A DNA stretch of 64,000 nucleotides from Candidatus Babelota bacterium. GTDB taxonomy: Bacteria > Babelota > Babeliae > Babelales > UASB340. Positions 1 to 64,000 of the stretch are shown one piece after another. The translations under genes were made by a program, and so were the position numbers. Below the pieces are notes generated by a model that saw nothing but the letters and a program-made list of their open reading frames with translations, did no database searches and had not been told where the DNA came from. Location of the stretch: positions 8,997-72,996 of the forward strand of contig WJIY01000035.1 in NCBI GenBank assembly GCA_014730005.1, read 5' to 3'. Numbering within the stretch: the first letter of the stretch is position 1; every line of letters starts with the position of its first letter.

Positions 1-291
1 ATCTTCAGGAATGCCTAATTGCTTTGCTCTAATTTTTGTTACCTCATCATTTCGCCCACTTAAAAAAGCAAAATCTAAAATATTTTTTTTTAAAGATCTA
101 TCAATTATAAAACCATCTTGAACCGAAAAAGCTTTACACAAAAAATCAGGAGAGAGATAAATCTGAGCATCTGTTAAAGCTCCATCAATATCACAAATTA
201 TTAATTTTATATTTTTTATTTTTTTTATTAAATCGTTATTTTTTAAACATTGTAAAAACCAATTTTTATCAATTTCCGACTGATTAAACAC
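1..291 (-). CDS. kdsC: KdsC-like HAD phosphatase (3-deoxy-D-manno-octulosonate 8-phosphate phosphatase), N-terminal part; continues beyond window edge
   Basis: Not in the ORF track (GTG start, open at window edge). My minus-strand translation is VFNQSEIDKNWFLQCLKNNDLIKKIKNIKLIICDIDGALTDAQIYLSPDFLCKAFSVQDGFIIDRSLKKNILDFAFLSGRNDEVTKIRAKQLGIPED. It has the DxDG HAD motif I plus KAFxVxDG and SGR blocks as in KdsC. AAGGAG lies 6 nt upstream of the GTG at 291..289. Confidence 0.7.
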   Translation of the reverse strand, partial: MFNQSEIDKNWFLQCLKNNDLIKKIKNIKLIICDIDGALTDAQIYLSPDFLCKAFSVQDGFIIDRSLKKNILDFAFLSGRNDEVTKIRAKQLGIPED

Positions 292-315
292 AAAAAACTC
301 CTTTTTAGTGAACAG

Positions 316-1005
316 TTACTTGTATAAAATTTTTTCCAATTCCTGTTCTGCCTGATCATAATGCTCTATATATCCATGCACATTAGAAATTATATCTTCG
401 TTAAATTCATTTTTAACAGCTATGCATTTAATCCCTGCGTTTTTAGCTGCTTGAAATCCAACATGCGAATCTTCAAAAATAATACACTGATCAGGATTTA
501 CATTTAATTTTTTAGCAGTATATAAAAATATTGCAGGATCAGGTTTAGCTTTATTATTAACGTGTTCCATAGTATAAATATTTTTTCCAAAAAAATTATT
601 CAACTTAATTTTTTTATTTAAAATATCACAAGTTTCAATTGTTGCATTTGTAGCCAATCCCGAAGCTATTCCTTTTTCTTGCAATCTTTTATGAAAAGCC
701 GTAAAACCCTCTACAAAATCAACTTTTTTATTTGTAAAATAATTTTTTATAAATTCTGTTTTTTGAATTAAAAGATCTTCAATTGAACCTTTAAGATTTA
801 ATTCTTTTTTAAAAATAGAAATAGTCTTATATAAGCCAGCACTGCTATTTTGTTTTAAAAGATTTATTTGATTCTCATTTAATTGATTAATACCTTTTGA
901 TCTTAAAAAACTCTGGATAATATCTTTCCATATATGTTCTGTTTTAATTATTGTGCCATCCATATCAAATATGACAGCTTTAATTTTTTCTTTGATTCTA
1001 TTCAT
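316..1005 (-). CDS. HAD-IA family hydrolase (beta-phosphoglucomutase-like phosphatase)
   Basis: HAD motifs are present: VIFDMDGTII (motif I), GLATNA (motif II), K..PDP and FEDSHVGFQAAKNAG (motifs III/IV). Confidence 0.8.
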   Translation of the reverse strand: MNRIKEKIKAVIFDMDGTIIKTEHIWKDIIQSFLRSKGINQLNENQINLLKQNSSAGLYKTISIFKKELNLKGSIEDLLIQKTEFIKNYFTNKKVDFVEGFTAFHKRLQEKGIASGLATNATIETCDILNKKIKLNNFFGKNIYTMEHVNNKAKPDPAIFLYTAKKLNVNPDQCIIFEDSHVGFQAAKNAGIKCIAVKNEFNEDIISNVHGYIEHYDQAEQELEKILYK

Positions 1006-1322
1006 ATAAATTACCTCCCCACATTTTTAAATGCTAAAACTTGAAGTAAAAAATTACAATATTTGAATAAAATATGCAATAAATGCCTGGAACTACACAA
1101 TTTTAACTATAAAATTTAATATTAGTTGTATACCATAATATCAATTATTATTTACATTTTATTCTATTTGTCAAAAGGTAGATTTCGGATTAGATAAAAA
1201 ACTTCATTTTTTATGGATTTTTTAGCATTTTTTGCTAGATTTATTTTGTTTTTTAGGTTGATATCTTAACTAAAATAATTAAAAAAAGAAACAAGGAGAA
1301 ACTTTTGAGGAGAACTTAAAAT

Positions 1323-2009
1323 ATGCAACATCTTGCTATAATTCCTGATGGAAACCGAAGGTGGGCAAAAAATCATAAATTACAATCTTTTATGGGACAC
1401 AAAAAAGGCATGGAAGCTTTTGATATAGCAATAAAATTTTGCATAAAAAATAATATCAAATATCTATCTGTTTACACTTTTTCACTAGAAAATTTCAAAC
1501 GAACAGAAAAAGAAAAATCTTATCTTTTTGAACTTTTGATCAATGAATCTAAAAAAAAGCTTCCTGAATTTATAAAAAATGAAATACGAATTAAATTTAT
1601 CGGCAATAAGAATTTTTTTCCAAAAAACGTTACCCCCACAATTAATAAACTTGAAAATGAAACAAAAACTTTCAAAAAACTTAATTTAAACTTATTGTTT
1701 TGCTATAGTTCAAAAAATGAAATTGTAAATGCTACAAAAGCTATTTCAAAAAAAGTTAAAGCTGGTATTTTAGATCCTGAAGAAATAAATGAGGAAAAAA
1801 TTAAAAGTTTTTTATGGACAGGTAATATACCCGACCCAGATCTTATAATACGCACAAGCTCACGGTTAAGATTAAGCAATTTTTTACTATATCAATCCGC
1901 TTATAGCGAATATATGTTTCTTGATTGTTACTGGCCTGAAATAACTACAACAAATTTACAAGAATGTTTAGATAAATTTAACCAAATAAAAAGAAACTTT
2001 GGAAGGTAG
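1323..2009 (+). CDS. uppS: Undecaprenyl-diphosphate synthase (cis-prenyltransferase)
   Basis: IIPDGNRRWA and IRTSSRLRLSNFLLYQSAYSEYMF..WPE blocks are diagnostic of the UppS family. Confidence 0.9.
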   Translation: MQHLAIIPDGNRRWAKNHKLQSFMGHKKGMEAFDIAIKFCIKNNIKYLSVYTFSLENFKRTEKEKSYLFELLINESKKKLPEFIKNEIRIKFIGNKNFFPKNVTPTINKLENETKTFKKLNLNLLFCYSSKNEIVNATKAISKKVKAGILDPEEINEEKIKSFLWTGNIPDPDLIIRTSSRLRLSNFLLYQSAYSEYMFLDCYWPEITTTNLQECLDKFNQIKRNFGR

Positions 2010-2014
2010 TAAAT

Positions 2015-3004
2015 ATGAATAAAACTGTTTCTATGATCGGTGCAGGTTCTTTTGGTACAGCAATGTCAACTTTATTAGCTCAAAATAATTATAATGTTAA
2101 TTTATGGTGTTATGACCGAAAAGCTTACGATTCAATAAAACACAAACGAGAAAATGAAAAATATTTGCCAGGAATACAATTAAACACAAAAATAGAACCA
2201 TTTCTTAATTTACAGGAGGCATTAGCAAATAGCCAATACATCTTTCAAGCTGTGCCAGTAAAATATCTTCGTTCTGTTTTTGATGAGGTTGAAAAATACA
2301 TATCTAATGACCAAATTATAGTAACATTAAGCAAAGGAATAGAAGAAGGAACATTATTTTTGCCTTCACAAATCATTAGTCATATTTTAGGTAATAAAAT
2401 TAAAATAGCTGTTATGTCTGGTCCTAATTTTGCACATGAAATAGCTAGAAATTTTTATTCTGTAACAACAATTGCCTCCCAAGATGAAAATGTTTTAAAG
2501 GAATTAAAACAAATTTTATCAAATGAATTTTTTAAACCAATCATTTCTAAAGATATAATTGGAACACAAATAGGCGGCGCAATTAAAAATATTATCGCTT
2601 TAGCAATTGGATTGATACAAAATTCCACAAGCAAAAGCAACCAGAATGCAAAAGCTTTTATTTTAACCCAAGCATTAAATGAAATGGCACAAATAAGTGA
2701 ATGTTTTGGTGGCAAAAAAGAAACAGTTTATCAAAATTCTGGACTCGGCGATTTAATTTTAACAACAACAGGACAATTAAGCCGAAATTTAAAAGCAGGA
2801 GAACTTTTAAGTAAAGGTAAAACTTTAAAAGATTTAGATTTAGAATTTGATACACTTCCTGAAGGTTTAAACACTGTAATATCTATTTTTAACTTAATAC
2901 AAAAATGCAAATTAGACCTTCCAATTTGCCTTGAAACTTACCAAACCATTTTTGAAAATCAAAAAGTGCAAGATATGGTTAAAGACATTTTCAAGGCCTG
3001 TTAA
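2015..3004 (+). CDS. gpsA: NAD(P)H-dependent glycerol-3-phosphate dehydrogenase
   Basis: N-terminal GAGSFGTA Rossmann motif, plus NEKYLPG, SKGIE, GPNFAHEIA and GGAIKNIIALAIG blocks. Confidence 0.9.
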   Translation: MNKTVSMIGAGSFGTAMSTLLAQNNYNVNLWCYDRKAYDSIKHKRENEKYLPGIQLNTKIEPFLNLQEALANSQYIFQAVPVKYLRSVFDEVEKYISNDQIIVTLSKGIEEGTLFLPSQIISHILGNKIKIAVMSGPNFAHEIARNFYSVTTIASQDENVLKELKQILSNEFFKPIISKDIIGTQIGGAIKNIIALAIGLIQNSTSKSNQNAKAFILTQALNEMAQISECFGGKKETVYQNSGLGDLILTTTGQLSRNLKAGELLSKGKTLKDLDLEFDTLPEGLNTVISIFNLIQKCKLDLPICLETYQTIFENQKVQDMVKDIFKAC

Positions 3005-3707
3005 ATACTTTAAAAAACTCTTTTTTAATTAAAAAATCTCGTTTATTTGGTTTTACAAAAATTAAATCTTGAATTTTAATTCTGCCAAAATTTTTTAATA
3101 TGTAAGGTTTTAATTCGTATTCCAAAAAATTACCTAAGCCTCTTTTGCTTTTAAGAAAATTAAAATCATATAAAAAAATATTTCCTTCAGGGTTACGTGA
3201 AATCAACAATTTATTTTTACCTGAACATAAGGTGATATTTTTTGAACAAAAATCATTATAAAAAAAATAAAAATTGATAAAAAAAATCAAACTTATAAAA
3301 GCAACGATTCTTCTATATGCAAACCTATTTAAATAGTCGTTTGATAAAATAATTAAAACAACCAAAGGAATCAAAATTAAAAATAAAAAATTTGGTTCTG
3401 AAAACCCAAAAAGCCATGAATCAAAACTTAAATTCAAAAAATACTGCCATAATTGAACTAATTTTTCAAAACAATATATCAACCTATCATTGGGAATATT
3501 TAAAATTTGTGTAAAAAATAATAAAGAACTTAAAATTAAAAACATTGTCAAAAACGGTAAAAAAATTAAATTACCCAATAAACTTAATTTAGAAATAGGC
3601 AAACCCCAAGCAATTAAAATTGGCAATGAAATAATAATTATAAAAAGTTGAATTTGTACAAACTTAGATAAAAAAAATAATATTTTATAAAAGATTATTT
3701 TTAACAT
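2991..3707 (-). CDS. ComEC/Rec2-like polytopic membrane protein, short and degenerate (possible remnant)
   Basis: 238 aa. PISKLSLLGNLIFLPFLTMFLILSSLLFF resembles the last TM helices of the ComEC competence domain. The C-terminal part resembles the start of the ComEC metallo-beta-lactamase domain, but its metal-binding motifs are replaced (CSGKNK where DVGQGD is expected, VKPNKRD where THxHxDH is expected). The gene overlaps the gpsA 3' end by 14 nt (convergent). Confidence 0.4.
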   Translation of the reverse strand: MLKIIFYKILFFLSKFVQIQLFIIIISLPILIAWGLPISKLSLLGNLIFLPFLTMFLILSSLLFFTQILNIPNDRLIYCFEKLVQLWQYFLNLSFDSWLFGFSEPNFLFLILIPLVVLIILSNDYLNRFAYRRIVAFISLIFFINFYFFYNDFCSKNITLCSGKNKLLISRNPEGNIFLYDFNFLKSKRGLGNFLEYELKPYILKNFGRIKIQDLIFVKPNKRDFLIKKEFFKVFNRP

Positions 3708-3721
3708 AAAATGAAATTAAA

Positions 3722-4495
3722 TTAATCTTTGGGAAAAGAAATATAAAGATTTTTCCAAAAAATATTTGAACTTCCAGATTGTGGCGGTTTTTTAACTCTT
3801 TCTTTCAAAAAATTATATACTTTTTCCAAATAGCGTTTCTGGTTTTCTTCCTCATCATCAAGTTTTATTTTTTTTGAAAATTCAATAATTTTTTTAGAAT
3901 AAAAAGCCATCATTTCATGTAATATTTTAATACTTTGACTATCCGTTAAATTTGAATTTTTTAATTCTTTATCAAATTGCAACGGAGAATCTAAATTTTT
4001 TTCATAAAAAAATAAAAGTAACGTATTTAAGGATTCGAATGTATTTTGATTTACAAGAAAATTTGTAACACAACAACGTGAAATTATTGTTGGCAAAACC
4101 GAATTAATATTATCTGAAAGCAATATAAAATTATAACCCTTGGCAGGCTCTTCTAAAACTTTCAATAACCTATTGGCACAAGCTAAATTTAAATTTTGAA
4201 CATCTTGCAGTATGAAAAAAAATTTTTGATCCGCATCTAATTTAAAATTAATTTTTTCAAAGATTACTTCTATATCTTTTACCGTATAATCCTTTTTAGG
4301 ATTTATAAAAACAATAAATTCATGTTGTTGAGATTTTATTTTTCTACATTGATTACAAAAACATTTTAAGCTAACTTCATTTTCTTTTTTATTAATGCAA
4401 AAATTTTTTTGCAATAAAAGCTCTGCTTTTTCAAAAATAAAATCACTTGGACCAACAAAAAGATGTGTTTGCATTGACGAATTTTCATTTAACAT
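3722..4495 (-). CDS. holB: DNA polymerase III subunit delta'
   Basis: ANRLLKVLEEP and ISRC (SRC motif) are present, with a Cys cluster CFCNQC and a degenerate P-loop region, as is typical of delta'. Confidence 0.85.
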   Translation of the reverse strand: MLNENSSMQTHLFVGPSDFIFEKAELLLQKNFCINKKENEVSLKCFCNQCRKIKSQQHEFIVFINPKKDYTVKDIEVIFEKINFKLDADQKFFFILQDVQNLNLACANRLLKVLEEPAKGYNFILLSDNINSVLPTIISRCCVTNFLVNQNTFESLNTLLLFFYEKNLDSPLQFDKELKNSNLTDSQSIKILHEMMAFYSKKIIEFSKKIKLDDEEENQKRYLEKVYNFLKERVKKPPQSGSSNIFWKNLYISFPKD

Positions 4496-4521
4496 AAAAT
4501 AATCAAAATAATATTTTTAAT

Positions 4522-5013
4522 TTATCGAACCACCCAAACAATAATTTGTAAAAATATATTGCAAATTACGCCAGTTACTACATCACCTGCCAAAATACCC
4601 AACCCAAATGGCAATTCATTAATTCTTTTACCCAAAGTTTTACAAAATAAAAACGGTCTAAAAAAATTAACCACATGAAAAAAAACAAAACCAAATAACA
4701 TCAGTTTCCAACGTAAAGGAATAAAAGCAAAAGTAAGCATCATACCAATAACTTTATCGAGTACTATATTTGATGGATATTCATCACTTATAAAATGAAG
4801 AGCAAAAGATATAATTACAATAGAAAAAACCACCACCAAACCTATAAACCAATAAAAAATTGTTGAATTTATATCATATAAAATCCTTCCCAAAAATAAT
4901 ATCGGAAAAGCAGCAAGTGAAGATAAAAACATACCTAAAGTTGATTGTCCTAATCTTCCAAAACTTGCAAGTTTAAAACTAATTTCTTTTATTTTTTGAA
5001 ATATAAACATCAA
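4522..5013 (-). CDS. pgpA: Phosphatidylglycerophosphatase A-like membrane protein
   Basis: Small polytopic protein. DKVIGMM and C-terminal FGLGILAGDVVTGVI resemble the PgpA blocks (DE..G and G.G...DD..AG). The start is uncertain because it overlaps lspA. Confidence 0.6.
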   Translation of the reverse strand: MMFIFQKIKEISFKLASFGRLGQSTLGMFLSSLAAFPILFLGRILYDINSTIFYWFIGLVVVFSIVIISFALHFISDEYPSNIVLDKVIGMMLTFAFIPLRWKLMLFGFVFFHVVNFFRPFLFCKTLGKRINELPFGLGILAGDVVTGVICNIFLQIIVWVVR

Positions 5014-5470
5014 AAAAATATCTCCCTAAAATTCCAAAAACTCCAATTACTATAAAAACATCAGCCAAATTAAAAACAGGCCAATGCCAATTTCCTACAT
5101 GAAAATCTAAAAAATCAACAACGCCTCTATAAAAAAATCTATCATAAACATTCGAAAATGCTCCTGCAAAAATTAAAACTTCAAAAAAAATATCATTCCC
5201 CTTTTTAAAAGCTTTATATGTATGAACAAAAAAAAGATAGATCATAAATAAAATGATAAAAGATAAAAAATTAAATTTAATTGCAGATTCAAAACTAAAT
5301 AATCCCCACGAAACACCTCTATTCCAAACTAAAGTCAAATTAAAATGATCAAATACTTTAATATCTTTTGCAATTAAATTGCGTAAAGCCCAAATCTTTG
5401 TTAATCGATCTATGATAAATGCAGAAACAAATATTAGAAAATAAACTATTACTTTAAGTTTTTTGTTCAT
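4979..5470 (-). CDS. lspA: Lipoprotein signal peptidase (signal peptidase II)
   Basis: NRGVSWGLF, FSNVYDR and FNLADVFIVIG blocks carry the catalytic Asp residues of LspA. Confidence 0.9.
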   Translation of the reverse strand: MNKKLKVIVYFLIFVSAFIIDRLTKIWALRNLIAKDIKVFDHFNLTLVWNRGVSWGLFSFESAIKFNFLSFIILFMIYLFFVHTYKAFKKGNDIFFEVLIFAGAFSNVYDRFFYRGVVDFLDFHVGNWHWPVFNLADVFIVIGVFGILGRYFFDVYISKNKRN

Positions 5471-7869
5471 CTTAAACTTGCACCAACTTTTTCAACCGAT
5501 TTTATTGACTTTTTCCAAACTGCATCAATTTCATCTTTTTCCAAGGTTTTCTTTTCGCTATTTAACCAAATTCTAAAAGTCAAGGATCGTTTATCAAGCC
5601 AATCCTCTTTTTCAAAAAAATCTATAAGTTTTACCTTTATCACCAAAACATCAACTTTGTCTAAAATGCTTTCTATTTTTTTAGTTGTTAAATCAAGAGG
5701 AACAAACATGCTTAAATCAAAATATGTTTCTTGATATTTTGGTAACCCATCAAATTTTTTAACTTTAGATACGTAGTCAATTAAAAAATCTGCATTTAAT
5801 TCAAAAAAGAATGCATCACTTTCAGATAATACATCAAGTTTGCTTAAAAATAATGGATCAACTTTACCTAAAATTCCTAATTTAACTTTATCATAATAAA
5901 TATACGCAGATTGATATTTAATACACCATGCATTTTTAGGTTTATCTATTTTTACAAAATTCAATATATCTGTATTAATTCCTACAAGTGAAAGCATACC
6001 TGTTATATAAGCTTTGCATTGATAAAAATCCACATTTTTACGTTTCTCAAAAAATACTCCGGCTATTTTTTTTATTTCTTTTATTCCAGATCTTTCCTTT
6101 AAACCTCCTGTACTCCAAATCTTTGCCATCTCAAAAAAACGAAGTCTATCTTGTTCATGAAAATTATCTTGAATATTTTTAAATAATCCAGGTAATAACG
6201 AAGAAACTAGTCGTTTGGCATTTTGAGAAACAGGATTTACAATCTCAGCAGCCGATTCTATGTTTTGCAATTTAACAGATTCCAAAAAATTTTCATCAAA
6301 AAATGCATAATTTCTTTGTTCTATCATTTTTGCACATTCAACTAGATAATTTTTAATTTTTCTTTGTTTAAAAATTCGATTTAAAACCGAGGGTTGTTTT
6401 TTAAAGCAAGGCAATGACAAAGCAATCTTATCTAATCCAAAAAATCGGACAATTTCTTCTAAAATATCCTCTTTAGTTTGAACATCTTTACACGACCTAA
6501 ATGTTGGAATTGTAATTGTATAAATATAATTTCTTGTTAATTGCAAATCACCAATTTGTTTTTGAATATCTTCAATTAATTTTTTTTCAACTTTAAAACC
6601 TAATCTTTGTAATGGATAAATAATATCATAATCATCATCCAGTTTTAATCCTGAACGTTTTTGAAAATATTCATGTTCAACCTGTATTGTTTTTTCCTCA
6701 ATTGGAATTCCCACAGATAAAATTCTATTAGCACTATTCAACTCAATTCCATAAAGTTTTGCCAATCTTAAAAATCTCAAAATTCCATGAATATTTTGAT
6801 TAGGATCTAAAGTTTTTTCAAAACGAATCGAAGATTCTGTTCTACATTTATGTCGCAACGCTGTTCTTCTAACAACTGCAGCATCAAAATTTGCCGACTC
6901 AAAAAAAATATTTTTTGTATTCTGCTGGATAATAGAATCAATTCCACCCATAACACCTGCCAAACAAAGTGGTTTGTTTTCATCTGCAATAACTAAATCT
7001 TTTTCTGATAGTTTAATTTCATTTTCATCCAATAAAGTTATTTTTTCACCCTTTTCCGCCATTCTTACAATAATTGATCTGCCTTCAATGTTTTCAACAT
7101 CATAAACATGAACCGGTTGCGACCAATCAAGGGTAAGATAATTAGTTAAATCAATAAGTCCATTTATCGGACGAACACCAACTTTTATTAATCTGCTAAA
7201 TATAAAAATATTAGTTGGCTTATTTTGAACGGAATTAAAATAAATTCCTGCAAATCTTTTACAAGCATTTTCAGCTTTTACTTCAATTGAAATAGGATTT
7301 TGCTCAGTCGCTTTAGCCTTTTTTTGATATGTATCAACAGATTTTGTTTGAACAAGTTTATTTGCATCAATAAAATCTAAATTTAAAAAAGCTGCAATTT
7401 CTCTTGCAAACCCTCTATGCCCCCACATATCAGGACGATGCGTAATTGATTTATTATCAACCTCAATAATAACATCTTGTGTTTCAAAATATTTTTTCCA
7501 CTCTCCCTTTAAATCTTGTTGTTGTATATCAAGAGCTGGAACATAACCATCTTTATCTAATCCAAAATCTGATAACTTCGCCCATTCAATTTTTTTTTCT
7601 CTTCTTCTAACCATGAAAATTAGATTTTCTTTAAAATCTTCTCTTGAGGGTAAATCACATTTTATTTTCCACTCTGGTATTTCAATTTTTAACCTATTGT
7701 TTATTTTTGTAATTTTTCCTAATGCAAAATCTTTAAGATCAAAATCAATCTTATAATAATTCTCGATTTCAGCAGAAATCTTATTAAATTTAGAAATTAA
7801 TTCATCTATATTCTGTTTTTTCCAATTAGCATTTATATGATCAAAAATCCAAGAAATCGAAAGTTTCAT
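5467..7869 (-). CDS. pheT: Phenylalanine--tRNA ligase beta subunit
   Basis: 800 aa. It has the HRPDMWGHRGFAREIAA block, a B3/4-B5 core and a C-terminal FDX-ACB-like domain (SLTFRIWL). No pheS is adjacent. Confidence 0.9.
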   Translation of the reverse strand: MKLSISWIFDHINANWKKQNIDELISKFNKISAEIENYYKIDFDLKDFALGKITKINNRLKIEIPEWKIKCDLPSREDFKENLIFMVRRREKKIEWAKLSDFGLDKDGYVPALDIQQQDLKGEWKKYFETQDVIIEVDNKSITHRPDMWGHRGFAREIAAFLNLDFIDANKLVQTKSVDTYQKKAKATEQNPISIEVKAENACKRFAGIYFNSVQNKPTNIFIFSRLIKVGVRPINGLIDLTNYLTLDWSQPVHVYDVENIEGRSIIVRMAEKGEKITLLDENEIKLSEKDLVIADENKPLCLAGVMGGIDSIIQQNTKNIFFESANFDAAVVRRTALRHKCRTESSIRFEKTLDPNQNIHGILRFLRLAKLYGIELNSANRILSVGIPIEEKTIQVEHEYFQKRSGLKLDDDYDIIYPLQRLGFKVEKKLIEDIQKQIGDLQLTRNYIYTITIPTFRSCKDVQTKEDILEEIVRFFGLDKIALSLPCFKKQPSVLNRIFKQRKIKNYLVECAKMIEQRNYAFFDENFLESVKLQNIESAAEIVNPVSQNAKRLVSSLLPGLFKNIQDNFHEQDRLRFFEMAKIWSTGGLKERSGIKEIKKIAGVFFEKRKNVDFYQCKAYITGMLSLVGINTDILNFVKIDKPKNAWCIKYQSAYIYYDKVKLGILGKVDPLFLSKLDVLSESDAFFFELNADFLIDYVSKVKKFDGLPKYQETYFDLSMFVPLDLTTKKIESILDKVDVLVIKVKLIDFFEKEDWLDKRSLTFRIWLNSEKKTLEKDEIDAVWKKSIKSVEKVGASLR

Positions 7870-7980
7870 AATTAAACCGCCTTGAATAATTTAGAAAAAA
7901 TTATGGATCTATATTGATTTAACAATGCCTCATAAACAAAAAAACGTCAATTTTTTAGTTTTTTTTGCTTTGTTTTTTCA

Positions 7981-8006
7981 TTTTTGCCTTTAAATAAAGG
8001 CAAAAA
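7981..8006. promoter_or_regulatory. 26-nt palindrome (11-bp arms, 4-nt centre) abutting a candidate promoter in a divergent intergenic region
   Basis: In TTTTTGCCTTTAAATAAAGGCAAAAA, arms TTTTTGCCTTT and AAAGGCAAAAA pair perfectly. It sits between divergent pheT (-) and the 8153 ORF (+), so it is unlikely to be a terminator. It may be an operator. Confidence 0.3.
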
Positions 8007-8007
8007 T

Positions 8008-8036
8008 TTGACATTATTAAAAATAATACATATATT
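8008..8036 (+). promoter_or_regulatory. Candidate sigma-70 promoter for the 8153 ORF
   Basis: TTGACA (8008..8013), a 17-nt spacer, then TATATT (8031..8036). AT-rich DNA produces many -10-like hexamers, so confidence is modest. Confidence 0.35.
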
Positions 8037-8152
8037 AATTGTTAATAATAATTTCATTAAGAATTTATATCGCTAGTTATCTATCCAGAAAAGTTGTTAT
8101 AGTTTTCCAACTTATATAAATACATGTTAATAAATACATAAAGGATGTTATT

Positions 8153-8995
8153 ATGAATAGAATTAATTTATTAAATAATAAAAATATAATTTTTTTATTT
8201 CTAATTTTGCAAATCGCTCAAATATTCAATATAAATGCCATTCGCAATGATGATCAACAAAATAATAGCGATTCCATACATTTTCATATCCAAGCTATTG
8301 ATACTACTAATCTTGATATTGATAGTCTTGTATCATTTTTAAGGATTCAAGAGAGAATTGATTGGACAATAAATACATATAATGAAATTTCATCAATGGT
8401 AAATACAAATGAAATTTCATCTATAGCACAAAATTTACAAATTATTATAGATCAATTAGTTAAGATAATCGAAACATTATCATGGGGCGAGATAGCTAAA
8501 GACAATCCTGTGCGAAGAACGGAGAATCCTTTTTTAACTACAGAAGAGTTCTGTTCTATTTTAGAAATTTGCAAATCAAAATTAACACTCCTAATAAATC
8601 AATTAAGTCAGCAGGATTTAACTAAAAATTTATTAACTTTTGCGATAATAAAACTGATTGGTAGAAAAAATTTTGTGGCAATTTTATATGTTACTCAGCA
8701 TTTTAAAGATAAAATAAATTTTGAAATAGATTTAGAAACAAATTTTAAAGAAATTTTTCCTTCAATAAATACCAATCCATATATTATTCATTTGAATAAC
8801 ATTAAAGCAAATTTAAATATATTTAAACGTTGGATTTACAATAATTATTATTTACCCGAAGCACCCAATTTAATACAATATGCTAAATTCTGTTCTACTG
8901 AAAAAGAAAATAATAAAGAAGGTTATGATATATTGAAATTATTGTATCGATCATATTATCGTAATACAATACCTCCCATAGAATTTCATTCCTAA
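8153..8995 (+). CDS. Hypothetical protein with N-terminal signal/anchor sequence
   Basis: Long ORF (280 aa) with a hydrophobic N-terminus (IIFLFLILQIAQIF). I recognise no family motif. Confidence 0.55.
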   Translation: MNRINLLNNKNIIFLFLILQIAQIFNINAIRNDDQQNNSDSIHFHIQAIDTTNLDIDSLVSFLRIQERIDWTINTYNEISSMVNTNEISSIAQNLQIIIDQLVKIIETLSWGEIAKDNPVRRTENPFLTTEEFCSILEICKSKLTLLINQLSQQDLTKNLLTFAIIKLIGRKNFVAILYVTQHFKDKINFEIDLETNFKEIFPSINTNPYIIHLNNIKANLNIFKRWIYNNYYLPEAPNLIQYAKFCSTEKENNKEGYDILKLLYRSYYRNTIPPIEFHS

Positions 8996-9080
8996 CTTGA
9001 ATACAAAACCATAATCCTAAATATATCCCGAGCTCGCGTTAAATAAGTCTTTATAAAATAATTTTAATTTATCAATGAAA

Positions 9081-9220
9081 GAATAAAATATGTTTATTAA
9101 AAATAAAACTCGTTTAATCGTTTTATTTTTTACATTGTTGATTCCAACAATCTCTTTTGCAAAAAATAATCTTAATTTATCAAATGATGAACGCAAAATA
9201 TTATTTAAAGCTATGGAAGA
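9081..9220 (+). repeat. 140-nt direct repeat, copy 1 (RBS region plus first 44 codons of paralogue A)
   Basis: Hand alignment to 9574..9713 shows 138/140 identical positions (g/a and t/c differences). Identity stops abruptly after ...GCTATGGAAGA. Confidence 0.95.
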
Positions 9221-9572
9221 CCCAAATTCCAATTTATTTCAAAATATTGAATACGTACTAAATAAACAAGCTTTAACAATATTTAAATCGTTTCAATCTA
9301 TCTTAAAACAAATTTTAATTTTAGGTTCTTCAATAACACTAGGATTTGAAACATTTTTCATAATAGATTTTATTGGAAATAAAATAACTTCTCAAAAAAA
9401 TAAATTACATGTAATATCTGAAAATGAACCTCAACCATGTAGAATCGATAAAAATATTATACCATCACTTGTAGAATTAATCGTTCTTATATCAATTTAT
9501 GATATAACATTAAATATAATTTTTAAATCAAAAAATAATAATGATCAAAACATCAAAAACAATCAAATTTGA
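9090..9572 (+). CDS. Small signal-peptide membrane protein, tandem family member A
   Basis: Signal peptide ending ISFA|K, a central TM (ILILGSSITLGFETFFII) and a C-terminal TM with the conserved ELIVLISIYDITLNIIFKSKNNND block shared with members C and D. Confidence 0.7.
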   Translation: MFIKNKTRLIVLFFTLLIPTISFAKNNLNLSNDERKILFKAMEDPNSNLFQNIEYVLNKQALTIFKSFQSILKQILILGSSITLGFETFFIIDFIGNKITSQKNKLHVISENEPQPCRIDKNIIPSLVELIVLISIYDITLNIIFKSKNNNDQNIKNNQI

Positions 9573-9573
9573 G

Positions 9574-18906: not shown

Positions 18907-19856
18907 ATTTTTTCAACATGTTCATATAATAAATTATTAATACTTACAATATTAATTTTATTCGAATTTTTTATACGATCATTTAAAATTACACTATCTG
19001 TTACGAATATTTCTGTGTAATTACTTTTTTCTATTTTCTCTATGGAATCTTGTGTCATAACACAATGAGTAAAACAACCCAAAATTGCTTTAGTACCATT
19101 TTTCTTTAAAAGTTGACTCGCGCTAACAGCAGTTTTACCTGTATCTATTATATCATCAATAATAATTGAAATCTTATCTTTAACATCACCAATTAAATCT
19201 ATCGCAACAGCTTGATCAACACCAACACGTCTTTTTTCAACATAAGCAAAACCAAGTCCTAAAATTTCTGCAATACGCATTACTAATTGACATCTTCCCT
19301 CATCTGGTGCAACCAAACATATATCATCATGTTGCAAACAATCAGATAACATTTTTTGCAAAAAATTCGACCAAAAATTAATCATTGTTATTTCTTCTAA
19401 ATCAATAACAAAATCTTTTTTTATTTCAGGTTCATGTAAATCAACAACTATTAATTTATCTACCTGAGCAACTTTGAAAAAATTTCCTATTAATGTAACG
19501 GCTCCCTCCATTTTGCCATTAAATACTTTATCTTGCCGACTATATGGCAAATAAGGTAAAAATGCAAAAATTTTTAACGCACCCAATTTTTTTATAAAAT
19601 CGCACAATAAAAAAAATTTAAATAACTGATTATTTATAAGATCTACTTCGAAATTATCTTGTCGTTGAAAATTAAATTGCTGAAAAACCAAAACATTTTT
19701 TTTTGACAATTCGCCAAATTCTTTAATATAAATAAAACTTTCAGAATCAGCAAAACTTTTAATTCTAGGTTTAATAATTTTTTTATTATATTTAGATGAA
19801 ATAAAATTTGCAAGAATAGACTTCTCATCTGCAACAATTTCAAACATAACACCCAC
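18888..19856 (-). CDS. prs: Ribose-phosphate pyrophosphokinase
   Basis: LPYSRQDK, DLHEPE and the PRPP-binding loop IIIDDIIDTGKT are present. The prs-pth arrangement is also typical. Confidence 0.85.
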   Translation of the reverse strand: MGVMFEIVADEKSILANFISSKYNKKIIKPRIKSFADSESFIYIKEFGELSKKNVLVFQQFNFQRQDNFEVDLINNQLFKFFLLCDFIKKLGALKIFAFLPYLPYSRQDKVFNGKMEGAVTLIGNFFKVAQVDKLIVVDLHEPEIKKDFVIDLEEITMINFWSNFLQKMLSDCLQHDDICLVAPDEGRCQLVMRIAEILGLGFAYVEKRRVGVDQAVAIDLIGDVKDKISIIIDDIIDTGKTAVSASQLLKKNGTKAILGCFTHCVMTQDSIEKIEKSNYTEIFVTDSVILNDRIKNSNKINIVSINNLLYEHVEKIWKNLK

Positions 19857-19878
19857 CTTTTTTAAAGTCCCAAAAGAT

Positions 19879-20925
19879 TTAACCCCAAAATCTTTTTAAA
19901 AAACTTTTTTTATTTTCCAAACTTTTGGCAAGCATTTTTAATTTCTTAAACTCTTTAAAAAAATTCGGCAAATTTGCAACTAATAACGTCACTCTTTTCC
20001 AATTTGCAAAAGACATAGTTGGAATTCCTGCAACAATTTCACCTTCTTCAATATTTTTTAAAACGGCACTTTTAGATACTATTTTTACTCTATTTCCAAT
20101 TTTTATGTGATCCTTTATTGCAACCTGACCACCGATTTGACACCCAAAGCCAATAATTGCTCCGCCAGCTATTCCTGTTTGAGCCAAAATAACAGTGTGA
20201 GCACCAATTTTAACATTATGAGCTATATGAATCTGATTATCTAATTTTACTCCGTTTCCAATAATCGTCATTTCAAAACTTGCTCTATCAATAGAACAAT
20301 TCGCACCAATTTCAACATTACAACCAATTTTTACAATTCCAATTTGAGGAATTTTTTTCAAACCATTTTTAGTAACGCTATATCCAAACCCATCAGAACC
20401 TATAACTGTACCAGAATGAATTATACAATTATTTCCAATAATGCTTCCATTTAGAATTTTAACTCCAGGATAAATTTTAACATTAGAACCTATTTTTGCA
20501 TTAAAACCAATAAAAGAATTTGATCCTACAGATGTATTATGATCAATGCTAACCCCATTTTCAATTATTACATTCTGACCAACGGTAACAGTTTCATGTA
20601 TATTTTTTTCTCTTATGCAAGTATTTTTTTCAACAAAATTTAAAATTTTGCAAAAAGCATCCAAAGTATTATCAACTAACAAATAATTTTTGCCTGTAAC
20701 AATCTCATTTTTTGATAAAATTAAAGCAGCCTTGCTATTTTTAATTTTATCTGATGAAATATCATCAAAAATCGAATCTTCTCCTCTATCTAATACAACT
20801 GCAATATCATCTTTACCTGCATTTTCCAATGAGGTTATATTTTGAATCAAAAAAGAATCATCGAGGTTACATTTAGTAGCCCCGATGATTTCTTTTATAG
20901 TTGCTATATTTAATTTAATTTGCAT
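19879..20925 (-). CDS. lpxD: UDP-3-O-acylglucosamine N-acyltransferase
   Basis: 348 aa with long runs of hexapeptide repeats (left-handed beta-helix) after an LpxD-type N-domain. A skp-like gene lies immediately upstream. Confidence 0.85.
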   Translation of the reverse strand: MQIKLNIATIKEIIGATKCNLDDSFLIQNITSLENAGKDDIAVVLDRGEDSIFDDISSDKIKNSKAALILSKNEIVTGKNYLLVDNTLDAFCKILNFVEKNTCIREKNIHETVTVGQNVIIENGVSIDHNTSVGSNSFIGFNAKIGSNVKIYPGVKILNGSIIGNNCIIHSGTVIGSDGFGYSVTKNGLKKIPQIGIVKIGCNVEIGANCSIDRASFEMTIIGNGVKLDNQIHIAHNVKIGAHTVILAQTGIAGGAIIGFGCQIGGQVAIKDHIKIGNRVKIVSKSAVLKNIEEGEIVAGIPTMSFANWKRVTLLVANLPNFFKEFKKLKMLAKSLENKKSFLKRFWG

Positions 20926-20937
20926 TATCTATAAAGC

Positions 20938-21657
20938 CTACGCTGCCTTTTTACTTGCAGAAATTAAATTGTTATCTTTTTCATTCTCTACAATCTTTTT
21001 TGCTGTCGTTTTTTCATATTCTTCATCAATAGATTTTAAAAGCTCGTCTGTTTTATCTATAGAATCTTTTACAAATAAAATACCTGGTGTATTTCTATCA
21101 ATTACAAGGCCCCAATTTTTATTTTCAAAAATTTTACTTACATTAGCCAATTGTTTTTCTCTTAAACTCATTTGTTCTCTTTGAATTTTACGCTTAAGCT
21201 CAGCTTCTCGATCAGCTAATTCTCGTTCAGCATTCTTCTTCATTTTTTCTAATCTTTCACCTTTTTCCATTAAAGCTTCTTTACTTAAAACTTTAGCTTG
21301 TTTTTGCACTGTTTCCTGAAAATCCGCAACTTCTTGTTGAGCATTTTTTGCAAAATTTTGAAATTCCTCTATATCTTTTTGCAATTTTTGAGTTAACAAT
21401 TGACCTTCTTTTGATTTTTGCATCAAAAGGATGCTATCTATAGAAATCAATTTAGGTCTAGTTTTATTTGTTGAGGGCTTATTTTGGGTAGAAAAAGTTT
21501 TTTTCTCACGTTTTTTGACTTCCAAACCAGATTGAACTGCATCTTTTTTTAATTGAGGTTTATCAACGTTTTTTAATTGAGATTTATCTACTTTAACATT
21601 AGCAGCAAAAATACTACAACAACCCACAAAAGAAGTAAAAACTAAAATTTTTTTCAT
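20938..21657 (-). CDS. skp: Skp/OmpH-like periplasmic chaperone
   Basis: Signal peptide followed by a long Glu/Lys/Gln-rich coiled coil. Its position directly upstream of lpxD matches skp-lpxD clusters. Confidence 0.55.
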   Translation of the reverse strand: MKKILVFTSFVGCCSIFAANVKVDKSQLKNVDKPQLKKDAVQSGLEVKKREKKTFSTQNKPSTNKTRPKLISIDSILLMQKSKEGQLLTQKLQKDIEEFQNFAKNAQQEVADFQETVQKQAKVLSKEALMEKGERLEKMKKNAERELADREAELKRKIQREQMSLREKQLANVSKIFENKNWGLVIDRNTPGILFVKDSIDKTDELLKSIDEEYEKTTAKKIVENEKDNNLISASKKAA

Positions 21658-21764
21658 TAATAATCCTTCCTAAAAAAAATGCTCACAAAATATTTAATAA
21701 GTAACTTATAAAAAGTTAGCGGTTTTAATAAACATCGTCAACTCGTAGCTAAAAATTATTCTGA

Positions 21765-22433
21765 TTAATGAAGCGATTCATCAAAGCCCAATAATTTAAG
21801 ATTTTGTGTTTTTAAAAAATACAAGGCTACTTTATGCTGAATTTCAGATGATCGAAAGAAACAACATTGTAATTTATATAAATTACTTGAAGATTGATTT
21901 TCAACAAAATTTATATTTATCTGGTTGGAATTTGATCTTAAAGATTGTAAATAATCAGAATCCAACATAATCCAATTATTAGTACTAAAATCATTAAAGT
22001 TTTCATTTATATTTTTTGGCTTAATGCCAAGTAATATAAAATCATTAAAATCTATAAATTTTGTATCTCGGGGAATAAAAATTTTAGGTGCCTGCACATC
22101 TTCTAACTTAAAAATCGCAAAAATAGAATTTATTAAAATATTTTTTTTATTTACTAAGTTATTTATTAAATAAAAATTGTTATCATCTCTTTCAAAAGAC
22201 ACTATACCTTCTAGAATTTCTTTTTCATTTTTTCCTATTTGCGAATAAACCGCAATTACAAGAGTATTTTTTTGTATATTTAATTTCTTCAAATCCTCGC
22301 CAGTTAATTTATATAAAGAAAAAATTTCCATCTCTTCTATAAAAAGTCCCAAACTAATTTTTTCAGCAGAAATGAATTCTACAAATAAAACAAATAAACC
22401 CAATAAAAAAAACCTAATAAATTTAAACATCAT
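21765..22433 (-). CDS. Hypothetical secreted protein
   Basis: Signal-peptide-like N-terminus (FFLLGLFVLFVEFISA|EK). I recognise no family. Confidence 0.5.
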   Translation of the reverse strand: MMFKFIRFFLLGLFVLFVEFISAEKISLGLFIEEMEIFSLYKLTGEDLKKLNIQKNTLVIAVYSQIGKNEKEILEGIVSFERDDNNFYLINNLVNKKNILINSIFAIFKLEDVQAPKIFIPRDTKFIDFNDFILLGIKPKNINENFNDFSTNNWIMLDSDYLQSLRSNSNQININFVENQSSSNLYKLQCCFFRSSEIQHKVALYFLKTQNLKLLGFDESLH

Positions 22434-22617
22434 CCAAATCCTGTTTAAAATATTAAAAACATTATAAAAATTTTAACGATAACAATTAGATTAAATTAAA
22501 ATATATATACCCATCTTTACCCAAATTGTATTAAGAATTGTATCCATCTAAAAAATGTATGATTTGCCGATGTTAATTTAATTAACCTTTTGTGTCAATA
22601 GCTTTTAAGATATATTT

Positions 22618-24327
22618 TTAAAAAATTTGATTGATTACTTTTTTAATATCTTCAGATTTAACAAAAGCACCTATAGCTGAATAAAAATTTGCATCATACT
22701 CTCTCGTTTTTATAACAACAGGCATTGGAACTGCATGTCCCATTACAAGGGCTTGTTTTTTGGTATCAAGAGTTGACAAAATTGAACGCAAACCACTTGT
22801 ATTACTGACGCCTGTTAAAATTGCTTGAATATCTTTTTCGTCATTTAACAATGCAATTATTTTTGTTCCAATTTGAGATAAAACTTCTGAATCAATCCCA
22901 GATGGTCGTTGATCAACTACAAGTAGAGAAACATAATATTTGCGCATTTCTCTTGCAATAACACCAAAAATAGTTTGTTTGGCTGCAATTGGATTTAAAA
23001 ACTTGTGTGCTTCTTCAATTGTTATCATTAATTTTTTGGGCTCATCTTCTTTTTTTTGTGTAGCTAAAAATTTTTCAGTCTTTGAAATATAAACATTATG
23101 TAATCTGCGCGTAATAATATTTGCAACTAAAAGATAACACAACATTGAAGTATTATTTCCAAACTCCAATACAACATTTATTCCTTTATCAAGATAAGAA
23201 ACCAACTTTTCAATGACAGATCCTGCTTTATTAAAATTTTGCAAAAAAGAAAAACGTTCTAATCTTTTAAGTTTTCGATATAAAGCGCTTATTGATTCAG
23301 CATGAGCACCTATTTCTTGTGCAAATTCTTTTAACCGTTCACCTTGGTCAAGCAAAATTTTTAACCAATCTTTTTTAAACTTACAAGCAACTAAATATGC
23401 TGCTTCTAGAGCTGTTGGATGCAAATTGAGTTCATCTTGCAATGAAATAATATCCTCCACATTTATATCCGAATAATTAAGAACAACCTCAACGTCTGGG
23501 GAACATCCTCTTTTCCTAGTAGCTTGAGGATCTAAAGAAAAAATAACAACTTGCGATGGAAATAAACTTTTCAAACCCTTTACAAAAGATTGACCACCAC
23601 CCTCTTTTCTTGCTTGAAAACCATATTCACTATGCATATCAAAAATTAAATTGACAGCTTTTTGACTTCTAACTAAACCTGCTAAAATTAAACGAGTAAT
23701 AAAAGTTTTTCCTGTACCACTTTTACCAAAAATTCCATTACTTCTTTCTGTAAAATAATCTAGATTCAAACAAACAGGAGTTGTCATATCAAGAGGCACA
23801 CCTATGTTGAAATATTTTTCACCCTGCTGTTCTTCACCAAAAATTTGTGATACATCTTGAGCATTTGCGTCATAAACAACCGAAAAATGCGCCGGAATTG
23901 TTTTTACTGGCATCTTATTTTTTTCTTTATCAAGCATCAACATTGGTCGAAGAAAAACTTTTACATAAATATCTCTCTTTTTCAAAATTTCATGCAAAAA
24001 TAATTCATCCTCCTGTGGAGGAAAAAGTAAAATATCTGGATTGGTAACTTCAAGTTGCAAATCTGTTATTAAAGAAAAAAATGTATATTGATTTCCTTTT
24101 ATTGTTACAAATTTTCCAGTTTTTACATCTTCTAACCCAGAAGTAGAATCTAATCTGAGTATAAGTCCATCACTTAACGATCCCGATAAAATATGTCCCA
24201 ATTTTTTTCTATTCATTAAAACCTTTTTTGAGATAAAAAAGACAATTCTGAATATTTTTTTATAAATAAAAGGAATAATTTTAATCAATAAACTTACAAA
24301 AAAATTAACAATTTTTAGAAAAAACAA
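22618..24327 (-). CDS. HerA-like (DUF87/FtsK-HerA superfamily) P-loop ATPase
   Basis: A HAS-barrel-like N-domain (GHILSGSLSDGLILRL...KTGKFVTIKG) is followed by Walker A GKSGTGKTF, Walker B MITIEEAHKF and LLVVDQRPSGIDSEVLSQIGTKIIALL. An internal ATG at 24216 (MNRKKLGHIL, AAGG upstream) is an alternative start. The first 37 codons are F/I/K-rich. Confidence 0.75.
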   Translation of the reverse strand: MFFLKIVNFFVSLLIKIIPFIYKKIFRIVFFISKKVLMNRKKLGHILSGSLSDGLILRLDSTSGLEDVKTGKFVTIKGNQYTFFSLITDLQLEVTNPDILLFPPQEDELFLHEILKKRDIYVKVFLRPMLMLDKEKNKMPVKTIPAHFSVVYDANAQDVSQIFGEEQQGEKYFNIGVPLDMTTPVCLNLDYFTERSNGIFGKSGTGKTFITRLILAGLVRSQKAVNLIFDMHSEYGFQARKEGGGQSFVKGLKSLFPSQVVIFSLDPQATRKRGCSPDVEVVLNYSDINVEDIISLQDELNLHPTALEAAYLVACKFKKDWLKILLDQGERLKEFAQEIGAHAESISALYRKLKRLERFSFLQNFNKAGSVIEKLVSYLDKGINVVLEFGNNTSMLCYLLVANIITRRLHNVYISKTEKFLATQKKEDEPKKLMITIEEAHKFLNPIAAKQTIFGVIAREMRKYYVSLLVVDQRPSGIDSEVLSQIGTKIIALLNDEKDIQAILTGVSNTSGLRSILSTLDTKKQALVMGHAVPMPVVIKTREYDANFYSAIGAFVKSEDIKKVINQIF

Positions 24328-24355
24328 GGCTATTTCTTTTTAAAAATACTCAAGA

Positions 24356-24383
24356 TTGACGACTATTTAATCTATGATATCCT
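24356..24383 (+). promoter_or_regulatory. Candidate promoter for ssrA
   Basis: TTGACG (24356..24361), a 16-nt spacer, then TATCCT (24378..24383), about 40 nt upstream of the mature 5' end. The -10 element is weak. Confidence 0.3.
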
Positions 24384-24422
24384 GAAAATAGGATTTGTGC
24401 GTCTTAAGTTCTTTGAAAATTT

Positions 24423-24797
24423 CGGGGGCGTCACGGCTTCGACGTGATGTTTTGTGTTTTGAGAGCATGTCGAGTTTTGTATGGGAACTCGTAAAAAAAC
24501 ATTCAAAACAAAAAGTGCAGACAATAATGCTGCTGAAAATGTTGTATATGCCTAATTAAGGCGACAGCATTTTTCTTGTTAGTAAGATGTGTCTATCCAT
24601 CAAACTAACTCGTATTACCCTAGATAGAACTCTCTTGCAAGAATTTTTGGTTTTGTAACAAGAGAAAATCACTAAACCGGCTCTTATTTATTACTATGCT
24701 CTTGAGGTATAAATGAGAGTATATTCAGGAGCTAAACATGTAGTGCTTAAAATACTTTGCTTTGCGGACATGGGTTCGACTCCCATCGCCTCCACCA
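24423..24797 (+). ncRNA. ssrA: tmRNA (SsrA)
   Basis: The 5' GGGGGCG pairs with the 3' CGCCTCC, giving a G3:U pair, followed by an encoded ACCA. The T-arm is GGGTTCGACTCCC. The internal tag ORF GCA GAC AAT AAT GCT GCT GAA AAT GTT GTA TAT GCC TAA spans 24517..24555. Confidence 0.92.
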
Positions 24798-24821
24798 TTT
24801 AATTTATCTAAAAATTATTTT

Positions 24822-24856
24822 GCCGTTCGTAAAATTATACGAACGGCTTTTTTTTT
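24822..24856 (+). terminator. Rho-independent terminator after ssrA
   Basis: A perfect 10-bp stem (GCCGTTCGTA/TACGAACGGC) with loop AAATTA is followed by T9. Confidence 0.85.
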
Positions 24857-24910
24857 GATATTTTTTTCATTATTCAAAATTAAAATAGATACATTTATTG
24901 GGAGATTATC

Positions 24911-25837
24911 ATGGTACATAATATTATAATTATTGGTTCTGGACCAGCAGGTTTAACTTCAGGAGTTTATGCAGGTCGAGCAAAATTAGAACCTTTATTA
25001 ATCGAAGGAAAACAACCAGGTGGACAATTAACTACAACTATGAAAGTAGAAAATTGGCCAGGCATTAAAGAAATTGAAGGTCCAAAATTAATGATGGCAA
25101 TGAAAAAACATGCTCAAGATAGCAATTGTAAAATAATTTCCGACATTGTCACAAAAGTAGATTTTTCAAAACAACCATACAAAGTTTACACTAAAAAAGG
25201 GAAAGAATTTCAAGCCAAAGCTGTTATAATTTCAACAGGAGCTTCTCATATGAAATTAGGAATTCCTGGAGAAGAAGAATATTGGGGAAAAGGAGTTTCG
25301 GTTTGTGCTACTTGTGATGCCCCATTTTATAAAGATAAAAATGTTGTAATTATTGGTGGCGGAAATACAGGAATTTATGATGCTGATTTTTTATCTCGAA
25401 TTGCAAAAAAAGTTACAATCATTCAAAACAAATCGGAACTTACAGCAACAGATCCAATTAAATATAGAGTGCAAGAACAAAAAAATGTTGAAATTATTTA
25501 CAATACTGTTGTTACAGAAATAAAAGGCGAAAACGAAAAGGTTAAAAAAGTTATTATCAAAAATGAAAGCACAAATGAAACTAAAGAACTTGAAATTGAT
25601 GGTGTATTTATAGCAATCGGTTTAAAACCCAATACCAAAATATTTCAAAAAGAACTTAAGTTAGATAATGATGGATATATTCCTTTAAAAAATAAAACTA
25701 TGACAGCAAAGAAAGGAATATTTGCTTGCGGTGATGTAGTAGATAAAATTTATAAGCAAGCAATTACAGCTTCTGGCCAAGGATGCAAAGCAGCACTTGA
25801 TTGTCAAGAATATTTAAGCAATTTAAATTCAAAATAA
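24911..25837 (+). CDS. trxB: Thioredoxin-disulfide reductase
   Basis: IIGSGPAGLT (FAD), the redox-active CATCDA motif and GGGNTG (NADPH) are present. The protein is 308 aa. Confidence 0.92.
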   Translation: MVHNIIIIGSGPAGLTSGVYAGRAKLEPLLIEGKQPGGQLTTTMKVENWPGIKEIEGPKLMMAMKKHAQDSNCKIISDIVTKVDFSKQPYKVYTKKGKEFQAKAVIISTGASHMKLGIPGEEEYWGKGVSVCATCDAPFYKDKNVVIIGGGNTGIYDADFLSRIAKKVTIIQNKSELTATDPIKYRVQEQKNVEIIYNTVVTEIKGENEKVKKVIIKNESTNETKELEIDGVFIAIGLKPNTKIFQKELKLDNDGYIPLKNKTMTAKKGIFACGDVVDKIYKQAITASGQGCKAALDCQEYLSNLNSK

Positions 25838-25863
25838 AGTGTAAAATTATCTTAGTTTTTATT

Positions 25864-25899
25864 AATAAGGGCTGATAAATTTTATCAGCCCTTATTTTT
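25864..25899 (+). terminator. Rho-independent terminator after trxB
   Basis: A 15-bp stem (25864..25878 pairs with 25882..25896, core AAGGGCTGATAA/TTATCAGCCCTT) has a 3-nt loop and runs into a T tract. It lies between convergent genes. Confidence 0.75.
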
Positions 25900-25922
25900 A
25901 GAATTAACAAAATTGTTATTTA

Positions 25923-27509
25923 TTAATTTTTTCCTCTTTGTTTTGCAACTATATTTGCGGCATGAATATGTTCTTTTATTTTTTCATCAACAACATCATC
26001 ACAAATATCCCTTGTCAATTTACCATTTCCAATATTATATGCAACAACTCTTAGCTCAGATACCATCTGTTCAATTTCACGTCCACTAAATCCGTCAATT
26101 TTTTTAGTAATATTTTCAATATATTCACGATTAATTTCTGGTAAAATTTCAATCATTCGCTCCTGCACAGCTCCATCAATTTCAAATTTACGCTCGTCAT
26201 TTACAATGTATTTATCAAAATACAAATTAAATATTTTCAATCTTTCCGGATATGCTGGTAGATCAAAACAAACCTTTTTATGTATCCTACTTAAAACAGC
26301 TGAATCAAGATCATCTGCATAATTTGTAGCAAGAATAAGCATAAATTTAAATGAACTTTCACCTGTTTGAGATAAAAACGCATTCACAATCTTTCTTCCA
26401 ATATCATCAAGAGTTTTTCTATTACCTAATGCAGAATCTGCTTCATCAACAAATATAATTAATCCTTTTTTACTTAAATTTGCCCAATCAAAAACTTTAT
26501 GTAGTTCCGTTATACCTTCACCATTTTTAAATTGTGCAAAATCAGCACCAGACATTATTGCATAATCCATGTCGGAATACTTTGCTAATCTTTTTGCAAA
26601 CATAGTCTTACCAGTTCCTGGAGGCCCATAAAACAAAATATTTCTAAAAGGCAAACCGTTTTGTGCACAACTTTTTGTGTCATCCGCTAACATTTTTAAT
26701 TTTTTTGCCATAGTTGGCTGTAAAATAACCTCCTCTAAAGAATTTTTTTCAGGTTCAATACCTAAAATTGTTTCCTTGAAAAATTTTCTCAATGCAAACT
26801 TCCAATCATGACGCGATGATTCGCGTATCAAATTTGGTTTTCCTAATTTTGCATTTAAATAATTAAAGACTAAATTAGCTCCATAATATGAATTTATTAT
26901 TGCAGCAGTAGCTAGAACTACCACACCACCACCAACAGCTAAATTTCTGGGTTTAAAAAATTCTTGTAATCTCTCCATTTTTCCCTTGTTAGTTTCTTTT
27001 CCTTTGGCTGCTGCTTTTAATATTGTTTCTCTTTCTTTTCTTGCTTGATTTGCATTTGCATATATATGATCAAATCCCTGACTCAAAACATTAAATAAAA
27101 GTTTTCTTCCTCCATCTTCCCATTCCCTAGCACTATTTTTATCTTTTTCAATTTCATTTTTTAGAGTATCTCTTTCTTTTTCTAAACTTTTTAGTCTAGC
27201 CTTAAATTCATTTTCAGGTATTGTAAATCTTCTGTTTTCAGCAAATAAAGCATTAATCCTGGTTTCAATTTCTTTTATTTTTGATTGTTTTTTTCTTTCT
27301 TCTTCTGCACGTCTTTCCGCCGCATCTCTTGCTATTTGATGCATCGTTTGAGCAAATTCATCAACTGCTTTAGCTGGATTTATATCAAATTGTTCTCCAA
27401 ACATATTAAATCTAAAACCTCCAGGACCATTTTGCATAGGTTTTAAACATGAAAAATTATTCAAAAATAAAAAAATAACCAAAAAATAAAATCTAAATTT
27501 TATAAACAT
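25923..27509 (-). CDS. ATAD3-like membrane AAA+ ATPase (N-terminal hydrophobic segment, coiled coil, TM, AAA domain)
   Basis: [96 protein letters not shown] and [23 protein letters not shown] match, block for block, the human ATAD3A sequence as I recall it. There is also an E/K/R-rich coiled coil and a central TM ([26 protein letters not shown]). Confidence 0.75.
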   Translation of the reverse strand: [528 protein letters not shown]

Positions 27510-27527
27510 AATTAACCTTTATTTAAA

Positions 27528-29174
27528 TTAATAATTTGAAATCCCATGATAATATAAAGATAGAACACCTAAACCGCTATAAGCACATATTACAAATGAC
27601 AAAAGCCCAACCAACAATACCTCTTCAGGATTTTCTCGCCAATTTTTAAAATATTTAAAAATACTATTTACTTTATCCTTAATAACCTGAAAATTCTCAT
27701 CATTTCTATGATTTAAAATAAATTTTCCAACTAAAAACATTATTGGCAAAGATAACAATATATTGGCTTTAAATTCAGTTGACGAAAAAGCTTTATTTTT
27801 ATTTTGCAGCCAAAAGCAAAATGTTAAATCATGTCCTTTTAAAATAAAACTAGATAATTCTTTTTCTATAACTTCAATTGTTTTTATATTTCTAGATTCT
27901 TTAGCACCACGATATTCATACAACAATTCCAAAAATTCATTTTTATTTCTCTTTAAATATGAAATCCATTGATCTTTATATGTTAATGAATTTAAATTTT
28001 TTATAGTTTTACTTAATATAAAAAACTCTTTTATAATCTTGAAAAAAGGATGGTCTAATATTTTAAAAAAAATTTTCTTTTTAACTTGACCTTCATTATT
28101 GGTATAACATTTCAAAGGATTTACTAATTTACTTACTAGGCGAGCAAAATAATTCGTACCTGCAACCAAAGAACGATTATAATATGAATCACAAAACAAT
28201 CCCCAAATTCCCGTTGGTTCAAAAAATAATTTTAAAAATCCAGTTAAAGTCAAAGAAAATTCTGGATCAAAATTAAAAATAATATTTCCATTATCCATGT
28301 GCATCTTTAATGGATAAAAGCTGCAATCTAAATTATATGGCTTATCGAGTAATAATTGTCTCCATTCAGTAATATCTCGCGGACCCAAAAAATATTCTTT
28401 TATAAATATTGAAAATTCAAAAAAAACTATGTATAAAAATATTTTTTTATATAATATATTTTTAAATATTTCTTTATAATCAAAAGAATTTTCTTTTTTT
28501 ATATAATTATTAAGCTCATTTTCTTCTTTTTTTAGCAAACCCTCCAATTCTTTTTTTCTATCATTATCTACAAAAATTTCATCCAATTCGCATTCATATT
28601 CATCTATTTTTTCAAATAGCTTTATCAAAGATAAATAATCATTTTTTATCTTTGTTGTAGCTTTTTCTACAAACAAATTTCGTAAAACATTTTTAAACCA
28701 CCGCTCTGCATATAAATCCATACCCCAAAGAGGGATTTTAACTAGATCACCATTACAAAGTTTTAAATCTATTTTTAGCTTTAATTTATTCGCCTCTTCA
28801 TGAGAAATATTATTATTTAATGTTTTTGCCAATCCAGACAATGGGATCTCTAATGGAACTTGTGCTATCTCTCTGCTTAAAAAATCACAAGCTTCTTTTT
28901 GCTTGTAAAATGCAGGATTTGAAATTTTATCAATCTCTTCTTCTGTTAAAGGTGGGTTGTTTTCATACTCTTTTAAAATTTCTTCTGCTTGAGCAATTGT
29001 TCCTTCGATATCAAAATTTTTTATAATATCAATATCATTTTTTACATCTACATTTTCTTGCACACAAAATAAAAATGACGTATTAAAAAAGATTAATGCT
29101 GATAAAAATAATCCCGCACCAAAATTATAAGACGTAAATGATAGTTTGATAAAATTAAATTGTTTTTTAAACAT
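27528..29174 (-). CDS. Hypothetical membrane protein (548 aa), immediately upstream of the ATAD3-like gene
   Basis: N-terminal hydrophobic segment (GLFLSALIFFNTSFLF), a mid-protein hydrophobic stretch (IFLYIVFFEFSIFI) and two C-terminal TMs. It lies 18 nt from the downstream AAA gene. I recognise no family. Confidence 0.55.
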   Translation of the reverse strand: MFKKQFNFIKLSFTSYNFGAGLFLSALIFFNTSFLFCVQENVDVKNDIDIIKNFDIEGTIAQAEEILKEYENNPPLTEEEIDKISNPAFYKQKEACDFLSREIAQVPLEIPLSGLAKTLNNNISHEEANKLKLKIDLKLCNGDLVKIPLWGMDLYAERWFKNVLRNLFVEKATTKIKNDYLSLIKLFEKIDEYECELDEIFVDNDRKKELEGLLKKEENELNNYIKKENSFDYKEIFKNILYKKIFLYIVFFEFSIFIKEYFLGPRDITEWRQLLLDKPYNLDCSFYPLKMHMDNGNIIFNFDPEFSLTLTGFLKLFFEPTGIWGLFCDSYYNRSLVAGTNYFARLVSKLVNPLKCYTNNEGQVKKKIFFKILDHPFFKIIKEFFILSKTIKNLNSLTYKDQWISYLKRNKNEFLELLYEYRGAKESRNIKTIEVIEKELSSFILKGHDLTFCFWLQNKNKAFSSTEFKANILLSLPIMFLVGKFILNHRNDENFQVIKDKVNSIFKYFKNWRENPEEVLLVGLLSFVICAYSGLGVLSLYYHGISNY

Positions 29175-29324
29175 AAACCCCTTAACCCAAATTCCAGATA
29201 TATTTTATTTAAAAAATAATTTAAACAAAATTAAATAATTATGTAAAGGTTAAAAACCAGAAATACTTATAAATAACGCAAAACTCAATAATTTTTTTGA
29301 AACGAAATAAATGTAAATCTATAA

Positions 29325-29520
29325 ATCCGCTCACCCTACTAAGCCGCCATAGCCATGACATTAATGGGCGAATGTTGCAGTGATTTTGCAATGTTTACAA
29401 GAATTATATGTTTGCTCCAAAAAAGCTATAGTTGCCAAGAGTCACAATCGAGATGATTCTTCAATGCTATTTTGCAAAAATCACTCAGAATGAACGAGTG
29501 AAAAAATCATATCGAAGAGC
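29325..29520. other. GC-enriched intergenic island with a long imperfect hairpin; candidate structured RNA or gene relic
   Basis: CCGCTCACCCTACTAAGCCGCCATAGCCATGAC is conspicuously GC-rich in AT-rich surroundings. AGTGATTTTGCAA (29379..29391) pairs with TTGCAAAAATCACT (29472..29485), and AAGAAT (29399..29404) pairs with ATTCTT (29456..29461). Confidence 0.3.
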
Positions 29521-29584
29521 TAATAAAAACTGATCATTTTTAGGATTATTAGTTATAGAGTATACTTTCTAATAACAAAAATAC

Positions 29585-31945
29585 TTATGATTGTTTCCTA
29601 CTTTTCAAACTTCTTTTTGTTTTAGTTTTTCCTTTCTCTAATTTCTGTTTTTCTTCTTCTACCGCTTCTGAAACTCGAAAATATGGATCCTTGGTTATTT
29701 CTACAGATTTTGGCTGTTTAGCTCCATATGTATAATTATCAATTGGTCTAAATATTCCTTTTCTTGCATCTTCAATTTTTTCTCTTGCAGATTGCTTAGA
29801 TGGTTTAAAGAACCATCTTTGAATAGGATCTTTTTCTTTTGCATATGTATCAACATTAAGACTTTGAAACTTAGCATAATCAAGTTTTAATTGAGTATAT
29901 TCATCTGGAACACCTTCAAAACGAGGTTTGATAATACTTGGACGAATAAAGATATATAAATTAGATCTTTCTTTATTTTTTGTTTTACTTCTAAAAAGAT
30001 TCCCAATTAAAGGAATATCTCCCAGAATTGGAACTTTATATTGATTTTCAGTTAATTTACTTCTTGTAAGTCCACCCAAAACTAAAACTTCACCTGTCCC
30101 AATATTAACTCTCGTTGAAAGAACTCTATCATCAGTATTTGGACTTGTTCCAGTCACTTCTTGAAAGCTTGTAATATCAACATTAATTTTAAGATCAACA
30201 GTTCCATTCAAATTTACCTTAGGTGTTAGTTTTACTAAGGTAGATGCATCTTTATATTCTTTTTTAACTACTGCTTCCGTCCCTGTTCTATTATCCTGTA
30301 ATCCAGCATCAGCTTGACGAGTCTCTTTAGCCTCAACAAAACACTCTTGATAATTATTAGCTACTAAAAATGGTTGTGTAATAATATTGAAATTATCTTT
30401 TTTCAATATTGCTCGAACCAAGCCCCACAAATTTGAACTAGGACCAAACGACATATTTGTTCTAATAATGTTACGATCCGCATTGGTTGTTACAACTTTA
30501 ATATCAGATGAATCTTGCATTGTTCTAAATTGCATATTAATTCCAGCACCAAAATAATTTGGATGTTTTGGTTTAACTTGTGACCATAACTCATCATCTG
30601 TTTTAATCGAAACATCTACAACCATAACTTCAAAAGCAACTTGCGGTTGTGGTTTATCCAATTTATCTATAAATCCTTCTATTCTTTTCCAATCATCCTG
30701 GTTGCAAGCAATAATTAATCTATTGCCACCACCCTGTTGATCTCCCTGCGAAGAATCAGCCGCAATGATAACATCTTCAAAAAATTTATACTCACCAACT
30801 TTAATAGCTTTTCCTACACCCGCAGGAGGATTAACAAGATTAGTTAAAAGTGGTTGTAAATTTTCTGCCTTTGCATATTTAATTTCCTTTATGTGCAATC
30901 TTGATTCAGTTGCAGTAATTGGAACATCAATATATTTATAAACAAAAGCTATAATTTTATCTAAATTCTTTTCGGTACCCAGTAAAATTAAAGAATTATT
31001 TCTAGAATCCGGAATAATTCTTGTATCTTTTGAAAAATAACTGGAAGGTTTTTTAACATTAGAAGGCATAAATCTTATATTTCCTCTCTGTTGATCTCCC
31101 TGAGGAATAATCTCATTAAATAAGGTTACAACATCTTGAACATCTGCATATTTTAAAGGAATAATCTTTATCGATTCTCTCAATCCTCCTTGGTCTAATT
31201 CTTTTACAATTTTCATTGAAGCTTTAATATCAAGACATTTTGCTGTTATTATACAGGCATCAAGATCGCGATTAATTTGAACAGTCCCATCTATCATTGT
31301 AGAAAGAATACCTTGAACATTTTCTGCTTTTATATTTTTTAAAAAATATAAATAACGAACAACTAAATCACTATCAGGAAGTTGCTCCGGCTCTGTTCCT
31401 GTTGCAGATGAATAAAATGGAAGCGGCTGACTTTTATCTTCTACTTTAGGTACAATTCTATAAAGTCCATCAACATTTATAATTGAAAAATTATTCATCT
31501 CCAACAAAGTTAATAAAATATTCCAGGCACTATCTAAAGTTAATGCCTCACGAGTTGATAATGTTACATTGATACCATCAAGCTCCTTACGTGGAATAAT
31601 GTTTATCTTCTTTTGCTCAGACATATAATTTACAACACTTGATAATGACGCATTTTCAAAATTTAAATAAATACCTCCTTTGTTGTTTTTATCTACCTTT
31701 TTTTTATTGGATTCCTTACTTTTTTTATTAGATTTTTCTTGCTTAAACAATTCATTTTGTTCAACTGTAGGATTATTTATAATTTTTACATTAGGCGTAT
31801 TAAGAGCCTCAGTCTCATTTACTTGATTTATTGCTTTACCGGATTTTTTTAAATCTATAGATAGTAAAAAAAACGGTGTCATCATTAAAAATAACAGCAC
31901 CATTTTTTTTGATTTGAATAATTTTATAATTTCTTTTATCATCAA
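29585..31945 (-). CDS. Secretin (GspD/PilQ superfamily), copy 2 of the dual-secretin block
   Basis: Signal peptide and an N0-type start (GIYLNFENASLSSVVNYMSEQKKINIIPR). The secretin core ends VPILGDIPLIGNLFRSKTKNKERSNLYIFIRPSIIKPR and is followed by a 111-aa C-terminal extension. The true start may be the internal MVLLFLMM. Confidence 0.88.
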   Translation of the reverse strand: MMIKEIIKLFKSKKMVLLFLMMTPFFLLSIDLKKSGKAINQVNETEALNTPNVKIINNPTVEQNELFKQEKSNKKSKESNKKKVDKNNKGGIYLNFENASLSSVVNYMSEQKKINIIPRKELDGINVTLSTREALTLDSAWNILLTLLEMNNFSIINVDGLYRIVPKVEDKSQPLPFYSSATGTEPEQLPDSDLVVRYLYFLKNIKAENVQGILSTMIDGTVQINRDLDACIITAKCLDIKASMKIVKELDQGGLRESIKIIPLKYADVQDVVTLFNEIIPQGDQQRGNIRFMPSNVKKPSSYFSKDTRIIPDSRNNSLILLGTEKNLDKIIAFVYKYIDVPITATESRLHIKEIKYAKAENLQPLLTNLVNPPAGVGKAIKVGEYKFFEDVIIAADSSQGDQQGGGNRLIIACNQDDWKRIEGFIDKLDKPQPQVAFEVMVVDVSIKTDDELWSQVKPKHPNYFGAGINMQFRTMQDSSDIKVVTTNADRNIIRTNMSFGPSSNLWGLVRAILKKDNFNIITQPFLVANNYQECFVEAKETRQADAGLQDNRTGTEAVVKKEYKDASTLVKLTPKVNLNGTVDLKINVDITSFQEVTGTSPNTDDRVLSTRVNIGTGEVLVLGGLTRSKLTENQYKVPILGDIPLIGNLFRSKTKNKERSNLYIFIRPSIIKPRFEGVPDEYTQLKLDYAKFQSLNVDTYAKEKDPIQRWFFKPSKQSAREKIEDARKGIFRPIDNYTYGAKQPKSVEITKDPYFRVSEAVEEEKQKLEKGKTKTKRSLKSRKQS

Positions 31946-31959
31946 GGGTCCCTATAGTT

Positions 31960-32505
31960 TTACCCTACATACTTTTTGGTAGCTATAGTAAGATCAAAAT
32001 CTATTTTTTTATTATCAGTCTTTTTAATAACTAATTCTTTTATATAAACCATTTCAGTTTTTTCTAACAAATCAAGAATATTTACTAATTTTTGTGTTGT
32101 TTGATTTTTAAAGGTTGCAGAAATAACAACCTCATCAAATCTATCACTTCCCAGCAAAGGTTGAGTTATAGCTTCCCAGCCAGGTACAGGAAGAATTTGA
32201 TTTTGACTACAAAATTCTTCAAAAAAGGCTTTAATACTAAAATCTCTATTCTGCTCCAATAATTTTTGTAATTCTTGTTCTTTAGATTCCAATTCCTCAT
32301 ATTCTTGAATTATTTTTGTTGTTTTTCTAACTGTAGTCTCCATATTTTTTATTTTATCAAGTAAATTAGAACTTTTACTGTATATATAATAATTAATTAA
32401 TAACACTAAAATTGTTACGGTTATTAAAAATATAGCCAAATATCGTTCAAAATCTTTTTTATTAAGACTTTGTAAATAAGATGCAAAATCAACAAATATC
32501 TTCAT
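31960..32505 (-). CDS. PilO/GspM-like bitopic inner-membrane protein
   Basis: 181 aa with one TM (YLAIFLITVTILVLLINYYIY), a coiled coil and a small C-terminal alpha/beta-type domain. It sits between the pilM/N-like gene and a secretin. Confidence 0.55.
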   Translation of the reverse strand: MKIFVDFASYLQSLNKKDFERYLAIFLITVTILVLLINYYIYSKSSNLLDKIKNMETTVRKTTKIIQEYEELESKEQELQKLLEQNRDFSIKAFFEEFCSQNQILPVPGWEAITQPLLGSDRFDEVVISATFKNQTTQKLVNILDLLEKTEMVYIKELVIKKTDNKKIDFDLTIATKKYVG

Positions 32506-32506
32506 A

Positions 32507-34189
32507 TTACAATTCTTTTAATCGCAATTTTACAAAAAATTTTATTCCTTTATCTTCCACCAACCTTGAATCAATCTCTTCTTTTTCATCCCATAGTTTT
32601 AAAATTTTAGATTCAGAAAATCTTTTTTGAAGTTCTGCAAAATATCTAAAATGATCACTTCCAGTCTTTGATCTAAAAAATCCCTCAATTTCAATTTTTG
32701 TATCTGAATCTTGTTCAGATATAGCAATGGTTTCTATTGTTACATCAAATTTTCGTTTATCAATTATATTTGTCAATTCTTGCAAAATTACTAATGGACG
32801 AATTCCAGTTTTTTCAAACAACATCCATATTTCTTTTTTATCCTCAAGTACATTTTCCGCTTTTTGCGATAATTTTTGTAAATTAACCTGCCTTGGCAAG
32901 CTAATCTCTTTGGGAATCATTCTTCTTAATTTTGACTTTTCTCTATCTTCAATTCTTTGAATAAAAGATGAAAGCTTATTTATTTGAAAATAACCTCTAA
33001 TTATTAAAACAGTAAAAATCAAAAATAAAAGTAAACTAGCAGTTACAAGTTGACTTTTTACTAATTTTTTTTGTGGAAGAGAAAACTCCTTGCGCCTTAA
33101 ATCAAAATTTGCTTGTTGCTCTGAAGGCAAAGCGGTTCCCAAGGCAACTAAATATTTATTCCAACTCGAAATATATTCTTTTATTTTGTTTTTAAACTTA
33201 GTATCAACGAAAATTTTTTCAAAAGAAAAAACTTCACAAGGTATTTGTAATAAGTTTTGACTAAAACGAGAAAGTCCTTTTAATTCTGAATATTTACCTG
33301 TAAAAAACATTTTTGATATTTTTTGATAATCAACAATTTTCAAACTAAAAGAATTTAAAGTAAATTGAATATCATTAAAAAAATTTATAATATGTTTTTG
33401 TAAAGATTTTTCATAATTCGAATCACCTGTTGGATCCAAACCATATTTTTTTAATTTTTCTTGTGCCTGTTGCAAAGATATTTCTATTTCATTACTAACT
33501 GTCTTCAAAACAGTTAAAATTCCTCGAGGTATAATTCTTGTTAATCTCAAGCATCCTTCATCCAAAAAAGCAATCTGTGTTGAATGCGCTCCTAAATCTA
33601 TAATCACACTAGATTTTTCTATACTTTTATATTCAGGAATTTGTTTATAAAGACTATAAATTGCAAAAAGATCTACTGTCAAACAAGCAGGATCCACACC
33701 AGCTTGCAAGTACATATCAAGAGTTCGTTGAATATCTTCTTTTCTCACAGCCGCTACTAATATTTGTGAAGTTTTATCTTCTTTTGATTGTTTACTAATG
33801 ATAAAATCAATAATAGCTTCATCAACAGAAAAAGGCAGCATTGGTTCAATTTCATATTCTAAAATCATTCTGATTTTATCTTCATCTAAAAATGGAACTT
33901 TCAATTCTTTAAAGACAACTAAAGAAGCCGATAAAGCAATTCGAAGTTGATCATACTTTTCCATTCTTGCTACAACTTCTTTAATTGCTTGTGTAGCTCT
34001 TTCAGAATATGTTTGAATAGGACCATCTTCGATAGTCTGATCAATTAACTCTTCAATAATATTCTTTGATCTTTTGGCATAAATTTTTGCACAACTAACA
34101 ACATCTTCTTGTATAGTTAAACCTAAAATTTTTTGAGCATAAAGTCTTTTTGATCCAATTCTCGGAGGTAAAAAAATTCTTCTTATCAT
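32507..34189 (-). CDS. PilM-PilN fusion protein (GspL-like architecture)
   Basis: The first ~350 aa are an actin-like/PilM-type domain (ILGLTIQEDVV..., VIIDLGAHSTQIAFL). Next come a TM (LVTASLLLFLIFTVLIIRGYF) and a ~170-aa periplasmic domain. The start overlaps the upstream secretin stop by ATGA. Confidence 0.65.
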   Translation of the reverse strand: MIRRIFLPPRIGSKRLYAQKILGLTIQEDVVSCAKIYAKRSKNIIEELIDQTIEDGPIQTYSERATQAIKEVVARMEKYDQLRIALSASLVVFKELKVPFLDEDKIRMILEYEIEPMLPFSVDEAIIDFIISKQSKEDKTSQILVAAVRKEDIQRTLDMYLQAGVDPACLTVDLFAIYSLYKQIPEYKSIEKSSVIIDLGAHSTQIAFLDEGCLRLTRIIPRGILTVLKTVSNEIEISLQQAQEKLKKYGLDPTGDSNYEKSLQKHIINFFNDIQFTLNSFSLKIVDYQKISKMFFTGKYSELKGLSRFSQNLLQIPCEVFSFEKIFVDTKFKNKIKEYISSWNKYLVALGTALPSEQQANFDLRRKEFSLPQKKLVKSQLVTASLLLFLIFTVLIIRGYFQINKLSSFIQRIEDREKSKLRRMIPKEISLPRQVNLQKLSQKAENVLEDKKEIWMLFEKTGIRPLVILQELTNIIDKRKFDVTIETIAISEQDSDTKIEIEGFFRSKTGSDHFRYFAELQKRFSESKILKLWDEKEEIDSRLVEDKGIKFFVKLRLKEL

Positions 34190-36942
34190 GCCAAACTCCT
34201 CCGCTTCAATCCTGAAGTTTGGCGCCTCTTCATTTTATTTGATAATTGATTAAGATTTATATTTTCTTTAATCCTAATATTGTCTGTTCTTCTATAATTC
34301 GACTTAACATTTTCATTATTAGCTAACCTAGAATGCCTGTTAAACTGTTGCTTTTCCTCATTTATAGACTGCTTATGGGTATTATTACTATTTTCTATTT
34401 GATTAGCTTCAGGTTTTGTAATAATTAAAGATTTTAACTCTTCTCGTTTTTCATCATCTACAGATATTTTCTTATCCTGAGTATCCTGATGAATAGTCAT
34501 TTGATCTCCTGCAATTAACTCCTTTAATTTTTTTCTCTTATACTCTAAATCTCTATCTTTTTTTTGGTCATCTGTTTTAGATTTAATTTCTTGAATTCTA
34601 CGTTCAGCTTGTAAATCTGCATCTAAAATATCTTCTTCTTCTTCTTTTTCATCTTTTAAATGTACTCGATAATAAGGATCGTGTTTTATATCAACAGTAG
34701 TGGGTTGATATCTTGCATTTGCAAAATCCGTAACTTTATGAGAATAATCCTCTTTTTCCGGATTAAAAAACCAATTATGAATAGGATCTTTAGTTTTTTT
34801 AGTTTGAACCGCATCTTCTATATAATCAGTGGCATCATGAAGTTTCATTCTTGTATAAAGATTTATACCCGGCTGTTGGCGTGGTTTTATAATTGTTGGT
34901 GACATAAAAACAAAAACATAATTTTTTTGAACTTCACGTTTTTTATTTTTAAACATCCATCCAAGCCCAGGAATATCACCTAGAAGAGGAGTTTTATTTT
35001 GACTTTCCGTTACCTTTGTCCTAATAAAACCACCTAAAACTAATACCTGACCATCTGCTACAGATACATCTGTTGTTAATGTTTTTTCATCTTTATTACC
35101 CAAGCTAGCATTTGTAAACTCACTAAAAACAACATTAATTGTTAATCTTATAATTCCATCCAAATTTATTTGAGGGGTTATTTTTAAATCAGTATTGGCT
35201 GAAACATACGTATAACCTTTTAATGCTCCACCTGCAGTTTCCTGTTGTACGACATGTTGAGTACTTCCAACAACAATATTAGCCTGAGTCTTATTAGTTA
35301 CAGTAAAAAATGGCTGAGATAAAATGCTTGCATTTGATTGGCTCTTTAATGCCTTAAAAATTCCCCAAATATTTTCACCCTTACCAAATGTTAAAATACT
35401 TGAACCAAGTCCTCCAGTTAATCCATAAAACATATTTCCAAGCAAACTATTTTCTGCAACACCTTGTTGGTATCCTTTTTCTACTGTTCCTGCAAAAGTA
35501 GGAGACTGAAAATTAACACCTTTTCCAATTTGACCTTCATATTTATTACGAATTGCACCGCCTAATTCCTTTTCATCATCCATATTAACAGTTACTATTA
35601 ATGTTTCTATTCCAACTTGCGGTTGAGGCTTATCTAAATCTTCAATCGTTTTTTTTAATAACTTCCAATCTTGTTTATCAGTAGTTGATACAATCAAGCG
35701 ATTACCATCTTTATCAACTTGAAATTTCATCGGTTTGAAATATTTTACCCCTCCTCGTACTGCTCCATATTTAGATGCAACTTCTTCTTTGCTTGCAGTT
35801 ACAGATTCCAAAATCTCTTTTGCTTGAGCTGCATCTATATGCTGCAACTCATAAATATGCAAGGGCGATTGCGCACCTTTTAATTCTTTATCAATATTAT
35901 TTGTAATAAAATCTTCAATTTTTTTAATTGATTTTTGATTGCCAAGCAAAATCAAAGAATTTGTTCTCTTTTCATCGATAATTCTGGTTGTTGGAGAAAA
36001 ATATTCAAGAGAACTTTCAGCTTGTTTACCAAGCAATCGAGCAATTGGATTTGGTTGCTCTGGTCTTTGAATTAAACTATCCAGTAATCCTTTCACATCT
36101 GTTGCATTTGCCCTTTTTAATTTTATTACAACAACCGATTCTTGCAATCCTGTCTGATCTAATTCACGAATAACTTTCATTGCAGATCTAATATTAAAAG
36201 ATTTATCAGTAATAATCATTCCATTTATTTCAGGATATAAAACTAAAGAATGCTCCGGACTCAACATACTTTTTAATAAATCCTGTATCGTGGTAACACT
36301 TATATTTTGCAAAAAAGGAACATATCTTATATTCGCATCACTTTCTGGTAAAGTATCTAAGGGAACATTTATATACGAAGGCAAAGGCTGAACTGTTTTT
36401 TGTTTTTTAGGAATAACAACACTTACATCACCCCTTTCGATAATGCTAAATCCAGCCATATCAAGAACTGTCAAAAATACTCTCCAAGCACCTTCAACCG
36501 TTAATGGTTCACGGATTGTTAAAGAAACTTTTACTCCTTGAAGAGCCTTATCTGGCATTAAATTAATTTGTTTAAGTTCTGCAATACGATTTATAAAATT
36601 TGAAAGCTCCGCATTCTCAAAATTTAAATATATTTTTCCATCACAATCGATTTTTTTATTACTCAATTTAGGAAATTCTCTCTCTTCTTTATTTTCATTA
36701 ATTAAATTATTATTATCTTTTTTCTTTGTAAAATCCTCAACCTTTTCATCTGTAGGTATATCACTATTTAATATTTCAACAACACTTTCTTTTTCTATTT
36801 TTTCAACTAATTTTTCTTTTTGATCACTTAAAACATTTTTATCTGAAAAATCCTCCGTTGATCTTTTTTTTAATTGAGCAGTCTGCGCCTGCATAGTTAA
36901 AACACAAATAAAAGGAATCAATAAAATTATAAATTTTTTCAT
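34186..36942 (-). CDS. Secretin (GspD/PilQ superfamily), copy 1 of the dual-secretin block, with a long C-terminal tail
   Basis: Signal peptide (FICVLTMQAQTA) and an N0-type block (KIYLNFENAELSNFINRIAELKQINLMPD). The secretin core ends TPLLGDIPGLGWMFKNKKREVQKNYVFVFMSPTIIKPR and is followed by a 230-aa extension. Confidence 0.88.
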   Translation of the reverse strand: MKKFIILLIPFICVLTMQAQTAQLKKRSTEDFSDKNVLSDQKEKLVEKIEKESVVEILNSDIPTDEKVEDFTKKKDNNNLINENKEEREFPKLSNKKIDCDGKIYLNFENAELSNFINRIAELKQINLMPDKALQGVKVSLTIREPLTVEGAWRVFLTVLDMAGFSIIERGDVSVVIPKKQKTVQPLPSYINVPLDTLPESDANIRYVPFLQNISVTTIQDLLKSMLSPEHSLVLYPEINGMIITDKSFNIRSAMKVIRELDQTGLQESVVVIKLKRANATDVKGLLDSLIQRPEQPNPIARLLGKQAESSLEYFSPTTRIIDEKRTNSLILLGNQKSIKKIEDFITNNIDKELKGAQSPLHIYELQHIDAAQAKEILESVTASKEEVASKYGAVRGGVKYFKPMKFQVDKDGNRLIVSTTDKQDWKLLKKTIEDLDKPQPQVGIETLIVTVNMDDEKELGGAIRNKYEGQIGKGVNFQSPTFAGTVEKGYQQGVAENSLLGNMFYGLTGGLGSSILTFGKGENIWGIFKALKSQSNASILSQPFFTVTNKTQANIVVGSTQHVVQQETAGGALKGYTYVSANTDLKITPQINLDGIIRLTINVVFSEFTNASLGNKDEKTLTTDVSVADGQVLVLGGFIRTKVTESQNKTPLLGDIPGLGWMFKNKKREVQKNYVFVFMSPTIIKPRQQPGINLYTRMKLHDATDYIEDAVQTKKTKDPIHNWFFNPEKEDYSHKVTDFANARYQPTTVDIKHDPYYRVHLKDEKEEEEDILDADLQAERRIQEIKSKTDDQKKDRDLEYKRKKLKELIAGDQMTIHQDTQDKKISVDDEKREELKSLIITKPEANQIENSNNTHKQSINEEKQQFNRHSRLANNENVKSNYRRTDNIRIKENINLNQLSNKMKRRQTSGLKRRSLA

Positions 36943-36952
36943 AAATTAGTCC

Positions 36953-38080
36953 CTATCTCCTAACCCTATGATCCATCGATCTTTTTTTCATATTTTCAAG
37001 CAATCTTTGCCTGATATCAGAAATAACTTTTTGTCGCTCAGGAGTTTGATGTTGTTTTTCAAATTTTTTAAGTTGTGCTTCTCGTTGCTGTTCAGAACTC
37101 ATTTTAAAACTCGGCACACCCTTAAGATCATCTTCTTTTGCAGATTCAATAAAAAACTGTTTTTTAGGCTTTTCTATTTCTGCTAATTTATAATTTATTT
37201 TTTTTTCATAATCATTTCTTTTTAATAGCAATTTAATTTCATCTCCCAACTGCATCTGCATAATATTATCATAAACTTTAATTCGGTTTTTATAATTCCT
37301 CAAATCCAGATCATTAATTGATAACAAAATATCATTTTTATTCAAACCAATAATAGATCCAATATCATTTGGTTCAATAATTCCAACCTTTATTCCAATA
37401 GCCTCTCCATCTTTATACGCTGTACTTAAATTCAATTCCTCTATTAAATTTCCCATAGTAGGTATTTTTTTAATAAATTCATTTGGATCAATTTCAAAAT
37501 TTTGCTCATCAATTTTTTTAATCACATATTGCCATTTATTTTTAGTTTGTTCATCTGGCGGCATTAATTCATCTTTTCTCAATAAATAAATTTCTTGTTG
37601 ACCATTTGCACGAAGAATTATAACCTTATTTTTTTCTATTTTTACAACCTGACCATCTTTTATTTTATCTGACAAATGATAAACCTTTTCCTTTCCTGTT
37701 TCATCGATTATCATTGCCACACTTTTATTTTCATTTGATGCAAAAACAATACCTTTAATAGATATATTTAAAGGATCTACAAATTCTTGTACTTGCACAG
37801 GAGGAGGAGGAACAAATTTTGGAGGTCGAAACTCCGGAACAGGCGTAATTAAACTTTTCTGCAATATCTGTTTTTCTTCAGGAGTAAAAGTATCAAACAA
37901 ATCTTGTTTATAAATTTTCGAAATATTAATCGCTATAGGTATTTTTTTTTTTTCAAATTCTTTAGTGATCGGTCTTACACTAAATATAGGCGGTTTTTGC
38001 TGTAAAATTATATTTAAAAACAGCATCATACCAAATATTAATAATAATGAACTATTTAAAACCCACAATGATAATCTCAT
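36953..38080 (-). CDS. GspC-like protein (TM, HR/PilP-like domain, PDZ domain)
   Basis: N-terminal TM and a Pro-rich linker (PPKFVPPPPVQ). The HR-type block is LNISIKGIVFASNENKSVAMIIDETGKEKVYHLSDKIKDGQVVKIEKNKVIILRANGQQEIYL. The C-terminal PDZ-like block is GIKVGIIEPNDIGSIIGLNKNDILLSINDLDL. Confidence 0.7.
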   Translation of the reverse strand: MRLSLWVLNSSLLLIFGMMLFLNIILQQKPPIFSVRPITKEFEKKKIPIAINISKIYKQDLFDTFTPEEKQILQKSLITPVPEFRPPKFVPPPPVQVQEFVDPLNISIKGIVFASNENKSVAMIIDETGKEKVYHLSDKIKDGQVVKIEKNKVIILRANGQQEIYLLRKDELMPPDEQTKNKWQYVIKKIDEQNFEIDPNEFIKKIPTMGNLIEELNLSTAYKDGEAIGIKVGIIEPNDIGSIIGLNKNDILLSINDLDLRNYKNRIKVYDNIMQMQLGDEIKLLLKRNDYEKKINYKLAEIEKPKKQFFIESAKEDDLKGVPSFKMSSEQQREAQLKKFEKQHQTPERQKVISDIRQRLLENMKKRSMDHRVRR

Positions 38081-38108
38081 ATCAAAATACCTTGTTTTAT
38101 AACACTTG

Positions 38109-38138
38109 AAGATAATTTTTGATTGTTTAAATTGTCAA
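38109..38138 (-). promoter_or_regulatory. Candidate internal promoter ahead of the gspC-like gene
   Basis: On the minus strand there is TTGACA (38138..38133), an 18-nt spacer, then TATCTT (38114..38109). This lies in the only sizeable gap (87 nt) of the block, and AAGG precedes the ATG. Confidence 0.3.
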
Positions 38139-38167
38139 GAAAATCCTGATACATTTAATATGATAGC

Positions 38168-39157
38168 TTATGGTGAAGGAATTGTTCTAAGTATCTTTTG
38201 TACAATCTGATCAGTGGTTACATTTTCAGCCTCAGCTTGATATGTAAGCAAAATTCTATGCCTTAAAACATCGGTAGCTATAGACTTAATATCATCAGGA
38301 ACAACAAAATGCCTTTGTTTTAAAAAAGCATATGCTTTTGCTGCATGATGTAATGTTAATGTAGCTCGAGGAGAAGCACCGTATTCAATAAGACTGCTTA
38401 CTTCTTCAAGTCCTGATATTTCTTTAGGAAATCTCGTCGCAAATACAATTTTCAAAATATATTCCACCACTTTTTCATCTATATAAATTTGTTCAACTAA
38501 CTTTTGACTCTCTCTAATCTCTTGTTTACCAATTACCTTATTTATTTCTTCGGGTTGAAAAACTTTTTCAATAATCAATCTTTCTTGTTCATATTCTGGA
38601 TATGTGATTAGCAATTTAAACATAAAACGATCAACTTGCGCTTCAGGCAATCTATATGTCCCTTCTTGTTCAATGGGATTTTGAGTGGCCAACACCAAAA
38701 AAGGAACTTCCAAATGATAAGTTTTATCTCCTATCGTTACCTGGTGTTCTTGCATTACTTGCAATAATGCGGATTGTACTTTTGCAGGTGCCCTATTTAT
38801 TTCATCAGCAAGCACTAAGTTTGCAAAAATCGGGCCTTTTTTTGTTTGAAATTCCTGAGTTTTTGGATTATAAATCAAGGTGCCAATTAAATCTGCAGGT
38901 AATAAATCGGGAGTAAATTGTATTCGTTTATATTCTAATCCAATAGCTTGCGCAATACATTTAATTAAGGTCGTTTTTGCCAAACCAGGAACACCCTCTA
39001 ATAAAATATGCCCATTACAAAGCAATCCAATAAATATACGTTCAACAATTTCATCTTGTCCAATAATACCTTTTCTTACTTCGTTTTTTAATGTATTCCA
39101 CCTAATGGCATGTTCTTTTATAATCTGTGTAATTTCTTGTGTATTTTCAGATCGCAT
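38168..39157 (-). CDS. MoxR-family AAA+ ATPase
   Basis: GHILLEGVPGLAKTTL, FTPDLLPADLIG and LADEINRAPAKVQSALLQVMQEHQVTI are classic MoxR blocks. The protein is 329 aa. Confidence 0.88.
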   Translation of the reverse strand: MRSENTQEITQIIKEHAIRWNTLKNEVRKGIIGQDEIVERIFIGLLCNGHILLEGVPGLAKTTLIKCIAQAIGLEYKRIQFTPDLLPADLIGTLIYNPKTQEFQTKKGPIFANLVLADEINRAPAKVQSALLQVMQEHQVTIGDKTYHLEVPFLVLATQNPIEQEGTYRLPEAQVDRFMFKLLITYPEYEQERLIIEKVFQPEEINKVIGKQEIRESQKLVEQIYIDEKVVEYILKIVFATRFPKEISGLEEVSSLIEYGASPRATLTLHHAAKAYAFLKQRHFVVPDDIKSIATDVLRHRILLTYQAEAENVTTDQIVQKILRTIPSP

Positions 39158-39169
39158 AAAAAATCCCCA

Positions 39170-40471
39170 TTAATTTTTACAATCTATTTTAAATTTCAAC
39201 ATCTTATCTTGTAACTGCAATTTAGTTAAATTTAATTTATTTGATACCTGCTTAATATCATAATGATTTTTTTTTATTTGATAAATTAAAAATTGTTTTT
39301 CAAATTCATCTTTCGCTTCATCTAAAGAATTAAAACTTAAAAATGATTGTTCTTCTATTATTTGTAATTTATTTTCAGGAATAAATTGGGACAACACTTG
39401 AGGACTTATAATTTCTATTTGATCTGTTGTAACTCTAACGATTTTATTTATAGTGGCTTCCAATTGTTCAACATTTCCAAACCAATTATAATTTCTCATA
39501 AATCTAATGCTCTGATTATTAAATAAAATATTTTTTTTATATTTTTTATTATATTTATTTAAAAAATAGTCAACTAGTAGTGGAATATCATATCTTCTTT
39601 TATTTAACGGGGGAATTTCAATAGGTGTTATATTTAATTTTAAAAATAAAGATTTACTAAATTTACCCTGTTGCATCAATTCAAATAATGAACAAGAAGC
39701 AGAAGCAACTATTCTTGTTTTTATACAACTTCTCTTTTCCAGTTTATAATCAAAATATTTTTGTAAATAAAATGACATTTTTTCAACATTTTTTAAAAAT
39801 AAAATACCGTTTTCATTACTCAATGCAGCTTCCATTTCTCTACAAACCTCTTGTTCACAAATATTTGTACCATTTATTAAAAAAAATTGCGAATCATCAA
39901 ATTTGTTTAATTTTTGTATAAATTTTATAAAAGTGGTCTTTCCACTTCCATGTTGTCCGTAAATCAATAATGGAAATGGTAAAAAGGCGACCTGTTTTAT
40001 TTGTTGAATTAATTCTAAAAATAAATAACTTTGACCAACAATTCCATATTCTTTTAAATCTTCAATTTCATCTTTTTTCAAAACTTTATTTGGATTTTCA
40101 TTATTTTTTTTAAGAAAACTTAGCTTTGATAAAATTTCATCAAGATTTAAAGGTTTTTCTATAAAGTCCAAAGCTCCTTTTTTGGTTGATTCTATTGCTA
40201 TAGGAATATTTCCAAATCCTGAAATCATAATAACTTTTTGTTGAGGATATTCTTTTTTTATTTTTTCAAGCAAGTCAATTCCATTACAATTTGGCATAAA
40301 AATATCCAATAAAACTAAATCTGGTAATAATTCACCAATTTTATCTAAAGCACAATTACCATTTTGCAAAGTTTGAACTCTATATCCTTCATCTTCTAAT
40401 GCTTCTTTTAAAGTCTTTAAAATAGTTATCTCATCATCAATTACTAATAAGAAAGGTTTTTGCTCTGTCAT
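39170..40471 (-). CDS. NtrC-family response regulator (REC, degenerate sigma-54-type AAA+, Fis-type HTH)
   Basis: The REC domain is intact (DD12-13, D56, S84, K106). The AAA+ core has Walker A GQHGSGKT, but ~16 aa spanning the GAFTGA loop are missing, Walker B reads LFLKNVEKM, and FREDL.YRL reads FSKSLFLKL. WFGNVEQLE and a C-terminal HTH are retained. Confidence 0.75.
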   Translation of the reverse strand: MTEQKPFLLVIDDEITILKTLKEALEDEGYRVQTLQNGNCALDKIGELLPDLVLLDIFMPNCNGIDLLEKIKKEYPQQKVIMISGFGNIPIAIESTKKGALDFIEKPLNLDEILSKLSFLKKNNENPNKVLKKDEIEDLKEYGIVGQSYLFLELIQQIKQVAFLPFPLLIYGQHGSGKTTFIKFIQKLNKFDDSQFFLINGTNICEQEVCREMEAALSNENGILFLKNVEKMSFYLQKYFDYKLEKRSCIKTRIVASASCSLFELMQQGKFSKSLFLKLNITPIEIPPLNKRRYDIPLLVDYFLNKYNKKYKKNILFNNQSIRFMRNYNWFGNVEQLEATINKIVRVTTDQIEIISPQVLSQFIPENKLQIIEEQSFLSFNSLDEAKDEFEKQFLIYQIKKNHYDIKQVSNKLNLTKLQLQDKMLKFKIDCKN

Positions 40472-40485
40472 AATAAAATTTCCAA

Positions 40486-41229
40486 TTATTTTGTTTTAAT
40501 AGGCCCCTGTTCCAAACCTCTTATAAATTGGTAAACATAAGGATTATCACATTCCCAAATAGTCTGTGCCGGTCCAGTATAAATTATTTTTCCTTCATGC
40601 AACATCGAAACAGTTTTAGCATATTTAAAAACCTCAATATCATGAGAAATTACAATACTGGTAGCATTTAAATCCTGGTGAGTTTTTTCAATGAGCTCAT
40701 GAATTAATCTAACTGTAATTGGATCTAAGCCTGTTGTAGGTTCATCGTACATAATAATTTGTGGTGTTAACATCAATGTTCTAGCTAATCCAACTCTTTT
40801 TTTCATACCGCCGGAAAGTTCTGCTGGATATTTTTCTAAAACATCTTCCTCTAGACCTACATTCTTTATTTTTTCAAGAACCAATGGTCTAACCTTTTCA
40901 GGATCTTCTCCTTCTTCTAATAATGTTATTCCAACATTTTGAAAAACATTTAACGAATCTAAAAGAGCTGCAAATTGAAAAACATATCCACATTTTTTAT
41001 AAATTTCATGAAGTTCTTCTTTATTTAACTTACTAATATCTTGATTATCAATTATAATTTGACCAGAATCTGGTTTTATTAAACCAATTATTTGTTTTAA
41101 AAGTACAGATTTACCTTCACCCGATCTTCCAATTATTGCCATAAAATCATGTCTTTTAATTTCAAGATCAAGGCCATCAGTTATAATTTTAGAATCAAAA
41201 GATTTTTTTAAATTTCTTATCTTTATCAT
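40486..41229 (-). CDS. mlaF: ABC transporter ATP-binding protein, MlaF-like
   Basis: GRSGEGKS Walker A, LSGGMKKRVGLARTL signature, IMYDEPTTGLD Walker B and a VISHD H-loop. It is paired with an MlaE-type permease. Confidence 0.8.
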   Translation of the reverse strand: MIKIRNLKKSFDSKIITDGLDLEIKRHDFMAIIGRSGEGKSVLLKQIIGLIKPDSGQIIIDNQDISKLNKEELHEIYKKCGYVFQFAALLDSLNVFQNVGITLLEEGEDPEKVRPLVLEKIKNVGLEEDVLEKYPAELSGGMKKRVGLARTLMLTPQIIMYDEPTTGLDPITVRLIHELIEKTHQDLNATSIVISHDIEVFKYAKTVSMLHEGKIIYTGPAQTIWECDNPYVYQFIRGLEQGPIKTK

Positions 41230-41238
41230 TAGGTATCT

Positions 41239-42015
41239 TTAAAACATAAGAGAAGTAAGAATATAATCAGCAACAAATATTGTAACATTTGCAATAACAA
41301 CACTTTGAGTTGTTGATATACCAACACCTCTAGCACCACCTCTTGTTGTATATCCCTTAAAGGCACAAATTAATGAAAATAAAAAACCAAAAAATACTGC
41401 TTTTATCAGCCCATTAGTAATATCAGATAAATGCACATTTTCTCTAATAGATTCCATATACAATTCAGAACTTATACCTAAAACATTTACGGACATAAAA
41501 TATCCAGCCCAAATTCCACACAATGAACAAAAAATAGAAAGAAACGGCAAAATTATAGTTGAAGATACAATTCTTGGAACAATCAAATACTGTTGTGTAT
41601 TTATACATAATGTTTTTAAAGCATCTATTTGTTCAGTAATTCGCATCGTTCCAATTTCAGCAGTCATTGCAGAACCAGCTCTTCCTATAACCATGATTGC
41701 AGTAAGAACCGGTCCAAATTCTCTTGTCATTGCTATAAATATTATTGGGCCAATAAAACGTTCTGCACCAAACCTATGTAAACCCTCATAACTTTGTACA
41801 GCCAAAACAGCACCTACAGTTATACCTATCAAAATAATTACACTTAAAGAACTAACGCCTATAAAATACATCTGATAAATTATTTTTTTTATTTTAGGTT
41901 TAGTTGAAAAAAGAGTAACTAAAGAATCATATAAAAATAAACCGACATTACCAACGTTATTACAAGCTTCTATTGAAACTTTCCCTATAAAATCAATGAT
42001 ATCAACAAACACCAT
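41239..42015 (-). CDS. mlaE: ABC transporter permease, MlaE-like
   Basis: REFGPVLTAIMVIGRAGSAMTAEIGTMRITEQIDAL is the MlaE/YrbE signature region. Confidence 0.8.
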   Translation of the reverse strand: MVFVDIIDFIGKVSIEACNNVGNVGLFLYDSLVTLFSTKPKIKKIIYQMYFIGVSSLSVIILIGITVGAVLAVQSYEGLHRFGAERFIGPIIFIAMTREFGPVLTAIMVIGRAGSAMTAEIGTMRITEQIDALKTLCINTQQYLIVPRIVSSTIILPFLSIFCSLCGIWAGYFMSVNVLGISSELYMESIRENVHLSDITNGLIKAVFFGFLFSLICAFKGYTTRGGARGVGISTTQSVVIANVTIFVADYILTSLMF

Positions 42016-42055
42016 TACTTTTTTCCCTTTTCTTGTAATGGTTTAATATATTTAA

Positions 42056-42385
42056 TTACTTTGGCTGCTGAATCGGTACAACATCCTTTTTTGCCTTCTC
42101 TTGAGTTTGTGTTATCGGTGAAGACTGTTTAATTCTGGTAGAACCGTATTCTTTATACTTTAAAATCGTTAATCCAAGTGCCCCTAAAATAAATAATGCA
42201 CCCATAACCCATGTTACTTTTTCAAAAAAATCTTGGCCGCCAGATCCACCAAATAACATTTGGCTTCCACCACCGAGACCACCTAATCCCATATCACCTT
42301 TGCCTTGCTGAATCAAAATTATGAATCCTAAAAGCACACATAAAATAATAAAAAGTATCATAAAAAAAATTACCATTTTTTTCAC
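42056..42385 (-). CDS. secG: Preprotein translocase subunit SecG
   Basis: LIQQGKGDMGLGGLGGGSQMLFGGSGGQDFFEKVTWVMGALF is the SecG Gly-rich loop between two TMs. The tpiA-secG arrangement supports the call. Confidence 0.88.
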   Translation of the reverse strand: MKKMVIFFMILFIILCVLLGFIILIQQGKGDMGLGGLGGGSQMLFGGSGGQDFFEKVTWVMGALFILGALGLTILKYKEYGSTRIKQSSPITQTQEKAKKDVVPIQQPK

Positions 42386-42422
42386 CTTCCTTTGTCAATA
42401 ATTTTTAATTATTTCAATTATT

Positions 42423-43193
42423 TTATAATTTTACTATTTTTTCAAATTCTTGGAAATCTAAACTTGCACCCCCTATCAAAAAACCATCTAAATTTGGGAT
42501 TTTTTTAAAATCAATAACATTTGATGAATCCACACTTCCACCATAAATCAATTTAAAGTTAATTTCAGAATACTTTTTTTTTGAATTTAAAAAAAGCCAA
42601 TCAAAAATTTTTTCTAAATCTTCTAATTTTGGTATTTTACCACTACCAATAGCCCAAATAGGTTCATATGCAATAAAAATAGATTTACCTACAAAAATAT
42701 TCAAATTTTTTTCTATTATGTCAAAAACATGTTTAAGTTGACATTTTAAAATATCAACAACCTTATCTAATTTTTTTGTCTTTTTTGGCTCACCAATACA
42801 AATTATAGGGGAAATTTGATTTTTGACTAATAAATCTGCCTTTAACGCAATATCTTTATCAGTTTGTTTTTCTTCTTTTCTAACTTCACTATGTCCAATA
42901 ATGCAATATTTACAATCAACTTCACTTAAACTAATAACAGATATTTGACTTGTAAAAGAACCTTTCAAATGTTTTGAACAATCTTGAGCACCTAATTGAA
43001 CTGAAGAATTATTAAATAATTTATTGATCGGATACAACCCAAGATAAGAAGGACATAAAATAATATCATGCTCCAGAGATAACTTTATAAAAGAATCTCT
43101 ATTTGTACCTGAAAAATAAATTTCATCATTTAGACTAAAGTTCATTTTCCAATTAGCTATGTAAAATAATTTTTTTTGATTTTTTTTTCTCAT
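42423..43193 (-). CDS. tpiA: Triosephosphate isomerase
   Basis: ANWKMN, IIGHSEVR, AYEPIWAIGSG and GGASL blocks are present. Confidence 0.92.
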   Translation of the reverse strand: MRKKNQKKLFYIANWKMNFSLNDEIYFSGTNRDSFIKLSLEHDIILCPSYLGLYPINKLFNNSSVQLGAQDCSKHLKGSFTSQISVISLSEVDCKYCIIGHSEVRKEEKQTDKDIALKADLLVKNQISPIICIGEPKKTKKLDKVVDILKCQLKHVFDIIEKNLNIFVGKSIFIAYEPIWAIGSGKIPKLEDLEKIFDWLFLNSKKKYSEINFKLIYGGSVDSSNVIDFKKIPNLDGFLIGGASLDFQEFEKIVKL

Positions 43194-43386
43194 AAAAATA
43201 TTTTTTTTAAAATAACTTTAATTAAACTTTGAGTACCTAACTATTAATGCTATGATTCAAGATAACTTAATTTAGATTTTTTTCTACCTTTGCCATTTAT
43301 AACAATCTAAGGTATGCCTTGACGAAAAGTGAATTTAAAGTAAGCTCAAAACTTGCATTTAACAAGGATTTTTTAAGAAAAACTTA

Positions 43387-44733
43387 TTGGTGTTAATAAT
43401 GTATAAAAACAAGTTAAGTTTAATTAATTTATTTTTATTAGCTAACATATTTTTATTAAAACATTCTCCTCTTTACTCAACACATAATACAAGTAAATAT
43501 TTTCCATTTCTCGAACGACCAGAGGAATATATTCTCCAAGGAAAATCTCATATTTCACCTGAAATATTTTACGTAAAAGCTTCTACTGCTTTTAAACGAG
43601 GTGGAGGTAATGGAGGTATTCCAGAGTTATGGGGCAGATATTATTTAAATGATGTGATTGCAAGCCTTCAAGAAGTCAAAGGCATTCCTAATCCAATAGA
43701 AATCGAACGAGGACCTAATAATAATTGGCTCAACAAATCTATTCGATTTAAAGTCAACGGAAAAATAAAAGCCATTGGTTTAATTTTAAATAATGAACAA
43801 ATTTTAAAAAATGGTTTTCAGATTGGAGCAAATATTCCATTTATGCACGTTAATTCAAGTCATAATTTTGCATTAGTTCCTCAAGATTCAGATTATGTAT
43901 TTCAAAATTTAAGAGATGGAGAAGCCTCCCAATTAGATAGAATAAGAAGACAAATAAATAAAGAACTTGGTTTAAATGGTGGAGATTGGATAAAAACAGG
44001 ATTTGGAGATTTAGATTTACATGCAAGATATAGTAAAGATTGGAATTATTTTTTAAAAATGAGAAAAATAAATTTTAATTTTCAAACAGGTTTTGTAGTC
44101 CCTACTGGTGTCAATTCTGATAATAATTATGCTTCATCCGTTTCTTATATGGGAAATGGACATTGGACGTGGTATCTTGATTTTGTACCCGAATTTGAGT
44201 TAAAACAAGATTGGAACTTGGGTTTTATGTTTGGTATGGCATATCAATTTGAAAATACACGCAAACTTCGAATTCCAGTATATCAAGAACCAGCAATTTT
44301 TAGTGCTTTAGTAACCAATGTTAAAATTGAACCTGGAATGACATTTAAGGTTTCGCCATATTTTACACTAGGAAATTTATCTGATGGCCTTGATTTTCAT
44401 GTACGCTATACTTATTTAAGACATAATAAAGACAAGTGGTATGATAAAAGAAATAATCCAACTATAAAAAGTTATTTAAATCAAGTACCGGGAAATGTTA
44501 TAGGTAGTACCACATTAACAGAAGAAAATATAAATAATAACATTAAAGAAAAGGAAAATTTATCTTTGTGGAGAGCACATTACATTACTTTGCAATTTTC
44601 TTATAATTCTAAAGAAGCAGGAAATAAATGGATCTTAGATCCAACGATTTATGCTCTTTTAGATTATCAATTTAGTGGTAATGGCTCTTGTAAAACTCAC
44701 CAGTTTAGTGTGGGTGTAGAGTTACATTTTTAA
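43387..44733 (+). CDS. Putative outer-membrane beta-barrel protein
   Basis: Signal peptide, alternating aromatic/hydrophilic segments and a C-terminal ...VGVELHF (terminal Phe, as in OMP sorting signals). The ORF-track start is TTG, but the ATG at 43399 (MYKNKLSL) is more likely. Confidence 0.5.
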   Translation: MVLIMYKNKLSLINLFLLANIFLLKHSPLYSTHNTSKYFPFLERPEEYILQGKSHISPEIFYVKASTAFKRGGGNGGIPELWGRYYLNDVIASLQEVKGIPNPIEIERGPNNNWLNKSIRFKVNGKIKAIGLILNNEQILKNGFQIGANIPFMHVNSSHNFALVPQDSDYVFQNLRDGEASQLDRIRRQINKELGLNGGDWIKTGFGDLDLHARYSKDWNYFLKMRKINFNFQTGFVVPTGVNSDNNYASSVSYMGNGHWTWYLDFVPEFELKQDWNLGFMFGMAYQFENTRKLRIPVYQEPAIFSALVTNVKIEPGMTFKVSPYFTLGNLSDGLDFHVRYTYLRHNKDKWYDKRNNPTIKSYLNQVPGNVIGSTTLTEENINNNIKEKENLSLWRAHYITLQFSYNSKEAGNKWILDPTIYALLDYQFSGNGSCKTHQFSVGVELHF

Positions 44734-44748
44734 TGTGAGGGAAACAAA

Positions 44749-45786
44749 ATGAAGTTTTGGCCCGCAACCAAGCTTTTTAGTTTTTTTTCAAACGATTTGG
44801 CAATAGATTTAGGAACAGCTAACACAGTAATATATGTAAAAAACCAAGGAATCATATTAGATCAACCTTCAGTAGTTGCAGTTAAATATTCTACTAACGA
44901 AGTTTTAGCCGCTGGAAATAAAGCCAAAAAAATGCTAGGAAAAACACCTGAAAGTATTGTTGCTTGTCGTCCAATGCGAGATGGAGTTATTGCAAATTTT
45001 GAACTAACAGAAAGCATGTTAAGATATTTTATAAGTGAGGTTCATAATAATCGCAAAACTTTAGTTCGTCCGCGAATGATTATAGGAGTTCCTTCAGGAA
45101 TTACTCAAGTAGAAAAAAGAGCGGTTGAAGATTCTGCAAAACAAGCAGGTGCTCGAGAAATTTACACAATTATGGAACCCATGGCAGCAGCTATAGGTTC
45201 TGGACTACCAGTAGAAGAGCCTACGGGAAATATGATAGTTGATATTGGAGGAGGTACTACAGAAGTTGCAATAATTTCATTAAAAGACGTTGTTTATTGT
45301 AAATCAGTACGCATTGGTGGCGATGAAATGGATCGTGCAATTGTTCAATATGTTAAGCGTAAATATAATTTACTAATCGGAGAAAAAACAGCAGAAGATA
45401 TAAAAATCAAAATTGGAACAGCAATGCTAACCGAAGAAGCAGCAAAAGAAGAAGTAAAAGGTCGAGATTTAATAACGGGTGTTCCAAAAACAATAACTTT
45501 ATCTGACGCAGAAGTATTCGAATCATTAACAGAGCCTATCTCAATAATTGTTGATGCAATTCATTCTGCGCTAGAAAATGCTCCACCAGAACTTTCTTCC
45601 GACCTTGTTGATCGTGGAATCATGATGGCTGGTGGAGGTGCTTTATTAAAAAATCTTGATGATTTAGTTTCAAAAGAAACTGGCTTGCCTGTAACGGTTG
45701 CAGATGATCCACTTTTATGCGTTGTACATGGTGCAGGAAAAGTTTTAGATGAATTAGATTTTTTCAAAGACGCTCTACTCAGATAA
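44749..45786 (+). CDS. mreB: Rod shape-determining protein MreB
   Basis: DLGTANTVIY, VDIGGGTTEVAIIS and MAGGGALL are the actin-fold phosphate and adenosine motifs. Confidence 0.95.
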   Translation: MKFWPATKLFSFFSNDLAIDLGTANTVIYVKNQGIILDQPSVVAVKYSTNEVLAAGNKAKKMLGKTPESIVACRPMRDGVIANFELTESMLRYFISEVHNNRKTLVRPRMIIGVPSGITQVEKRAVEDSAKQAGAREIYTIMEPMAAAIGSGLPVEEPTGNMIVDIGGGTTEVAIISLKDVVYCKSVRIGGDEMDRAIVQYVKRKYNLLIGEKTAEDIKIKIGTAMLTEEAAKEEVKGRDLITGVPKTITLSDAEVFESLTEPISIIVDAIHSALENAPPELSSDLVDRGIMMAGGGALLKNLDDLVSKETGLPVTVADDPLLCVVHGAGKVLDELDFFKDALLR

Positions 45787-45836
45787 ATGTCATTTTACTA
45801 TCAAAACAAAAACCCAAAATAAGGATCAATATAAAA

Positions 45837-46625
45837 ATGACATTGAATAAAAAAATTCATCTAACTTTTATGTTCATAATATTAACTTGCATTAGTTACA
45901 TTTTTTGTAAAAAAAAACTAGAGTTCCCAAAAAATTTAAATCTATTAGAACTCAAAAATTATAAATATGTAATTTTTGATGGTTGCAAAACTTTTTGGGA
46001 AAAAAGTTTATATGATTTATTATACTCATACCAAAAAAAGCGTGGTCTTTCTTGGAGTGATTATATTAAATTAACTAAATTTGGATTATCTTACTTACTA
46101 GGTACATTAGATATAAAAAAAGCCTATGAAGAATTTTTAATTCATTGCAAAGGAATAAATAAAAAAGATGCAATAACTATATCTTCTAAAGTTTGGCAGG
46201 ATGAATGCAAAAATTTTATATATCAAGATGCAAAAAAAATTTTTGATTTTTGCAAAAAAAATAAAATCATTACAATATTAACTGAAGCAGGATTCGAAGA
46301 ATTTTATCTAGATTTTTTAAAAACATATACATTTGATTATATATGCACATCAAAAATAAAATATAAAGATGAAAAAATTTCAGGTCAGCTAGAAGGTATG
46401 CCTTGCTCCGGACATGAAAAAACAATACAAATTAAAAAAATAATAGAAGACAAATTAAAAGGCTCTTTAAAAGAGGCTGTTTTTTTTGCAAATAGTCACA
46501 ATGATATAGATTTATTAAATCTCGTAGGAAAACCCATCGCTGTTAACCCTGATAATAAGTTAAAAAAATATGCTTCATCAAAAAAATGGGAAATTTTAAA
46601 ATTTAATAAAATTCATAAAATTTAA
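45837..46625 (+). CDS. HAD-IB-like protein with hydrophobic N-terminus and degenerate catalytic motifs
   Basis: VIFDGCKTF occupies the position of DxDxT (the second Asp is Cys), and FFANSHNDIDLL the position of motif IV (the first Asp is Asn). The overall layout resembles SerB/HAD-IB hydrolases. Confidence 0.4.
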   Translation: MTLNKKIHLTFMFIILTCISYIFCKKKLEFPKNLNLLELKNYKYVIFDGCKTFWEKSLYDLLYSYQKKRGLSWSDYIKLTKFGLSYLLGTLDIKKAYEEFLIHCKGINKKDAITISSKVWQDECKNFIYQDAKKIFDFCKKNKIITILTEAGFEEFYLDFLKTYTFDYICTSKIKYKDEKISGQLEGMPCSGHEKTIQIKKIIEDKLKGSLKEAVFFANSHNDIDLLNLVGKPIAVNPDNKLKKYASSKKWEILKFNKIHKI

Positions 46626-47998
46626 TACTTACAAATTTCCTCATAATCATTATGATGTAATTTTTTCTTACCTATTAAATAATAATTTTCATGACCTTTA
46701 CCTAAAATAGCTATAATTGAATTTGTTGTAGATATTTCAACAGCTTTTTTGATTGCTTTTTTTCTATCAAATTCACAATAAACGTTTTCAGTTTGTTGAA
46801 TATCTTTTAGTATATCATTTGCTATATCTTTTGATTTTTCCAGCCTAGGATTATCATCGGTTATTATAATTTGATTAGAATATTTTTCTGCTATTTTACC
46901 CATTATCGATCTTTTTGTTTTATCTCTATTACCACCACAACCAAATACTACAATTAAATTGTTTGTAAGCTTTTTTAATTCACTTAACACTGCTTCCATT
47001 GACGATGGATTATGTGCAAAATCAACAAAAGCTTTTGTTTTATTTTTTAAAATATGAAGTTGCAATCTACCAGGAACACCCGAAAAAGATTTAATTGCTT
47101 CTTTTATATCATTTTCACTTATTCCAATATTTTTACAAATCAAAAATGACATAGTTATATTATAACGATTAAATTGCCCTATCAAAGAATTGGTATTTAT
47201 TTTACAAAGACTACTTTTATCAAATGTAATCAACTGATTGTTTATTTTTTTTTTATTTTTTTTCAAAATACCTAAAGCCTTACTTCCCCAATAATTTTCT
47301 ACATTTATTATTATTCTTCCTCCCTTTTTAATTTGATCAAAAATCTTCATTTTTGTATAAAAATAATTTTCCATATTCGTATGAAAATCCATATGTTCAG
47401 TTGCTAAATTTGTAAATCCCAGAAAACAAAAATTTATTCCCAAAATTCTATGCAAAGCGATTGCATGAGATGAAACTTCCATTACCACATAATCAACATT
47501 TTTCTTTACACACCTCGACAAGAACATTTGAATATAATCACTTTCAGGCGTTGTATTTATAGCAATTTCTTCTTCATCTAAGATTTTATTTTTAATTGAA
47601 CTAATTAAAGCAGTTTTATATCCATTTGTTTTTAAAATATGTTCTACTAAATAAACGGTTGTAGATTTGCCTTTGGTCCCTGTAACGCCAATAATTTTCA
47701 ATTTTGATTCAGGATAATTTAATTTTTTAGCTGCCAGCTTTGCTAAAGCTTTTCTTGCATTTTTCACTTTAATGAATTTTATTTTATCTAGCTTATATTT
47801 ATTTAATTCTAATTTTTTCAATATCTTTTTAAATTCAATCTCATTTGAAAAAACTATTTTATTTGCTCCCATATCAATTGCTTGGGGAATATATTTCATT
47901 CCATTTTGAACAAATCCTTTAATAGCGACAAATGTAGTCCCTGAACCAACAAACTTTGTGTGAGATGTAACAGGAAATATACTTGGTAACATAATCAA
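46622..47998 (-). CDS. murE: UDP-N-acetylmuramoyl-L-alanyl-D-glutamate--2,6-diaminopimelate ligase
   Basis: GVTGTKGKSTT P-loop and a Mur ligase core. The DDNPR motif is characteristic of meso-DAP-adding MurE. Confidence 0.9.
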   Translation of the reverse strand: MIMLPSIFPVTSHTKFVGSGTTFVAIKGFVQNGMKYIPQAIDMGANKIVFSNEIEFKKILKKLELNKYKLDKIKFIKVKNARKALAKLAAKKLNYPESKLKIIGVTGTKGKSTTVYLVEHILKTNGYKTALISSIKNKILDEEEIAINTTPESDYIQMFLSRCVKKNVDYVVMEVSSHAIALHRILGINFCFLGFTNLATEHMDFHTNMENYFYTKMKIFDQIKKGGRIIINVENYWGSKALGILKKNKKKINNQLITFDKSSLCKINTNSLIGQFNRYNITMSFLICKNIGISENDIKEAIKSFSGVPGRLQLHILKNKTKAFVDFAHNPSSMEAVLSELKKLTNNLIVVFGCGGNRDKTKRSIMGKIAEKYSNQIIITDDNPRLEKSKDIANDILKDIQQTENVYCEFDRKKAIKKAVEISTTNSIIAILGKGHENYYLIGKKKLHHNDYEEICKY

Positions 47999-48124
47999 TT
48001 AATCCTTTTTAAAAAATCGAAAAAAATATATTACAAAAAAATATAAACTCAAGTTTTTTATATAAAAATATGTGTCGCCCATTAAAGATTATGTTAATCA
48101 ACTTAAAATGTCTACATACTGGGC

Positions 48125-48161
48125 TTTTCTAAAATGTTTAATATTTAAACATTTTAGAAAA
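48125..48161. promoter_or_regulatory. Perfect 37-nt palindrome (17-bp arms, 3-nt centre) in the murE-divergent intergenic region
   Basis: TTTTCTAAAATGTTTAA-TAT-TTAAACATTTTAGAAAA. The arms are exact reverse complements. It lies 127 nt upstream of the murE start, within a 545-nt non-coding gap. Confidence 0.35.
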
Positions 48162-48543
48162 AATATTAATTGAACAAAGCTTTGAATGAAAAAAAAACAA
48201 GTTACTAACAATTTTGTGGGTAAGTTTGTTAAAATATTAAAACTTCTCTTTTAACAAAGGCATTTTTAATTTTTTTAAAATCGCACCACTTTTCTATTTG
48301 AAGATTTTATTTTTTTAATAATTTTAAACTCAACAATTCACCTTAAAACTATTATCTAATGTACCTATATATGATTTTTTTATCATTTTTTATATCCTAA
48401 TAGAAATCAGTAAAACAAATTTAACAAATTTTGATAATGTAAATTTTTTTAACCTAAATATAACTTTATGTTTTTACTGTTACATGTAAAATATTATAAA
48501 CATAGTCATAATCTGAATACACAAATTTTTAATAGGAACTAAA

Positions 48544-49143
48544 ATGCAAAAAAAAGATAAAAAAATAAACAATATTGACTCTGAAAAAAAAGAAAAGGAA
48601 CAAAAAGAAGCCATCGAGAAATTTATTCAAACAAGCACTAAAGAAATTAATATTACAAATATTCCTGAAGACATTAAAAATGAATTACAAAAATTAATAT
48701 TTGAATTTGAAAAATTAAAAAACGAAATTCAAGAAAAAAAAAATACCTGTACAAAACAATTACAAACACTTCAATCAAAACTAGAAATTTTAATAAATAG
48801 TGGGCAAATAAAACTAGATAAAAAACATTTTGAACAAACACAAAAAGAATTAAATCATTATCAAATGATTCTTGACCATGTAAATAAAGAAATTGATAAT
48901 GAATTAAAATTATGTAAAGATTTGATTTCTGAAAATCCACCAAAAACTATTAGAGTTTTAAAAAATACCACAGATGATTTTATTCAATTTATAACTTCAA
49001 AAATTCAAAGCCTTAAAAAATATTTAAAAAAAATGAAAAAAGACTTACAAATCAGTTTTTCAAAATACAACTTTGGCTTAGAATCTCAAAAAAGAAAATT
49101 AGAATATCTAAAAACTTACCTTGATAGAGTTAATAAAAAATGA
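48544..49143 (+). CDS. Hypothetical coiled-coil protein
   Basis: 199 aa, K/E/Q-rich heptad-like sequence with no signal peptide. Its stop overlaps the dtd start (ATGA). Confidence 0.5.
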   Translation: MQKKDKKINNIDSEKKEKEQKEAIEKFIQTSTKEINITNIPEDIKNELQKLIFEFEKLKNEIQEKKNTCTKQLQTLQSKLEILINSGQIKLDKKHFEQTQKELNHYQMILDHVNKEIDNELKLCKDLISENPPKTIRVLKNTTDDFIQFITSKIQSLKKYLKKMKKDLQISFSKYNFGLESQKRKLEYLKTYLDRVNKK

Positions 49144-49580
49144 AAGTTGTAATACAACGAGTAAATTATGCCTCTGTATCTGTTGAAAATAAATTGATTT
49201 CAAAAATAAATAAGGGTCTTTTAATATTTGTTGGTATAGGAAAAAACGACAACCAAAAGGATATAGAATATATTATACGAAAAATTTTAAATTTAAGAAT
49301 TTTTGATACTACAGAAAAATTTATGGATAAAAACGTAAAAGATCTAGATTTAGAAATTTTATCCGTCTCTCAATTTACACTTTGTGTTAATTTCAGAAAA
49401 GGAAATCGACCCTCATTTGATATGTCTATGCCATCAAAAGAAGCAGCCAAATTTTATCGTAAGTTCTTTTTAAAATTAAAAGAAAAATATCCCAAAGCTA
49501 AAGATGGTATTTTTGGTGCATATATGGATATTAAACTATCAAACGATGGGCCTGTTACAATAATTTTAGATAGCAAATAA
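49140..49580 (+). CDS. dtd: D-aminoacyl-tRNA deacylase
   Basis: MKVVIQRV, SQFTL and the C-terminal NDGPVTIILDS block are present. Confidence 0.9.
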   Translation: MKVVIQRVNYASVSVENKLISKINKGLLIFVGIGKNDNQKDIEYIIRKILNLRIFDTTEKFMDKNVKDLDLEILSVSQFTLCVNFRKGNRPSFDMSMPSKEAAKFYRKFFLKLKEKYPKAKDGIFGAYMDIKLSNDGPVTIILDSK

Positions 49581-49616
49581 TAAAGGTAATAATTAGTTAA
49601 AATATAAATATTTAAA

Positions 49617-50537
49617 CTACCTGCGATCCAATTCCTGTAAATCGTTTCGTAAAAGATCATTAAAATTTTTAGTAATTAACATTTCTCCATTTACACTATA
49701 AAATTGAACTTTAAAATCACCTGAAACATCATCAAATTCTAATTGAGCAAAAAATTTACCATTCACTCCTAATAAAGGTATTTTTTTTTCTCTCCATAAG
49801 GCCGTAAAAGTATTAAACCAATGACTTGTTATTATTGCTTTAACATTATAATCTTTAATTAACTCGTAAAAAGCATCTTTATCGGCATTAGACCATAAAT
49901 TACTTTCATCTCCCAAATTATTATAATGATAAAAAAAATATAAAGGCTGATTGTTTATATTATTTTTTCTTAAATAAGAAACTAACCATTGCCGAATTTT
50001 ACTATCTGGATATAATCCACAACAAAAAAAGTAAGTATTACCTTTTTTAAAAACATAAGCATGATTATTATTTGTTATAATCGATGATAATTTTTTATAT
50101 CTTCCATAAATTTGATCTAAAGGCCGTACATATTGCGCTCGATTTGGATAATCATGATCTCCAATCCCAAAATATACAGACATATTCGCTACTTCAAAAG
50201 GTACTACCCACTCTTGTACAAAACCATCCCATTGTCTCCAATCAGTTACCTGAATTCTTGAAAAACAAGGTAAACACCCCTCCACTTTTTCTGAATCTAT
50301 AAAACCATCGTGTGTTAAATCACCTGGTATAATTACAAAATTATCAACGTTATCATTTTTTAAATTCAATATTATTTCTTTGTATTTTTCTTTGTATACA
50401 ATATCAGGATGTTGTGCTGAAGCACCAACATGAGTATCCCCAAATAAAAAGACAATTCTAGTTTTTGCAAAAGTATTGCCCATAACTAACAAATAAGAAA
50501 TAAATAAAAATAAGTTGAAAAAAAACTTGAATTTCAT
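49617..50537 (-). CDS. Secreted calcineurin-like metallophosphoesterase
   Basis: Signal peptide, then GDTHVG, GDLTHDG and GIGDHD metal-binding motifs. Confidence 0.75.
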   Translation of the reverse strand: MKFKFFFNLFLFISYLLVMGNTFAKTRIVFLFGDTHVGASAQHPDIVYKEKYKEIILNLKNDNVDNFVIIPGDLTHDGFIDSEKVEGCLPCFSRIQVTDWRQWDGFVQEWVVPFEVANMSVYFGIGDHDYPNRAQYVRPLDQIYGRYKKLSSIITNNNHAYVFKKGNTYFFCCGLYPDSKIRQWLVSYLRKNNINNQPLYFFYHYNNLGDESNLWSNADKDAFYELIKDYNVKAIITSHWFNTFTALWREKKIPLLGVNGKFFAQLEFDDVSGDFKVQFYSVNGEMLITKNFNDLLRNDLQELDRR

Positions 50538-50659
50538 GATTTATCCTAACGTAAATCATAATATTTAAAATAACATAAACTTAAAAAAATATAAGACATT
50601 TTTCTTATAGTTCAACAAGTAAATATAAATAAAACTCCAAAAGCTTTTATTTCACCACA

Positions 50660-51268
50660 TTAATTTCTCAAACAAAATGTTGCAAAAAATATCTTACGTT
50701 TTTTATTTTTACAAATTTCATCCCATCGACCCTCATAGTACTTTTGCCAAAAATTAATTTCCTCAACTTGAATAAATGAATTATTTAAGGTAAAAACACG
50801 TAAAATATCTCTCCATAAAAATTCAATGTCTGTTGTAATATAAACTCTTCCTCCTTGTTTTAATTTTTTTGATAAAACGTCTAAAAATTTAAAATTAACT
50901 AAACGTCTTTTTTGATGATGTTTTTTAATCCAAGGATCCGGATGAAAAATGAAAACTCTATCAATTGAATTATCATCAAACATATCTTGAAGGCAAAAAA
51001 ATCCATTACCTTGAACTAAATAAACATTATCTAATAACTTTATAGTTTTAAGACGCTGCTGCATTATAGCAACAGCCTTTCTACGAAGCTCTACACCAAC
51101 AACAAATCTTCTGGAATTTTCGTAAGAATATTTGAAAATAAAATTACTTTGACCAAAACCTATTTCTAAATCTAATTTATTTTCAAATTTAGCAAAAAGT
51201 TTTATCGGATCTAATTTTTGAAATCTTTTTATACAAGAAAGCGGGTTTGTATGTGTTCTTATTCTCAT
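50660..51268 (-). CDS. trmB: tRNA (guanine-N7)-methyltransferase
   Basis: LEIGFGQS (SAM motif) and FHPDPWIKKHHQKRR are the TrmB signature. Confidence 0.88.
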   Translation of the reverse strand: MRIRTHTNPLSCIKRFQKLDPIKLFAKFENKLDLEIGFGQSNFIFKYSYENSRRFVVGVELRRKAVAIMQQRLKTIKLLDNVYLVQGNGFFCLQDMFDDNSIDRVFIFHPDPWIKKHHQKRRLVNFKFLDVLSKKLKQGGRVYITTDIEFLWRDILRVFTLNNSFIQVEEINFWQKYYEGRWDEICKNKKRKIFFATFCLRN

Positions 51269-51310
51269 AACGATTACTAATAATTTAAAAATTTATTTTT
51301 TTTAAAGCAA

Positions 51311-51727
51311 TCAATTTGAAATTATTACATAAGAAATCGCATAATCTTTTTCATGTGACAAAGAAAGAAAATTATTCAGTCGAGGTAATTTGTTTTCTAT
51401 TTTATTCTCAAAAATCTTCCAATCAATATTTAATTGAGGAACACCCCAAACCGGTTTAATAATTTCTACGTTTTTACATGAAAACAAAAATGAAAAATTG
51501 TTTTTTATATATCCTAAGTTAACCAAAGTTGCACTCAAAGCTTTAAAAAATGCTTCTTTTGAGGAAAAACGAGATGCTAAACATTGCAATTCTATTTCGC
51601 CATTCTTTTTTACACAAGACTCAATTTCCCGTAACGAAAATATTTTAAGTAATTGTTCAACTTTATATTTTTCCCACGATTTAAAACGTTCAATTCTAAT
51701 AATATCAACTCCAATTCCCAAAATCAT
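51311..51727 (-). CDS. acpS: Holo-[acyl-carrier-protein] synthase
   Basis: ILGIGVDIIRIERF, FSSKEAFFKAL and SLSHEKDYA blocks are present. Confidence 0.85.
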   Translation of the reverse strand: MILGIGVDIIRIERFKSWEKYKVEQLLKIFSLREIESCVKKNGEIELQCLASRFSSKEAFFKALSATLVNLGYIKNNFSFLFSCKNVEIIKPVWGVPQLNIDWKIFENKIENKLPRLNNFLSLSHEKDYAISYVIISN

Positions 51728-53250
51728 TTAAAGCCTTTATCTAAAGTACGATACATAATCGCCTCTCGAATATGATTTTTTTCAATTCGATCACTCCCCG
51801 ACAAATCAGCAATTGTTCTTGCTATTTTTAAAATTTTATGATAGCCGCGCATACTTAAATTCAATTTTTCAAAGGCGAACTTCAAAATAATTTCTGCCTC
51901 GGATGATAAAATACAATATTTTTCAATTTTATCGGATGTTAAATATGCATTTTTAATACTACCCAATCTATTATTTTGAATTCTCACCGCTCTTACAACA
52001 TCCTGATACATTTCACTTGAACTTTTAGATTTTAAATCACCATTTTTAATTTCATCATAATTAACAGAAGAAACATTAACATGTAAATCTATTCTATCAA
52101 GTAATGGCCCAGAAAGTTTATTAAAATATTTCATTATTTGACTGCTACTACAAACACATTTTTTCTTGCGATCTCCAAAATATCCACATGGACAAGGATT
52201 TAAAGCAGCAATCAATAAAAACGAAGCTGGATATTCTATGGAAACATTTGCGCGTGAAATCAAAACTTTTTTACTTTCCAAAGGCTGCCGCAAAACTTCT
52301 AATGTCGATCTTTTAAATTCTGTTAATTCATCTAAGAATAAAACTCCTTTATGTGCCAAGCTTATCTCACCTGGACGAGGATTACTACCTCCACCAACTA
52401 AACCGGCTTGAGAAATTGTATGATGGGGAGAACGAAATGGTCTATGTAAAATCAATGATTTATTATCAAGCAAACCTGCAATGGAATAAATTTTTGTTGT
52501 TTCAATTATTTCATCAAAATTCATCACTGGTAAAATTGTTGCTAGCCTTTGCGCAAGCATAGTTTTTCCTGAACCCGGCGGACCAATAAATAAAAGATTA
52601 TGTTGTCCTGCCGCAGCAATTTGTAGTGCACGTTTCGCCTGCCATTGACCTTTTACTTGATTAAAATCCAATGGATGCTTTTTTATATCTTCTCTAAAAT
52701 TTTCAAATGTAGATTTTTCAGGTTTTATTTGCTTTTCATTTCTTAAATATGCAATAAGCTCAACTAAATTTTTTACACCAATTATTTCTAGACCACTGAT
52801 AAGACTTGCTTCTTGAGTATTTTTTTGGGGAATAATTAATCTTTTTTTACCACTTTTAATTGCTTGATGTGCAATTGACAAAATTCCACGCACAGATCTA
52901 ATTTCACCATCAAGAGCTAGTTCACCTAAAAATAAAGTTTCATTGATAAAATCTTGATTTAAATCAATAAGTTTACATGCTTGCAAAATTGCAATACCTA
53001 TAGGAACATCAAAAAGAATATCCTGTTTTTTTAAATTCGCAGGAGCCAAATTTACAGTTATTAATCTATCTGGTGGACGTAAACCACTATTTTTTAACGC
53101 GGCACGTATTCTCTCTTTACTTTCACTTATAGCTTTATCGGGTAAACCAACAATATTAAATTTTATTAATCCAAAAGATAGATCTACCTCAACCTCTACT
53201 TGTCTTGCATCAATTCCAACTGTTGTTGCAGAAAATATTTTTGCATGCAT
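51724..53250 (-). CDS. comM: YifB/ComM family Mg-chelatase-like AAA+ ATPase
   Basis: 508 aa with a Lon-like N-domain, GPPGSGKTMLAQRL Walker A, VLFLDELTEF Walker B, a Cys cluster (CPCGYFGDRKKKCVC) and a C-terminal helical domain. Confidence 0.88.
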   Translation of the reverse strand: MHAKIFSATTVGIDARQVEVEVDLSFGLIKFNIVGLPDKAISESKERIRAALKNSGLRPPDRLITVNLAPANLKKQDILFDVPIGIAILQACKLIDLNQDFINETLFLGELALDGEIRSVRGILSIAHQAIKSGKKRLIIPQKNTQEASLISGLEIIGVKNLVELIAYLRNEKQIKPEKSTFENFREDIKKHPLDFNQVKGQWQAKRALQIAAAGQHNLLFIGPPGSGKTMLAQRLATILPVMNFDEIIETTKIYSIAGLLDNKSLILHRPFRSPHHTISQAGLVGGGSNPRPGEISLAHKGVLFLDELTEFKRSTLEVLRQPLESKKVLISRANVSIEYPASFLLIAALNPCPCGYFGDRKKKCVCSSSQIMKYFNKLSGPLLDRIDLHVNVSSVNYDEIKNGDLKSKSSSEMYQDVVRAVRIQNNRLGSIKNAYLTSDKIEKYCILSSEAEIILKFAFEKLNLSMRGYHKILKIARTIADLSGSDRIEKNHIREAIMYRTLDKGFK

Positions 53251-53351
53251 TTTAATTCCACCCCAAAAAAGAATTAATGTTTCTTAAATATGTAACCTTG
53301 AATTTTAACAGTATACCAAATTAACATTTATGTAAAATTTATGGCAGATAA

Positions 53352-55034
53352 TTATTTAATTATAGTAGGCGAAATAAAAATCATTAATTGCTCATCTGAT
53401 TTTGTTTTTTTCTTACCCTTAAAAAGATATCCCAACAATGGAATGTCTTGCAATAAAGGAATCCCATTACGATTATTGCGTTTATCATCATAAATTAAAC
53501 CACCAATTAGTGTTGTTTCTCCACTTTTAAGTAAAACCCTATTGCTCGATTTTGTTGTAACAATAATAGATTTTTTTGCATCAAATGAAGTTGTCGATGT
53601 ACCATCTTTCACATATGAATGTTCAACATAGATATCCAAAAATACAGATTCTTTATCTGGAGAAACAATAGGCTTAACTTTAAGTTTCATTCCCAAATCT
53701 TTATAATTTATTGTATTTATATCACGCAATGAACCTTCTATTCTCTCCTGAACACTTGTCTCAATTGGAACCTGCTCACCCACTAATATTTCTGCTGGCT
53801 CCTCACTATTTACAAGCAATGATGGTTTTAAAATTGTTTTGATTTCATTTTTACTCTCTGCAGCATTAAGTACTAAATTTAATCTTTTATTATTCAAATT
53901 TCTTCCACCAAAAATTATTGGTAGATTTAAAAATTGGCTTGCTGTTCTTGGCAATAAATTTAAAGACCAATCCATAAGATCATCAGGTGGGATATCTCCT
54001 TTTCCACCAGTAGTTATTGGACCATATCCAATATAATTCCATCCTGACCTACTGACAGAAGCACTTCGATTATAAACACCTGAAACTTGTAAGCCTAAAC
54101 TTTCTTCAAAATATTTATTAGCTATTATAATTCTAGTTTCAATACGAATTTGTGAAATTTTTTCATCTATTTCCTTTAAAAAAGTCTTAAATACTTGTAT
54201 ATCTTTCTTTCTACCTTTAAAAAAAATTTTCCTACTATTATCATCAAAAACTAAATAATAATTATGCTTATCCGTTTTGCCATTAATGATACCTTCCCAC
54301 AATTTTTCAATGCGAAGCTTTAATCCCTCAGAAAATTTCGTATGACGAATTAAAAAAAAATCTGAAACGATATCTTTTAATTCGTCTTCCCTTATTTGTG
54401 ATTCAAACATTAAAATCGCATCTTCTAATCTAACAACACGCCAAACATTAAAATTTTTTACTAGTGCTAATTGAGGTTTTACAGATGAAAAAATTAATTT
54501 TAAAGCAAACGAAGCAGGAACATCTTGAAGATTAAGTGTACTAATTTCACCTTTAATCTCCGAATCTACAATAAAATCTAAATTTAAAATTTTTCCAATT
54601 AATTCAACAATCTCTTTTATGTCGATATTCTTAAGCCGCAACGACACTGTTTTTTCTACAAATACAGGATCATCATAATAAGAATCCAAAATTGACCGTG
54701 CTTCGGCAGAAATTTTTTGCTGTGTCCCTATAATTTTTTTGTCCTTATGATTTGAAATTGTACACAAAAAATTATTCAATTTATATTTGTCGCCAATTAA
54801 TTCATCTGCTTTTTTTTCCAATTCTTTATCACTACTTTTAACAATATTTTTTACGACATTTCCGATATCTTTTAAATCCTTTTCCTCTTCCTTTTTACGT
54901 TGTGCAGCTAAAAGATTAGAAGTATATGGCGGAATATATTTCAATTTTGGATCGGGTTTAGGAAGAAATAAATCATTTCCTTTTATAACAAAGAAATTTG
55001 GTAATACTAAAAGCAAAATAATTTTTTTAACCAA
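53352..55034 (-). CDS. pilQ: Secretin, PilQ-like (third secretin in the window)
   Basis: Signal peptide and an N0/STN-type block (VSLRLKNIDIKEIVELIGKILNLDFIVD). The secretin core ends GIPLLQDIPLLGYLFKGKKKTKSDEQLMIFISPTIIK at the C-terminus, with no extension. pilO/pilP-like genes precede it. Confidence 0.82.
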   Translation of the reverse strand: MVKKIILLLVLPNFFVIKGNDLFLPKPDPKLKYIPPYTSNLLAAQRKKEEEKDLKDIGNVVKNIVKSSDKELEKKADELIGDKYKLNNFLCTISNHKDKKIIGTQQKISAEARSILDSYYDDPVFVEKTVSLRLKNIDIKEIVELIGKILNLDFIVDSEIKGEISTLNLQDVPASFALKLIFSSVKPQLALVKNFNVWRVVRLEDAILMFESQIREDELKDIVSDFFLIRHTKFSEGLKLRIEKLWEGIINGKTDKHNYYLVFDDNSRKIFFKGRKKDIQVFKTFLKEIDEKISQIRIETRIIIANKYFEESLGLQVSGVYNRSASVSRSGWNYIGYGPITTGGKGDIPPDDLMDWSLNLLPRTASQFLNLPIIFGGRNLNNKRLNLVLNAAESKNEIKTILKPSLLVNSEEPAEILVGEQVPIETSVQERIEGSLRDINTINYKDLGMKLKVKPIVSPDKESVFLDIYVEHSYVKDGTSTTSFDAKKSIIVTTKSSNRVLLKSGETTLIGGLIYDDKRNNRNGIPLLQDIPLLGYLFKGKKKTKSDEQLMIFISPTIIK

Positions 55035-55050
55035 CCTCCAACTCCTCTTT

Positions 55051-55389
55051 TTAAATAATTACTCTTAATTCTTTTTTCTCTCCATCTTTTTCTAAAAAAA
55101 CTTTATCTAAAAAAATTGCAACAATTTTATAACCCCAAATAATGTCATTCAAAAAAACAACTTCTCGTTGTTTATTCCATTCCAAAATAGCTCCAATTTT
55201 ATTGTTGCACCTAATAATTCCACAAACTTCTATCATTTTTTCTTTTCTATTAATCTCACAATTATTTTTATCATTTCTTGATCCAAAAAAGGGATCTGGA
55301 ATCTCTATTGATAAACATATGAAATAAAAACTAAACGAAAATATTATCAAGATAAATTTTATAAAATATTTATATCTTAATATCTTCAA
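55051..55389 (-). CDS. PilP-like small periplasmic protein
   Basis: 112 aa. Hydrophobic N-terminus, then DPFF and a beta-sandwich-type block (VCGIIRCNNKIGAILEWNKQREVVFLNDIIWGYKIVAIFLDKVFLEKDG). This is the same pattern as the HR domain of the gspC-like protein. Confidence 0.5.
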   Translation of the reverse strand: MKILRYKYFIKFILIIFSFSFYFICLSIEIPDPFFGSRNDKNNCEINRKEKMIEVCGIIRCNNKIGAILEWNKQREVVFLNDIIWGYKIVAIFLDKVFLEKDGEKKELRVII

Positions 55390-55939
55390 AATCCAAAAAC
55401 CTAAATTTTGCTATTAAAACAACCTTATTATTTTTTTTTCGTTCAAACTCAATACTTTTAAATTTTATTCCCATAATATTTTTTTCGAGTTCATTTAAAA
55501 ATAAAACTGCATCTTTAAACAAACCTTTTGCATTTAATACATAATACTTTTTACAATAAAAATTTTTATCATCATTTTTTTTTGGTTCTAAATGCAAACA
55601 TTCCATGTTATTTTTTTTTAACGAGCTCAAAGTAATATCTAAACCACAATTTTTTTTAAGCTCATAAATAAACTTCTTAAATTGTACATTTAAAATTTTA
55701 CTTTTTTGTTCCTGATCTACTAATAAACTTAATTTTTTTTTAAATTTTTTTTGTTCCTTGTCCATTTGATTACATAATTTGTTCTGATTCAAAATACAAT
55801 TTTTTTTGGGAATATAAAAAAATAGCATCCAAACGGATGCTATAAAAATAAAAATACAAAATGAAAAACATATCCTAAATTTCCTCGGAACCCCCCTTAG
55901 CAAAGAAATTAACCTACTTTCGTTTAATAAGTTTGCCAT
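55370..55939 (-). CDS. PilO-like bitopic membrane protein
   Basis: 189 aa with a TM (ICFSFCIFIFIASVWMLFFYI), a coiled coil and the block YYVLNAKGLFKDAVLFLNELEKNIMGIKF. It lies upstream of the pilP/pilQ-like genes. Confidence 0.5.
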   Translation of the reverse strand: MANLLNESRLISLLRGVPRKFRICFSFCIFIFIASVWMLFFYIPKKNCILNQNKLCNQMDKEQKKFKKKLSLLVDQEQKSKILNVQFKKFIYELKKNCGLDITLSSLKKNNMECLHLEPKKNDDKNFYCKKYYVLNAKGLFKDAVLFLNELEKNIMGIKFKSIEFERKKNNKVVLIAKFRFLDFEDIKI

Positions 55940-56012
55940 AAAAACTTCATTTAAATAAACTCAAATTTGAAAATAAGTTAAAAAAAACAATTATAATCTG
56001 TAAAGATTTTTA

Positions 56013-57224
56013 TTAAAAAACCTTCTTAGTCCATTCAAAAGGATCAACAGAAACATTATTAACACGCAACTCCCAATGCAAATGATATCCATTAGCATAT
56101 CCTGTCATACCCAATCTTCCAATAGGATTTCCTTTTTTTACAAAATCACCAACCTCAATATCCGCAAAATCTTCTAAATGACAGTACAATGTTATTACAC
56201 CTACACCATGATCAATAGCAACTGTATTTCCAGTTAATAAAAATCTATCTTTTATAATAATTTTACCATCCTGACTCGCCCATACAACACTTTTTGGATG
56301 ATTTAAAATATCAACAGCCTTATGTAAATATCTTCCCTTTTCAGATGTTGTACGAATTTCACCAAATGGAGTTGCCACCCTTTGTAATTCGATCGGAATC
56401 TCAAATTTTCCTCGCCATAATTTTTTTCTAGAGGAATCTTGTATCCATTTTTCTAAGGCATCTTCTAAAATTTTATTGCTCATGCTTATTTCCTTTTCCT
56501 CCTCAAGTTTTCCCTTTGCTATTTTAAAACCTTTTTGTCGAGGAAAATTAACAGCATTTACTATAATCTTTCCAGTTAATTTTATATTATTTTTAACTTT
56601 ATCAAATAATTCAACTGTCAAAATATATTCATCTGCATTTTGCTCACAATCAATAGGAATAAAACATTCGTAAAGCTTTGAATTTTCAGATTCTGGATAA
56701 CATGAATAAATTTTTTCTAAAAATCTTGCATTTACATCTGCAATTTTTTTATTAGCTTGAATCCTTAAATGAACAGTATGTCCTTGATCAACACGGTATT
56801 CTTGCTGTAAAAAAGTCGCTTTTAAAGGAATATTATCTACAAAAAATTCCAACTTATCATTGCTTTTATTCTGATTATAACTACTATCAATAGCTTCAAT
56901 TTCTAATATATGTAAACCATTTAACAAATTATTAGTATCTATTTTAAATGGAATATTAAATTTTTTATTTCCTATTTGCCTAGGACAATCTAAATTTATC
57001 TCTTCTCCATCTAAAAATGCTCTTACTTGTGCAATTTTATAACTATTATTCGATTTTATATTTCCTTGAATAACTCCCGAATAAAAGCCTTCTCTTTCAA
57101 TTCCTGTAATAATAATTTCAGGAATAACATTATGAGTAAAATAATTGAAAATTGAACTTCCCACCCAAAAAATTACAAATAAAGTTATGATGACGATAAA
57201 TGGAATTTTAAATCTTTTTAACAT
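56013..57224 (-). CDS. Membrane-anchored M23 family metallopeptidase
   Basis: N-terminal TM and a ~250-aa beta-rich middle region. The C-terminal M23 motifs are HKAVDI (HxxxD) and GYHLHWE (HxH). Confidence 0.85.
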   Translation of the reverse strand: MLKRFKIPFIVIITLFVIFWVGSSIFNYFTHNVIPEIIITGIEREGFYSGVIQGNIKSNNSYKIAQVRAFLDGEEINLDCPRQIGNKKFNIPFKIDTNNLLNGLHILEIEAIDSSYNQNKSNDKLEFFVDNIPLKATFLQQEYRVDQGHTVHLRIQANKKIADVNARFLEKIYSCYPESENSKLYECFIPIDCEQNADEYILTVELFDKVKNNIKLTGKIIVNAVNFPRQKGFKIAKGKLEEEKEISMSNKILEDALEKWIQDSSRKKLWRGKFEIPIELQRVATPFGEIRTTSEKGRYLHKAVDILNHPKSVVWASQDGKIIIKDRFLLTGNTVAIDHGVGVITLYCHLEDFADIEVGDFVKKGNPIGRLGMTGYANGYHLHWELRVNNVSVDPFEWTKKVF

Positions 57225-57483
57225 AAATTATTACTCCAAAAGCTAAACTGAAATAAAATTATAAATTTAAATTTTTCGCTATATTTAAAGCAAAGATATG
57301 CATTTATAAACATTAATTAAATAAACACTAATCAAAAAGTTTGAATTCACAAATTTTATTAGCCAATACATATTATATCAAAGCAAATATTTCAACAAAT
57401 AAATTTTTAATAAGATTGACTATTTTATCATAAATTAATTAAGGTAATTATATAAAATAAGGGGATATTTTGGGGGAGAGTAA

Positions 57484-59562
57484 ATGATCAAAAAAAAAAT
57501 AATTTTTTTTGCATCGTTCTGTATTATTATTTCAGTTTTTTATCAATTAAAAAGTCAAAATTTAAAATTCGGTATTTTTGATACAACACATCTTGAAATA
57601 TATAGATACCAGTCATTTAATGAAATTTTAAAATCTGTTGGTTTCGATATCGAATATAACTCAGTTGCAAAAATTTTAGATTCAGATATAAAAGAATTAA
57701 ATCTAGATTCTTATGATGCTATATTATTTCTTATAGATATAGAATTTTTAAAAGGAATTTTAAATTCGTTAGCTTGTCAAAAAATTTTTAGAATAATTAA
57801 TAAATTTGGGAAAAAAACAAATAAATTAATAGGCTTTGCTTTTCCAACTATAGGACAAAAAATACATAACAAAATTCTACTTTTTAGCCCATTTTTCAAG
57901 TCAGTTGGCCTAAATATAAATCCATTCTCCTTTGAAATTGATAAAATTCCAGATAATTTTGATATAAATTCTATTAATCTAGATCAATTAAATAATTCAC
58001 TAAAAAATTTTTTTAATTTCACAAGAAATTTTTTAGATCAACCACTTGAAGCTCGAAGTTTTTTATATCACAAAACACTTGCTTGTCCTACAAAAATCAA
58101 TTTTGCAATAAAATATCCTACTTACACCAATCATTATCTAGCAATTCTGCCCATCAAACATGGATGCCCCTTGCGTTTAGCGCCAACTTTGCCATATGGC
58201 ATTTATTTTTATAATCCGATTATTAAAAATCAGATTTTTATAACGAGCAATTCATTACTTTCTTTTTCTAGCGCATGCGAAAGTTTTCATATATGTCCTA
58301 CAAATTTTAATCTAAGGTATAAAATACATAACTTAATTCAAGAAATGATGTGGGAACTTAAAATATTAATGATAACCAAAAAAAATAATGAATTGAATTT
58401 TGATTATATAAAACAAAATAAAAAACCTAAATTACCCATTTTTCTTTCAAATTTAGAAAAAAATTCAGAATCTAAACCAAAAAATAAGAAATCCATAAAA
58501 ATAGCATGGATGGAAATTAAAATTTTTGAAAAAAATGATCAAGAATCAATCAAACAACAATATCAATTAATTAATGATATATTAAAAACAGGAAATGATA
58601 CTTATCTTTGGATAACATTAAATCCAAATATGTATTTCAGTCCTATTGCCAAACACACAAGCGAAATTAATACTTATCTCAATTCGATTTCAAAATTTAC
58701 AAATCTATTAAAAACAAAATCACAACAATTAAATACTATTCCACCCAAAATACTATTAGGTTATGAAATAACTAATAATATTTATGAGCCAAATTTGCCA
58801 ACCAATTATGCTGTCGATTTATATACAAATAAATATTTAGATCTTCCATCACCTTTAGATGAAAACTTTTGGAACAATGAAATAAAAAAACCATTAAATT
58901 TCTTTCTTGAAAAATGGAAAAATCCAAATATTTCAAATAATATAAAAATTGTGGGCATAGTTTTAGATTTAGAAATGTATTGTAGAAAAATAAGTGGAAG
59001 TTTTTTAGATACAATTGGATTTTCATCTCTATGCCGTAATAAATATAAAACAATAAAAAAAATTACTAAAAATATAAGTATTAATAATTTAATCACAACA
59101 AAATCAATTCAAAATTATTATGATTTTCTTAAAACTGAGGCAATAAATTTAGGAAATAATTTAAAAAACTTTTTTAATGAAAAAATAAAAAATTGCATGA
59201 TAATTTGTTATGCCCCAAACATATCAACCGATTGGTTTTACAAAGCATTTTATCAAGGATTAAGTGACAAAAAAAATCCAATAGAATTATTAACTTTTAA
59301 TTCCATCTTTTACTCACATAAGGATTGGCTTATCAAAAATAATATTTATGCGAATCATTCAAGTGTTTTAATGTTATCAAAAATAAAAAATGAAAGTGAT
59401 TTTTTATGGATTGATCATATATTAAAATATCATGACGGAATTTGGTTAAATAAATTTTCTAGATTTTCTGAAAAAAAGCATAATGATTGGATGGCCATAG
59501 AACAATCACCTATAAACGAAAAAGAAAAAAACAAATTCTTAGAATATTTAAAAAATAAATAA
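57484..59562 (+). CDS. Hypothetical large secreted protein (692 aa)
   Basis: Signal peptide (IIFFASFCIIISVFYQL). I recognise no confident family motif. Confidence 0.55.
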   Translation: MIKKKIIFFASFCIIISVFYQLKSQNLKFGIFDTTHLEIYRYQSFNEILKSVGFDIEYNSVAKILDSDIKELNLDSYDAILFLIDIEFLKGILNSLACQKIFRIINKFGKKTNKLIGFAFPTIGQKIHNKILLFSPFFKSVGLNINPFSFEIDKIPDNFDINSINLDQLNNSLKNFFNFTRNFLDQPLEARSFLYHKTLACPTKINFAIKYPTYTNHYLAILPIKHGCPLRLAPTLPYGIYFYNPIIKNQIFITSNSLLSFSSACESFHICPTNFNLRYKIHNLIQEMMWELKILMITKKNNELNFDYIKQNKKPKLPIFLSNLEKNSESKPKNKKSIKIAWMEIKIFEKNDQESIKQQYQLINDILKTGNDTYLWITLNPNMYFSPIAKHTSEINTYLNSISKFTNLLKTKSQQLNTIPPKILLGYEITNNIYEPNLPTNYAVDLYTNKYLDLPSPLDENFWNNEIKKPLNFFLEKWKNPNISNNIKIVGIVLDLEMYCRKISGSFLDTIGFSSLCRNKYKTIKKITKNISINNLITTKSIQNYYDFLKTEAINLGNNLKNFFNEKIKNCMIICYAPNISTDWFYKAFYQGLSDKKNPIELLTFNSIFYSHKDWLIKNNIYANHSSVLMLSKIKNESDFLWIDHILKYHDGIWLNKFSRFSEKKHNDWMAIEQSPINEKEKNKFLEYLKNK

Positions 59563-59654
59563 ATACATTCAATGTTTATTAAGTAGACAAAAATAACATG
59601 ATTGCTAAATTAATATCCAAATAGACTTAATTATTCTAAAATAAGAGGGACGAA

Positions 59655-59966
59655 ATGGAACTAAATTCTAGCAATTTTGAACAAGAGGTATTAAAATCCG
59701 ACAAACCTGTAATTATTGATGTTTTTGCAACATGGTGCGGACCATGTCAAATGATGGCTCCCATTTTCGAAGAAGTATCAAAAGAAATGGCTGATAAATA
59801 TAAATTTGCTAAATTAAATATAGACGAAGAAAGAGATTTAGCTATAGAGTATAACGTTTCTTCTGTCCCAACAATTATTTTCATAAAAAACGGCAAAATT
59901 ATTGGCAAAGAAACAGGCTATATGGACGCAGATACATTAAAAGAAAAAATTAAAAATATTTTTTAA
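59655..59966 (+). CDS. trxA: Thioredoxin
   Basis: WCGPCQ active site, 103 aa. Confidence 0.95.
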   Translation: MELNSSNFEQEVLKSDKPVIIDVFATWCGPCQMMAPIFEEVSKEMADKYKFAKLNIDEERDLAIEYNVSSVPTIIFIKNGKIIGKETGYMDADTLKEKIKNIF

Positions 59967-60035
59967 TGAAATTTGCTAGATTTATTTTACATAAAAACAT
60001 ATTAATATACAGTTTACACAACTTCATTTTTTTAT

Positions 60036-60063
60036 TTGACAAACAACCTTATTGCCTTATAAT
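60036..60063 (+). promoter_or_regulatory. Consensus sigma-70 promoter upstream of tRNA-fMet
   Basis: TTGACA (60036..60041), a 16-nt spacer, then TATAAT (60058..60063), 57 nt upstream of the tRNA 5' end. Confidence 0.55.
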
Positions 60064-60119
60064 AAAACCAAATTGAGCATTAATATTTTTTTATTTTTTT
60101 CACAATATTGAAATGTCAT

Positions 60120-60196
<77 letters not shown>

Positions 60197-60299
60197 AAAT
60201 TTGTTCATATTTTTCTAATTAGATTTTTTTATAAAAGATTTGTATTTTAAAAATTAAAATAAAATTTTTTACAAAATTTTAACATACAAGGCTTTTGTT

Positions 60300-61088
60300 A
60301 TGTATCCAAGAATATTACAAATCTACGGGCCACTTTGGATAAATAGTTATGGTTTGATGATAACAATTGGTTTAGGTTTATTTTTATATCTTACTTATAA
60401 TAATCCAAAACGCAAACAAATTCTCCCTACAGATATTTTTTTTAATATGATTTTTATAGCATTAATAGCCGGCATTGTTGGGGGAAGAATATTTTTCTTA
60501 TTCTCTGAATGGCATTATTTTTCTCAAAATCCACTTGAAATTTTTTTTCCATGGATTGGCGGTTTTGCTATTTTAGGTACAATAATTGGTATTACAATAA
60601 CTATCTCAATTTATCTTAAATTAAAAAATATTAAAATTTTGCCTACTCTGGATTTAATCAGTTTATATGCACCCCTTCTGCAGTCAATTTCAAGGATAGG
60701 TTGTTTTTTAGCTGGATGTTGCTATGGAATACCTGCCAAAAACTTATTATGGTCTATAACATTTATTCATCCAGAAAGTCTCGCCCCTATAAACATTCAG
60801 CTTCATCCAACACAATTATATTTTTCTGCAGCTTCATTTATTATTTTTATAATTTTATACGCAAAAGAAAAACTCTTATCAAATAAAGATGGACAACTAA
60901 CATTTTTATATTTAATACTGGAAAGCATATCTAGATTTATGCTTGATTTTTGGCGAGGTGATAGAGATTATATTGATAAAATTAAATTGTTAAATAATTT
61001 TTCCTACACTCAATTATTAGCGCTCGGTATTTTTATTTTAGCTTCAATTGGTTATATTATAACATTGAATAAAAAATCTAAATTTTAA
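60300..61088 (+). CDS. lgt: Prolipoprotein diacylglyceryl transferase
   Basis: YGLMITIG, GGRIFF, RIGCFLAGCCYG and HPTQLY blocks are present. Confidence 0.9.
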   Translation: MYPRILQIYGPLWINSYGLMITIGLGLFLYLTYNNPKRKQILPTDIFFNMIFIALIAGIVGGRIFFLFSEWHYFSQNPLEIFFPWIGGFAILGTIIGITITISIYLKLKNIKILPTLDLISLYAPLLQSISRIGCFLAGCCYGIPAKNLLWSITFIHPESLAPINIQLHPTQLYFSAASFIIFIILYAKEKLLSNKDGQLTFLYLILESISRFMLDFWRGDRDYIDKIKLLNNFSYTQLLALGIFILASIGYIITLNKKSKF

Positions 61089-61122
61089 CTGATCTAACCA
61101 TAAAACTTATGAAATTTAAAGA

Positions 61123-62889
61123 ATGTCTCTTTTTGAATATATAAAAAGTCATTTATCAATCACAGATGTAATTAATGAATACGTGCAATTAAAACCCGTC
61201 GGTAATTATTTTAAAGGCCATTGCCCATTTCATTATGAAAAAGATGCATCATTTACTGTAAGCCCAGATAAACAAATATTCTATTGTTTTGGATGTCAAG
61301 TTAGTGGAGACTTGATTTCATTTGTAGCTAAAATCGAAAATATAACTCAATTTGAAGCATTACAAGAATTAATTGATCATTATCAAATCAATGTCCCCGA
61401 AAAAATAAAAAAACAAATTACACAAGACCTCAATAATTCTGAACAAAAACATAATTATTTTAACATATGCAAAGCAATGGCAAATTGGGCTAATTATCAG
61501 CTCTCAATAAATATTAAAGCAAAACAATATTTAACAACCCGTGGTTTTAATGAAAATGATATAAGTTATTTCAACATAGGTTATTTTCCTGGAGGAATAC
61601 ATCAAATTAATAAATTGATTAAAGAACTTGCTAAACAAAGTATTTTATCTAAAGATTTAATTGAAGCAGGAATAATACACCAAGGACAATCTGTTTTATA
61701 TTCGCCATTTGAAGAACGTATTCTTTTTCCTATAAAAGATCAACTTGGCCGATATTGTGGCTTTGGAGGTCGTATATTTAAACCTAATGACCAAAGAGCA
61801 AAATATTATAATAGTAAAGAGAACTCTTATTTTTTTAAAAGCAAACTTCTTTTTGGTTTAGATTTGGCTAAAAAAGACATGCAGCAACAAAACTTTGCTT
61901 TTCTTGTCGAAGGTTATACAGACTGTGTTGCAATGATCAAATATGGATATAAAAATACAGTTGCAACTTTAGGAACCTCATGCACACAAGATCATTTAAA
62001 TATTTTAGCTCGCTATATAAAAATATTGTATGTTATATATGATGGCGACAATGCTGGTCAACAAGCAATTTTACGATTAACCCAACTTTGCTGGGATGTT
62101 AATTTAGAATTAAAAATTATAAAACTTCCAGCAAATCATGATCCCGCCTCTTTCCTTAAAGAAAATGGCAACTTAAATAATTTAATAACTCAATCATATA
62201 ATATTTTTACCTTTTTTATAAAAACTTTAGGTGAAAATTTTTATAAACAAACTCTTGCAGAAAAAATATCCATTAGCAATAAAATAATCGAATTAATATC
62301 CAAAATAGATAATTCAATTAAACAAGAAATTCTATTACAACAAGCCAGTAATACACTTCAAATACCTATAGAAACCTTAAAAATTAATATAAAATGCAAA
62401 AATTCACAAAAAAATACTAATTTTACCAAGAAAAATACCCCAAAAAATGAAAAAAAAATACCAATTCTAGAGGAAAGAATATTTTTTGCTATAATTAATA
62501 GTGTTGAAAATGATAAAAAATTAAAAATAGATAAAGATTTAATACCATATTTTTCAAAAAACATAAGATTGCTGTTAAAAAAATTTAAAGACATATATGA
62601 ATCGCAAAATTCAACACAAAATATTTTTGAAAAACTAATTGATAGTTTAGATGAATCCCAAAAAAAATGGGTTCTTTCAAGTAGTGTAAAATACAATCAG
62701 GATGTTTCTCAAGATCTTTTTGATCAACTTATTGTGCATTTTTGCAAAAAAAATTGGCGCAATATTGTTCAAGATTTAAAAAATAAACTAAGAGAGGCAG
62801 AGAAAGAAAATGATACAAAAAAACAAAAAGAATTATTTAATTTATTTTCAAAATTCAAGCAAAATATAAAAAACCGGGGGTTGATATGA
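61123..62889 (+). CDS. dnaG: DNA primase
   Basis: CHC2 zinc finger (CPFHYEKDASF...CFGCQVSGD), an RNA polymerase core and TOPRIM motifs (VEGYTDCV, YDGDNAGQ). Confidence 0.92.
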   Translation: MSLFEYIKSHLSITDVINEYVQLKPVGNYFKGHCPFHYEKDASFTVSPDKQIFYCFGCQVSGDLISFVAKIENITQFEALQELIDHYQINVPEKIKKQITQDLNNSEQKHNYFNICKAMANWANYQLSINIKAKQYLTTRGFNENDISYFNIGYFPGGIHQINKLIKELAKQSILSKDLIEAGIIHQGQSVLYSPFEERILFPIKDQLGRYCGFGGRIFKPNDQRAKYYNSKENSYFFKSKLLFGLDLAKKDMQQQNFAFLVEGYTDCVAMIKYGYKNTVATLGTSCTQDHLNILARYIKILYVIYDGDNAGQQAILRLTQLCWDVNLELKIIKLPANHDPASFLKENGNLNNLITQSYNIFTFFIKTLGENFYKQTLAEKISISNKIIELISKIDNSIKQEILLQQASNTLQIPIETLKINIKCKNSQKNTNFTKKNTPKNEKKIPILEERIFFAIINSVENDKKLKIDKDLIPYFSKNIRLLLKKFKDIYESQNSTQNIFEKLIDSLDESQKKWVLSSSVKYNQDVSQDLFDQLIVHFCKKNWRNIVQDLKNKLREAEKENDTKKQKELFNLFSKFKQNIKNRGLI

Positions 62890-64000
62890 AAAAAAATAAA
62901 ACTCAACAAAAAAAAAGTTTTTTAAATACTATATCTAAAACAGTATCAAAAGTAGTTTCAAAAGCGCTAAATAAAAATACTAATAAAAAAAATAACATTT
63001 CGGAAAAAACAAAGAATATAAAAACAAAAAAAACATCATTAAAAAGCAAGGTTGAAAAAAAGGATACAAACAAACACAAAAAACAAACCAAAACTATCGA
63101 TAAAAAAACATCTAAACCCAAAAAACTCGATAAAAAAACAATTAAAAAAAACAAACCAATCCGTAGCACAAAACCATCAAATAAAAAAAATGTCAAAAAA
63201 AGAAAAACTGTTTTAAAAAAGAAAAAAAAGACTAAAGCTGATTTTGCAAAACAAGCAAAAAAAATAAGCTCTACTTTTGGTCACGATCTTAAAAAAGAAC
63301 AATCAAAAACAAAAACATCTAAAACCAAAGATGATGTAAAAAAATTACATGAAATTGAAAAACAAGTTGATGCATTAATTGAATCTGGCAAAAACAATGG
63401 TGTTTTAAGTTTCGAAGAAATCATAATGTTTTCAAAAAAACATAAATTAACAGAAGAAGAAGTAAACGAACTACTTCATCTTATGGAAAAAGAAAATATT
63501 GATTTGATTTCTCAAGAAGAACTAGAATCTTCTATTAAAGAATTGGAAAATATTTCTGAAGAAGAATCAACTTTTGACTCAAAAAAAGAGACCGATATTA
63601 AAACTTCTCTTGAAAGGGCAGAAATATCCACGGAAGTCTCCGAAGAAGAATCCTTTGAAAAAGAAGCAGCAGAAAAAATAAAAGCTTTTATTGAACCAAG
63701 TCAACTTAATGATCCTGTAAAATTATATCTCAAAGAAATCGGTAAAATACCTCTTTTAAACAAAGAAACTGAAAAAATTATAGCCGACAAAATAGCTTCT
63801 GGAAAAAAAGAATCTATTGATGCAATTTCACAATTCCCATTTATCATAAAAGAACTATTAGGTATGGAAGAAAAACTAAACAGAGAGCCCTTATTGCTTA
63901 AAGATTTTATACAATTTTCCGATTTTGATGAAGATAATTCTCCTAAATTTGAAGAGGAAAAACAAAAACTTGTCAAGACTATTCATAATATAAGAGACCT
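62886..64000 (+). CDS. rpoD: RNA polymerase sigma factor RpoD, N-terminal part; continues beyond the window, with a Lys-rich N-terminal extension
   Basis: Not in the ORF track because it is open at the window end. The ATG at 62886 overlaps the dnaG stop (ATGA). My translation has no stop to position 64000. A region 1.1-like block (LIESGKNNGVLSFEEI) and region 1.2 (DPVKLYLKEIGKIPLLNKETE) are present. The dnaG-rpoD arrangement supports the call. Confidence 0.85.
   Translation, partial: MKKNKTQQKKSFLNTISKTVSKVVSKALNKNTNKKNNISEKTKNIKTKKTSLKSKVEKKDTNKHKKQTKTIDKKTSKPKKLDKKTIKKNKPIRSTKPSNKKNVKKRKTVLKKKKKTKADFAKQAKKISSTFGHDLKKEQSKTKTSKTKDDVKKLHEIEKQVDALIESGKNNGVLSFEEIIMFSKKHKLTEEEVNELLHLMEKENIDLISQEELESSIKELENISEEESTFDSKKETDIKTSLERAEISTEVSEEESFEKEAAEKIKAFIEPSQLNDPVKLYLKEIGKIPLLNKETEKIIADKIASGKKESIDAISQFPFIIKELLGMEEKLNREPLLLKDFIQFSDFDEDNSPKFEEEKQKLVKTIHNIRD

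What the first reader, a model, noticed from the sequence alone, without database searches (positions are those of the whole stretch)
25923..27509. Full-length homologue of the eukaryotic mitochondrial AAA+ protein ATAD3 encoded in a bacterial operon
- The similarity covers the whole ATAD3 architecture, not just a generic AAA domain.
- There is an E/K/R-rich coiled coil of ~170 aa, then a single central TM.
- The juxtamembrane block is [12 protein letters not shown] (human ATAD3A: LGKPSLVRETSR, from memory).
- [37 protein letters not shown] corresponds to [38 protein letters not shown].
- [25 protein letters not shown] corresponds to [25 protein letters not shown].
- [21 protein letters not shown] and [22 protein letters not shown] also match.
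- ATAD3 is generally treated as a eukaryote-specific inner-mitochondrial-membrane organiser.
- A bacterial copy implies host-to-symbiont gene transfer, possibly with a mimicry or effector role, or an unrecognised bacterial origin of the family.
- The N-terminus has been replaced by a hydrophobic signal or anchor. The predicted topology (coiled coil outside, AAA in the cytoplasm) mirrors the mitochondrial one.
Basis: partly seen in the sequence, partly recalled or inferred. Interest (0 to 1): 0.8.

Follow-up and report, generated by a model that had tools for sequence, protein, structure and literature searches.

The report
Bacterial branch of mitochondrial ATAD3 family
An intracellular bacterium (phylum Dependentiae) carries a native membrane-anchored relative of ATAD3, a protein thought to exist only in eukaryotic mitochondria; the bacterial relatives are numerous and old, so they may mark where the mitochondrial protein came from.

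Summary
The ORF at 25923-27509 (- strand, 528 aa) is real, and every quoted motif is present. It is a true relative of eukaryotic ATAD3. Outside its own bacterial family the best matches are ATAD3 (E ~1e-64; 38% identity over 362 aa). That alignment covers the helix before the transmembrane (TM) segment, the TM, the juxtamembrane LGKPxL[IV]RExSR block, the AAA core and the lid. Generic prokaryotic AAA proteins match the core only (<=114 bits against 230-340).

It is not full-length. The N-terminal coiled coil shows no detectable homology to ATAD3_N, and Pfam ATAD3_N scores 13 bits (cut-off 25).

The gene is compositionally native and sits among unmistakably bacterial genes. It belongs to a large family (136 bacterial sequences in my trees) with paralogues, conserved synteny and a tightly linked, fast-evolving upstream partner gene.

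Eukaryotic ATAD3 forms one clade (80-97% bootstrap). Bacteria are never monophyletic (0-2%). Outgroup, midpoint and MAD rooting all place some bacterial lineages on the eukaryote side. All eukaryotes share a pore-loop deletion that bacteria and outgroups lack.

Recent host-to-symbiont transfer is therefore rejected. The direction of the ancient transfer is unresolved but leans bacterial. No paper in the library mentions bacterial ATAD3.

The parts
25923..27509 (-). ATAD3-like AAA+ ATPase gene (528 aa plus stop). NCBI lists the identical protein as 'AAA family ATPase [Candidatus Dependentiae bacterium]'.
   Evidence: ORF. Identical database entry P0001. Best non-family hits are eukaryotic ATAD3.
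27435..27509 (-). N-terminal hydrophobic signal peptide or signal anchor (aa 1-25, [25 protein letters not shown]). The cleavage site is uncertain and the lipobox is poor.
   Evidence: Kyte-Doolittle hydropathy >1.4. 116 of 136 bacterial family members have such a hydrophobic N-terminus.
26955..27377 (-). Charged alpha-helical ectodomain (aa 45-185), predicted as a helical hairpin and predicted to be periplasmic.
   Evidence: 42% E/D/K/R. AlphaFold helices 45-93 and 99-167, pLDDT up to 97. No detectable homology to eukaryotic ATAD3_N.
26865..26951 (-). Single central transmembrane helix (aa ~187-215).
   Evidence: Hydropathy. AlphaFold helix 187-222. Aligned to the TM of Octopus ATAD3-B.
26811..26846 (-). 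Juxtamembrane signature [12 protein letters not shown] (aa 222-233), an ATAD3-family synapomorphy.
   Evidence: P225, L227, E230 and S232 are conserved in >=80% of both bacterial and eukaryotic members and absent from outgroups. The motif was scanned across the family.
26262..26639 (-). AAA ATPase core (aa 291-416): Walker A GPPGTGKT (295), Walker B IIFVDE (351), sensor-1 N396, Arg R408.
   Evidence: Pfam PF00004, E = 7e-26. Motifs. pLDDT >90.
26514..26540 (-). Pore-loop 1 (aa 324-332, FAQFKNGEG) with aromatic F327. It has the same length as in generic AAA proteins. All eukaryotic ATAD3 carry a 2-residue deletion here and have no aromatic residue.
   Evidence: Column profiles: bacteria Q93% F91%, eukaryotes A-P-[LM]-G with a gap, outgroup E-M-[FY]-V-G.
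25926..26261 (-). AAA lid and C-terminal helical region (aa 417-528), aligned to ATAD3 up to aa 514.
   Evidence: alignment. pLDDT >90. Family-specific conserved L417, E422, S475 and R477.
27510..27527 (-). 18-bp intergenic spacer with an AAAGG Shine-Dalgarno-like element between the partner's stop codon and the ATAD3-like start codon.
   Evidence: Sequence read.
27528..29174 (-). Conserved upstream partner gene (548 aa; NCBI 'hypothetical protein GF322_03475'). It is alpha-helical, with hydrophobic segments at aa 20-38, 240-258, 470-488 and 519-537 and a conserved C-terminal F-x-F-W-L-x-N-K-N motif.
   Evidence: Homologous to the gene immediately upstream of ATAD3-like genes in L081, L083, L084 (two copies), L087 and L096. 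No Pfam, NCBIfam or PADLOC hit. Topology.
29481..29501 (-). Terminator-like hairpin between the upstream secretin gene and the partner gene. It suggests that partner plus ATAD3-like form their own bicistronic unit.
   Evidence: 2 terminator-like sites found against 0.8 expected. This is weak evidence.
24911..25837 (+). Thioredoxin-reductase-type gene lying convergent just downstream. It is a syntenic neighbour, not shown to be functionally linked.
   Evidence: Pfam Pyr_redox_2, E = 8e-54. Same convergent arrangement in L085; Pyr_redox_2/thioredoxin genes lie next to the cassette in L081, L084 and L085.

Best explanation
The gene encodes a native, vertically inherited bacterial member of the ATAD3 family of AAA+ ATPases.

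Shown:
- It shares with eukaryotic ATAD3 one continuous homologous block. The block runs from ~25 residues before the single TM helix, through the juxtamembrane LGKPxL[IV]RExSR motif and a catalytically intact classical AAA module, to the C-terminal lid.
- The family is large and deeply diverged in Dependentiae-type intracellular bacteria.
- A conserved partner gene usually lies immediately upstream.

Inferred mechanism:
- The N-terminal Sec-type signal or anchor places a ~140-residue charged helical hairpin in the periplasm.
- The TM acts as a stop-transfer, leaving the AAA module in the cytoplasm. This is the bacterial equivalent of ATAD3's arrangement (coiled coil in the intermembrane space, AAA module in the matrix).
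- Six copies form a ring under the inner membrane.
- ATP hydrolysis either pulls a polypeptide through a pore lined by the retained aromatic pore-loop residue (F327), or transmits force through the TM and juxtamembrane helices to the periplasmic hairpins and the co-encoded partner.
- Together they act as an envelope-spanning remodelling or extraction machine.

Evolution:
- The inter-domain transfer was ancient and not a recent host-to-symbiont capture.
- Eukaryotic ATAD3 is a single derived clade that branches beside or within the bacterial diversity.
For: Family identity:
- After ~78 bacterial relatives (E = 1e-156 to 1e-63), the next hits are eukaryotic ATAD3 at E ~1e-64.
- Identity to Octopus ATAD3-B is 38% over 362 aa, spanning TM to lid.
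- Generic prokaryotic AAA proteins score <=114 bits on the family-core HMM, on the core only; eukaryotic ATAD3 scores 230-340 bits.
- The family separates from outgroups at 100/100 bootstrap.
- Twenty columns are conserved in both groups and absent from outgroups.
- Seven bacterial relatives pass the Pfam ATAD3_N threshold (26-43 bits) on the TM-proximal part of the model.

Native gene:
- GC, GC3 and codon index are within 1 SD of neighbours.
- The context is bacterial.
- Synteny with TrxB and thioredoxin-fusion genes holds across genomes, and tandem paralogues occur.

Partner gene:
- All 7 strong partner homologues among 309 ORFs lie immediately upstream of an ATAD3-like gene on the same strand.
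- The spacer is 18 bp with AAAGG.

Topology and catalysis:
- Hydropathy, AlphaFold model with pLDDT 82, intact Walker A/B, N396 and R408.
- The aromatic pore-loop residue is retained.
- The closest solved folds are membrane-anchored AAA motors: Ycf2-FtsHi, i-AAA and FtsH.

Age and direction:
- Eukaryote monophyly 80-97%; bacterial monophyly 0-2%.
- Midpoint and MAD roots fall inside the bacterial part.
- Root-to-tip lengths are equal, 0.74 against 0.72.
- The eukaryote-wide pore-loop deletion is absent from bacteria and outgroups.
- A profile of the eukaryote-proximal bacterial lineage retrieves eukaryotic ATAD3 (320-346 bits) directly after its own four relatives. That lineage lies in bacterial gene contexts.
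Against: - The window protein itself fails Pfam ATAD3_N (13 bits).
- Its ectodomain has no demonstrable homology to the eukaryotic coiled coil.
- Signal-peptide cleavage is uncertain, because there is no canonical AXA site or lipobox.
- Hexamer formation, ATPase activity, topology and partner interaction are untested.
- The partner has no recognisable domain, and its model is unusable (pLDDT 39).
- The partner is absent or undetected in L085, L086 and the eukaryote-proximal lineage, so it is not obligatory.
- The trees are distance-based NJ only. Deep nodes have 19-50% support, and the MAD root is ambiguous (index 0.99).
Confidence: 0.6

Rival explanations
1. Ancient eukaryote-to-bacterium transfer. 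A stem or early eukaryotic ATAD3 was captured by the ancestor of Dependentiae, which are obligate parasites of protists. It then diversified there, lost most of ATAD3_N and gained a signal peptide. The apparent paraphyly of bacteria would be a rooting artefact.
For: - All named bacterial members belong to a single phylum of obligate eukaryote parasites, whereas ATAD3 spans animals, plants, algae, alveolates and Fonticula (PMC13249166; PMC3790746).
- Deep nodes are weak, at 19-50%.
- The polarised characters are also compatible with reciprocal monophyly.
- The eukaryote-versus-bacteria branch is only 13% worse by MAD.
- Babela is reported to have acquired genes from eukaryotes (PMC4378268).
Against: - Bacterial monophyly is recovered in 0-2% of bootstraps under four distance and column schemes.
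- Three rooting methods agree.
- Root-to-tip lengths are equal.
- Bacterial diversity is greater (mean identity 0.40 within bacteria, 0.49 within eukaryotes).
- Any donor would have to predate the pore-loop deletion shared by all 78 eukaryotic sequences.
Confidence: 0.27
2. Secreted effector or molecular mimic. The protein is exported into the host cell and inserts into host mitochondria, mimicking or interfering with host ATAD3.
For: - A Dependentiae pathogen, Chromulinavorax, remodels the host mitochondrion (PMC6561590).
- The protein has an N-terminal signal sequence.
- Secretin and type II secretion / type IV pilus genes lie adjacent in the window.
Against: - A Sec signal followed by a stop-transfer TM predicts retention in the bacterial inner membrane.
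- The ATP-requiring AAA domain would stay cytoplasmic.
- The gene is phylum-wide, syntenic, paralogous and linked to a bacterial partner gene.
- It is not host-lineage specific and shows no recent eukaryotic affinity.
- The Chromulinavorax paper mentions no such gene.
Confidence: 0.07
3. An ordinary bacterial AAA protein (FtsH, Cdc48 or SpoVK type), or an anti-phage AAA such as IetA, whose resemblance to ATAD3 is generic or convergent.
For: - Pfam reports only PF00004 above threshold.
- The best PDB hits are Cdc48/p97.
- PADLOC IetA scores 76 bits.
- NCBIfam PAN, CdvC, IteA and FtsH score 60-68 bits.
Against: - All of those hits cover the AAA core only and fall far below the family cut-offs.
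- ATAD3 scores 230+ bits over TM to lid.
- Twenty family-specific columns include four outside the AAA domain.
- The family separates from outgroups at 100% bootstrap.
- The partner has no IetS or protease hit.
Confidence: 0.03
4. Host contamination or a chimeric contig: a eukaryotic ATAD3 fragment mis-assembled into a bacterial MAG.
For: The source is a metagenome-assembled genome.
Against: - The gene is intron-less with an 18-bp operonic junction.
- Its composition is native.
- Bacterial genes flank it on both sides.
- Homologues lie in syntenic bacterial contexts on contigs up to 728 kb from independent samples.
Confidence: 0.01

Closest known systems
Eukaryotic ATAD3 (ATAD3A/B/C; Pfam ATAD3_N PF12037 + AAA PF00004), an inner-mitochondrial-membrane AAA+ protein
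   Same: - One homologous block: TM-proximal helix, single TM, juxtamembrane LGKPxL[IV]RExSR, AAA core ('MDYA', 'FDWA', 'TGE/xS') and C-terminal lid.
- 33-40% identity.
- Equivalent topology: helical charged ectodomain in the inter-membrane compartment and the AAA module in the compartment equivalent to the cytoplasm or matrix.
   Different: - Encoded in a bacterial genome.
- An N-terminal signal or anchor replaces the proline-rich or presequence-like N-terminus.
- The ectodomain is ~100 aa shorter (median 169 against 264 aa) and not detectably homologous.
- Pore-loop 1 is full-length with an aromatic residue, where eukaryotes have a 2-residue deletion and L/M.
- It is linked to a bacterial partner gene.
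- The window protein is below the Pfam ATAD3_N threshold.
FtsH, i-AAA (Yme1) and the Ycf2-FtsHi chloroplast import motor (membrane-anchored classical AAA machines)
   Same: - Best solved structural matches (Foldseek E ~1e-14).
- N-terminal membrane anchor followed by a classical AAA module on the cytoplasm-equivalent side.
- Pore-loop of the same length with an aromatic or hydrophobic residue.
   Different: - No M41 protease domain.
- Sequence similarity is limited to the AAA core (~23-25% identity).
- The ATAD3-specific juxtamembrane block is absent from these proteins.
Msp1/ATAD1 and Bcs1 (TM-anchored AAA extractases or translocases without a protease domain; comparison from general knowledge, not tested here)
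   Same: An AAA ring tethered to a membrane by one TM helix per subunit, acting on membrane or translocating proteins. This is the kind of mechanism proposed here.
   Different: No specific sequence relationship was seen. These proteins lack a long ectodomain, and they did not appear among the best hits.
IetA of the IetAS anti-phage system (PADLOC)
   Same: A classical AAA ATPase encoded in a two-gene cassette. It is the best PADLOC hit, at 76 bits.
   Different: - The hit covers the AAA core only.
- The partner is not a protease and matches no IetS model.
- The score is far below that to ATAD3.
Expanded families in Babela massiliensis: signal-peptide 'Ulp1-like + AAA' proteins with neighbouring 'babelin' membrane proteins (PMC4378268)
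   Same: Also in Dependentiae, with AAA proteins bearing atypical signal peptides and encoded next to a family of uncharacterised membrane proteins.
   Different: - Those AAA proteins carry a ~390-aa N-terminal peptidase-like domain, not a 160-aa coiled coil.
- Identity of the families could not be tested because the stored supplement is truncated.

Membership tests
ATAD3 family (eukaryotic ATAD3A/B) | Classical AAA+ ATPase module with intact Walker A/B, sensor-1 and Arg residue | tested here: met
   PF00004, E = 7e-26. GPPGTGKT at 295, IIFVDE at 351, N396, R408.
ATAD3 family (eukaryotic ATAD3A/B) | Specific (orthology-level) sequence affinity to ATAD3 rather than to other AAA clades | tested here: met
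   - The first non-family hits are ATAD3, at 1e-64.
- 38% identity over 362 aa.
- 100% bootstrap against generic AAA.
- 20 shared family-specific columns.
ATAD3 family (eukaryotic ATAD3A/B) | Single central TM followed by the juxtamembrane LGKPSL[IV]RE[TS]SR block | tested here: met
   TM at aa 187-215. [12 protein letters not shown] at aa 222. Conserved in both groups.
ATAD3 family (eukaryotic ATAD3A/B) | Full-length ATAD3_N domain (Pfam PF12037, 265 positions) above the gathering threshold | tested here: not met
   - The window protein scores 13 bits against a cut-off of 25, on model positions 119-265 only.
- Bacterial relatives reach 26-43 bits but only on positions ~120/220-265.
- Eukaryotes match positions 7-265 at 158-358 bits.
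ATAD3 family (eukaryotic ATAD3A/B) | N-terminal coiled-coil region homologous to that of ATAD3 | tested here: inconclusive
   - A charged helical hairpin is present.
- hhalign finds no signal against eukaryotic N-termini (E = 0.35 and 0.25, equal to reversed controls).
- Coiled coils diverge fast, so absence of signal is not proof of non-homology.
ATAD3 family (eukaryotic ATAD3A/B) | Shortened pore-loop 1 (A-P-[LM]-G) shared by all sampled eukaryotic ATAD3 | tested here: not met
   The bacterial protein has FAQFKNGEG, with outgroup-like length and an aromatic F327.
ATAD3 family (eukaryotic ATAD3A/B) | Nuclear-encoded and localised to the mitochondrial inner membrane | tested here: not met
   The gene lies in a bacterial genome with native composition. 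Localisation itself cannot be tested with these tools.
ATAD3 family (eukaryotic ATAD3A/B) | Hexameric or higher-order oligomer spanning two membranes | not testable with these tools
   Only a monomer model was possible. No ATAD3 structure exists in the PDB copy searched.
FtsH family (NCBIfam TIGR01241) | AAA module plus C-terminal M41 zinc protease, scoring above the family cut-off | tested here: not met
   61 bits against a cut-off of 600, AAA core only, no protease domain.
IetAS anti-phage defence system | IetA ATPase paired with an IetS serine protease | tested here: not met
   IetA scores 76 bits on the core only. The partner gene has no PADLOC hit.

The most novel reading that the evidence does not exclude
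Eukaryotic ATAD3 is an essential organiser of the mitochondrial inner membrane whose origin has never been traced. On this reading it was acquired by the eukaryotic stem lineage from a Dependentiae-like intracellular bacterium, not from the alphaproteobacterial ancestor of mitochondria and not invented de novo. The bacterial proteins would then represent the ancestral state: an inner-membrane-anchored, envelope-spanning AAA+ motor with a threading-competent pore loop. Eukaryotes later extended the ectodomain and shortened the pore loop.
Probability: 0.35. Interest if true: 0.85.

Novelty: new variant of a known kind. Interest (0 to 1): 0.7.

Why it matters
- ATAD3 is essential in animals and in Plasmodium, is mutated in human neuro-mitochondrial disease, and still has no solved structure or agreed molecular mechanism (PMC13249166).
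- The field treats it as eukaryote-only and roots its trees with AFG3-like proteases (PMC13249166; PMC3790746).
- A large, old bacterial branch gives the proper outgroup or sister for ATAD3 evolution.
- It raises a testable hypothesis that a core mitochondrial membrane organiser came from a non-alphaproteobacterial intracellular bacterium.
- It offers small, intron-less, single-TM homologues, with a candidate partner, for biochemistry and cryo-EM.
- It points to the pore loop as a mechanistic difference: threading-competent in bacteria and degenerate in eukaryotes.
- It identifies a conserved, uncharacterised two-gene envelope module in Dependentiae, a phylum with almost no experimental biology.

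Tried and rejected
1. The genome-contig scan with the family alignment was wasted. No Dependentiae genomes or organism names came back. I reused those loci as outgroups.
2. Organism names for unnamed lineages: three cluster look-ups returned almost none. The taxon of the eukaryote-proximal bacterial lineage remains unknown. GC content and shared housekeeping genes were uninformative, and the Babelota paper gave no matching accessions.
3. The partner protein:
   - The word-indexed search found only the protein itself.
   - The single-sequence AlphaFold model was unusable, at pLDDT 39.
   - The alignment was too divergent for a metagenome pattern scan.
4. The afdb50 fold library was unavailable. 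The PDB Foldseek search shows only generic AAA cores.
5. The Babela supplement was searched for family motifs and 'babelin' sequences. The stored file is truncated, so the result is uninformative.
6. The viral-contig scan found no relatives.
7. One literature query was badly built and returned irrelevant papers.
8. Readings I considered and rejected: contamination or chimera, a generic AAA protein, and an IetAS-like defence system (see rival explanations).
9. Promoter scan: there were fewer sigma-70-like sites than in shuffled sequence (14 against 24.9), so no promoter is claimed.
Full report
**1. Observation**

The ORF sits exactly where stated: 25923..27509 on the - strand, 528 aa, ATG start. 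Two of the three human strings it recalled occur verbatim in vertebrate-type ATAD3 sequences that I fetched.

The N-terminus is hydrophobic (aa 1-25). Residues 46-185 are 42% charged. A single TM lies at aa ~187-215. An AlphaFold2 model built on a 32-sequence family alignment has mean pLDDT 82. It shows helices 45-93 and 99-167 (a hairpin), a long TM helix 187-222, and an AAA+lid module with pLDDT above 90.

**2. Is it ATAD3-like or a generic AAA protein?**

Pfam reports only PF00004 above threshold. ATAD3_N (PF12037, formerly DUF3523) reaches 13 bits, E = 0.065, on model positions 119-265. The best PDB and NCBIfam hits are Cdc48/p97, PAN, CdvC and FtsH, on the AAA core only and far below the family cut-offs.

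The large database search says otherwise. The identical protein is on record as 'AAA family ATPase [Candidatus Dependentiae bacterium]'. About 78 bacterial relatives follow it (Dependentiae, Babeliales, TM6; E = 1e-156 to 1e-63). The next hits are eukaryotic ATAD3 from plants and animals at E ~1e-64, and JGI's pipeline already labels several of the bacterial proteins 'ATAD3A/B'.

BLASTP against Octopus ATAD3-B gives 38% identity over 362 aa (query 160-514). The alignment runs from just before the TM, through the juxtamembrane block and the AAA core, into the lid. An HMM of the bacterial TM-to-C-terminus region scores eukaryotic ATAD3 at 230-340 bits over its full length. Generic prokaryotic AAA proteins reach at most 114 bits, on the core only.

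Twenty columns are conserved in at least 80% of both bacterial and eukaryotic members and are absent from outgroups. They include P225, L227, E230 and S232 in the juxtamembrane block, D315-Y316-A317, and W342. Seven bacterial relatives pass the Pfam ATAD3_N gathering threshold (26-43 bits), always on the C-terminal part of the model (positions ~120/220-265). True ATAD3 matches positions 7-265 at 158-358 bits.

**3. What is not homologous**

The ectodomain upstream of the TM does not align by BLAST. Profile-profile comparison of 131 bacterial against 60 eukaryotic N-terminal regions gives E = 0.35, identical to reversed-sequence controls. The eukaryote-proximal bacterial lineage does no better, at E = 0.25. 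The bacterial ectodomain is also shorter (median 169 against 264 aa).

The claim of 'full-length' homology is therefore not supported. Homology is firm from ~25 residues before the TM to the C-terminus. The coiled coil is similar in kind only.

**4. Is it a native gene?**

- GC (0.299), GC3 (0.144) and a codon-adaptation index (0.745) lie within 1 SD of 38 other ORFs in the window.
- The window encodes tmRNA, tRNA-Met, LpxD, PRPP synthetase, three secretins, PilM-like and GspC-like proteins, MlaEF, MreB, a Mur ligase, UvrB, PheT, NrdD and DnaG.
- Homologues lie in dense bacterial contexts on contigs up to 728 kb from independent samples.

Contamination and chimerism are excluded.

**5. A conserved partner gene**

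The 548-aa ORF at 27528-29174 ends 18 bp before the ATAD3-like start codon, with an AAAGG element in the spacer. A terminator-like hairpin separates it from the upstream secretin gene. It has no Pfam, NCBIfam or PADLOC hit.

It is nonetheless homologous to the unannotated gene immediately upstream of ATAD3-like genes in five other genomes:
- L081, E = 2e-18 to the window protein.
- L083.
- L084, two copies.
- L087, E = 1.4e-15 to the partner profile.
- L096, E = 3e-30 to the partner profile.

Among 309 ORFs from 12 loci, all seven strong partner-profile hits lie directly upstream of an ATAD3-like gene on the same strand, and none lies elsewhere.

The partner is absent or undetected in L085, L086 and the eukaryote-proximal lineage. 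It is helical and fast-evolving, with variable hydrophobic segments and a conserved C-terminal F-x-F-W-L-x-N-K-N motif. Thioredoxin-reductase-type genes are recurrent neighbours.

**6. Evolution**

An exhaustive phmmer search of 1.84 billion cluster representatives finds 692 with E <= 1e-30. I aligned 214 family members plus 9 generic-AAA outgroups (341 columns) and built Scoredist-NJ trees with 100 bootstraps.

- The family separates from the outgroups at 100%.
- All named eukaryotes fall in one clade at 88% (80-97% under other distance and column choices). These include plants, a fern, Chlorokybus, Octopus, an annelid, a sponge and Fonticula, together with MMETSP and EukProt protist sequences.
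- Bacterial monophyly is recovered in 0-2% of replicates.
- The rooted backbone is: outgroup, then a five-member basal bacterial group, then the main bacterial clade of 127 sequences (which includes the window protein), then two small bacterial lineages, then eukaryotes. Deep nodes have only 19-50% support.
- Midpoint rooting without an outgroup puts four bacterial sequences on the eukaryote side.
- The three best MAD roots also fall inside the bacterial part. The eukaryote-versus-bacteria branch ranks sixth and is 13% worse, with an ambiguity index of 0.99.
- Root-to-tip lengths are equal, 0.74 against 0.72.

Polarised characters agree with this picture:
- All 78 eukaryotic sequences share a 2-residue pore-loop-1 deletion and have lost the aromatic residue (A-P-[LM]-G).
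- Bacteria (Q-F-K-x-G) and outgroups (E-M-[FY]-V-G) keep the full-length loop.
- The main bacterial clade has its own derived deletion and substitutions. Eukaryotes, the basal group and the proximal lineages lack them.

A profile of the proximal lineage retrieves four more bacterial relatives, all with ATAD3_N hits, and then immediately eukaryotic ATAD3 at 320-346 bits. Those relatives sit in conserved bacterial synteny: hydrolase, ATAD3-like, HIT, DUF2608, class II aminoacyl-tRNA synthetase, Fic, NUDIX, OPT.

I draw three conclusions:
- A recent host-to-symbiont transfer from any crown eukaryote is rejected.
- The event is ancient.
- The data lean towards eukaryotic ATAD3 arising from within bacterial diversity, but NJ trees with weak deep nodes cannot settle this.

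**7. Mechanism (inferred)**

A Sec-type signal or anchor followed by a stop-transfer TM puts the helical hairpin in the periplasm and the ATP-dependent module in the cytoplasm. This matches the mitochondrial topology. The catalytic motifs are intact. The pore loop keeps an aromatic residue. The nearest solved folds are membrane-anchored AAA motors: Ycf2-FtsHi, i-AAA and FtsH.

I therefore propose a hexameric inner-membrane motor. It either threads a polypeptide or transmits force to its periplasmic hairpins and the partner protein, remodelling or bridging the envelope. An effector role is less likely because the TM should retain the protein in the bacterial membrane. Chromulinavorax, another Dependentiae species, does remodel the host mitochondrion (PMC6561590).

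**8. Prior knowledge**

No paper in the library pairs ATAD3 with Dependentiae, TM6, Babela or related names. Reviews and the June 2026 Plasmodium ATAD3 paper describe ATAD3 as present in animals, plants, algae and alveolates and absent from fungi. That paper roots its trees with AFG3-like proteins, relies on AlphaFold models, and never mentions bacteria. No ATAD3 structure is in the PDB copy searched.

Automated annotation (JGI) has flagged the similarity, so the bare resemblance is not unseen. The following appear to be undescribed: the size and age of the bacterial family, its distinct architecture, its partner gene, and its phylogenetic position.

**9. Verdict**

This is a real, native bacterial branch of the ATAD3 family, and a new variant of a known kind. 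Interest is 0.7. Its main value is as a lead on the origin and mechanism of ATAD3.

Noticed in passing
window 29585-31945, 34186-36942, 53352-55034 (all - strand); 32507-34189; 36953-38080: There are three GspD/PilQ-type secretin genes within 64 kb, with a PilM-like gene and a GspC-like gene between two of them. This is an unusually high secretin density for a reduced intracellular genome.
   Followed up: partly
window 24424-24797 (+): A tmRNA gene with tag peptide ADNNAAENVVYA lies ~1.1 kb from the ATAD3-like gene.
   Followed up: no
window 22618-24327 (-): A HerA-like ATPase (DUF87 plus HAS-barrel) with a TTG start. The two ORFs downstream of it on the - strand (21765-22433, 20938-21657) have no family hit.
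   Followed up: no
window 57484-59562, 43387-44733, 13651-14745, 8153-8995 (all +): Four sizeable ORFs (692, 448, 364 and 280 aa) have no Pfam hit at E <= 1e-5.
   Followed up: no
window 15684-17606 (-): An anaerobic ribonucleotide reductase (NrdD) gene in a presumed obligate intracellular bacterium.
   Followed up: no
L084:2487-11262 (GCA_020633995.1, contig JACKCO010000003.1): Three ATAD3-like paralogues lie in tandem, two of them with their own partner gene. A Dependentiae-type thioredoxin-reductase/thioredoxin fusion lies upstream. The NCBI label 'Epsilonproteobacteria bacterium' is probably a mis-assignment.
   Followed up: partly
L088:248-6971, L089:8824-18578, L090:9080-21140: The bacterial lineage closest to eukaryotic ATAD3 has its own conserved synteny: alpha/beta hydrolase, ATAD3-like, HIT, DUF2608, class II aminoacyl-tRNA synthetase, Fic, NUDIX, OPT. 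It has no partner gene and 37-41% GC. Its phylum could not be determined.
   Followed up: partly
window 24911-25837 (+); L081:2310-3758; L084:862-2361; L085:3223-4740 and 6632-7549: Thioredoxin-reductase-type genes, some fused to thioredoxin, recur next to the ATAD3-like cassette in four genomes, with DsbD nearby in two. The Babela paper notes an expansion of thioredoxin reductases in this phylum. A redox link is possible but untested.
   Followed up: partly
proteins P0130, P0133, P0147, P0175, P0184, P0225: Giant proteins of 1,800-2,100 aa with 4-7 tandem AAA domains rank high in the representative search because their domain scores add up. They are unrelated to the ATAD3 family core.
   Followed up: no
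window 38168-42015 (-): A MoxR-type AAA gene, an NtrC-type response regulator and MlaF/MlaE lipid-transport genes lie in one co-directional block. These are more envelope-related genes near the cassette.
   Followed up: no

What the first reader, a model, noticed from the sequence alone, without database searches (positions are those of the whole stretch)
29585..38080. Dual-secretin envelope module: gspC-like, secretin, pilM/N fusion, pilO/gspM-like, second secretin
- Five co-directional genes are separated by 10, -4 (ATGA overlap), 1 and 14 nt.
- Both secretins (918 and 786 aa) have their own signal peptide.
- Both have an N0-type N-terminus (KIYLNFENAELSNFINRIAELKQINLMPD and GIYLNFENASLSSVVNYMSEQKKINIIPR).
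- Both have a complete secretin core (..LLGDIPGLGWMFKNKK.. and ..ILGDIPLIGNLFRSKT..).
- They are old, intact paralogues rather than a recent duplicate or pseudogene.
- Canonical T2SS (gspC-M) and T4aP (pilMNOPQ) operons carry a single secretin.
- Here one set of inner-membrane alignment proteins (HR+PDZ GspC-like, GspL-like PilM-PilN fusion, PilO/GspM-like) is bracketed by two outer-membrane channels.
- The 64-kb window contains no GspE/PilB ATPase, GspF/PilC platform, pseudopilin or prepilin peptidase.
- Possible interpretations are a hetero-oligomeric secretin, two alternative channels served by one platform, or a previously undescribed secretion or uptake apparatus.
Basis: partly seen in the sequence, partly recalled or inferred. 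Interest (0 to 1): 0.78.

Follow-up and report, generated by a model that had tools for sequence, protein, structure and literature searches.

The report
Type II secretion operon, two secretins
A parasite-phylum bacterium (Dependentiae) carries a tight five-gene operon with one set of type II secretion "alignment" proteins flanked by two different, intact outer-membrane pore genes. This layout is conserved across the phylum, departs from the textbook one-pore system, and has been noted in the literature only as a gene count.

Summary
On the minus strand, 29585-38080 encodes gspC-like (HR+PDZ), secretin D1 (918 aa), a PilM-PilN fusion with GspL architecture (560 aa), a PilO/GspM-fold protein (181 aa) and secretin D2 (786 aa). 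The spacings are those reported.

- **Secretins:** both are full GspD-type proteins (N0, N1-N3, secretin core, plus a shared lineage-specific C-terminal extension). They are 34% identical and collinear.
- **Source and conservation:** the window is a Candidatus Dependentiae MAG. In 50 species-level relatives the order C-D1-L-M-D2 is kept. 39 loci have both secretins complete, the other 11 are cut by contig ends, and one lineage has four.
- **Phylogeny:** D1 and D2 form one clade (100% NJ bootstrap) that excludes other GspDs. The duplication is therefore old and phylum-specific.
- **Divergence pattern:** the paralogues are most alike in N0/N1, the part that docks to GspC, and least alike in the barrel and gate.
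- **Rest of the machine:** a third, PilQ-type secretin has its own small partner genes. Published Babela gene counts give 3 secretins, 2 GspE, 2 GspF and 1 PilM-like protein.

Best reading: one T2SS-type platform serves two distinct homo-oligomeric channels. A mixed ring is not excluded. "Two gspD copies in all TM6 genomes" was published in 2016, so I rate this a new variant of a known kind, of moderate interest.

The parts
36953..38080 (-). GspC-like connector: N-terminal membrane anchor, HR domain (about aa 103-163), PDZ-like domain (about aa 245-299)
   Evidence: Pfam T2SSC 32.6 bits (cut-off 27) and PDZ_2 17.1 bits, sub-threshold. NCBIfam GspC_delta E 1.6e-22 over aa 51-298 and TIGR01713 E 4.7e-19, both below the equivalog cut-offs. 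Orthologue present upstream of D1 in every related locus with room.
34186..36942 (-). Secretin D1 (918 aa): signal peptide, low-complexity linker, N0, N1-N3, secretin core, conserved C-terminal extension (aa ~687-765), variable K/E-rich tail
   Evidence: Pfam Secretin, Secretin_N x3 and GspD N0. NCBIfam GspD TIGR02517 312 bits (cut-off 351) against PilQ 152 bits. Aligns over aa 106-687 end to end with solved 15-mer GspD structures 5wln, 5wq8 and 5wq7.
32507..34189 (-). GspL-architecture protein: complete PilM-type actin-like cytoplasmic domain (aa ~20-355), one TM helix, periplasmic ferredoxin-like (PilN/GspL-type) domain (aa ~480-557)
   Evidence: Pfam PilM_2 98.8 bits and T2SSL 28.7 bits. 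AF2 model pLDDT 84.8. Foldseek: PilM 5eou/2ych with target-normalised TM-score (TMt) 0.77-0.81, cyto-GspL 4pht/1yf5 TMt 0.53-0.64. 120+ full-length relatives, all named ones Dependentiae.
31960..32505 (-). GspM/PilO-like bitopic protein (181 aa): TM helix, long coiled helix, C-terminal alpha/beta domain
   Evidence: No Pfam or NCBIfam family and no PDB sequence match. AF2 pLDDT 83.9. Best Foldseek hits are PilO 3jc8_Oa (E 3.3e-4), PilO 2rjz/5uvr (TMt 0.51-0.58) and EpsM 1uv7 (TMt 0.55-0.66).
29585..31945 (-). Secretin D2 (786 aa): same architecture as D1, 34% identical, collinear from N0 to the C-terminal extension
   Evidence: Pfam Secretin 124.7, Secretin_N 62.6 and N0 38.0 bits. NCBIfam GspD 278 bits against PilQ 139 bits. 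BLASTP against D1: 241/699 identities, E 7e-132.
38081..38167 (-). Intergenic gap upstream of gspC-like, with a sigma-70-like promoter match (TTGACA-18-TATCTT, 38138-38109)
   Evidence: The number of such matches in the region is no more than chance, so this is only a candidate. No sigma-54 consensus is present.
29481..29501 (-). Terminator-like hairpin plus T-run about 84 nt downstream of the D2 stop codon; candidate end of the transcription unit
   Evidence: 4 sites found against 3.1 expected, so weak. Synteny in relatives also breaks immediately after D2.
53352..55939 (-). Context, not part of the module: third secretin D3 (PilQ-type, 560 aa) preceded by two small ORFs (189 aa bitopic; 112 aa with a weak HR/PilP-like pattern)
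   Evidence: Pfam Secretin 143 bits and N0 30 bits. NCBIfam PilQ 200 bits against GspD 163 bits. About 100 Dependentiae orthologue clusters. The same three-gene module is present in TM6 GW2011_GWF2_28_16.

Best explanation
This is the outer-membrane and alignment half of the Dependentiae type II secretion (T2SS-type type IV filament) machine, transcribed as one unit gspC-gspD1-gspL-gspM-gspD2.

Proposed mechanism (inferred):
- GspL (a PilM-PilN fusion) and GspM (PilO-like) form the inner-membrane scaffold. This scaffold recruits a GspE ATPase, a GspF platform protein and pseudopilins, all encoded elsewhere in the genome.
- The single GspC reaches across the periplasm with its HR domain and docks onto the N0 domain of a secretin.
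- Two paralogous secretins, D1 and D2, each assemble their own homo-oligomeric outer-membrane channel. Both have kept a GspC-compatible N0/N1 base, while their barrels and gates have diverged.
- The same platform can therefore feed two different exits. These might handle different cargo classes, or one might pass secreted proteins and the other a surface filament.

Shown: gene content, architecture, paralogy, phylum-wide conservation and the pattern of divergence. Inferred: the C-N0 contacts, homo-oligomery and the division of labour.
For: - **Component identities:**
- **Tight operon:** gaps of 10, -4, 1 and 14 nt.
- **Conservation:** the order is kept in all 50 species-level Dependentiae loci. 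39 have both secretins complete, and none lacks one where the contig has room. Synteny ends right after D2.
- **Phylogeny:** D1+D2 form a clade with 100/100 NJ bootstrap that excludes E. coli GspD, six other GspD-like proteins and the D3/PilQ group.
- **Both paralogues are under constraint:** every domain is conserved in each, with commonest-residue frequency 0.56-0.76 in D1 and 0.44-0.69 in D2.
- **Divergence pattern:** same-genome D1-D2 identity is highest in N0 (0.44) and N1 (0.38), about 2x the identity to outside GspDs. It is lowest in the gate and barrel (0.26-0.35, about 1.3x).
- **Rate covariation:** after removing a housekeeping background, residual correlation is D1-D2 0.77, C-D1 0.60 and C-D2 0.56, against at most 0.35 between any of the five module proteins and a housekeeping neighbour except M-MlaE (0.46).
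- **Symmetry:** solved T2SS secretins are deposited as 15-chain homo-oligomers. An odd number does not fit a strictly alternating 1:1 ring.
- **One lineage has four secretins:** in L047 both D1 and D2 were duplicated again in tandem, all four intact. This is easier to reconcile with independent channels.
- **Parts inventory in Babela massiliensis:** 3 secretins, 2 PulE, 2 PulF, 1 PilM-like, 1 PulO, no PilT (PMC4378268 supplement).
- **The third secretin has its own partners:** D3 has two small partner ORFs of its own. GspC is therefore left to serve D1 and D2.
- **Precedent (my own knowledge, not tested here):** in P. aeruginosa the orphan secretin XqhA can substitute for XcpQ.
Against: - No experiment and no multimer model was possible, so homo- versus hetero-oligomery is untested.
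- Strict co-occurrence and co-transcription, together with the strongest rate covariation being D1-D2, fit a mixed complex equally well.
- The covariation analysis rests on 15 genomes and non-independent pairwise distances. Paralogues may also covary simply because they share a membrane environment.
- The gspE/F/G genes of this particular genome were not seen. The inventory comes from another species via the literature.
- The NCBIfam equivalog cut-offs for GspD, GspC and GspL are not reached.
- The deep branching order of the D1 and D2 groups is unresolved: D2 monophyly 53%, D1 monophyly 14%.
Confidence: 0.5

Rival explanations
1. D1 and D2 co-assemble into one hetero-oligomeric secretin, either as a mixed ring or as two interacting rings. 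The operon would then encode a single channel built from two polypeptides.
For: - Obligate co-occurrence in one operon in every locus with room.
- Identical domain architecture and a shared lineage-specific C-terminal extension conserved in both paralogues.
- The highest residual rate covariation of all pairs is D1-D2, at 0.77.
- The eukaryotic mitochondrial T2SS also carries two GspD-core paralogues (GspD and GspDL), which its authors read as an elaboration of the pore (PMC8134430) and a later review as a possible multi-protein channel (PMC10128026).
Against: - Barrel and gate regions, which form the subunit-subunit contacts, are the least conserved between the paralogues: 0.26-0.35, only about 1.3x the identity to foreign GspDs.
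- Solved T2SS secretins are homo-15-mers.
- L047 carries four paralogues.
- No bacterial heteromeric secretin was found in the literature searches.
Confidence: 0.2
2. The two secretins belong to two different filament machines that share the C/L/M scaffold. One GspE/GspF pair secretes proteins through one secretin. The other GspE/PilB-GspF/PilC pair extrudes a type IV pilus through the other secretin. This is the published idea that one gspD replaces pilQ.
For: - Babela has two PulE and two PulF but one PilM-like protein.
- L is closer in sequence and fold to PilM than to GspL.
- Yeoh et al. 2016 and Deeg et al. 2019 proposed a gspD/pulD channel for the pilus.
Against: - A separate PilQ-type secretin (D3) with its own two partner ORFs exists. 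It is conserved across the phylum, so a pilQ substitute is not needed.
- Both D1 and D2 score as GspD rather than PilQ.
- No pili were seen on Babela, according to the text quoted.
Confidence: 0.2
3. One copy is a redundant or decaying duplicate with no distinct role, retained by chance or by general genome collinearity.
For: - Upstream housekeeping genes (TIM-SecG-MlaE-MlaF-RR-MoxR) are also syntenic, so the local gene order is generally stable.
- D2 is split by a frameshift in 3 loci and D1 in 2 loci out of 50.
Against: - Both copies are intact in 39 of 39 loci with full coverage.
- Both are conserved in every domain across lineages whose L proteins are only 31-55% identical.
- The duplication predates the sampled radiation.
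- These are reduced parasite genomes, in which useless 2.4-kb genes are not expected to persist (inference).
Confidence: 0.04

Closest known systems
Canonical proteobacterial T2SS (Gsp/Pul/Eps/Xcp; e.g. E. coli K-12 gspC-O, locus L051)
   Same: GspC with an HR domain, and a GspD secretin with N0-N3 plus core that aligns end to end with solved GspDs. Also a GspL-type bitopic protein with an actin-like cytoplasmic domain, and a GspM-fold protein. The C-D and L-M gene adjacencies are also shared.
   Different: - Two secretins in one operon instead of one.
- E, F, G-K and O are not in the cluster, nor within 10 kb in 50 relatives. In Babela the one PulF gene examined stands alone.
- The L cytoplasmic domain is a full PilM fold rather than the reduced GspL domain.
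- The secretins carry a lineage-specific conserved C-terminal extension.
- All NCBIfam scores are below the equivalog cut-offs.
Type IVa pilus alignment subcomplex PilM-PilN-PilO-PilP-PilQ (e.g. E. coli hofMNOPQ, locus L052; P. aeruginosa PilMNOPQ)
   Same: Best fold matches of L (PilM) and M (PilO). The logic is the same: an inner-membrane scaffold linked to a secretin N0 by an HR/PilP-type domain.
   Different: - PilM and PilN are fused into one protein.
- The connector is GspC-like with a PDZ domain, not a PilP lipoprotein.
- The secretins fit GspD, not PilQ (312 and 278 bits against 152 and 139 bits).
- There are two secretins.
- A separate PilQ-type gene (D3) exists elsewhere in the window.
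Alternative or orphan secretins serving an existing T2SS (P. aeruginosa XqhA with the Xcp machine). Recalled from my own knowledge, not tested here.
   Same: One assembly platform is able to use more than one secretin.
   Different: XqhA is an unlinked, dispensable back-up gene in one species. Here both secretins are co-operonic, ancient and universally retained in a phylum.
Mitochondrial T2SS-derived system of some protists (GspD + GspDL; PMC8134430, PMC10128026)
   Same: Two paralogues of the secretin core co-occur in one T2SS-derived system. That work speculates about an elaborated or mixed pore.
   Different: The eukaryotic proteins are split, with the core separated from the N domains, and one of them is highly divergent. 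Here both are full-length GspDs. No evolutionary link is shown.

Membership tests
Type II secretion system (T2SS, Gsp) | Outer-membrane secretin GspD with N0, N1-N3 and a secretin C-domain | tested here: met
   Both D1 and D2 are above the Pfam gathering scores for Secretin, Secretin_N and GspD N0. Both are best NCBIfam hits to GspD, although below the equivalog cut-off (312 and 278 against 351 bits). D1 aligns over aa 106-687 with solved GspDs.
Type II secretion system (T2SS, Gsp) | GspC: bitopic protein with an HR domain (plus PDZ or coiled coil) linking the platform to the secretin | tested here: met
   Pfam T2SSC 32.6 bits against the cut-off of 27. PDZ is only sub-threshold. GspC_delta E 1.6e-22, below its cut-off.
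Type II secretion system (T2SS, Gsp) | GspL: actin-like cytoplasmic domain, one TM helix, periplasmic ferredoxin-like domain | tested here: met
   The topology and folds are seen in the AF2 model. Pfam T2SSL 28.7 bits against 25.5. However, sequence and fold are nearer to PilM, and NCBIfam GspL scores only 16 bits.
Type II secretion system (T2SS, Gsp) | GspM: small bitopic protein with a ferredoxin-like periplasmic domain, encoded next to gspL | tested here: inconclusive
   No sequence family. The AF2 model matches both PilO and EpsM with modest scores (E 3e-4 to 1e-2, TMt 0.5-0.66). Gene position and topology fit.
Type II secretion system (T2SS, Gsp) | GspE ATPase, GspF platform, GspG-K pseudopilins and GspO peptidase in the same genome | not testable with these tools
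   Absent from the 64-kb window and from about 20 kb around the operon in 50 relatives. Present elsewhere in Babela according to published COG tables. The rest of this genome is not available.
Type II secretion system (T2SS, Gsp) | One secretin species per machine (pore is an oligomer of a single polypeptide, as stated in PMC10128026) | tested here: not met
   There are two intact co-operonic GspD paralogues, conserved in 39 of 39 fully covered loci. Whether they share one ring is unknown.
Type II secretion system (T2SS, Gsp) | Secretes folded periplasmic proteins across the outer membrane | not testable with these tools
   No functional data. The Babela paper predicts that the T2SS is the only secretion system.
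Type IVa pilus PilMNOPQ subcomplex | Separate PilM and PilN proteins | tested here: not met
   A single 560-aa fusion in the window and in more than 120 relatives.
Type IVa pilus PilMNOPQ subcomplex | PilQ-type secretin (PilQ profile, often with AMIN domains) and a PilP lipoprotein | tested here: not met
   D1 and D2 score higher on GspD than on PilQ. No AMIN domain is found. The connector is GspC-like. The PilQ-type gene of the window is D3, which lies elsewhere.

The most novel reading that the evidence does not exclude
The Dependentiae T2SS would be the first bacterial secretin machine whose outer-membrane conduit is built from two different secretin polypeptides. It could be a mixed ring or two physically coupled rings docked on one GspC collar, with lineages such as L047 elaborating this to four. 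That would overturn the rule that a bacterial secretin pore is a homo-oligomer. It would also give a bacterial counterpart to the two-paralogue pore proposed for the mitochondrial T2SS.
Probability: 0.2. Interest if true: 0.85.

Novelty: new variant of a known kind. Interest (0 to 1): 0.55.

Why it matters
Dependentiae (TM6/Babelota) are widespread obligate parasites of protists. The T2SS is the only recognisable secretion system in the cultured Babela, and nearly half of the proteins of another cultured member, Chromulinavorax destructans, carry signal peptides. This operon is therefore probably their main export gate towards the host.

A universally retained second secretin on a single GspC-L-M scaffold has two implications. 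Either secretin choice is a way to sort cargo, or secretin pores can be heteromeric. Both ideas touch open questions in T2SS biology: how substrates are selected, and how the platform couples to the pore.

The finding also corrects the published suggestion that one gspD stands in for a missing pilQ, because a PilQ-type third secretin is present across the phylum.

It gives concrete targets for cryo-ET and for AlphaFold-Multimer: GspC HR against the two N0 domains, and D1-D2 lateral interfaces.

Tried and rejected
- **Sequence identification of M:** Pfam, NCBIfam, a PDB profile search and hhalign against E. coli GspM and HofO all gave nothing. Only the AF2 model with Foldseek was informative.
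- **Structure prediction with orthologues taken from the loci:** I had to spend a homologue search on M.
- **Sigma-54 promoter:** none was found upstream of the operon despite the adjacent NtrC-type regulator. I do not claim that regulator controls the operon. NCBIfam places it nearest NtrX/NtrC, not PilR.
- **MoxR as part of the system:** the MoxR ATPase lies directly upstream in most loci but is missing between the regulator and gspC in L013, L017 and L023. It sits within a longer run of syntenic housekeeping genes, so I treat it as a neighbour.
- **Literature on two-secretin systems:** searches for two, tandem or heteromeric secretins found no bacterial precedent for co-operonic paralogues. 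The library is open-access only, so absence is not proof.
- **Whole-genome inventory of gspE/F/G for this organism:** not possible. I used the Babela supplementary tables instead.
- **One secretin inserting into a host membrane:** considered and set aside. Both paralogues keep strongly conserved N0-N3 periplasmic domains, and both covary with GspC.

Full report
**1. Observation**

The region 29585-38080 holds five co-directional minus-strand ORFs:
- C, 36953-38080, 375 aa.
- D1, 34186-36942, 918 aa.
- L, 32507-34189, 560 aa.
- M, 31960-32505, 181 aa.
- D2, 29585-31945, 786 aa.

The gaps between them are 10, -4, 1 and 14 nt. The window is AT-rich, about 27% G+C.

Pfam places both D1 and D2 above the gathering scores for the secretin core (122.8 and 124.7 bits, full model length). 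They also pass for Secretin_N and for the GspD N0 domain.
- C passes T2SSC (32.6 bits against a cut-off of 27) and has a sub-threshold PDZ.
- L passes PilM_2 (98.8 bits) and T2SSL (28.7 bits).
- M has no sequence family.

D1 and D2 align collinearly from N0 through a roughly 80-aa extension beyond the secretin domain, with 241/699 identities (34%).

No prepilin motif or GspE-type Walker box occurs in the window. tblastn with E. coli GspE, F, G-K, L, M, O and HofM-P finds nothing in the window.

**2. Source and identities**

The L protein is identical to GF322_03490 of a Candidatus Dependentiae bacterium MAG. It has more than 120 full-length relatives at 38-72% identity, and every one that a source assigns to a taxon is Dependentiae, Babeliales or TM6.

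NCBIfam gives the following:
- D1 and D2 fit GspD best (312 and 278 bits, against PilQ 152 and 139 bits).
- C fits GspC best (GspC_delta E 1.6e-22).
- L fits PilM and the Amuc_1101 family.
- All of these scores are below the equivalog cut-offs, so these are divergent members.

D1 aligns over residues 106-687 with solved GspD secretins that are deposited as 15-chain assemblies.

An AF2 model of M (pLDDT 83.9) has a TM helix, a long helix and an alpha/beta domain. Its best PDB matches are PilO (3jc8_Oa, 2rjz, 5uvr) and EpsM/GspM (1uv7), with modest scores.

An AF2 model of L (pLDDT 84.8) has three parts:
- A complete PilM-type actin fold, with target-normalised TM-score (TMt) 0.77-0.81 to PilM and 0.53-0.64 to cyto-GspL.
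- A TM helix.
- A C-terminal ferredoxin-like domain.

L is therefore a PilM-PilN fusion, which is the GspL architecture.

**3. Conservation**

A scan of one genome per species returned 50 loci. BLAST labelling of their ORFs shows (regulator)-MoxR-C-D1-L-M-D2 in every one.
- Both secretins are essentially complete in 39 loci.
- In the other 11 the contig ends on the relevant side. No locus lacks a secretin where there is room.
- In five loci one secretin is split by a frameshift (D1 in L022 and L049; D2 in L026, L029 and L046). Whether these are real or assembly errors is unknown.
- Upstream, TIM-SecG-MlaE-MlaF-regulator-MoxR is also syntenic. Downstream of D2, synteny stops at once.
- A terminator-like hairpin follows D2, and a promoter-like match sits in the MoxR-gspC gap. 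Such matches are no more frequent than chance in this AT-rich DNA.
- None of the 50 loci carries gspE/F/G/O within about 10 kb.

**4. History of the paralogues**

I built NJ trees from 91 and then 65 secretins. The second tree has E. coli GspD and HofQ, nine unrelated secretins and six D3-type proteins (five homologues plus the window's own D3) as outgroups.
- All upstream and downstream copies form one clade with 100/100 bootstrap. This clade excludes every other GspD.
- The main-lineage D1 and D2 groups, and the D1 and D2 groups of a divergent lineage (L047-L049), are each supported at 100%.
- The order among these four groups is unresolved (D2 monophyly 53%, D1 monophyly 14%).
- Gene position agrees with one ancient duplication.
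- L047 has four intact secretins (748, 689, 759 and 786 aa), produced by a further tandem duplication of each paralogue.

**5. Pattern of divergence**

Every domain is conserved within each paralogue. Same-genome D1-D2 identity by region is as follows:
- N0 0.44 and N1 0.38, about twice the identity to outside GspDs.
- Gate and barrel 0.26-0.35, about 1.3 times the identity to outside GspDs.
- The C-terminal extension is lineage-specific (0.13 identity to outgroups). It is conserved within each paralogue and 0.32 identical between them.

I also ran a rough rate-covariation test on 15 genomes, removing a housekeeping background.
- Residual correlations are D1-D2 0.77, C-D1 0.60, C-D2 0.56, C-L 0.44 and C-M 0.40.
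- Correlations between the five module proteins and the housekeeping neighbours stay at or below 0.35, with one exception (M-MlaE 0.46).
- This is weak evidence, because the sample is small and the distances are not independent.

**6. The rest of the machine**

The window holds a third secretin, D3 (53352-55034). It fits PilQ best (200 bits against 163 bits for GspD).
- It is preceded by a 189-aa bitopic ORF and a 112-aa ORF with a faint GspC-HR/PilP-like pattern.
- The D3 family has about 100 Dependentiae clusters. The same three-gene module is present in TM6 GW2011_GWF2_28_16.

Published COG tables for Babela massiliensis and the TM6SC1 single-cell genome give these counts (PMC4378268 supplement):

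| COG family | Babela | TM6SC1 |
|---|---|---|
| Secretin | 3 | 2 |
| PulE | 2 | 2 |
| PulF | 2 | 2 |
| PilM | 1 | 1 |
| PulO | 1 | 1 |
| PulG | 3 | 0 |
| PilT | 0 | 0 |

The one Babela PulF gene that I read in that table stands alone among unrelated genes. Three secretins therefore face two motor-platform pairs and one PilM/GspL-type scaffold.

**7. Prior knowledge**

- Yeoh et al. 2016 reported that all TM6 genomes have two gspD copies and no pilQ. They suggested that one gspD copy replaces pilQ.
- Deeg et al. 2019 mention a 'derived pulD channel'.
- The Babela paper predicts that a T2SS is the only secretion system.
- None of these papers describes the C-D-L-M-D operon, its phylum-wide order or the PilQ-type third secretin.
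- Searches for bacterial two-secretin or heteromeric secretin systems found nothing comparable.
[quoted passage not shown] It contrasts this with the mitochondrial T2SS, which has GspD and GspDL.

**8. Interpretation**

The best-supported reading (confidence about 0.5) is a T2SS-type scaffold, GspC-L-M, that can dock through the single GspC onto either of two distinct homo-oligomeric GspD channels. The evidence is:
- The GspC-facing N0/N1 base is the part kept most alike, while the pore itself diverged.
- Both secretins covary with GspC.
- Solved T2SS secretins are odd-numbered homo-oligomers.
- One lineage multiplied both paralogues.

The rivals are:
- A heteromeric pore (about 0.2). It is favoured by obligate co-transcription and the strong D1-D2 covariation. 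It is disfavoured by the poorly conserved barrel.
- Two filament machines sharing the scaffold, one per secretin (about 0.2). This is compatible with the two GspE/F pairs, but D3 removes the need for a pilQ substitute.
- A redundant copy (about 0.04).

The docking contacts, the oligomeric state and the division of labour are all inferred, not shown.

**9. Verdict**

This is a real, ancient, phylum-wide T2SS variant with two co-operonic secretins. Its parts belong to known families. The gene count was already published. The architecture and its implications were not, as far as the searched literature shows. I rate it a new variant of a known kind, with interest 0.55.

Noticed in passing
window 53352-55939 (minus strand); L053 9154-11668: A third secretin of PilQ type (560 aa, ending exactly at the secretin domain) forms a conserved three-gene module. 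Upstream of it are a 189-aa bitopic protein and a 112-aa protein with a faint GspC-HR/PilP-like pattern. The published statement that TM6 genomes lack pilQ appears to be outdated.
   Followed up: partly
L047 5696-16811: A divergent Babeliales MAG (JARLHJ010000034.1) has gspC, two secretins, L, M and two more secretins. All four secretins are intact (748, 689, 759 and 786 aa). They arose by separate tandem duplication of the upstream and the downstream paralogue.
   Followed up: partly
protein P0200: A D3-type Dependentiae-like secretin (45% identical over 79% of D3) is filed in EukProt under a protist transcriptome labelled 'Spiro4'. This suggests a Dependentiae parasite or contaminant in that eukaryotic data set. 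Care may be needed when secretin or Gsp homologues are reported from such transcriptomes.
   Followed up: no
window 38168-40471 (minus strand): A MoxR-type AAA_3 ATPase (about 62-76% identical across the phylum in all but one, truncated, locus) and an NtrC/NtrX-like sigma-54-type response regulator sit directly upstream of the operon in most relatives. MoxR is missing at this position in L013, L017 and L023. No sigma-54 promoter consensus was found in front of gspC.
   Followed up: partly
window 687-765 of D1 / 674-752 of D2 (protein coordinates; DNA about 34648-34884 and 29690-29926): Both secretins carry a conserved, lineage-specific C-terminal extension with the motifs KDPI..WFF.P and DPY[YF]RV. 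It has no match in outside GspDs (13% identity). It may be an S-domain replacement or a docking site for an unknown partner.
   Followed up: partly
window 25923-29174 (minus strand): Downstream of D2 lie a 548-aa multi-pass membrane protein with no family in Pfam or NCBIfam and a 528-aa Cdc48/SpoVK-type AAA ATPase with an N-terminal membrane or coiled-coil region. Neither is conserved at this position in relatives. AAA+ proteins of this COG (COG0464) are expanded in Babela, with 13 copies.
   Followed up: no
window 22618-24327 and 15684-17606 (minus strand): A HerA-type (DUF87) ATPase and an anaerobic ribonucleotide reductase (NrdD) are encoded in the window. A NurA nuclease, the usual HerA partner, was already listed among phylum-specific genes in the Babela paper.
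   Followed up: no
L022, L026, L029, L046, L049: In five MAGs one of the two secretins is split into two overlapping ORFs (D1 in L022 and L049; D2 in L026, L029 and L046). These are single frameshifts that could be assembly errors or the start of gene decay.
   Followed up: no

Follow-up and report, generated by a model that had tools for sequence, protein, structure and literature searches.

What can an enhancer-binding protein (EBP) of the NtrC type still do once the parts of it that serve sigma-54 promoters are gone? The question is raised by a gene on the minus strand of the window (the window being the whole 64,000-nucleotide stretch of Babelota DNA that was analysed), the 433-residue product of which is 100% identical to P0001, 'response regulator [Candidatus Dependentiae bacterium]'. 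An earlier note, made from the sequence alone, had described this product as a response regulator (RR) with an intact receiver (REC) and a gutted AAA+ engine. In Pfam, the protein matches Response_reg (1.8e-28), Sigma54_activ_2 (1.9e-18), and AAA_lid_14 (1e-15). Its AF2 model has a mean pLDDT of 90.6 and shows five core strands and no inserted loops. The best Foldseek match of this model is full-length Brucella NtrX (E 2e-30), followed by NtrC1, NtrC4, LuxO, VpsR, and FleQ, and target-normalised TM-scores against the AAA+ domains of NtrC1, PspF, and FleQ are 0.75-0.79. The features of the gene and its surroundings are collected in Table 1.

Table 1 Features of the response-regulator gene and its neighbourhood in the window
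Feature	Position	Strand	Basis
tpiA (42423-43193) and secG (42056-42385), start of conserved co-directional string	42056..43193	-	
mlaE (41239-42015) and mlaF-like ABC ATPase (40486-41229), co-directional, upstream	40486..42015	-	Pfam MlaE 4e-77, ABC_tran 3.7e-31
Response-regulator gene, 433 aa: REC, degenerate AAA+, lid, Fis-type HTH	39170..40471	-	ORF and Pfam
Receiver (REC) domain, residues 7-120, with D12, D13, D56, S84, F103, K106	40112..40453	-	Alignment and Pfam
Walker A / P-loop GQHGSGKT, residues 172-179, intact	39935..39958	-	
Flagged stretch, residues 196-232: 16-residue L1/GAFTGA deletion and degenerate Walker B	39776..39886	-	
Walker B equivalent LFLKNV, residues 224-229, Asp to Lys and Glu to Asn	39785..39802	-	
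Second deletion site, residues 245-253: L2/pre-sensor-I hairpin (FxRVGGxxxI) missing	39713..39739	-	
Arginine-finger region FSKSLFLKL, residues 271-279, replacing FREDL(Y/F)YRL	39635..39661	-	
Sensor II block WFGNVEQLE, residues 330-338, arginine of GNVREL lost	39458..39484	-	
C-terminal Fis-type helix-turn-helix, residues 374-428	39188..39352	-	HTH_8, hhalign, AF2
moxR (AAA_3 ATPase), 12 bp downstream of the response-regulator gene	38168..39157	-	Pfam AAA_3 7.9e-65, AAA_lid_2
Conserved sigma-70-type promoter CTTGACA-N18-TATCTT, moxR-gspC gap	38109..38139	-	Five-genome alignment
T2SS/T4P-like block, downstream	29585..38080	-	Pfam T2SSC, Secretin, Secretin_N, N0, PilM_2, T2SSL
Block gene: GspC-like	36953-38080	-	
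Block gene: secretin	34186-36942	-	
Block gene: PilM/GspL-like	32507-34189	-	
Block gene: 181-aa ORF	31960-32505	-	
Block gene: second secretin	29585-31945	-	
Terminator-like hairpin after the second secretin	29481..29501	-	Consensus match only; region total 4 sites vs 3.8 expected

The degenerate regulator is not a one-off, for it belongs to a conserved family. We found 120 homologues that are 43-66% identical, and all of those with a named source come from Dependentiae, Babeliales, or TM6. The open reading frame is intact in all 120 (about 417-477 aa), 38 columns are invariant, and scores are at least 372 bits inside the family and at most 213 bits outside it. Mean pairwise identity is highest in the REC domain (69%), and amounts to 50% in the helix-turn-helix (HTH), 49% in the lid, 43% in the alpha/beta subdomain of the AAA+ domain, and 15% in the linker. 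Judged from this alignment, purifying selection acts on the entire architecture throughout the family. A metagenome scan with the family profile returned mostly non-Dependentiae bEBPs, which were used as an outgroup; the nearest of these relatives are of the canonical group I type, and among them G[AS]F[TS]GA occurs in 27 of 36 and a Walker-B-like hhhDE in 34 of 36. (Note that several homologues carry the automatic annotation 'sigma-54-dependent Fis family transcriptional regulator' and that some bear the JGI label NtrX.)

The receiver proved to be as complete as the earlier note had claimed on the strength of DD12-13, D56, S84, and K106. These residues, which together with F103 constitute the full phospho-acceptor and switch set, are unchanged in 120 of 120 homologues, and the domain (PF00072) scores 99.4 bits against a Pfam cutoff of 30.2. 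The Fis-type HTH was likewise correctly recognized, although HTH_8 matches the window protein below the Pfam threshold (E 0.06, 13.5 bits versus a cutoff of 22). In particular, the HTH of the family matches that of NtrX column by column in hhalign, the consensus SLxEAxxxFEKxFLxxLLKKNxYDxxQVSxRLNLxxxQLxxKxLK is kept across the family, and in the AF2 model the domain is a confident three-helix unit (helices 383-401, 406-412, and 417-426, with pLDDT values of ~90-95). Counting against a role as a transcription factor, the recognition helix of the window protein has fewer basic residues than that of NtrC or Fis.

Spacing and motifs in the central domain were compared using a MAFFT alignment that included Aquifex aeolicus NtrC1 (1ny5) and Brucella NtrX (5m7n). 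In the window protein, Walker B lies 49 residues from the Walker A Lys (mostly 41-50 across the family), compared to 65 in NtrC1 and 61 in NtrX. The ~16 residues that the earlier note had found wanting are thus missing relative to NtrC1, at the position of the L1/GAFTGA loop, whereas the L1 region of NtrX is only ~4 residues shorter than that of NtrC1. The extent of the loss had nevertheless been underestimated, since a second deletion, of 10 residues, was overlooked: Walker B and sensor I are 29 residues apart in the window protein and 39 in both NtrC1 and NtrX, and the L2/pre-sensor-I hairpin FxRVGG is present in NtrC1, NtrX, and every outgroup relative among the matches listed. Alignment of the family profile with NtrX by hhalign (probability 100, E 4.7e-54, 408 columns, HTH included) placed both gaps identically. 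The alignment to PF00158 (Sigma54_activat) that the note had proposed as a check confirmed the deletion, as the match, though it passes the gathering score, is split, and its best stretch covers only profile positions 1-64 of 168. The short model PF14532 (Sigma54_activ_2) fits residues 145-289 from end to end.

The motifs that flank these deletions are altered throughout the family. Walker B reads LFLKNVEKM (residues 224-232) and lacks the acidic pair, as had been noted; the position of the Asp is Lys in 116 of 120 homologues (K227) and that of the Glu is Asn or His in 113 (position 228), with Asp retained at Walker B in a single homologue. Neither a Walker B Asp-Glu pair nor a G[AS]F[TS]G motif was found anywhere in the 120 homologues, shifted or otherwise. 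The near uniformity of the substitutions at Walker B argues that the degenerate state is not due to chance, and by this measure the losses in the AAA+ domain are a fixed state of the family. The replacement of FREDL(Y/F)YRL by FSKSLFLKL was also found where it had been reported; across the family, the first Arg of this region is Asn in 89 homologues and Ser in 15, and the second is Lys in 71 of 120 and otherwise variable. The WFGNVEQLE block is kept, with W330 invariant, and position 335 within it is Thr, Ala, or Ser (Arg in just 6 of 120). The sensor I Asn is lost as well.

The description of a gutted engine is therefore apt for Walker B, L1, and the arginine finger, but not for the Walker A P-loop, which is intact. 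G172 and G177 are present in 120 of 120 homologues and G175 in 118; K178 is Lys in 114 and Arg in 6; and 111 have Thr or Ser at position 179, where canonical bEBPs have GKE. Because the P-loop is conserved, nucleotide binding by the AAA+ domain is probably kept. Because the GAFTGA loop is deleted and Walker B, the arginine finger, and sensor II are replaced, the established mechanism of bEBPs predicts a protein unable to function either as a sigma-54 activator or as an efficient ATPase, a prediction that the earlier note had also made and that our comparisons support.

The surroundings of the gene were compared in the window and six related loci, with 10 kb taken on either side of each. The RR does not head the moxR/secretin gene string as had been proposed: it starts 14 bp past the mlaF stop, in an mlaE-mlaF-RR string that is kept in 6 of 6 related loci (in one of them with an inserted opposite-strand gene), and the gspC/secretin block has a promoter of its own downstream of moxR. 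In 5 of 6 related loci tpiA-secG lies upstream (Pfam TIM and SecG at homologous positions), the RR is followed by moxR, and the order of the GspC-secretin-PilM/L block is the same. The gaps between the RR and moxR are mostly 12-27 bp, with a 4-nt overlap in one locus, which suggests translational coupling. Locus L004 has the RR without an adjoining moxR or secretin block.

Both hexamers of the promoter on the gspC side are invariant in five genomes, occurring at homologous positions in L001, L002, L126, and L127; in L126 the -35 element follows the moxR stop by only ~12 nt. Matches to -24/-12 promoters in the window are at the level of chance (184 with up to three mismatches versus 173 +/- 12 expected, and none with 0 or 1); promoters of this kind, upstream of the downstream genes and together with rpoN, were what the second of the note's two refuting conditions called for. 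(A generic promoter scan of this DNA, which is 26-30% GC, gave 79 promoter-like sites versus 86.7 expected and was uninformative.) The end of the window codes for the N-terminus of RpoD. When an AT-biased RpoN-box pattern, AGAAGAACWRTWGCWAAATATAGA, was compared with contigs, the matches listed (at least 120) were from other phyla or MAGs, and none was titled Dependentiae.

The inverted repeats that had been suggested as candidate binding sites came to little, as the three intergenic regions searched contain only unremarkable AT-rich palindromes, none of them distinctive as an operator. A TTGA-N23-TCAAG block upstream of tpiA (43318-43349) was at first taken to be an operator or leader RNA of the RR operon and was then rejected. 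The block has no match in Rfam, it reads CTTGAC-N16-TAnnnT on the plus strand, and, since in L126 it travels with a divergent 446-aa gene and not with tpiA, it is better read as the promoter of that gene. With respect to a partner kinase, no HisKA or HATPase_c match was found in 51 of the 57 window ORFs that reach 100 aa (the other six measure 103-163 aa) or within 10 kb on either side of the six related loci, in agreement with the claim that no histidine kinase adjoins the gene. The Dependentiae genome papers open to search contain no mention of a response regulator, sigma factor, or two-component system, and a search of the literature on sigma-54, two-component systems, and regulators in Dependentiae/TM6 found nothing relevant.

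Regulators of this general kind have been described before. GAFTGA is missing from the characterised atypical EBPs TyrR, HupR, HsfA, PhhR, NtrX, and VpsR (PMC6158489), and the window protein, which by its motifs combines EBP homology with the absence of a functional sigma-54 contact loop, would be one of their kind. Because sigma-54-independent EBPs of this class are already known, the protein is less of a surprise than the earlier note implied. Canonical group I bEBPs (NtrC1, NtrC4, NtrC, PilR, AtoC, and ZraR) have homologous REC, AAA+ core, and lid regions and, truncated constructs aside, a homologous HTH; compared to them, everything required for sigma-54 coupling and hydrolysis is missing from the window protein. 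NtrX (Brucella abortus; 5m7n, 5m7o, and 5m7p) has the same architecture of REC, GAFTGA-less AAA+, and Fis-type HTH, and shares with the window family the REC signatures ISG(H/F)GNI and GAxDFIEKP. Unlike the window protein, however, NtrX retains the Walker B DE, the FxRVGG L2 hairpin, FREDLFHRL, and the sensor II Arg, and the window RR has no adjoining ntrY-like kinase in either the window or the six related loci. In phmmer, moreover, true NtrX (152 bits) stands no nearer than do canonical relatives that carry GAFTGA (up to 213 bits). Membership of the NtrX equivalog was rejected, as the best NCBIfam model for the protein, NtrX NF051870, gives 215.9 bits versus an equivalog cutoff of 600 and no NtrY kinase is adjacent.

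Other atypical EBPs illustrate how such proteins can work. Vibrio cholerae VpsR (7v2b), which lacks GAFTGA, matches the window protein in structure (E 5e-21) with 20% sequence identity in the structural alignment, and more loop is kept in VpsR, the aligned AAA+ region of which is ~20 residues longer (160-387 versus 141-348). The Walker B of VpsR is non-acidic (ND), and the protein activates a sigma-70 promoter together with sigma-70 RNAP (PMC6158489). It is a c-di-GMP-binding protein that functions independently of phosphorylation (PMC6158489, PMC10274813) and, according to the latter, can dispense with ATP as well. The NtrC proteins of Rhodobacter capsulatus and Caulobacter resemble the window protein in being REC-AAA+-HTH response regulators with L1/GAFTGA deletions, and both have an adjoining NtrB kinase. 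According to PMC10274813, both act at sigma-70 promoters in a phosphorylation-dependent manner, and the text consulted reports a loss of L2, R-finger, or sensor II for neither. The paper also states that R. capsulatus NtrC requires the binding but not the hydrolysis of ATP, and that GAFTGA-less Caulobacter NtrC still requires the Walker B Asp. The last of these points argues that loss of hydrolysis is not general to atypical EBPs; in the window protein we infer such a loss from its motifs. Ehrlichia, which are obligate intracellular bacteria in which only sigma-70 and sigma-32 have been identified, keep NtrX (PMC9937504). The NtrX of Ehrlichia and Anaplasma keeps a 'sigma-54 interaction domain', makes direct contact with promoters, and is linked with the cycle of infection (PMC9937504); unlike the window protein, it comes from Alphaproteobacteria and has a known NtrY partner. 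Taken on its motifs, the family is an unusually stripped-down variant of an already known class of atypical EBPs (NtrX, VpsR, TyrR, HupR, and Rhodobacter/Caulobacter NtrC).

The explanation that we favor, and to which we lean without regarding it as settled, is that the protein is the Dependentiae version of an atypical NtrC-family regulator, that is, a phosphorylation-controlled, sigma-54-independent transcription factor with an AAA+ domain that binds but does not hydrolyse nucleotide. In such a scheme an unlinked histidine kinase would phosphorylate D56, and phosphorylation would alter the dimer or oligomer state. The AAA+ domain would serve as a nucleotide-binding, non-hydrolysing assembly scaffold, and the HTH would position the protein at -35/-10 (sigma-70-type) promoters, leading to activation or repression. 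The most likely targets would be the neighboring envelope and secretion genes (mlaEF, moxR, and the GspC-secretin-PilM/L block), and sigma-54 would be neither contacted nor remodelled. The role suggested in the earlier note, that of a sigma-70-type response regulator or a scaffold, is thus far a reasonable conjecture.

Two other explanations have some claim, each of them rather unlikely in our estimation. The protein might not regulate transcription at all, but might instead be a phosphorylated pseudo-ATPase that acts on MoxR and/or on the GspC-secretin-PilM/L assembly as an adaptor, scaffold, or mixed-ring subunit, with an HTH that is vestigial or dimerising. The tight RR-moxR junction, with its overlap in one locus, would allow for a partnership at the protein level, the AAA+ core is conserved even though its catalytic residues are gone, and the secretin block has a strong-looking invariant -35/-10 promoter of its own with no conserved upstream operator. 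However, no characterised NtrC-family protein is known to work in such a manner. Moreover, the HTH is no less conserved than the AAA+ domain (50% versus 43% mean identity) and aligns in full with the DNA-binding domain of NtrX, and L004 keeps the RR away from both moxR and the secretin block. Alternatively, and with a similarly small probability, the AAA+ domain may be a ligand sensor in which the P-loop and the Lys at the site of the Mg2+-coordinating Asp would read ATP/ADP or another nucleotide, a signal to be combined with phosphorylation. Consistent with such a sensor, Walker A is kept as a classical GK[T/S], and the change from Asp to Lys is fixed in 116 of 120 homologues with no drift. 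NtrX has been crystallized with ATP and with ADP (5m7n and 5m7p), and VpsR and FleQ bind c-di-GMP through the same domain (PMC6158489). A sensor of this kind could benefit an energy parasite that takes in ATP from its host, and Chromulinavorax destructans appears to rely on host ATP through ADP/ATP exchange (PMC6561590). In the alignment as read by eye, however, there is no FleQ-type c-di-GMP arginine motif, and a ligand sensor would refine the explanation that we favor, the two not being mutually exclusive.

To two further explanations we attach next to no credence. That the protein is a still-working sigma-54 activator with shifted or unconventional motifs might be thought from the automatic naming of several homologues and from a PF00158 score above the gathering threshold, but it was rejected as contradicted by the sequence: L1 and L2 are physically absent (16 and 10 residues), no GAFTGA-like motif or DE exists in the 120 homologues, the window has no -24/-12 promoters, and the conserved promoter that precedes the secretin block is a -35/-10 one. 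That the gene is in decay and amounts functionally to a pseudogene would fit with the number of catalytic residues lost and with the reduced genome of a host-dependent lineage (PMC4776705, PMC6561590). This idea too was rejected, being contradicted by conservation, as seen in the 120 intact ORFs with their 38 invariant columns, the 69% mean identity of the REC domain, the fixed substitutions at K227 and N/H228, the conserved gene order, and a fold that is modelled with high confidence. At the speculative end, and improbable as a whole, is a scheme in which the protein would be a master regulator throughout Dependentiae and its AAA+ domain a hydrolysis-dead nucleotide sensor that would join phosphorylation to host ATP and so switch an MlaEF/MoxR/double-secretin programme of envelope and secretion genes during infection of the protist, possibly through direct contact with the translationally coupled MoxR.

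An atypical, sigma-54-independent regulator overturns nothing, given how well atypical EBPs that work with sigma-70 have been documented. Among bEBPs, we found no natural example more reduced than this one, in which both bEBP-specific loops and all catalytic residues except those of the P-loop are gone. Because the domain has been stripped in this way and is yet under selection, the family offers a clean test of what the AAA+ domain of an EBP does once its motor function has gone. The Dependentiae parasitize protists and form a widespread phylum with hardly any cultured members. Given that the RR is found family-wide, with no kinase nearby and in a conserved envelope and secretion neighborhood, it is a prime candidate for a regulator of the interaction with the host.

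The stretch singled out in the earlier note lies within a 433-aa response regulator (RR) that is 100% identical to the database entry "response regulator [Candidatus Dependentiae bacterium]"; the GC content of the window is 22-32%. Pfam assigns residues 9-117 to a receiver domain (E 1.8e-28), residues 145-289 to the short model Sigma54_activ_2 (matched end to end) and residues 291-367 to an AAA+ lid. The canonical Sigma54_activat model gives a fragmentary match, with its best stretch at profile positions 1-64 of 168, and HTH_8 reaches an E of only 0.06. Among NCBIfam models NtrX scores highest (216 bits versus a cutoff of 600), and by sequence the protein comes closest in the PDB to A. aeolicus NtrC1 (1ny5) and Brucella NtrX (5m7n). 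A confident AlphaFold model (mean pLDDT 90.6), computed on the family alignment, contains a five-stranded AAA+ core without loop insertions, a lid and a C-terminal three-helix unit; its first PDB neighbor is full-length NtrX (E 2e-30), followed by NtrC1, NtrC4, LuxO, VpsR and FleQ.

To define what the AAA+ domain has lost, we aligned RR and 119 homologues with NtrC1 and NtrX. All of the residues quoted in the earlier note were found, and its figure of ~16 residues missing from the central domain proved exact relative to NtrC1, because the Walker A lysine and the Walker B position are 49 residues apart in RR and 65 in NtrC1 (61 in NtrX). A second deletion, which the note did not mention, shortens the distance from the Walker B position to sensor I to 29 residues, versus 39 in both NtrC1 and NtrX; these 10 residues correspond to the L2/pre-sensor-I hairpin (FxRVGG...), which is gone. 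Walker B reads LFLKNV, the R-finger block FSKSLFLKL and the sensor II block GNVEQL. The P-loop of Walker A has remained intact (GQHGSGKT) and follows the classical GK(T/S) pattern, not the GKE pattern found in enhancer-binding proteins (bEBPs). A profile-profile alignment of the family with NtrX (probability 100, E 4.7e-54, 408 columns) also shows the gaps at both of these sites, and it matches the C-terminal HTH column for column. As judged from these alignments, RR is without any element needed for sigma-54 contact or ATP hydrolysis, with the phospho-receiver and P-loop intact.

The best 120 homologues range from 417 to 477 aa in length and from 43 to 66% in identity, and those with a named source are all Dependentiae, Babeliales or TM6. 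Across the 120 family members D12, D13, D56, S84, F103 and K106 are invariant, as are G172 and G177 of Walker A; position 178 is occupied by Lys in 114 members and by Arg in 6. In Walker B, 116 members have Lys in place of the Asp (one has Asp) and 113 have Asn or His in place of the Glu, and none of the 120 carries an Asp-Glu pair. The first Arg of the R-finger region is replaced by Asn or Ser and the second, in 71 members, by Lys; six have Arg at the sensor II position. Mean pairwise identity is 69% for the receiver, 43% for the AAA+ alpha/beta subdomain, 49% for the lid and 50% for the HTH, versus 15% for the linker. The degenerate AAA+ domain is therefore maintained by purifying selection, with the substitutions themselves fixed.

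The closest relatives that metagenomes yielded from outside the family have just 26-32% identity and phmmer scores of no more than 213 bits, versus at least 372 bits for family members. These relatives are mostly canonical: G(A/S)F(T/S)GA is present in 27/36 and a Walker-B-like hhhDE motif in 34/36, and all those shown retain the L2 hairpin and FREDLFYRL. True NtrX, at 152 bits (phmmer), is no closer to RR than these canonical relatives, which argues that RR works like NtrX without being its orthologue. Beyond Dependentiae, a metagenome contig of 53% GC (MRWF01026626.1, match 10001-11338) encodes an unrelated atypical EBP in which L1 is 5 residues short, Walker A is degenerate (GDSGTDKE) and Walker B reads LFLKDI; thus the Asp-to-Lys change arose independently, more than once.

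Features of the window discussed in the text
Feature	Position	Strand	Remark
HerA-like	22618-24327
tmRNA gene	24424-24797	+	tag peptide ADNNAAENVVYA
Classical AAA ATPase	25923-27509	-	528 aa
548-aa protein	27528-29174	-	no Pfam match
Second secretin	29585-31945	-
181-aa ORF	31960-32505	-
PilM/GspL-like	32507-34189	-
Secretin	34186-36942	-
GspC-like	36953-38080	-
-35/-10-type promoter	38109-38139	-	CTTGACA-N18-TATCTT
moxR	38168-39157	-
RR	39170-40471	-	433 aa
Flagged stretch	39776-39886	-	RR residues 196-232
mlaF-like	40486-41229	-
mlaE	41239-42015	-
secG	42056-42385	-
tpiA	42423-43193	-
Conserved block	43318-43349		TTGA-N23-TCAAG
Promoter-like part of block	43318-43346	+	CTTGAC(G/T)-N16-TA(A/T)NNT
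Mg-chelatase-like	51724-53250
Third secretin	53352-55034	-	560 aa
dnaG	61123-62889
Open frame after dnaG	~62900-64000	+	contains DPVKLYLKEIGKIPLLNKETEKIIADKI; runs off window end

All genes from tpiA through the second secretin are co-directional. The RR start is separated from the mlaF stop by 14 bp, and the RR end from moxR by 12 bp, so that RR sits in the middle of this string and does not, as had been claimed, head a moxR/secretin string. In six related loci, where the RRs are 46-56% identical to that of the window, mlaE-mlaF-RR is kept in all six (in one of them a gene on the opposite strand is inserted), tpiA-secG is found upstream in five and moxR-gspC-secretin-pilM/L-x-secretin downstream in five, a conserved linkage to envelope and secretion genes. 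In the TM6 genome GCA_000989955.1 (locus L004) the moxR/secretin block does not adjoin RR; two eukaryote-like genes lie nearby (1256-2584 and 12545-13315), encoding a UCH ubiquitin hydrolase and a protein with a cyclin domain. In the complete 1.45-Mb genome CP064957.1 (locus L001) a stand-alone 87-aa Fis-type HTH_8 protein (4209-4472) is encoded ~5.5 kb upstream of RR. The reported absence of an adjacent histidine kinase was confirmed: neither HisKA nor HATPase_c was detected in the 51 window ORFs scanned (of 57 of at least 100 aa, the other six being 103-163 aa) or within 10 kb on either side in the six related loci. Three secretin genes in 64 kb is unusual for a reduced genome; two belong to the GspC/PilM-L cluster, directly downstream of which lie the AAA ATPase and 548-aa genes, and the third adjoins small unknown ORFs and an M23 peptidase. 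The window is also rich in AAA+/P-loop ATPases (RR, MoxR, the 528-aa, Mg-chelatase-like and HerA-like proteins) and contains a tmRNA gene.

The 87-bp moxR-gspC gap holds a -35/-10-type promoter before the secretin block, both hexamers of which are invariant in five Dependentiae genomes (RRs ~48-56% identical to that of the window). Little varies either in its -10 hexamer, which departs from the consensus, or in the bases that follow directly (G.TA.TCTA), and some additional constraint may be at work here, for example a regulator site or the start-site region. The pattern CTTGAC-N16-19-TANNNT occurs in the 64 kb only here and in the TTGA-N23-TCAAG block, which is conserved in the window and in related loci L001, L002 and L127, has no Rfam match and is most simply the promoter of a divergent operon of a 448-aa unknown gene and mreB; in related locus L126 the block stays with the divergent gene. 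The frame after dnaG has a Lys-rich N-terminus and contains DPVKLYLKEIGKIPLLNKETEKIIADKI, the conserved beginning of RpoD, the primary sigma factor; the order dnaG-rpoD is the classic one. As for rpoN, which the earlier note had also named as a refuting condition, the matches listed by an RpoN-box pattern scan of the genome collection included no Dependentiae record.

We consider it reasonably probable that RR is a sigma-54-independent phospho-regulator whose AAA+ domain is a nucleotide-binding, non-hydrolysing scaffold and which binds DNA at -35/-10 promoters. Given how bEBPs are established to work, and by analogy with atypical EBPs already characterised, an unlinked kinase would phosphorylate D56, phosphorylated RR would shift its oligomeric state, the AAA+ scaffold would bind nucleotide without hydrolysis, and DNA binding would regulate -35/-10 promoters. 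Precedents for sigma-54-independent EBPs include TyrR, HupR, HsfA, PhhR, NtrX and VpsR, the last of which has ND at Walker B and partners sigma-70 RNAP (PMC6158489). R. capsulatus NtrC requires ATP binding and not hydrolysis, and Caulobacter NtrC, which has an L1 deletion, is active at sigma-70 promoters (PMC10274813); Ehrlichia NtrX is found in an intracellular bacterium for which no sigma factors other than sigma-70 and sigma-32 have been identified (PMC9937504).

That RR remains a functional sigma-54 activator is very improbable. The -24/-12 promoters that the earlier note had set against its own reading did not emerge: the consensus TGGCAC-N5-TTGCW gave 184 matches at up to three mismatches, where shuffles gave 173 +/- 12, and no match had fewer than two mismatches. 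The lost motifs might be taken for those of a decaying remnant, a reading that the selection-maintained domain makes hardly credible. RR could instead act at the protein level with the tightly linked MoxR or secretin machinery; we think this doubtful, as RR has a conserved Fis-type HTH. A role of the AAA+ domain as nucleotide sensor, to which the intact P-loop would lend itself, is a similarly doubtful idea, and would refine the phospho-regulator reading.

Sigma-54-independent EBP-type regulators are a well-known class, some family members are already labelled NtrX by JGI automatic annotation, and the finding would not surprise a specialist. What is new is the degree of reduction (L1, L2, Walker B, sensor I, R-finger and sensor II lost, P-loop kept), the Lys fixed at the Walker B Asp position, and a large Dependentiae family that conserves RR in a fixed envelope/secretion neighborhood. 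The Dependentiae genome literature searched makes no mention of a response regulator, sigma factor or two-component system. RR offers a useful natural case of a minimal pseudo-ATPase EBP and, for a parasitic phylum about which little is understood, a candidate regulator.
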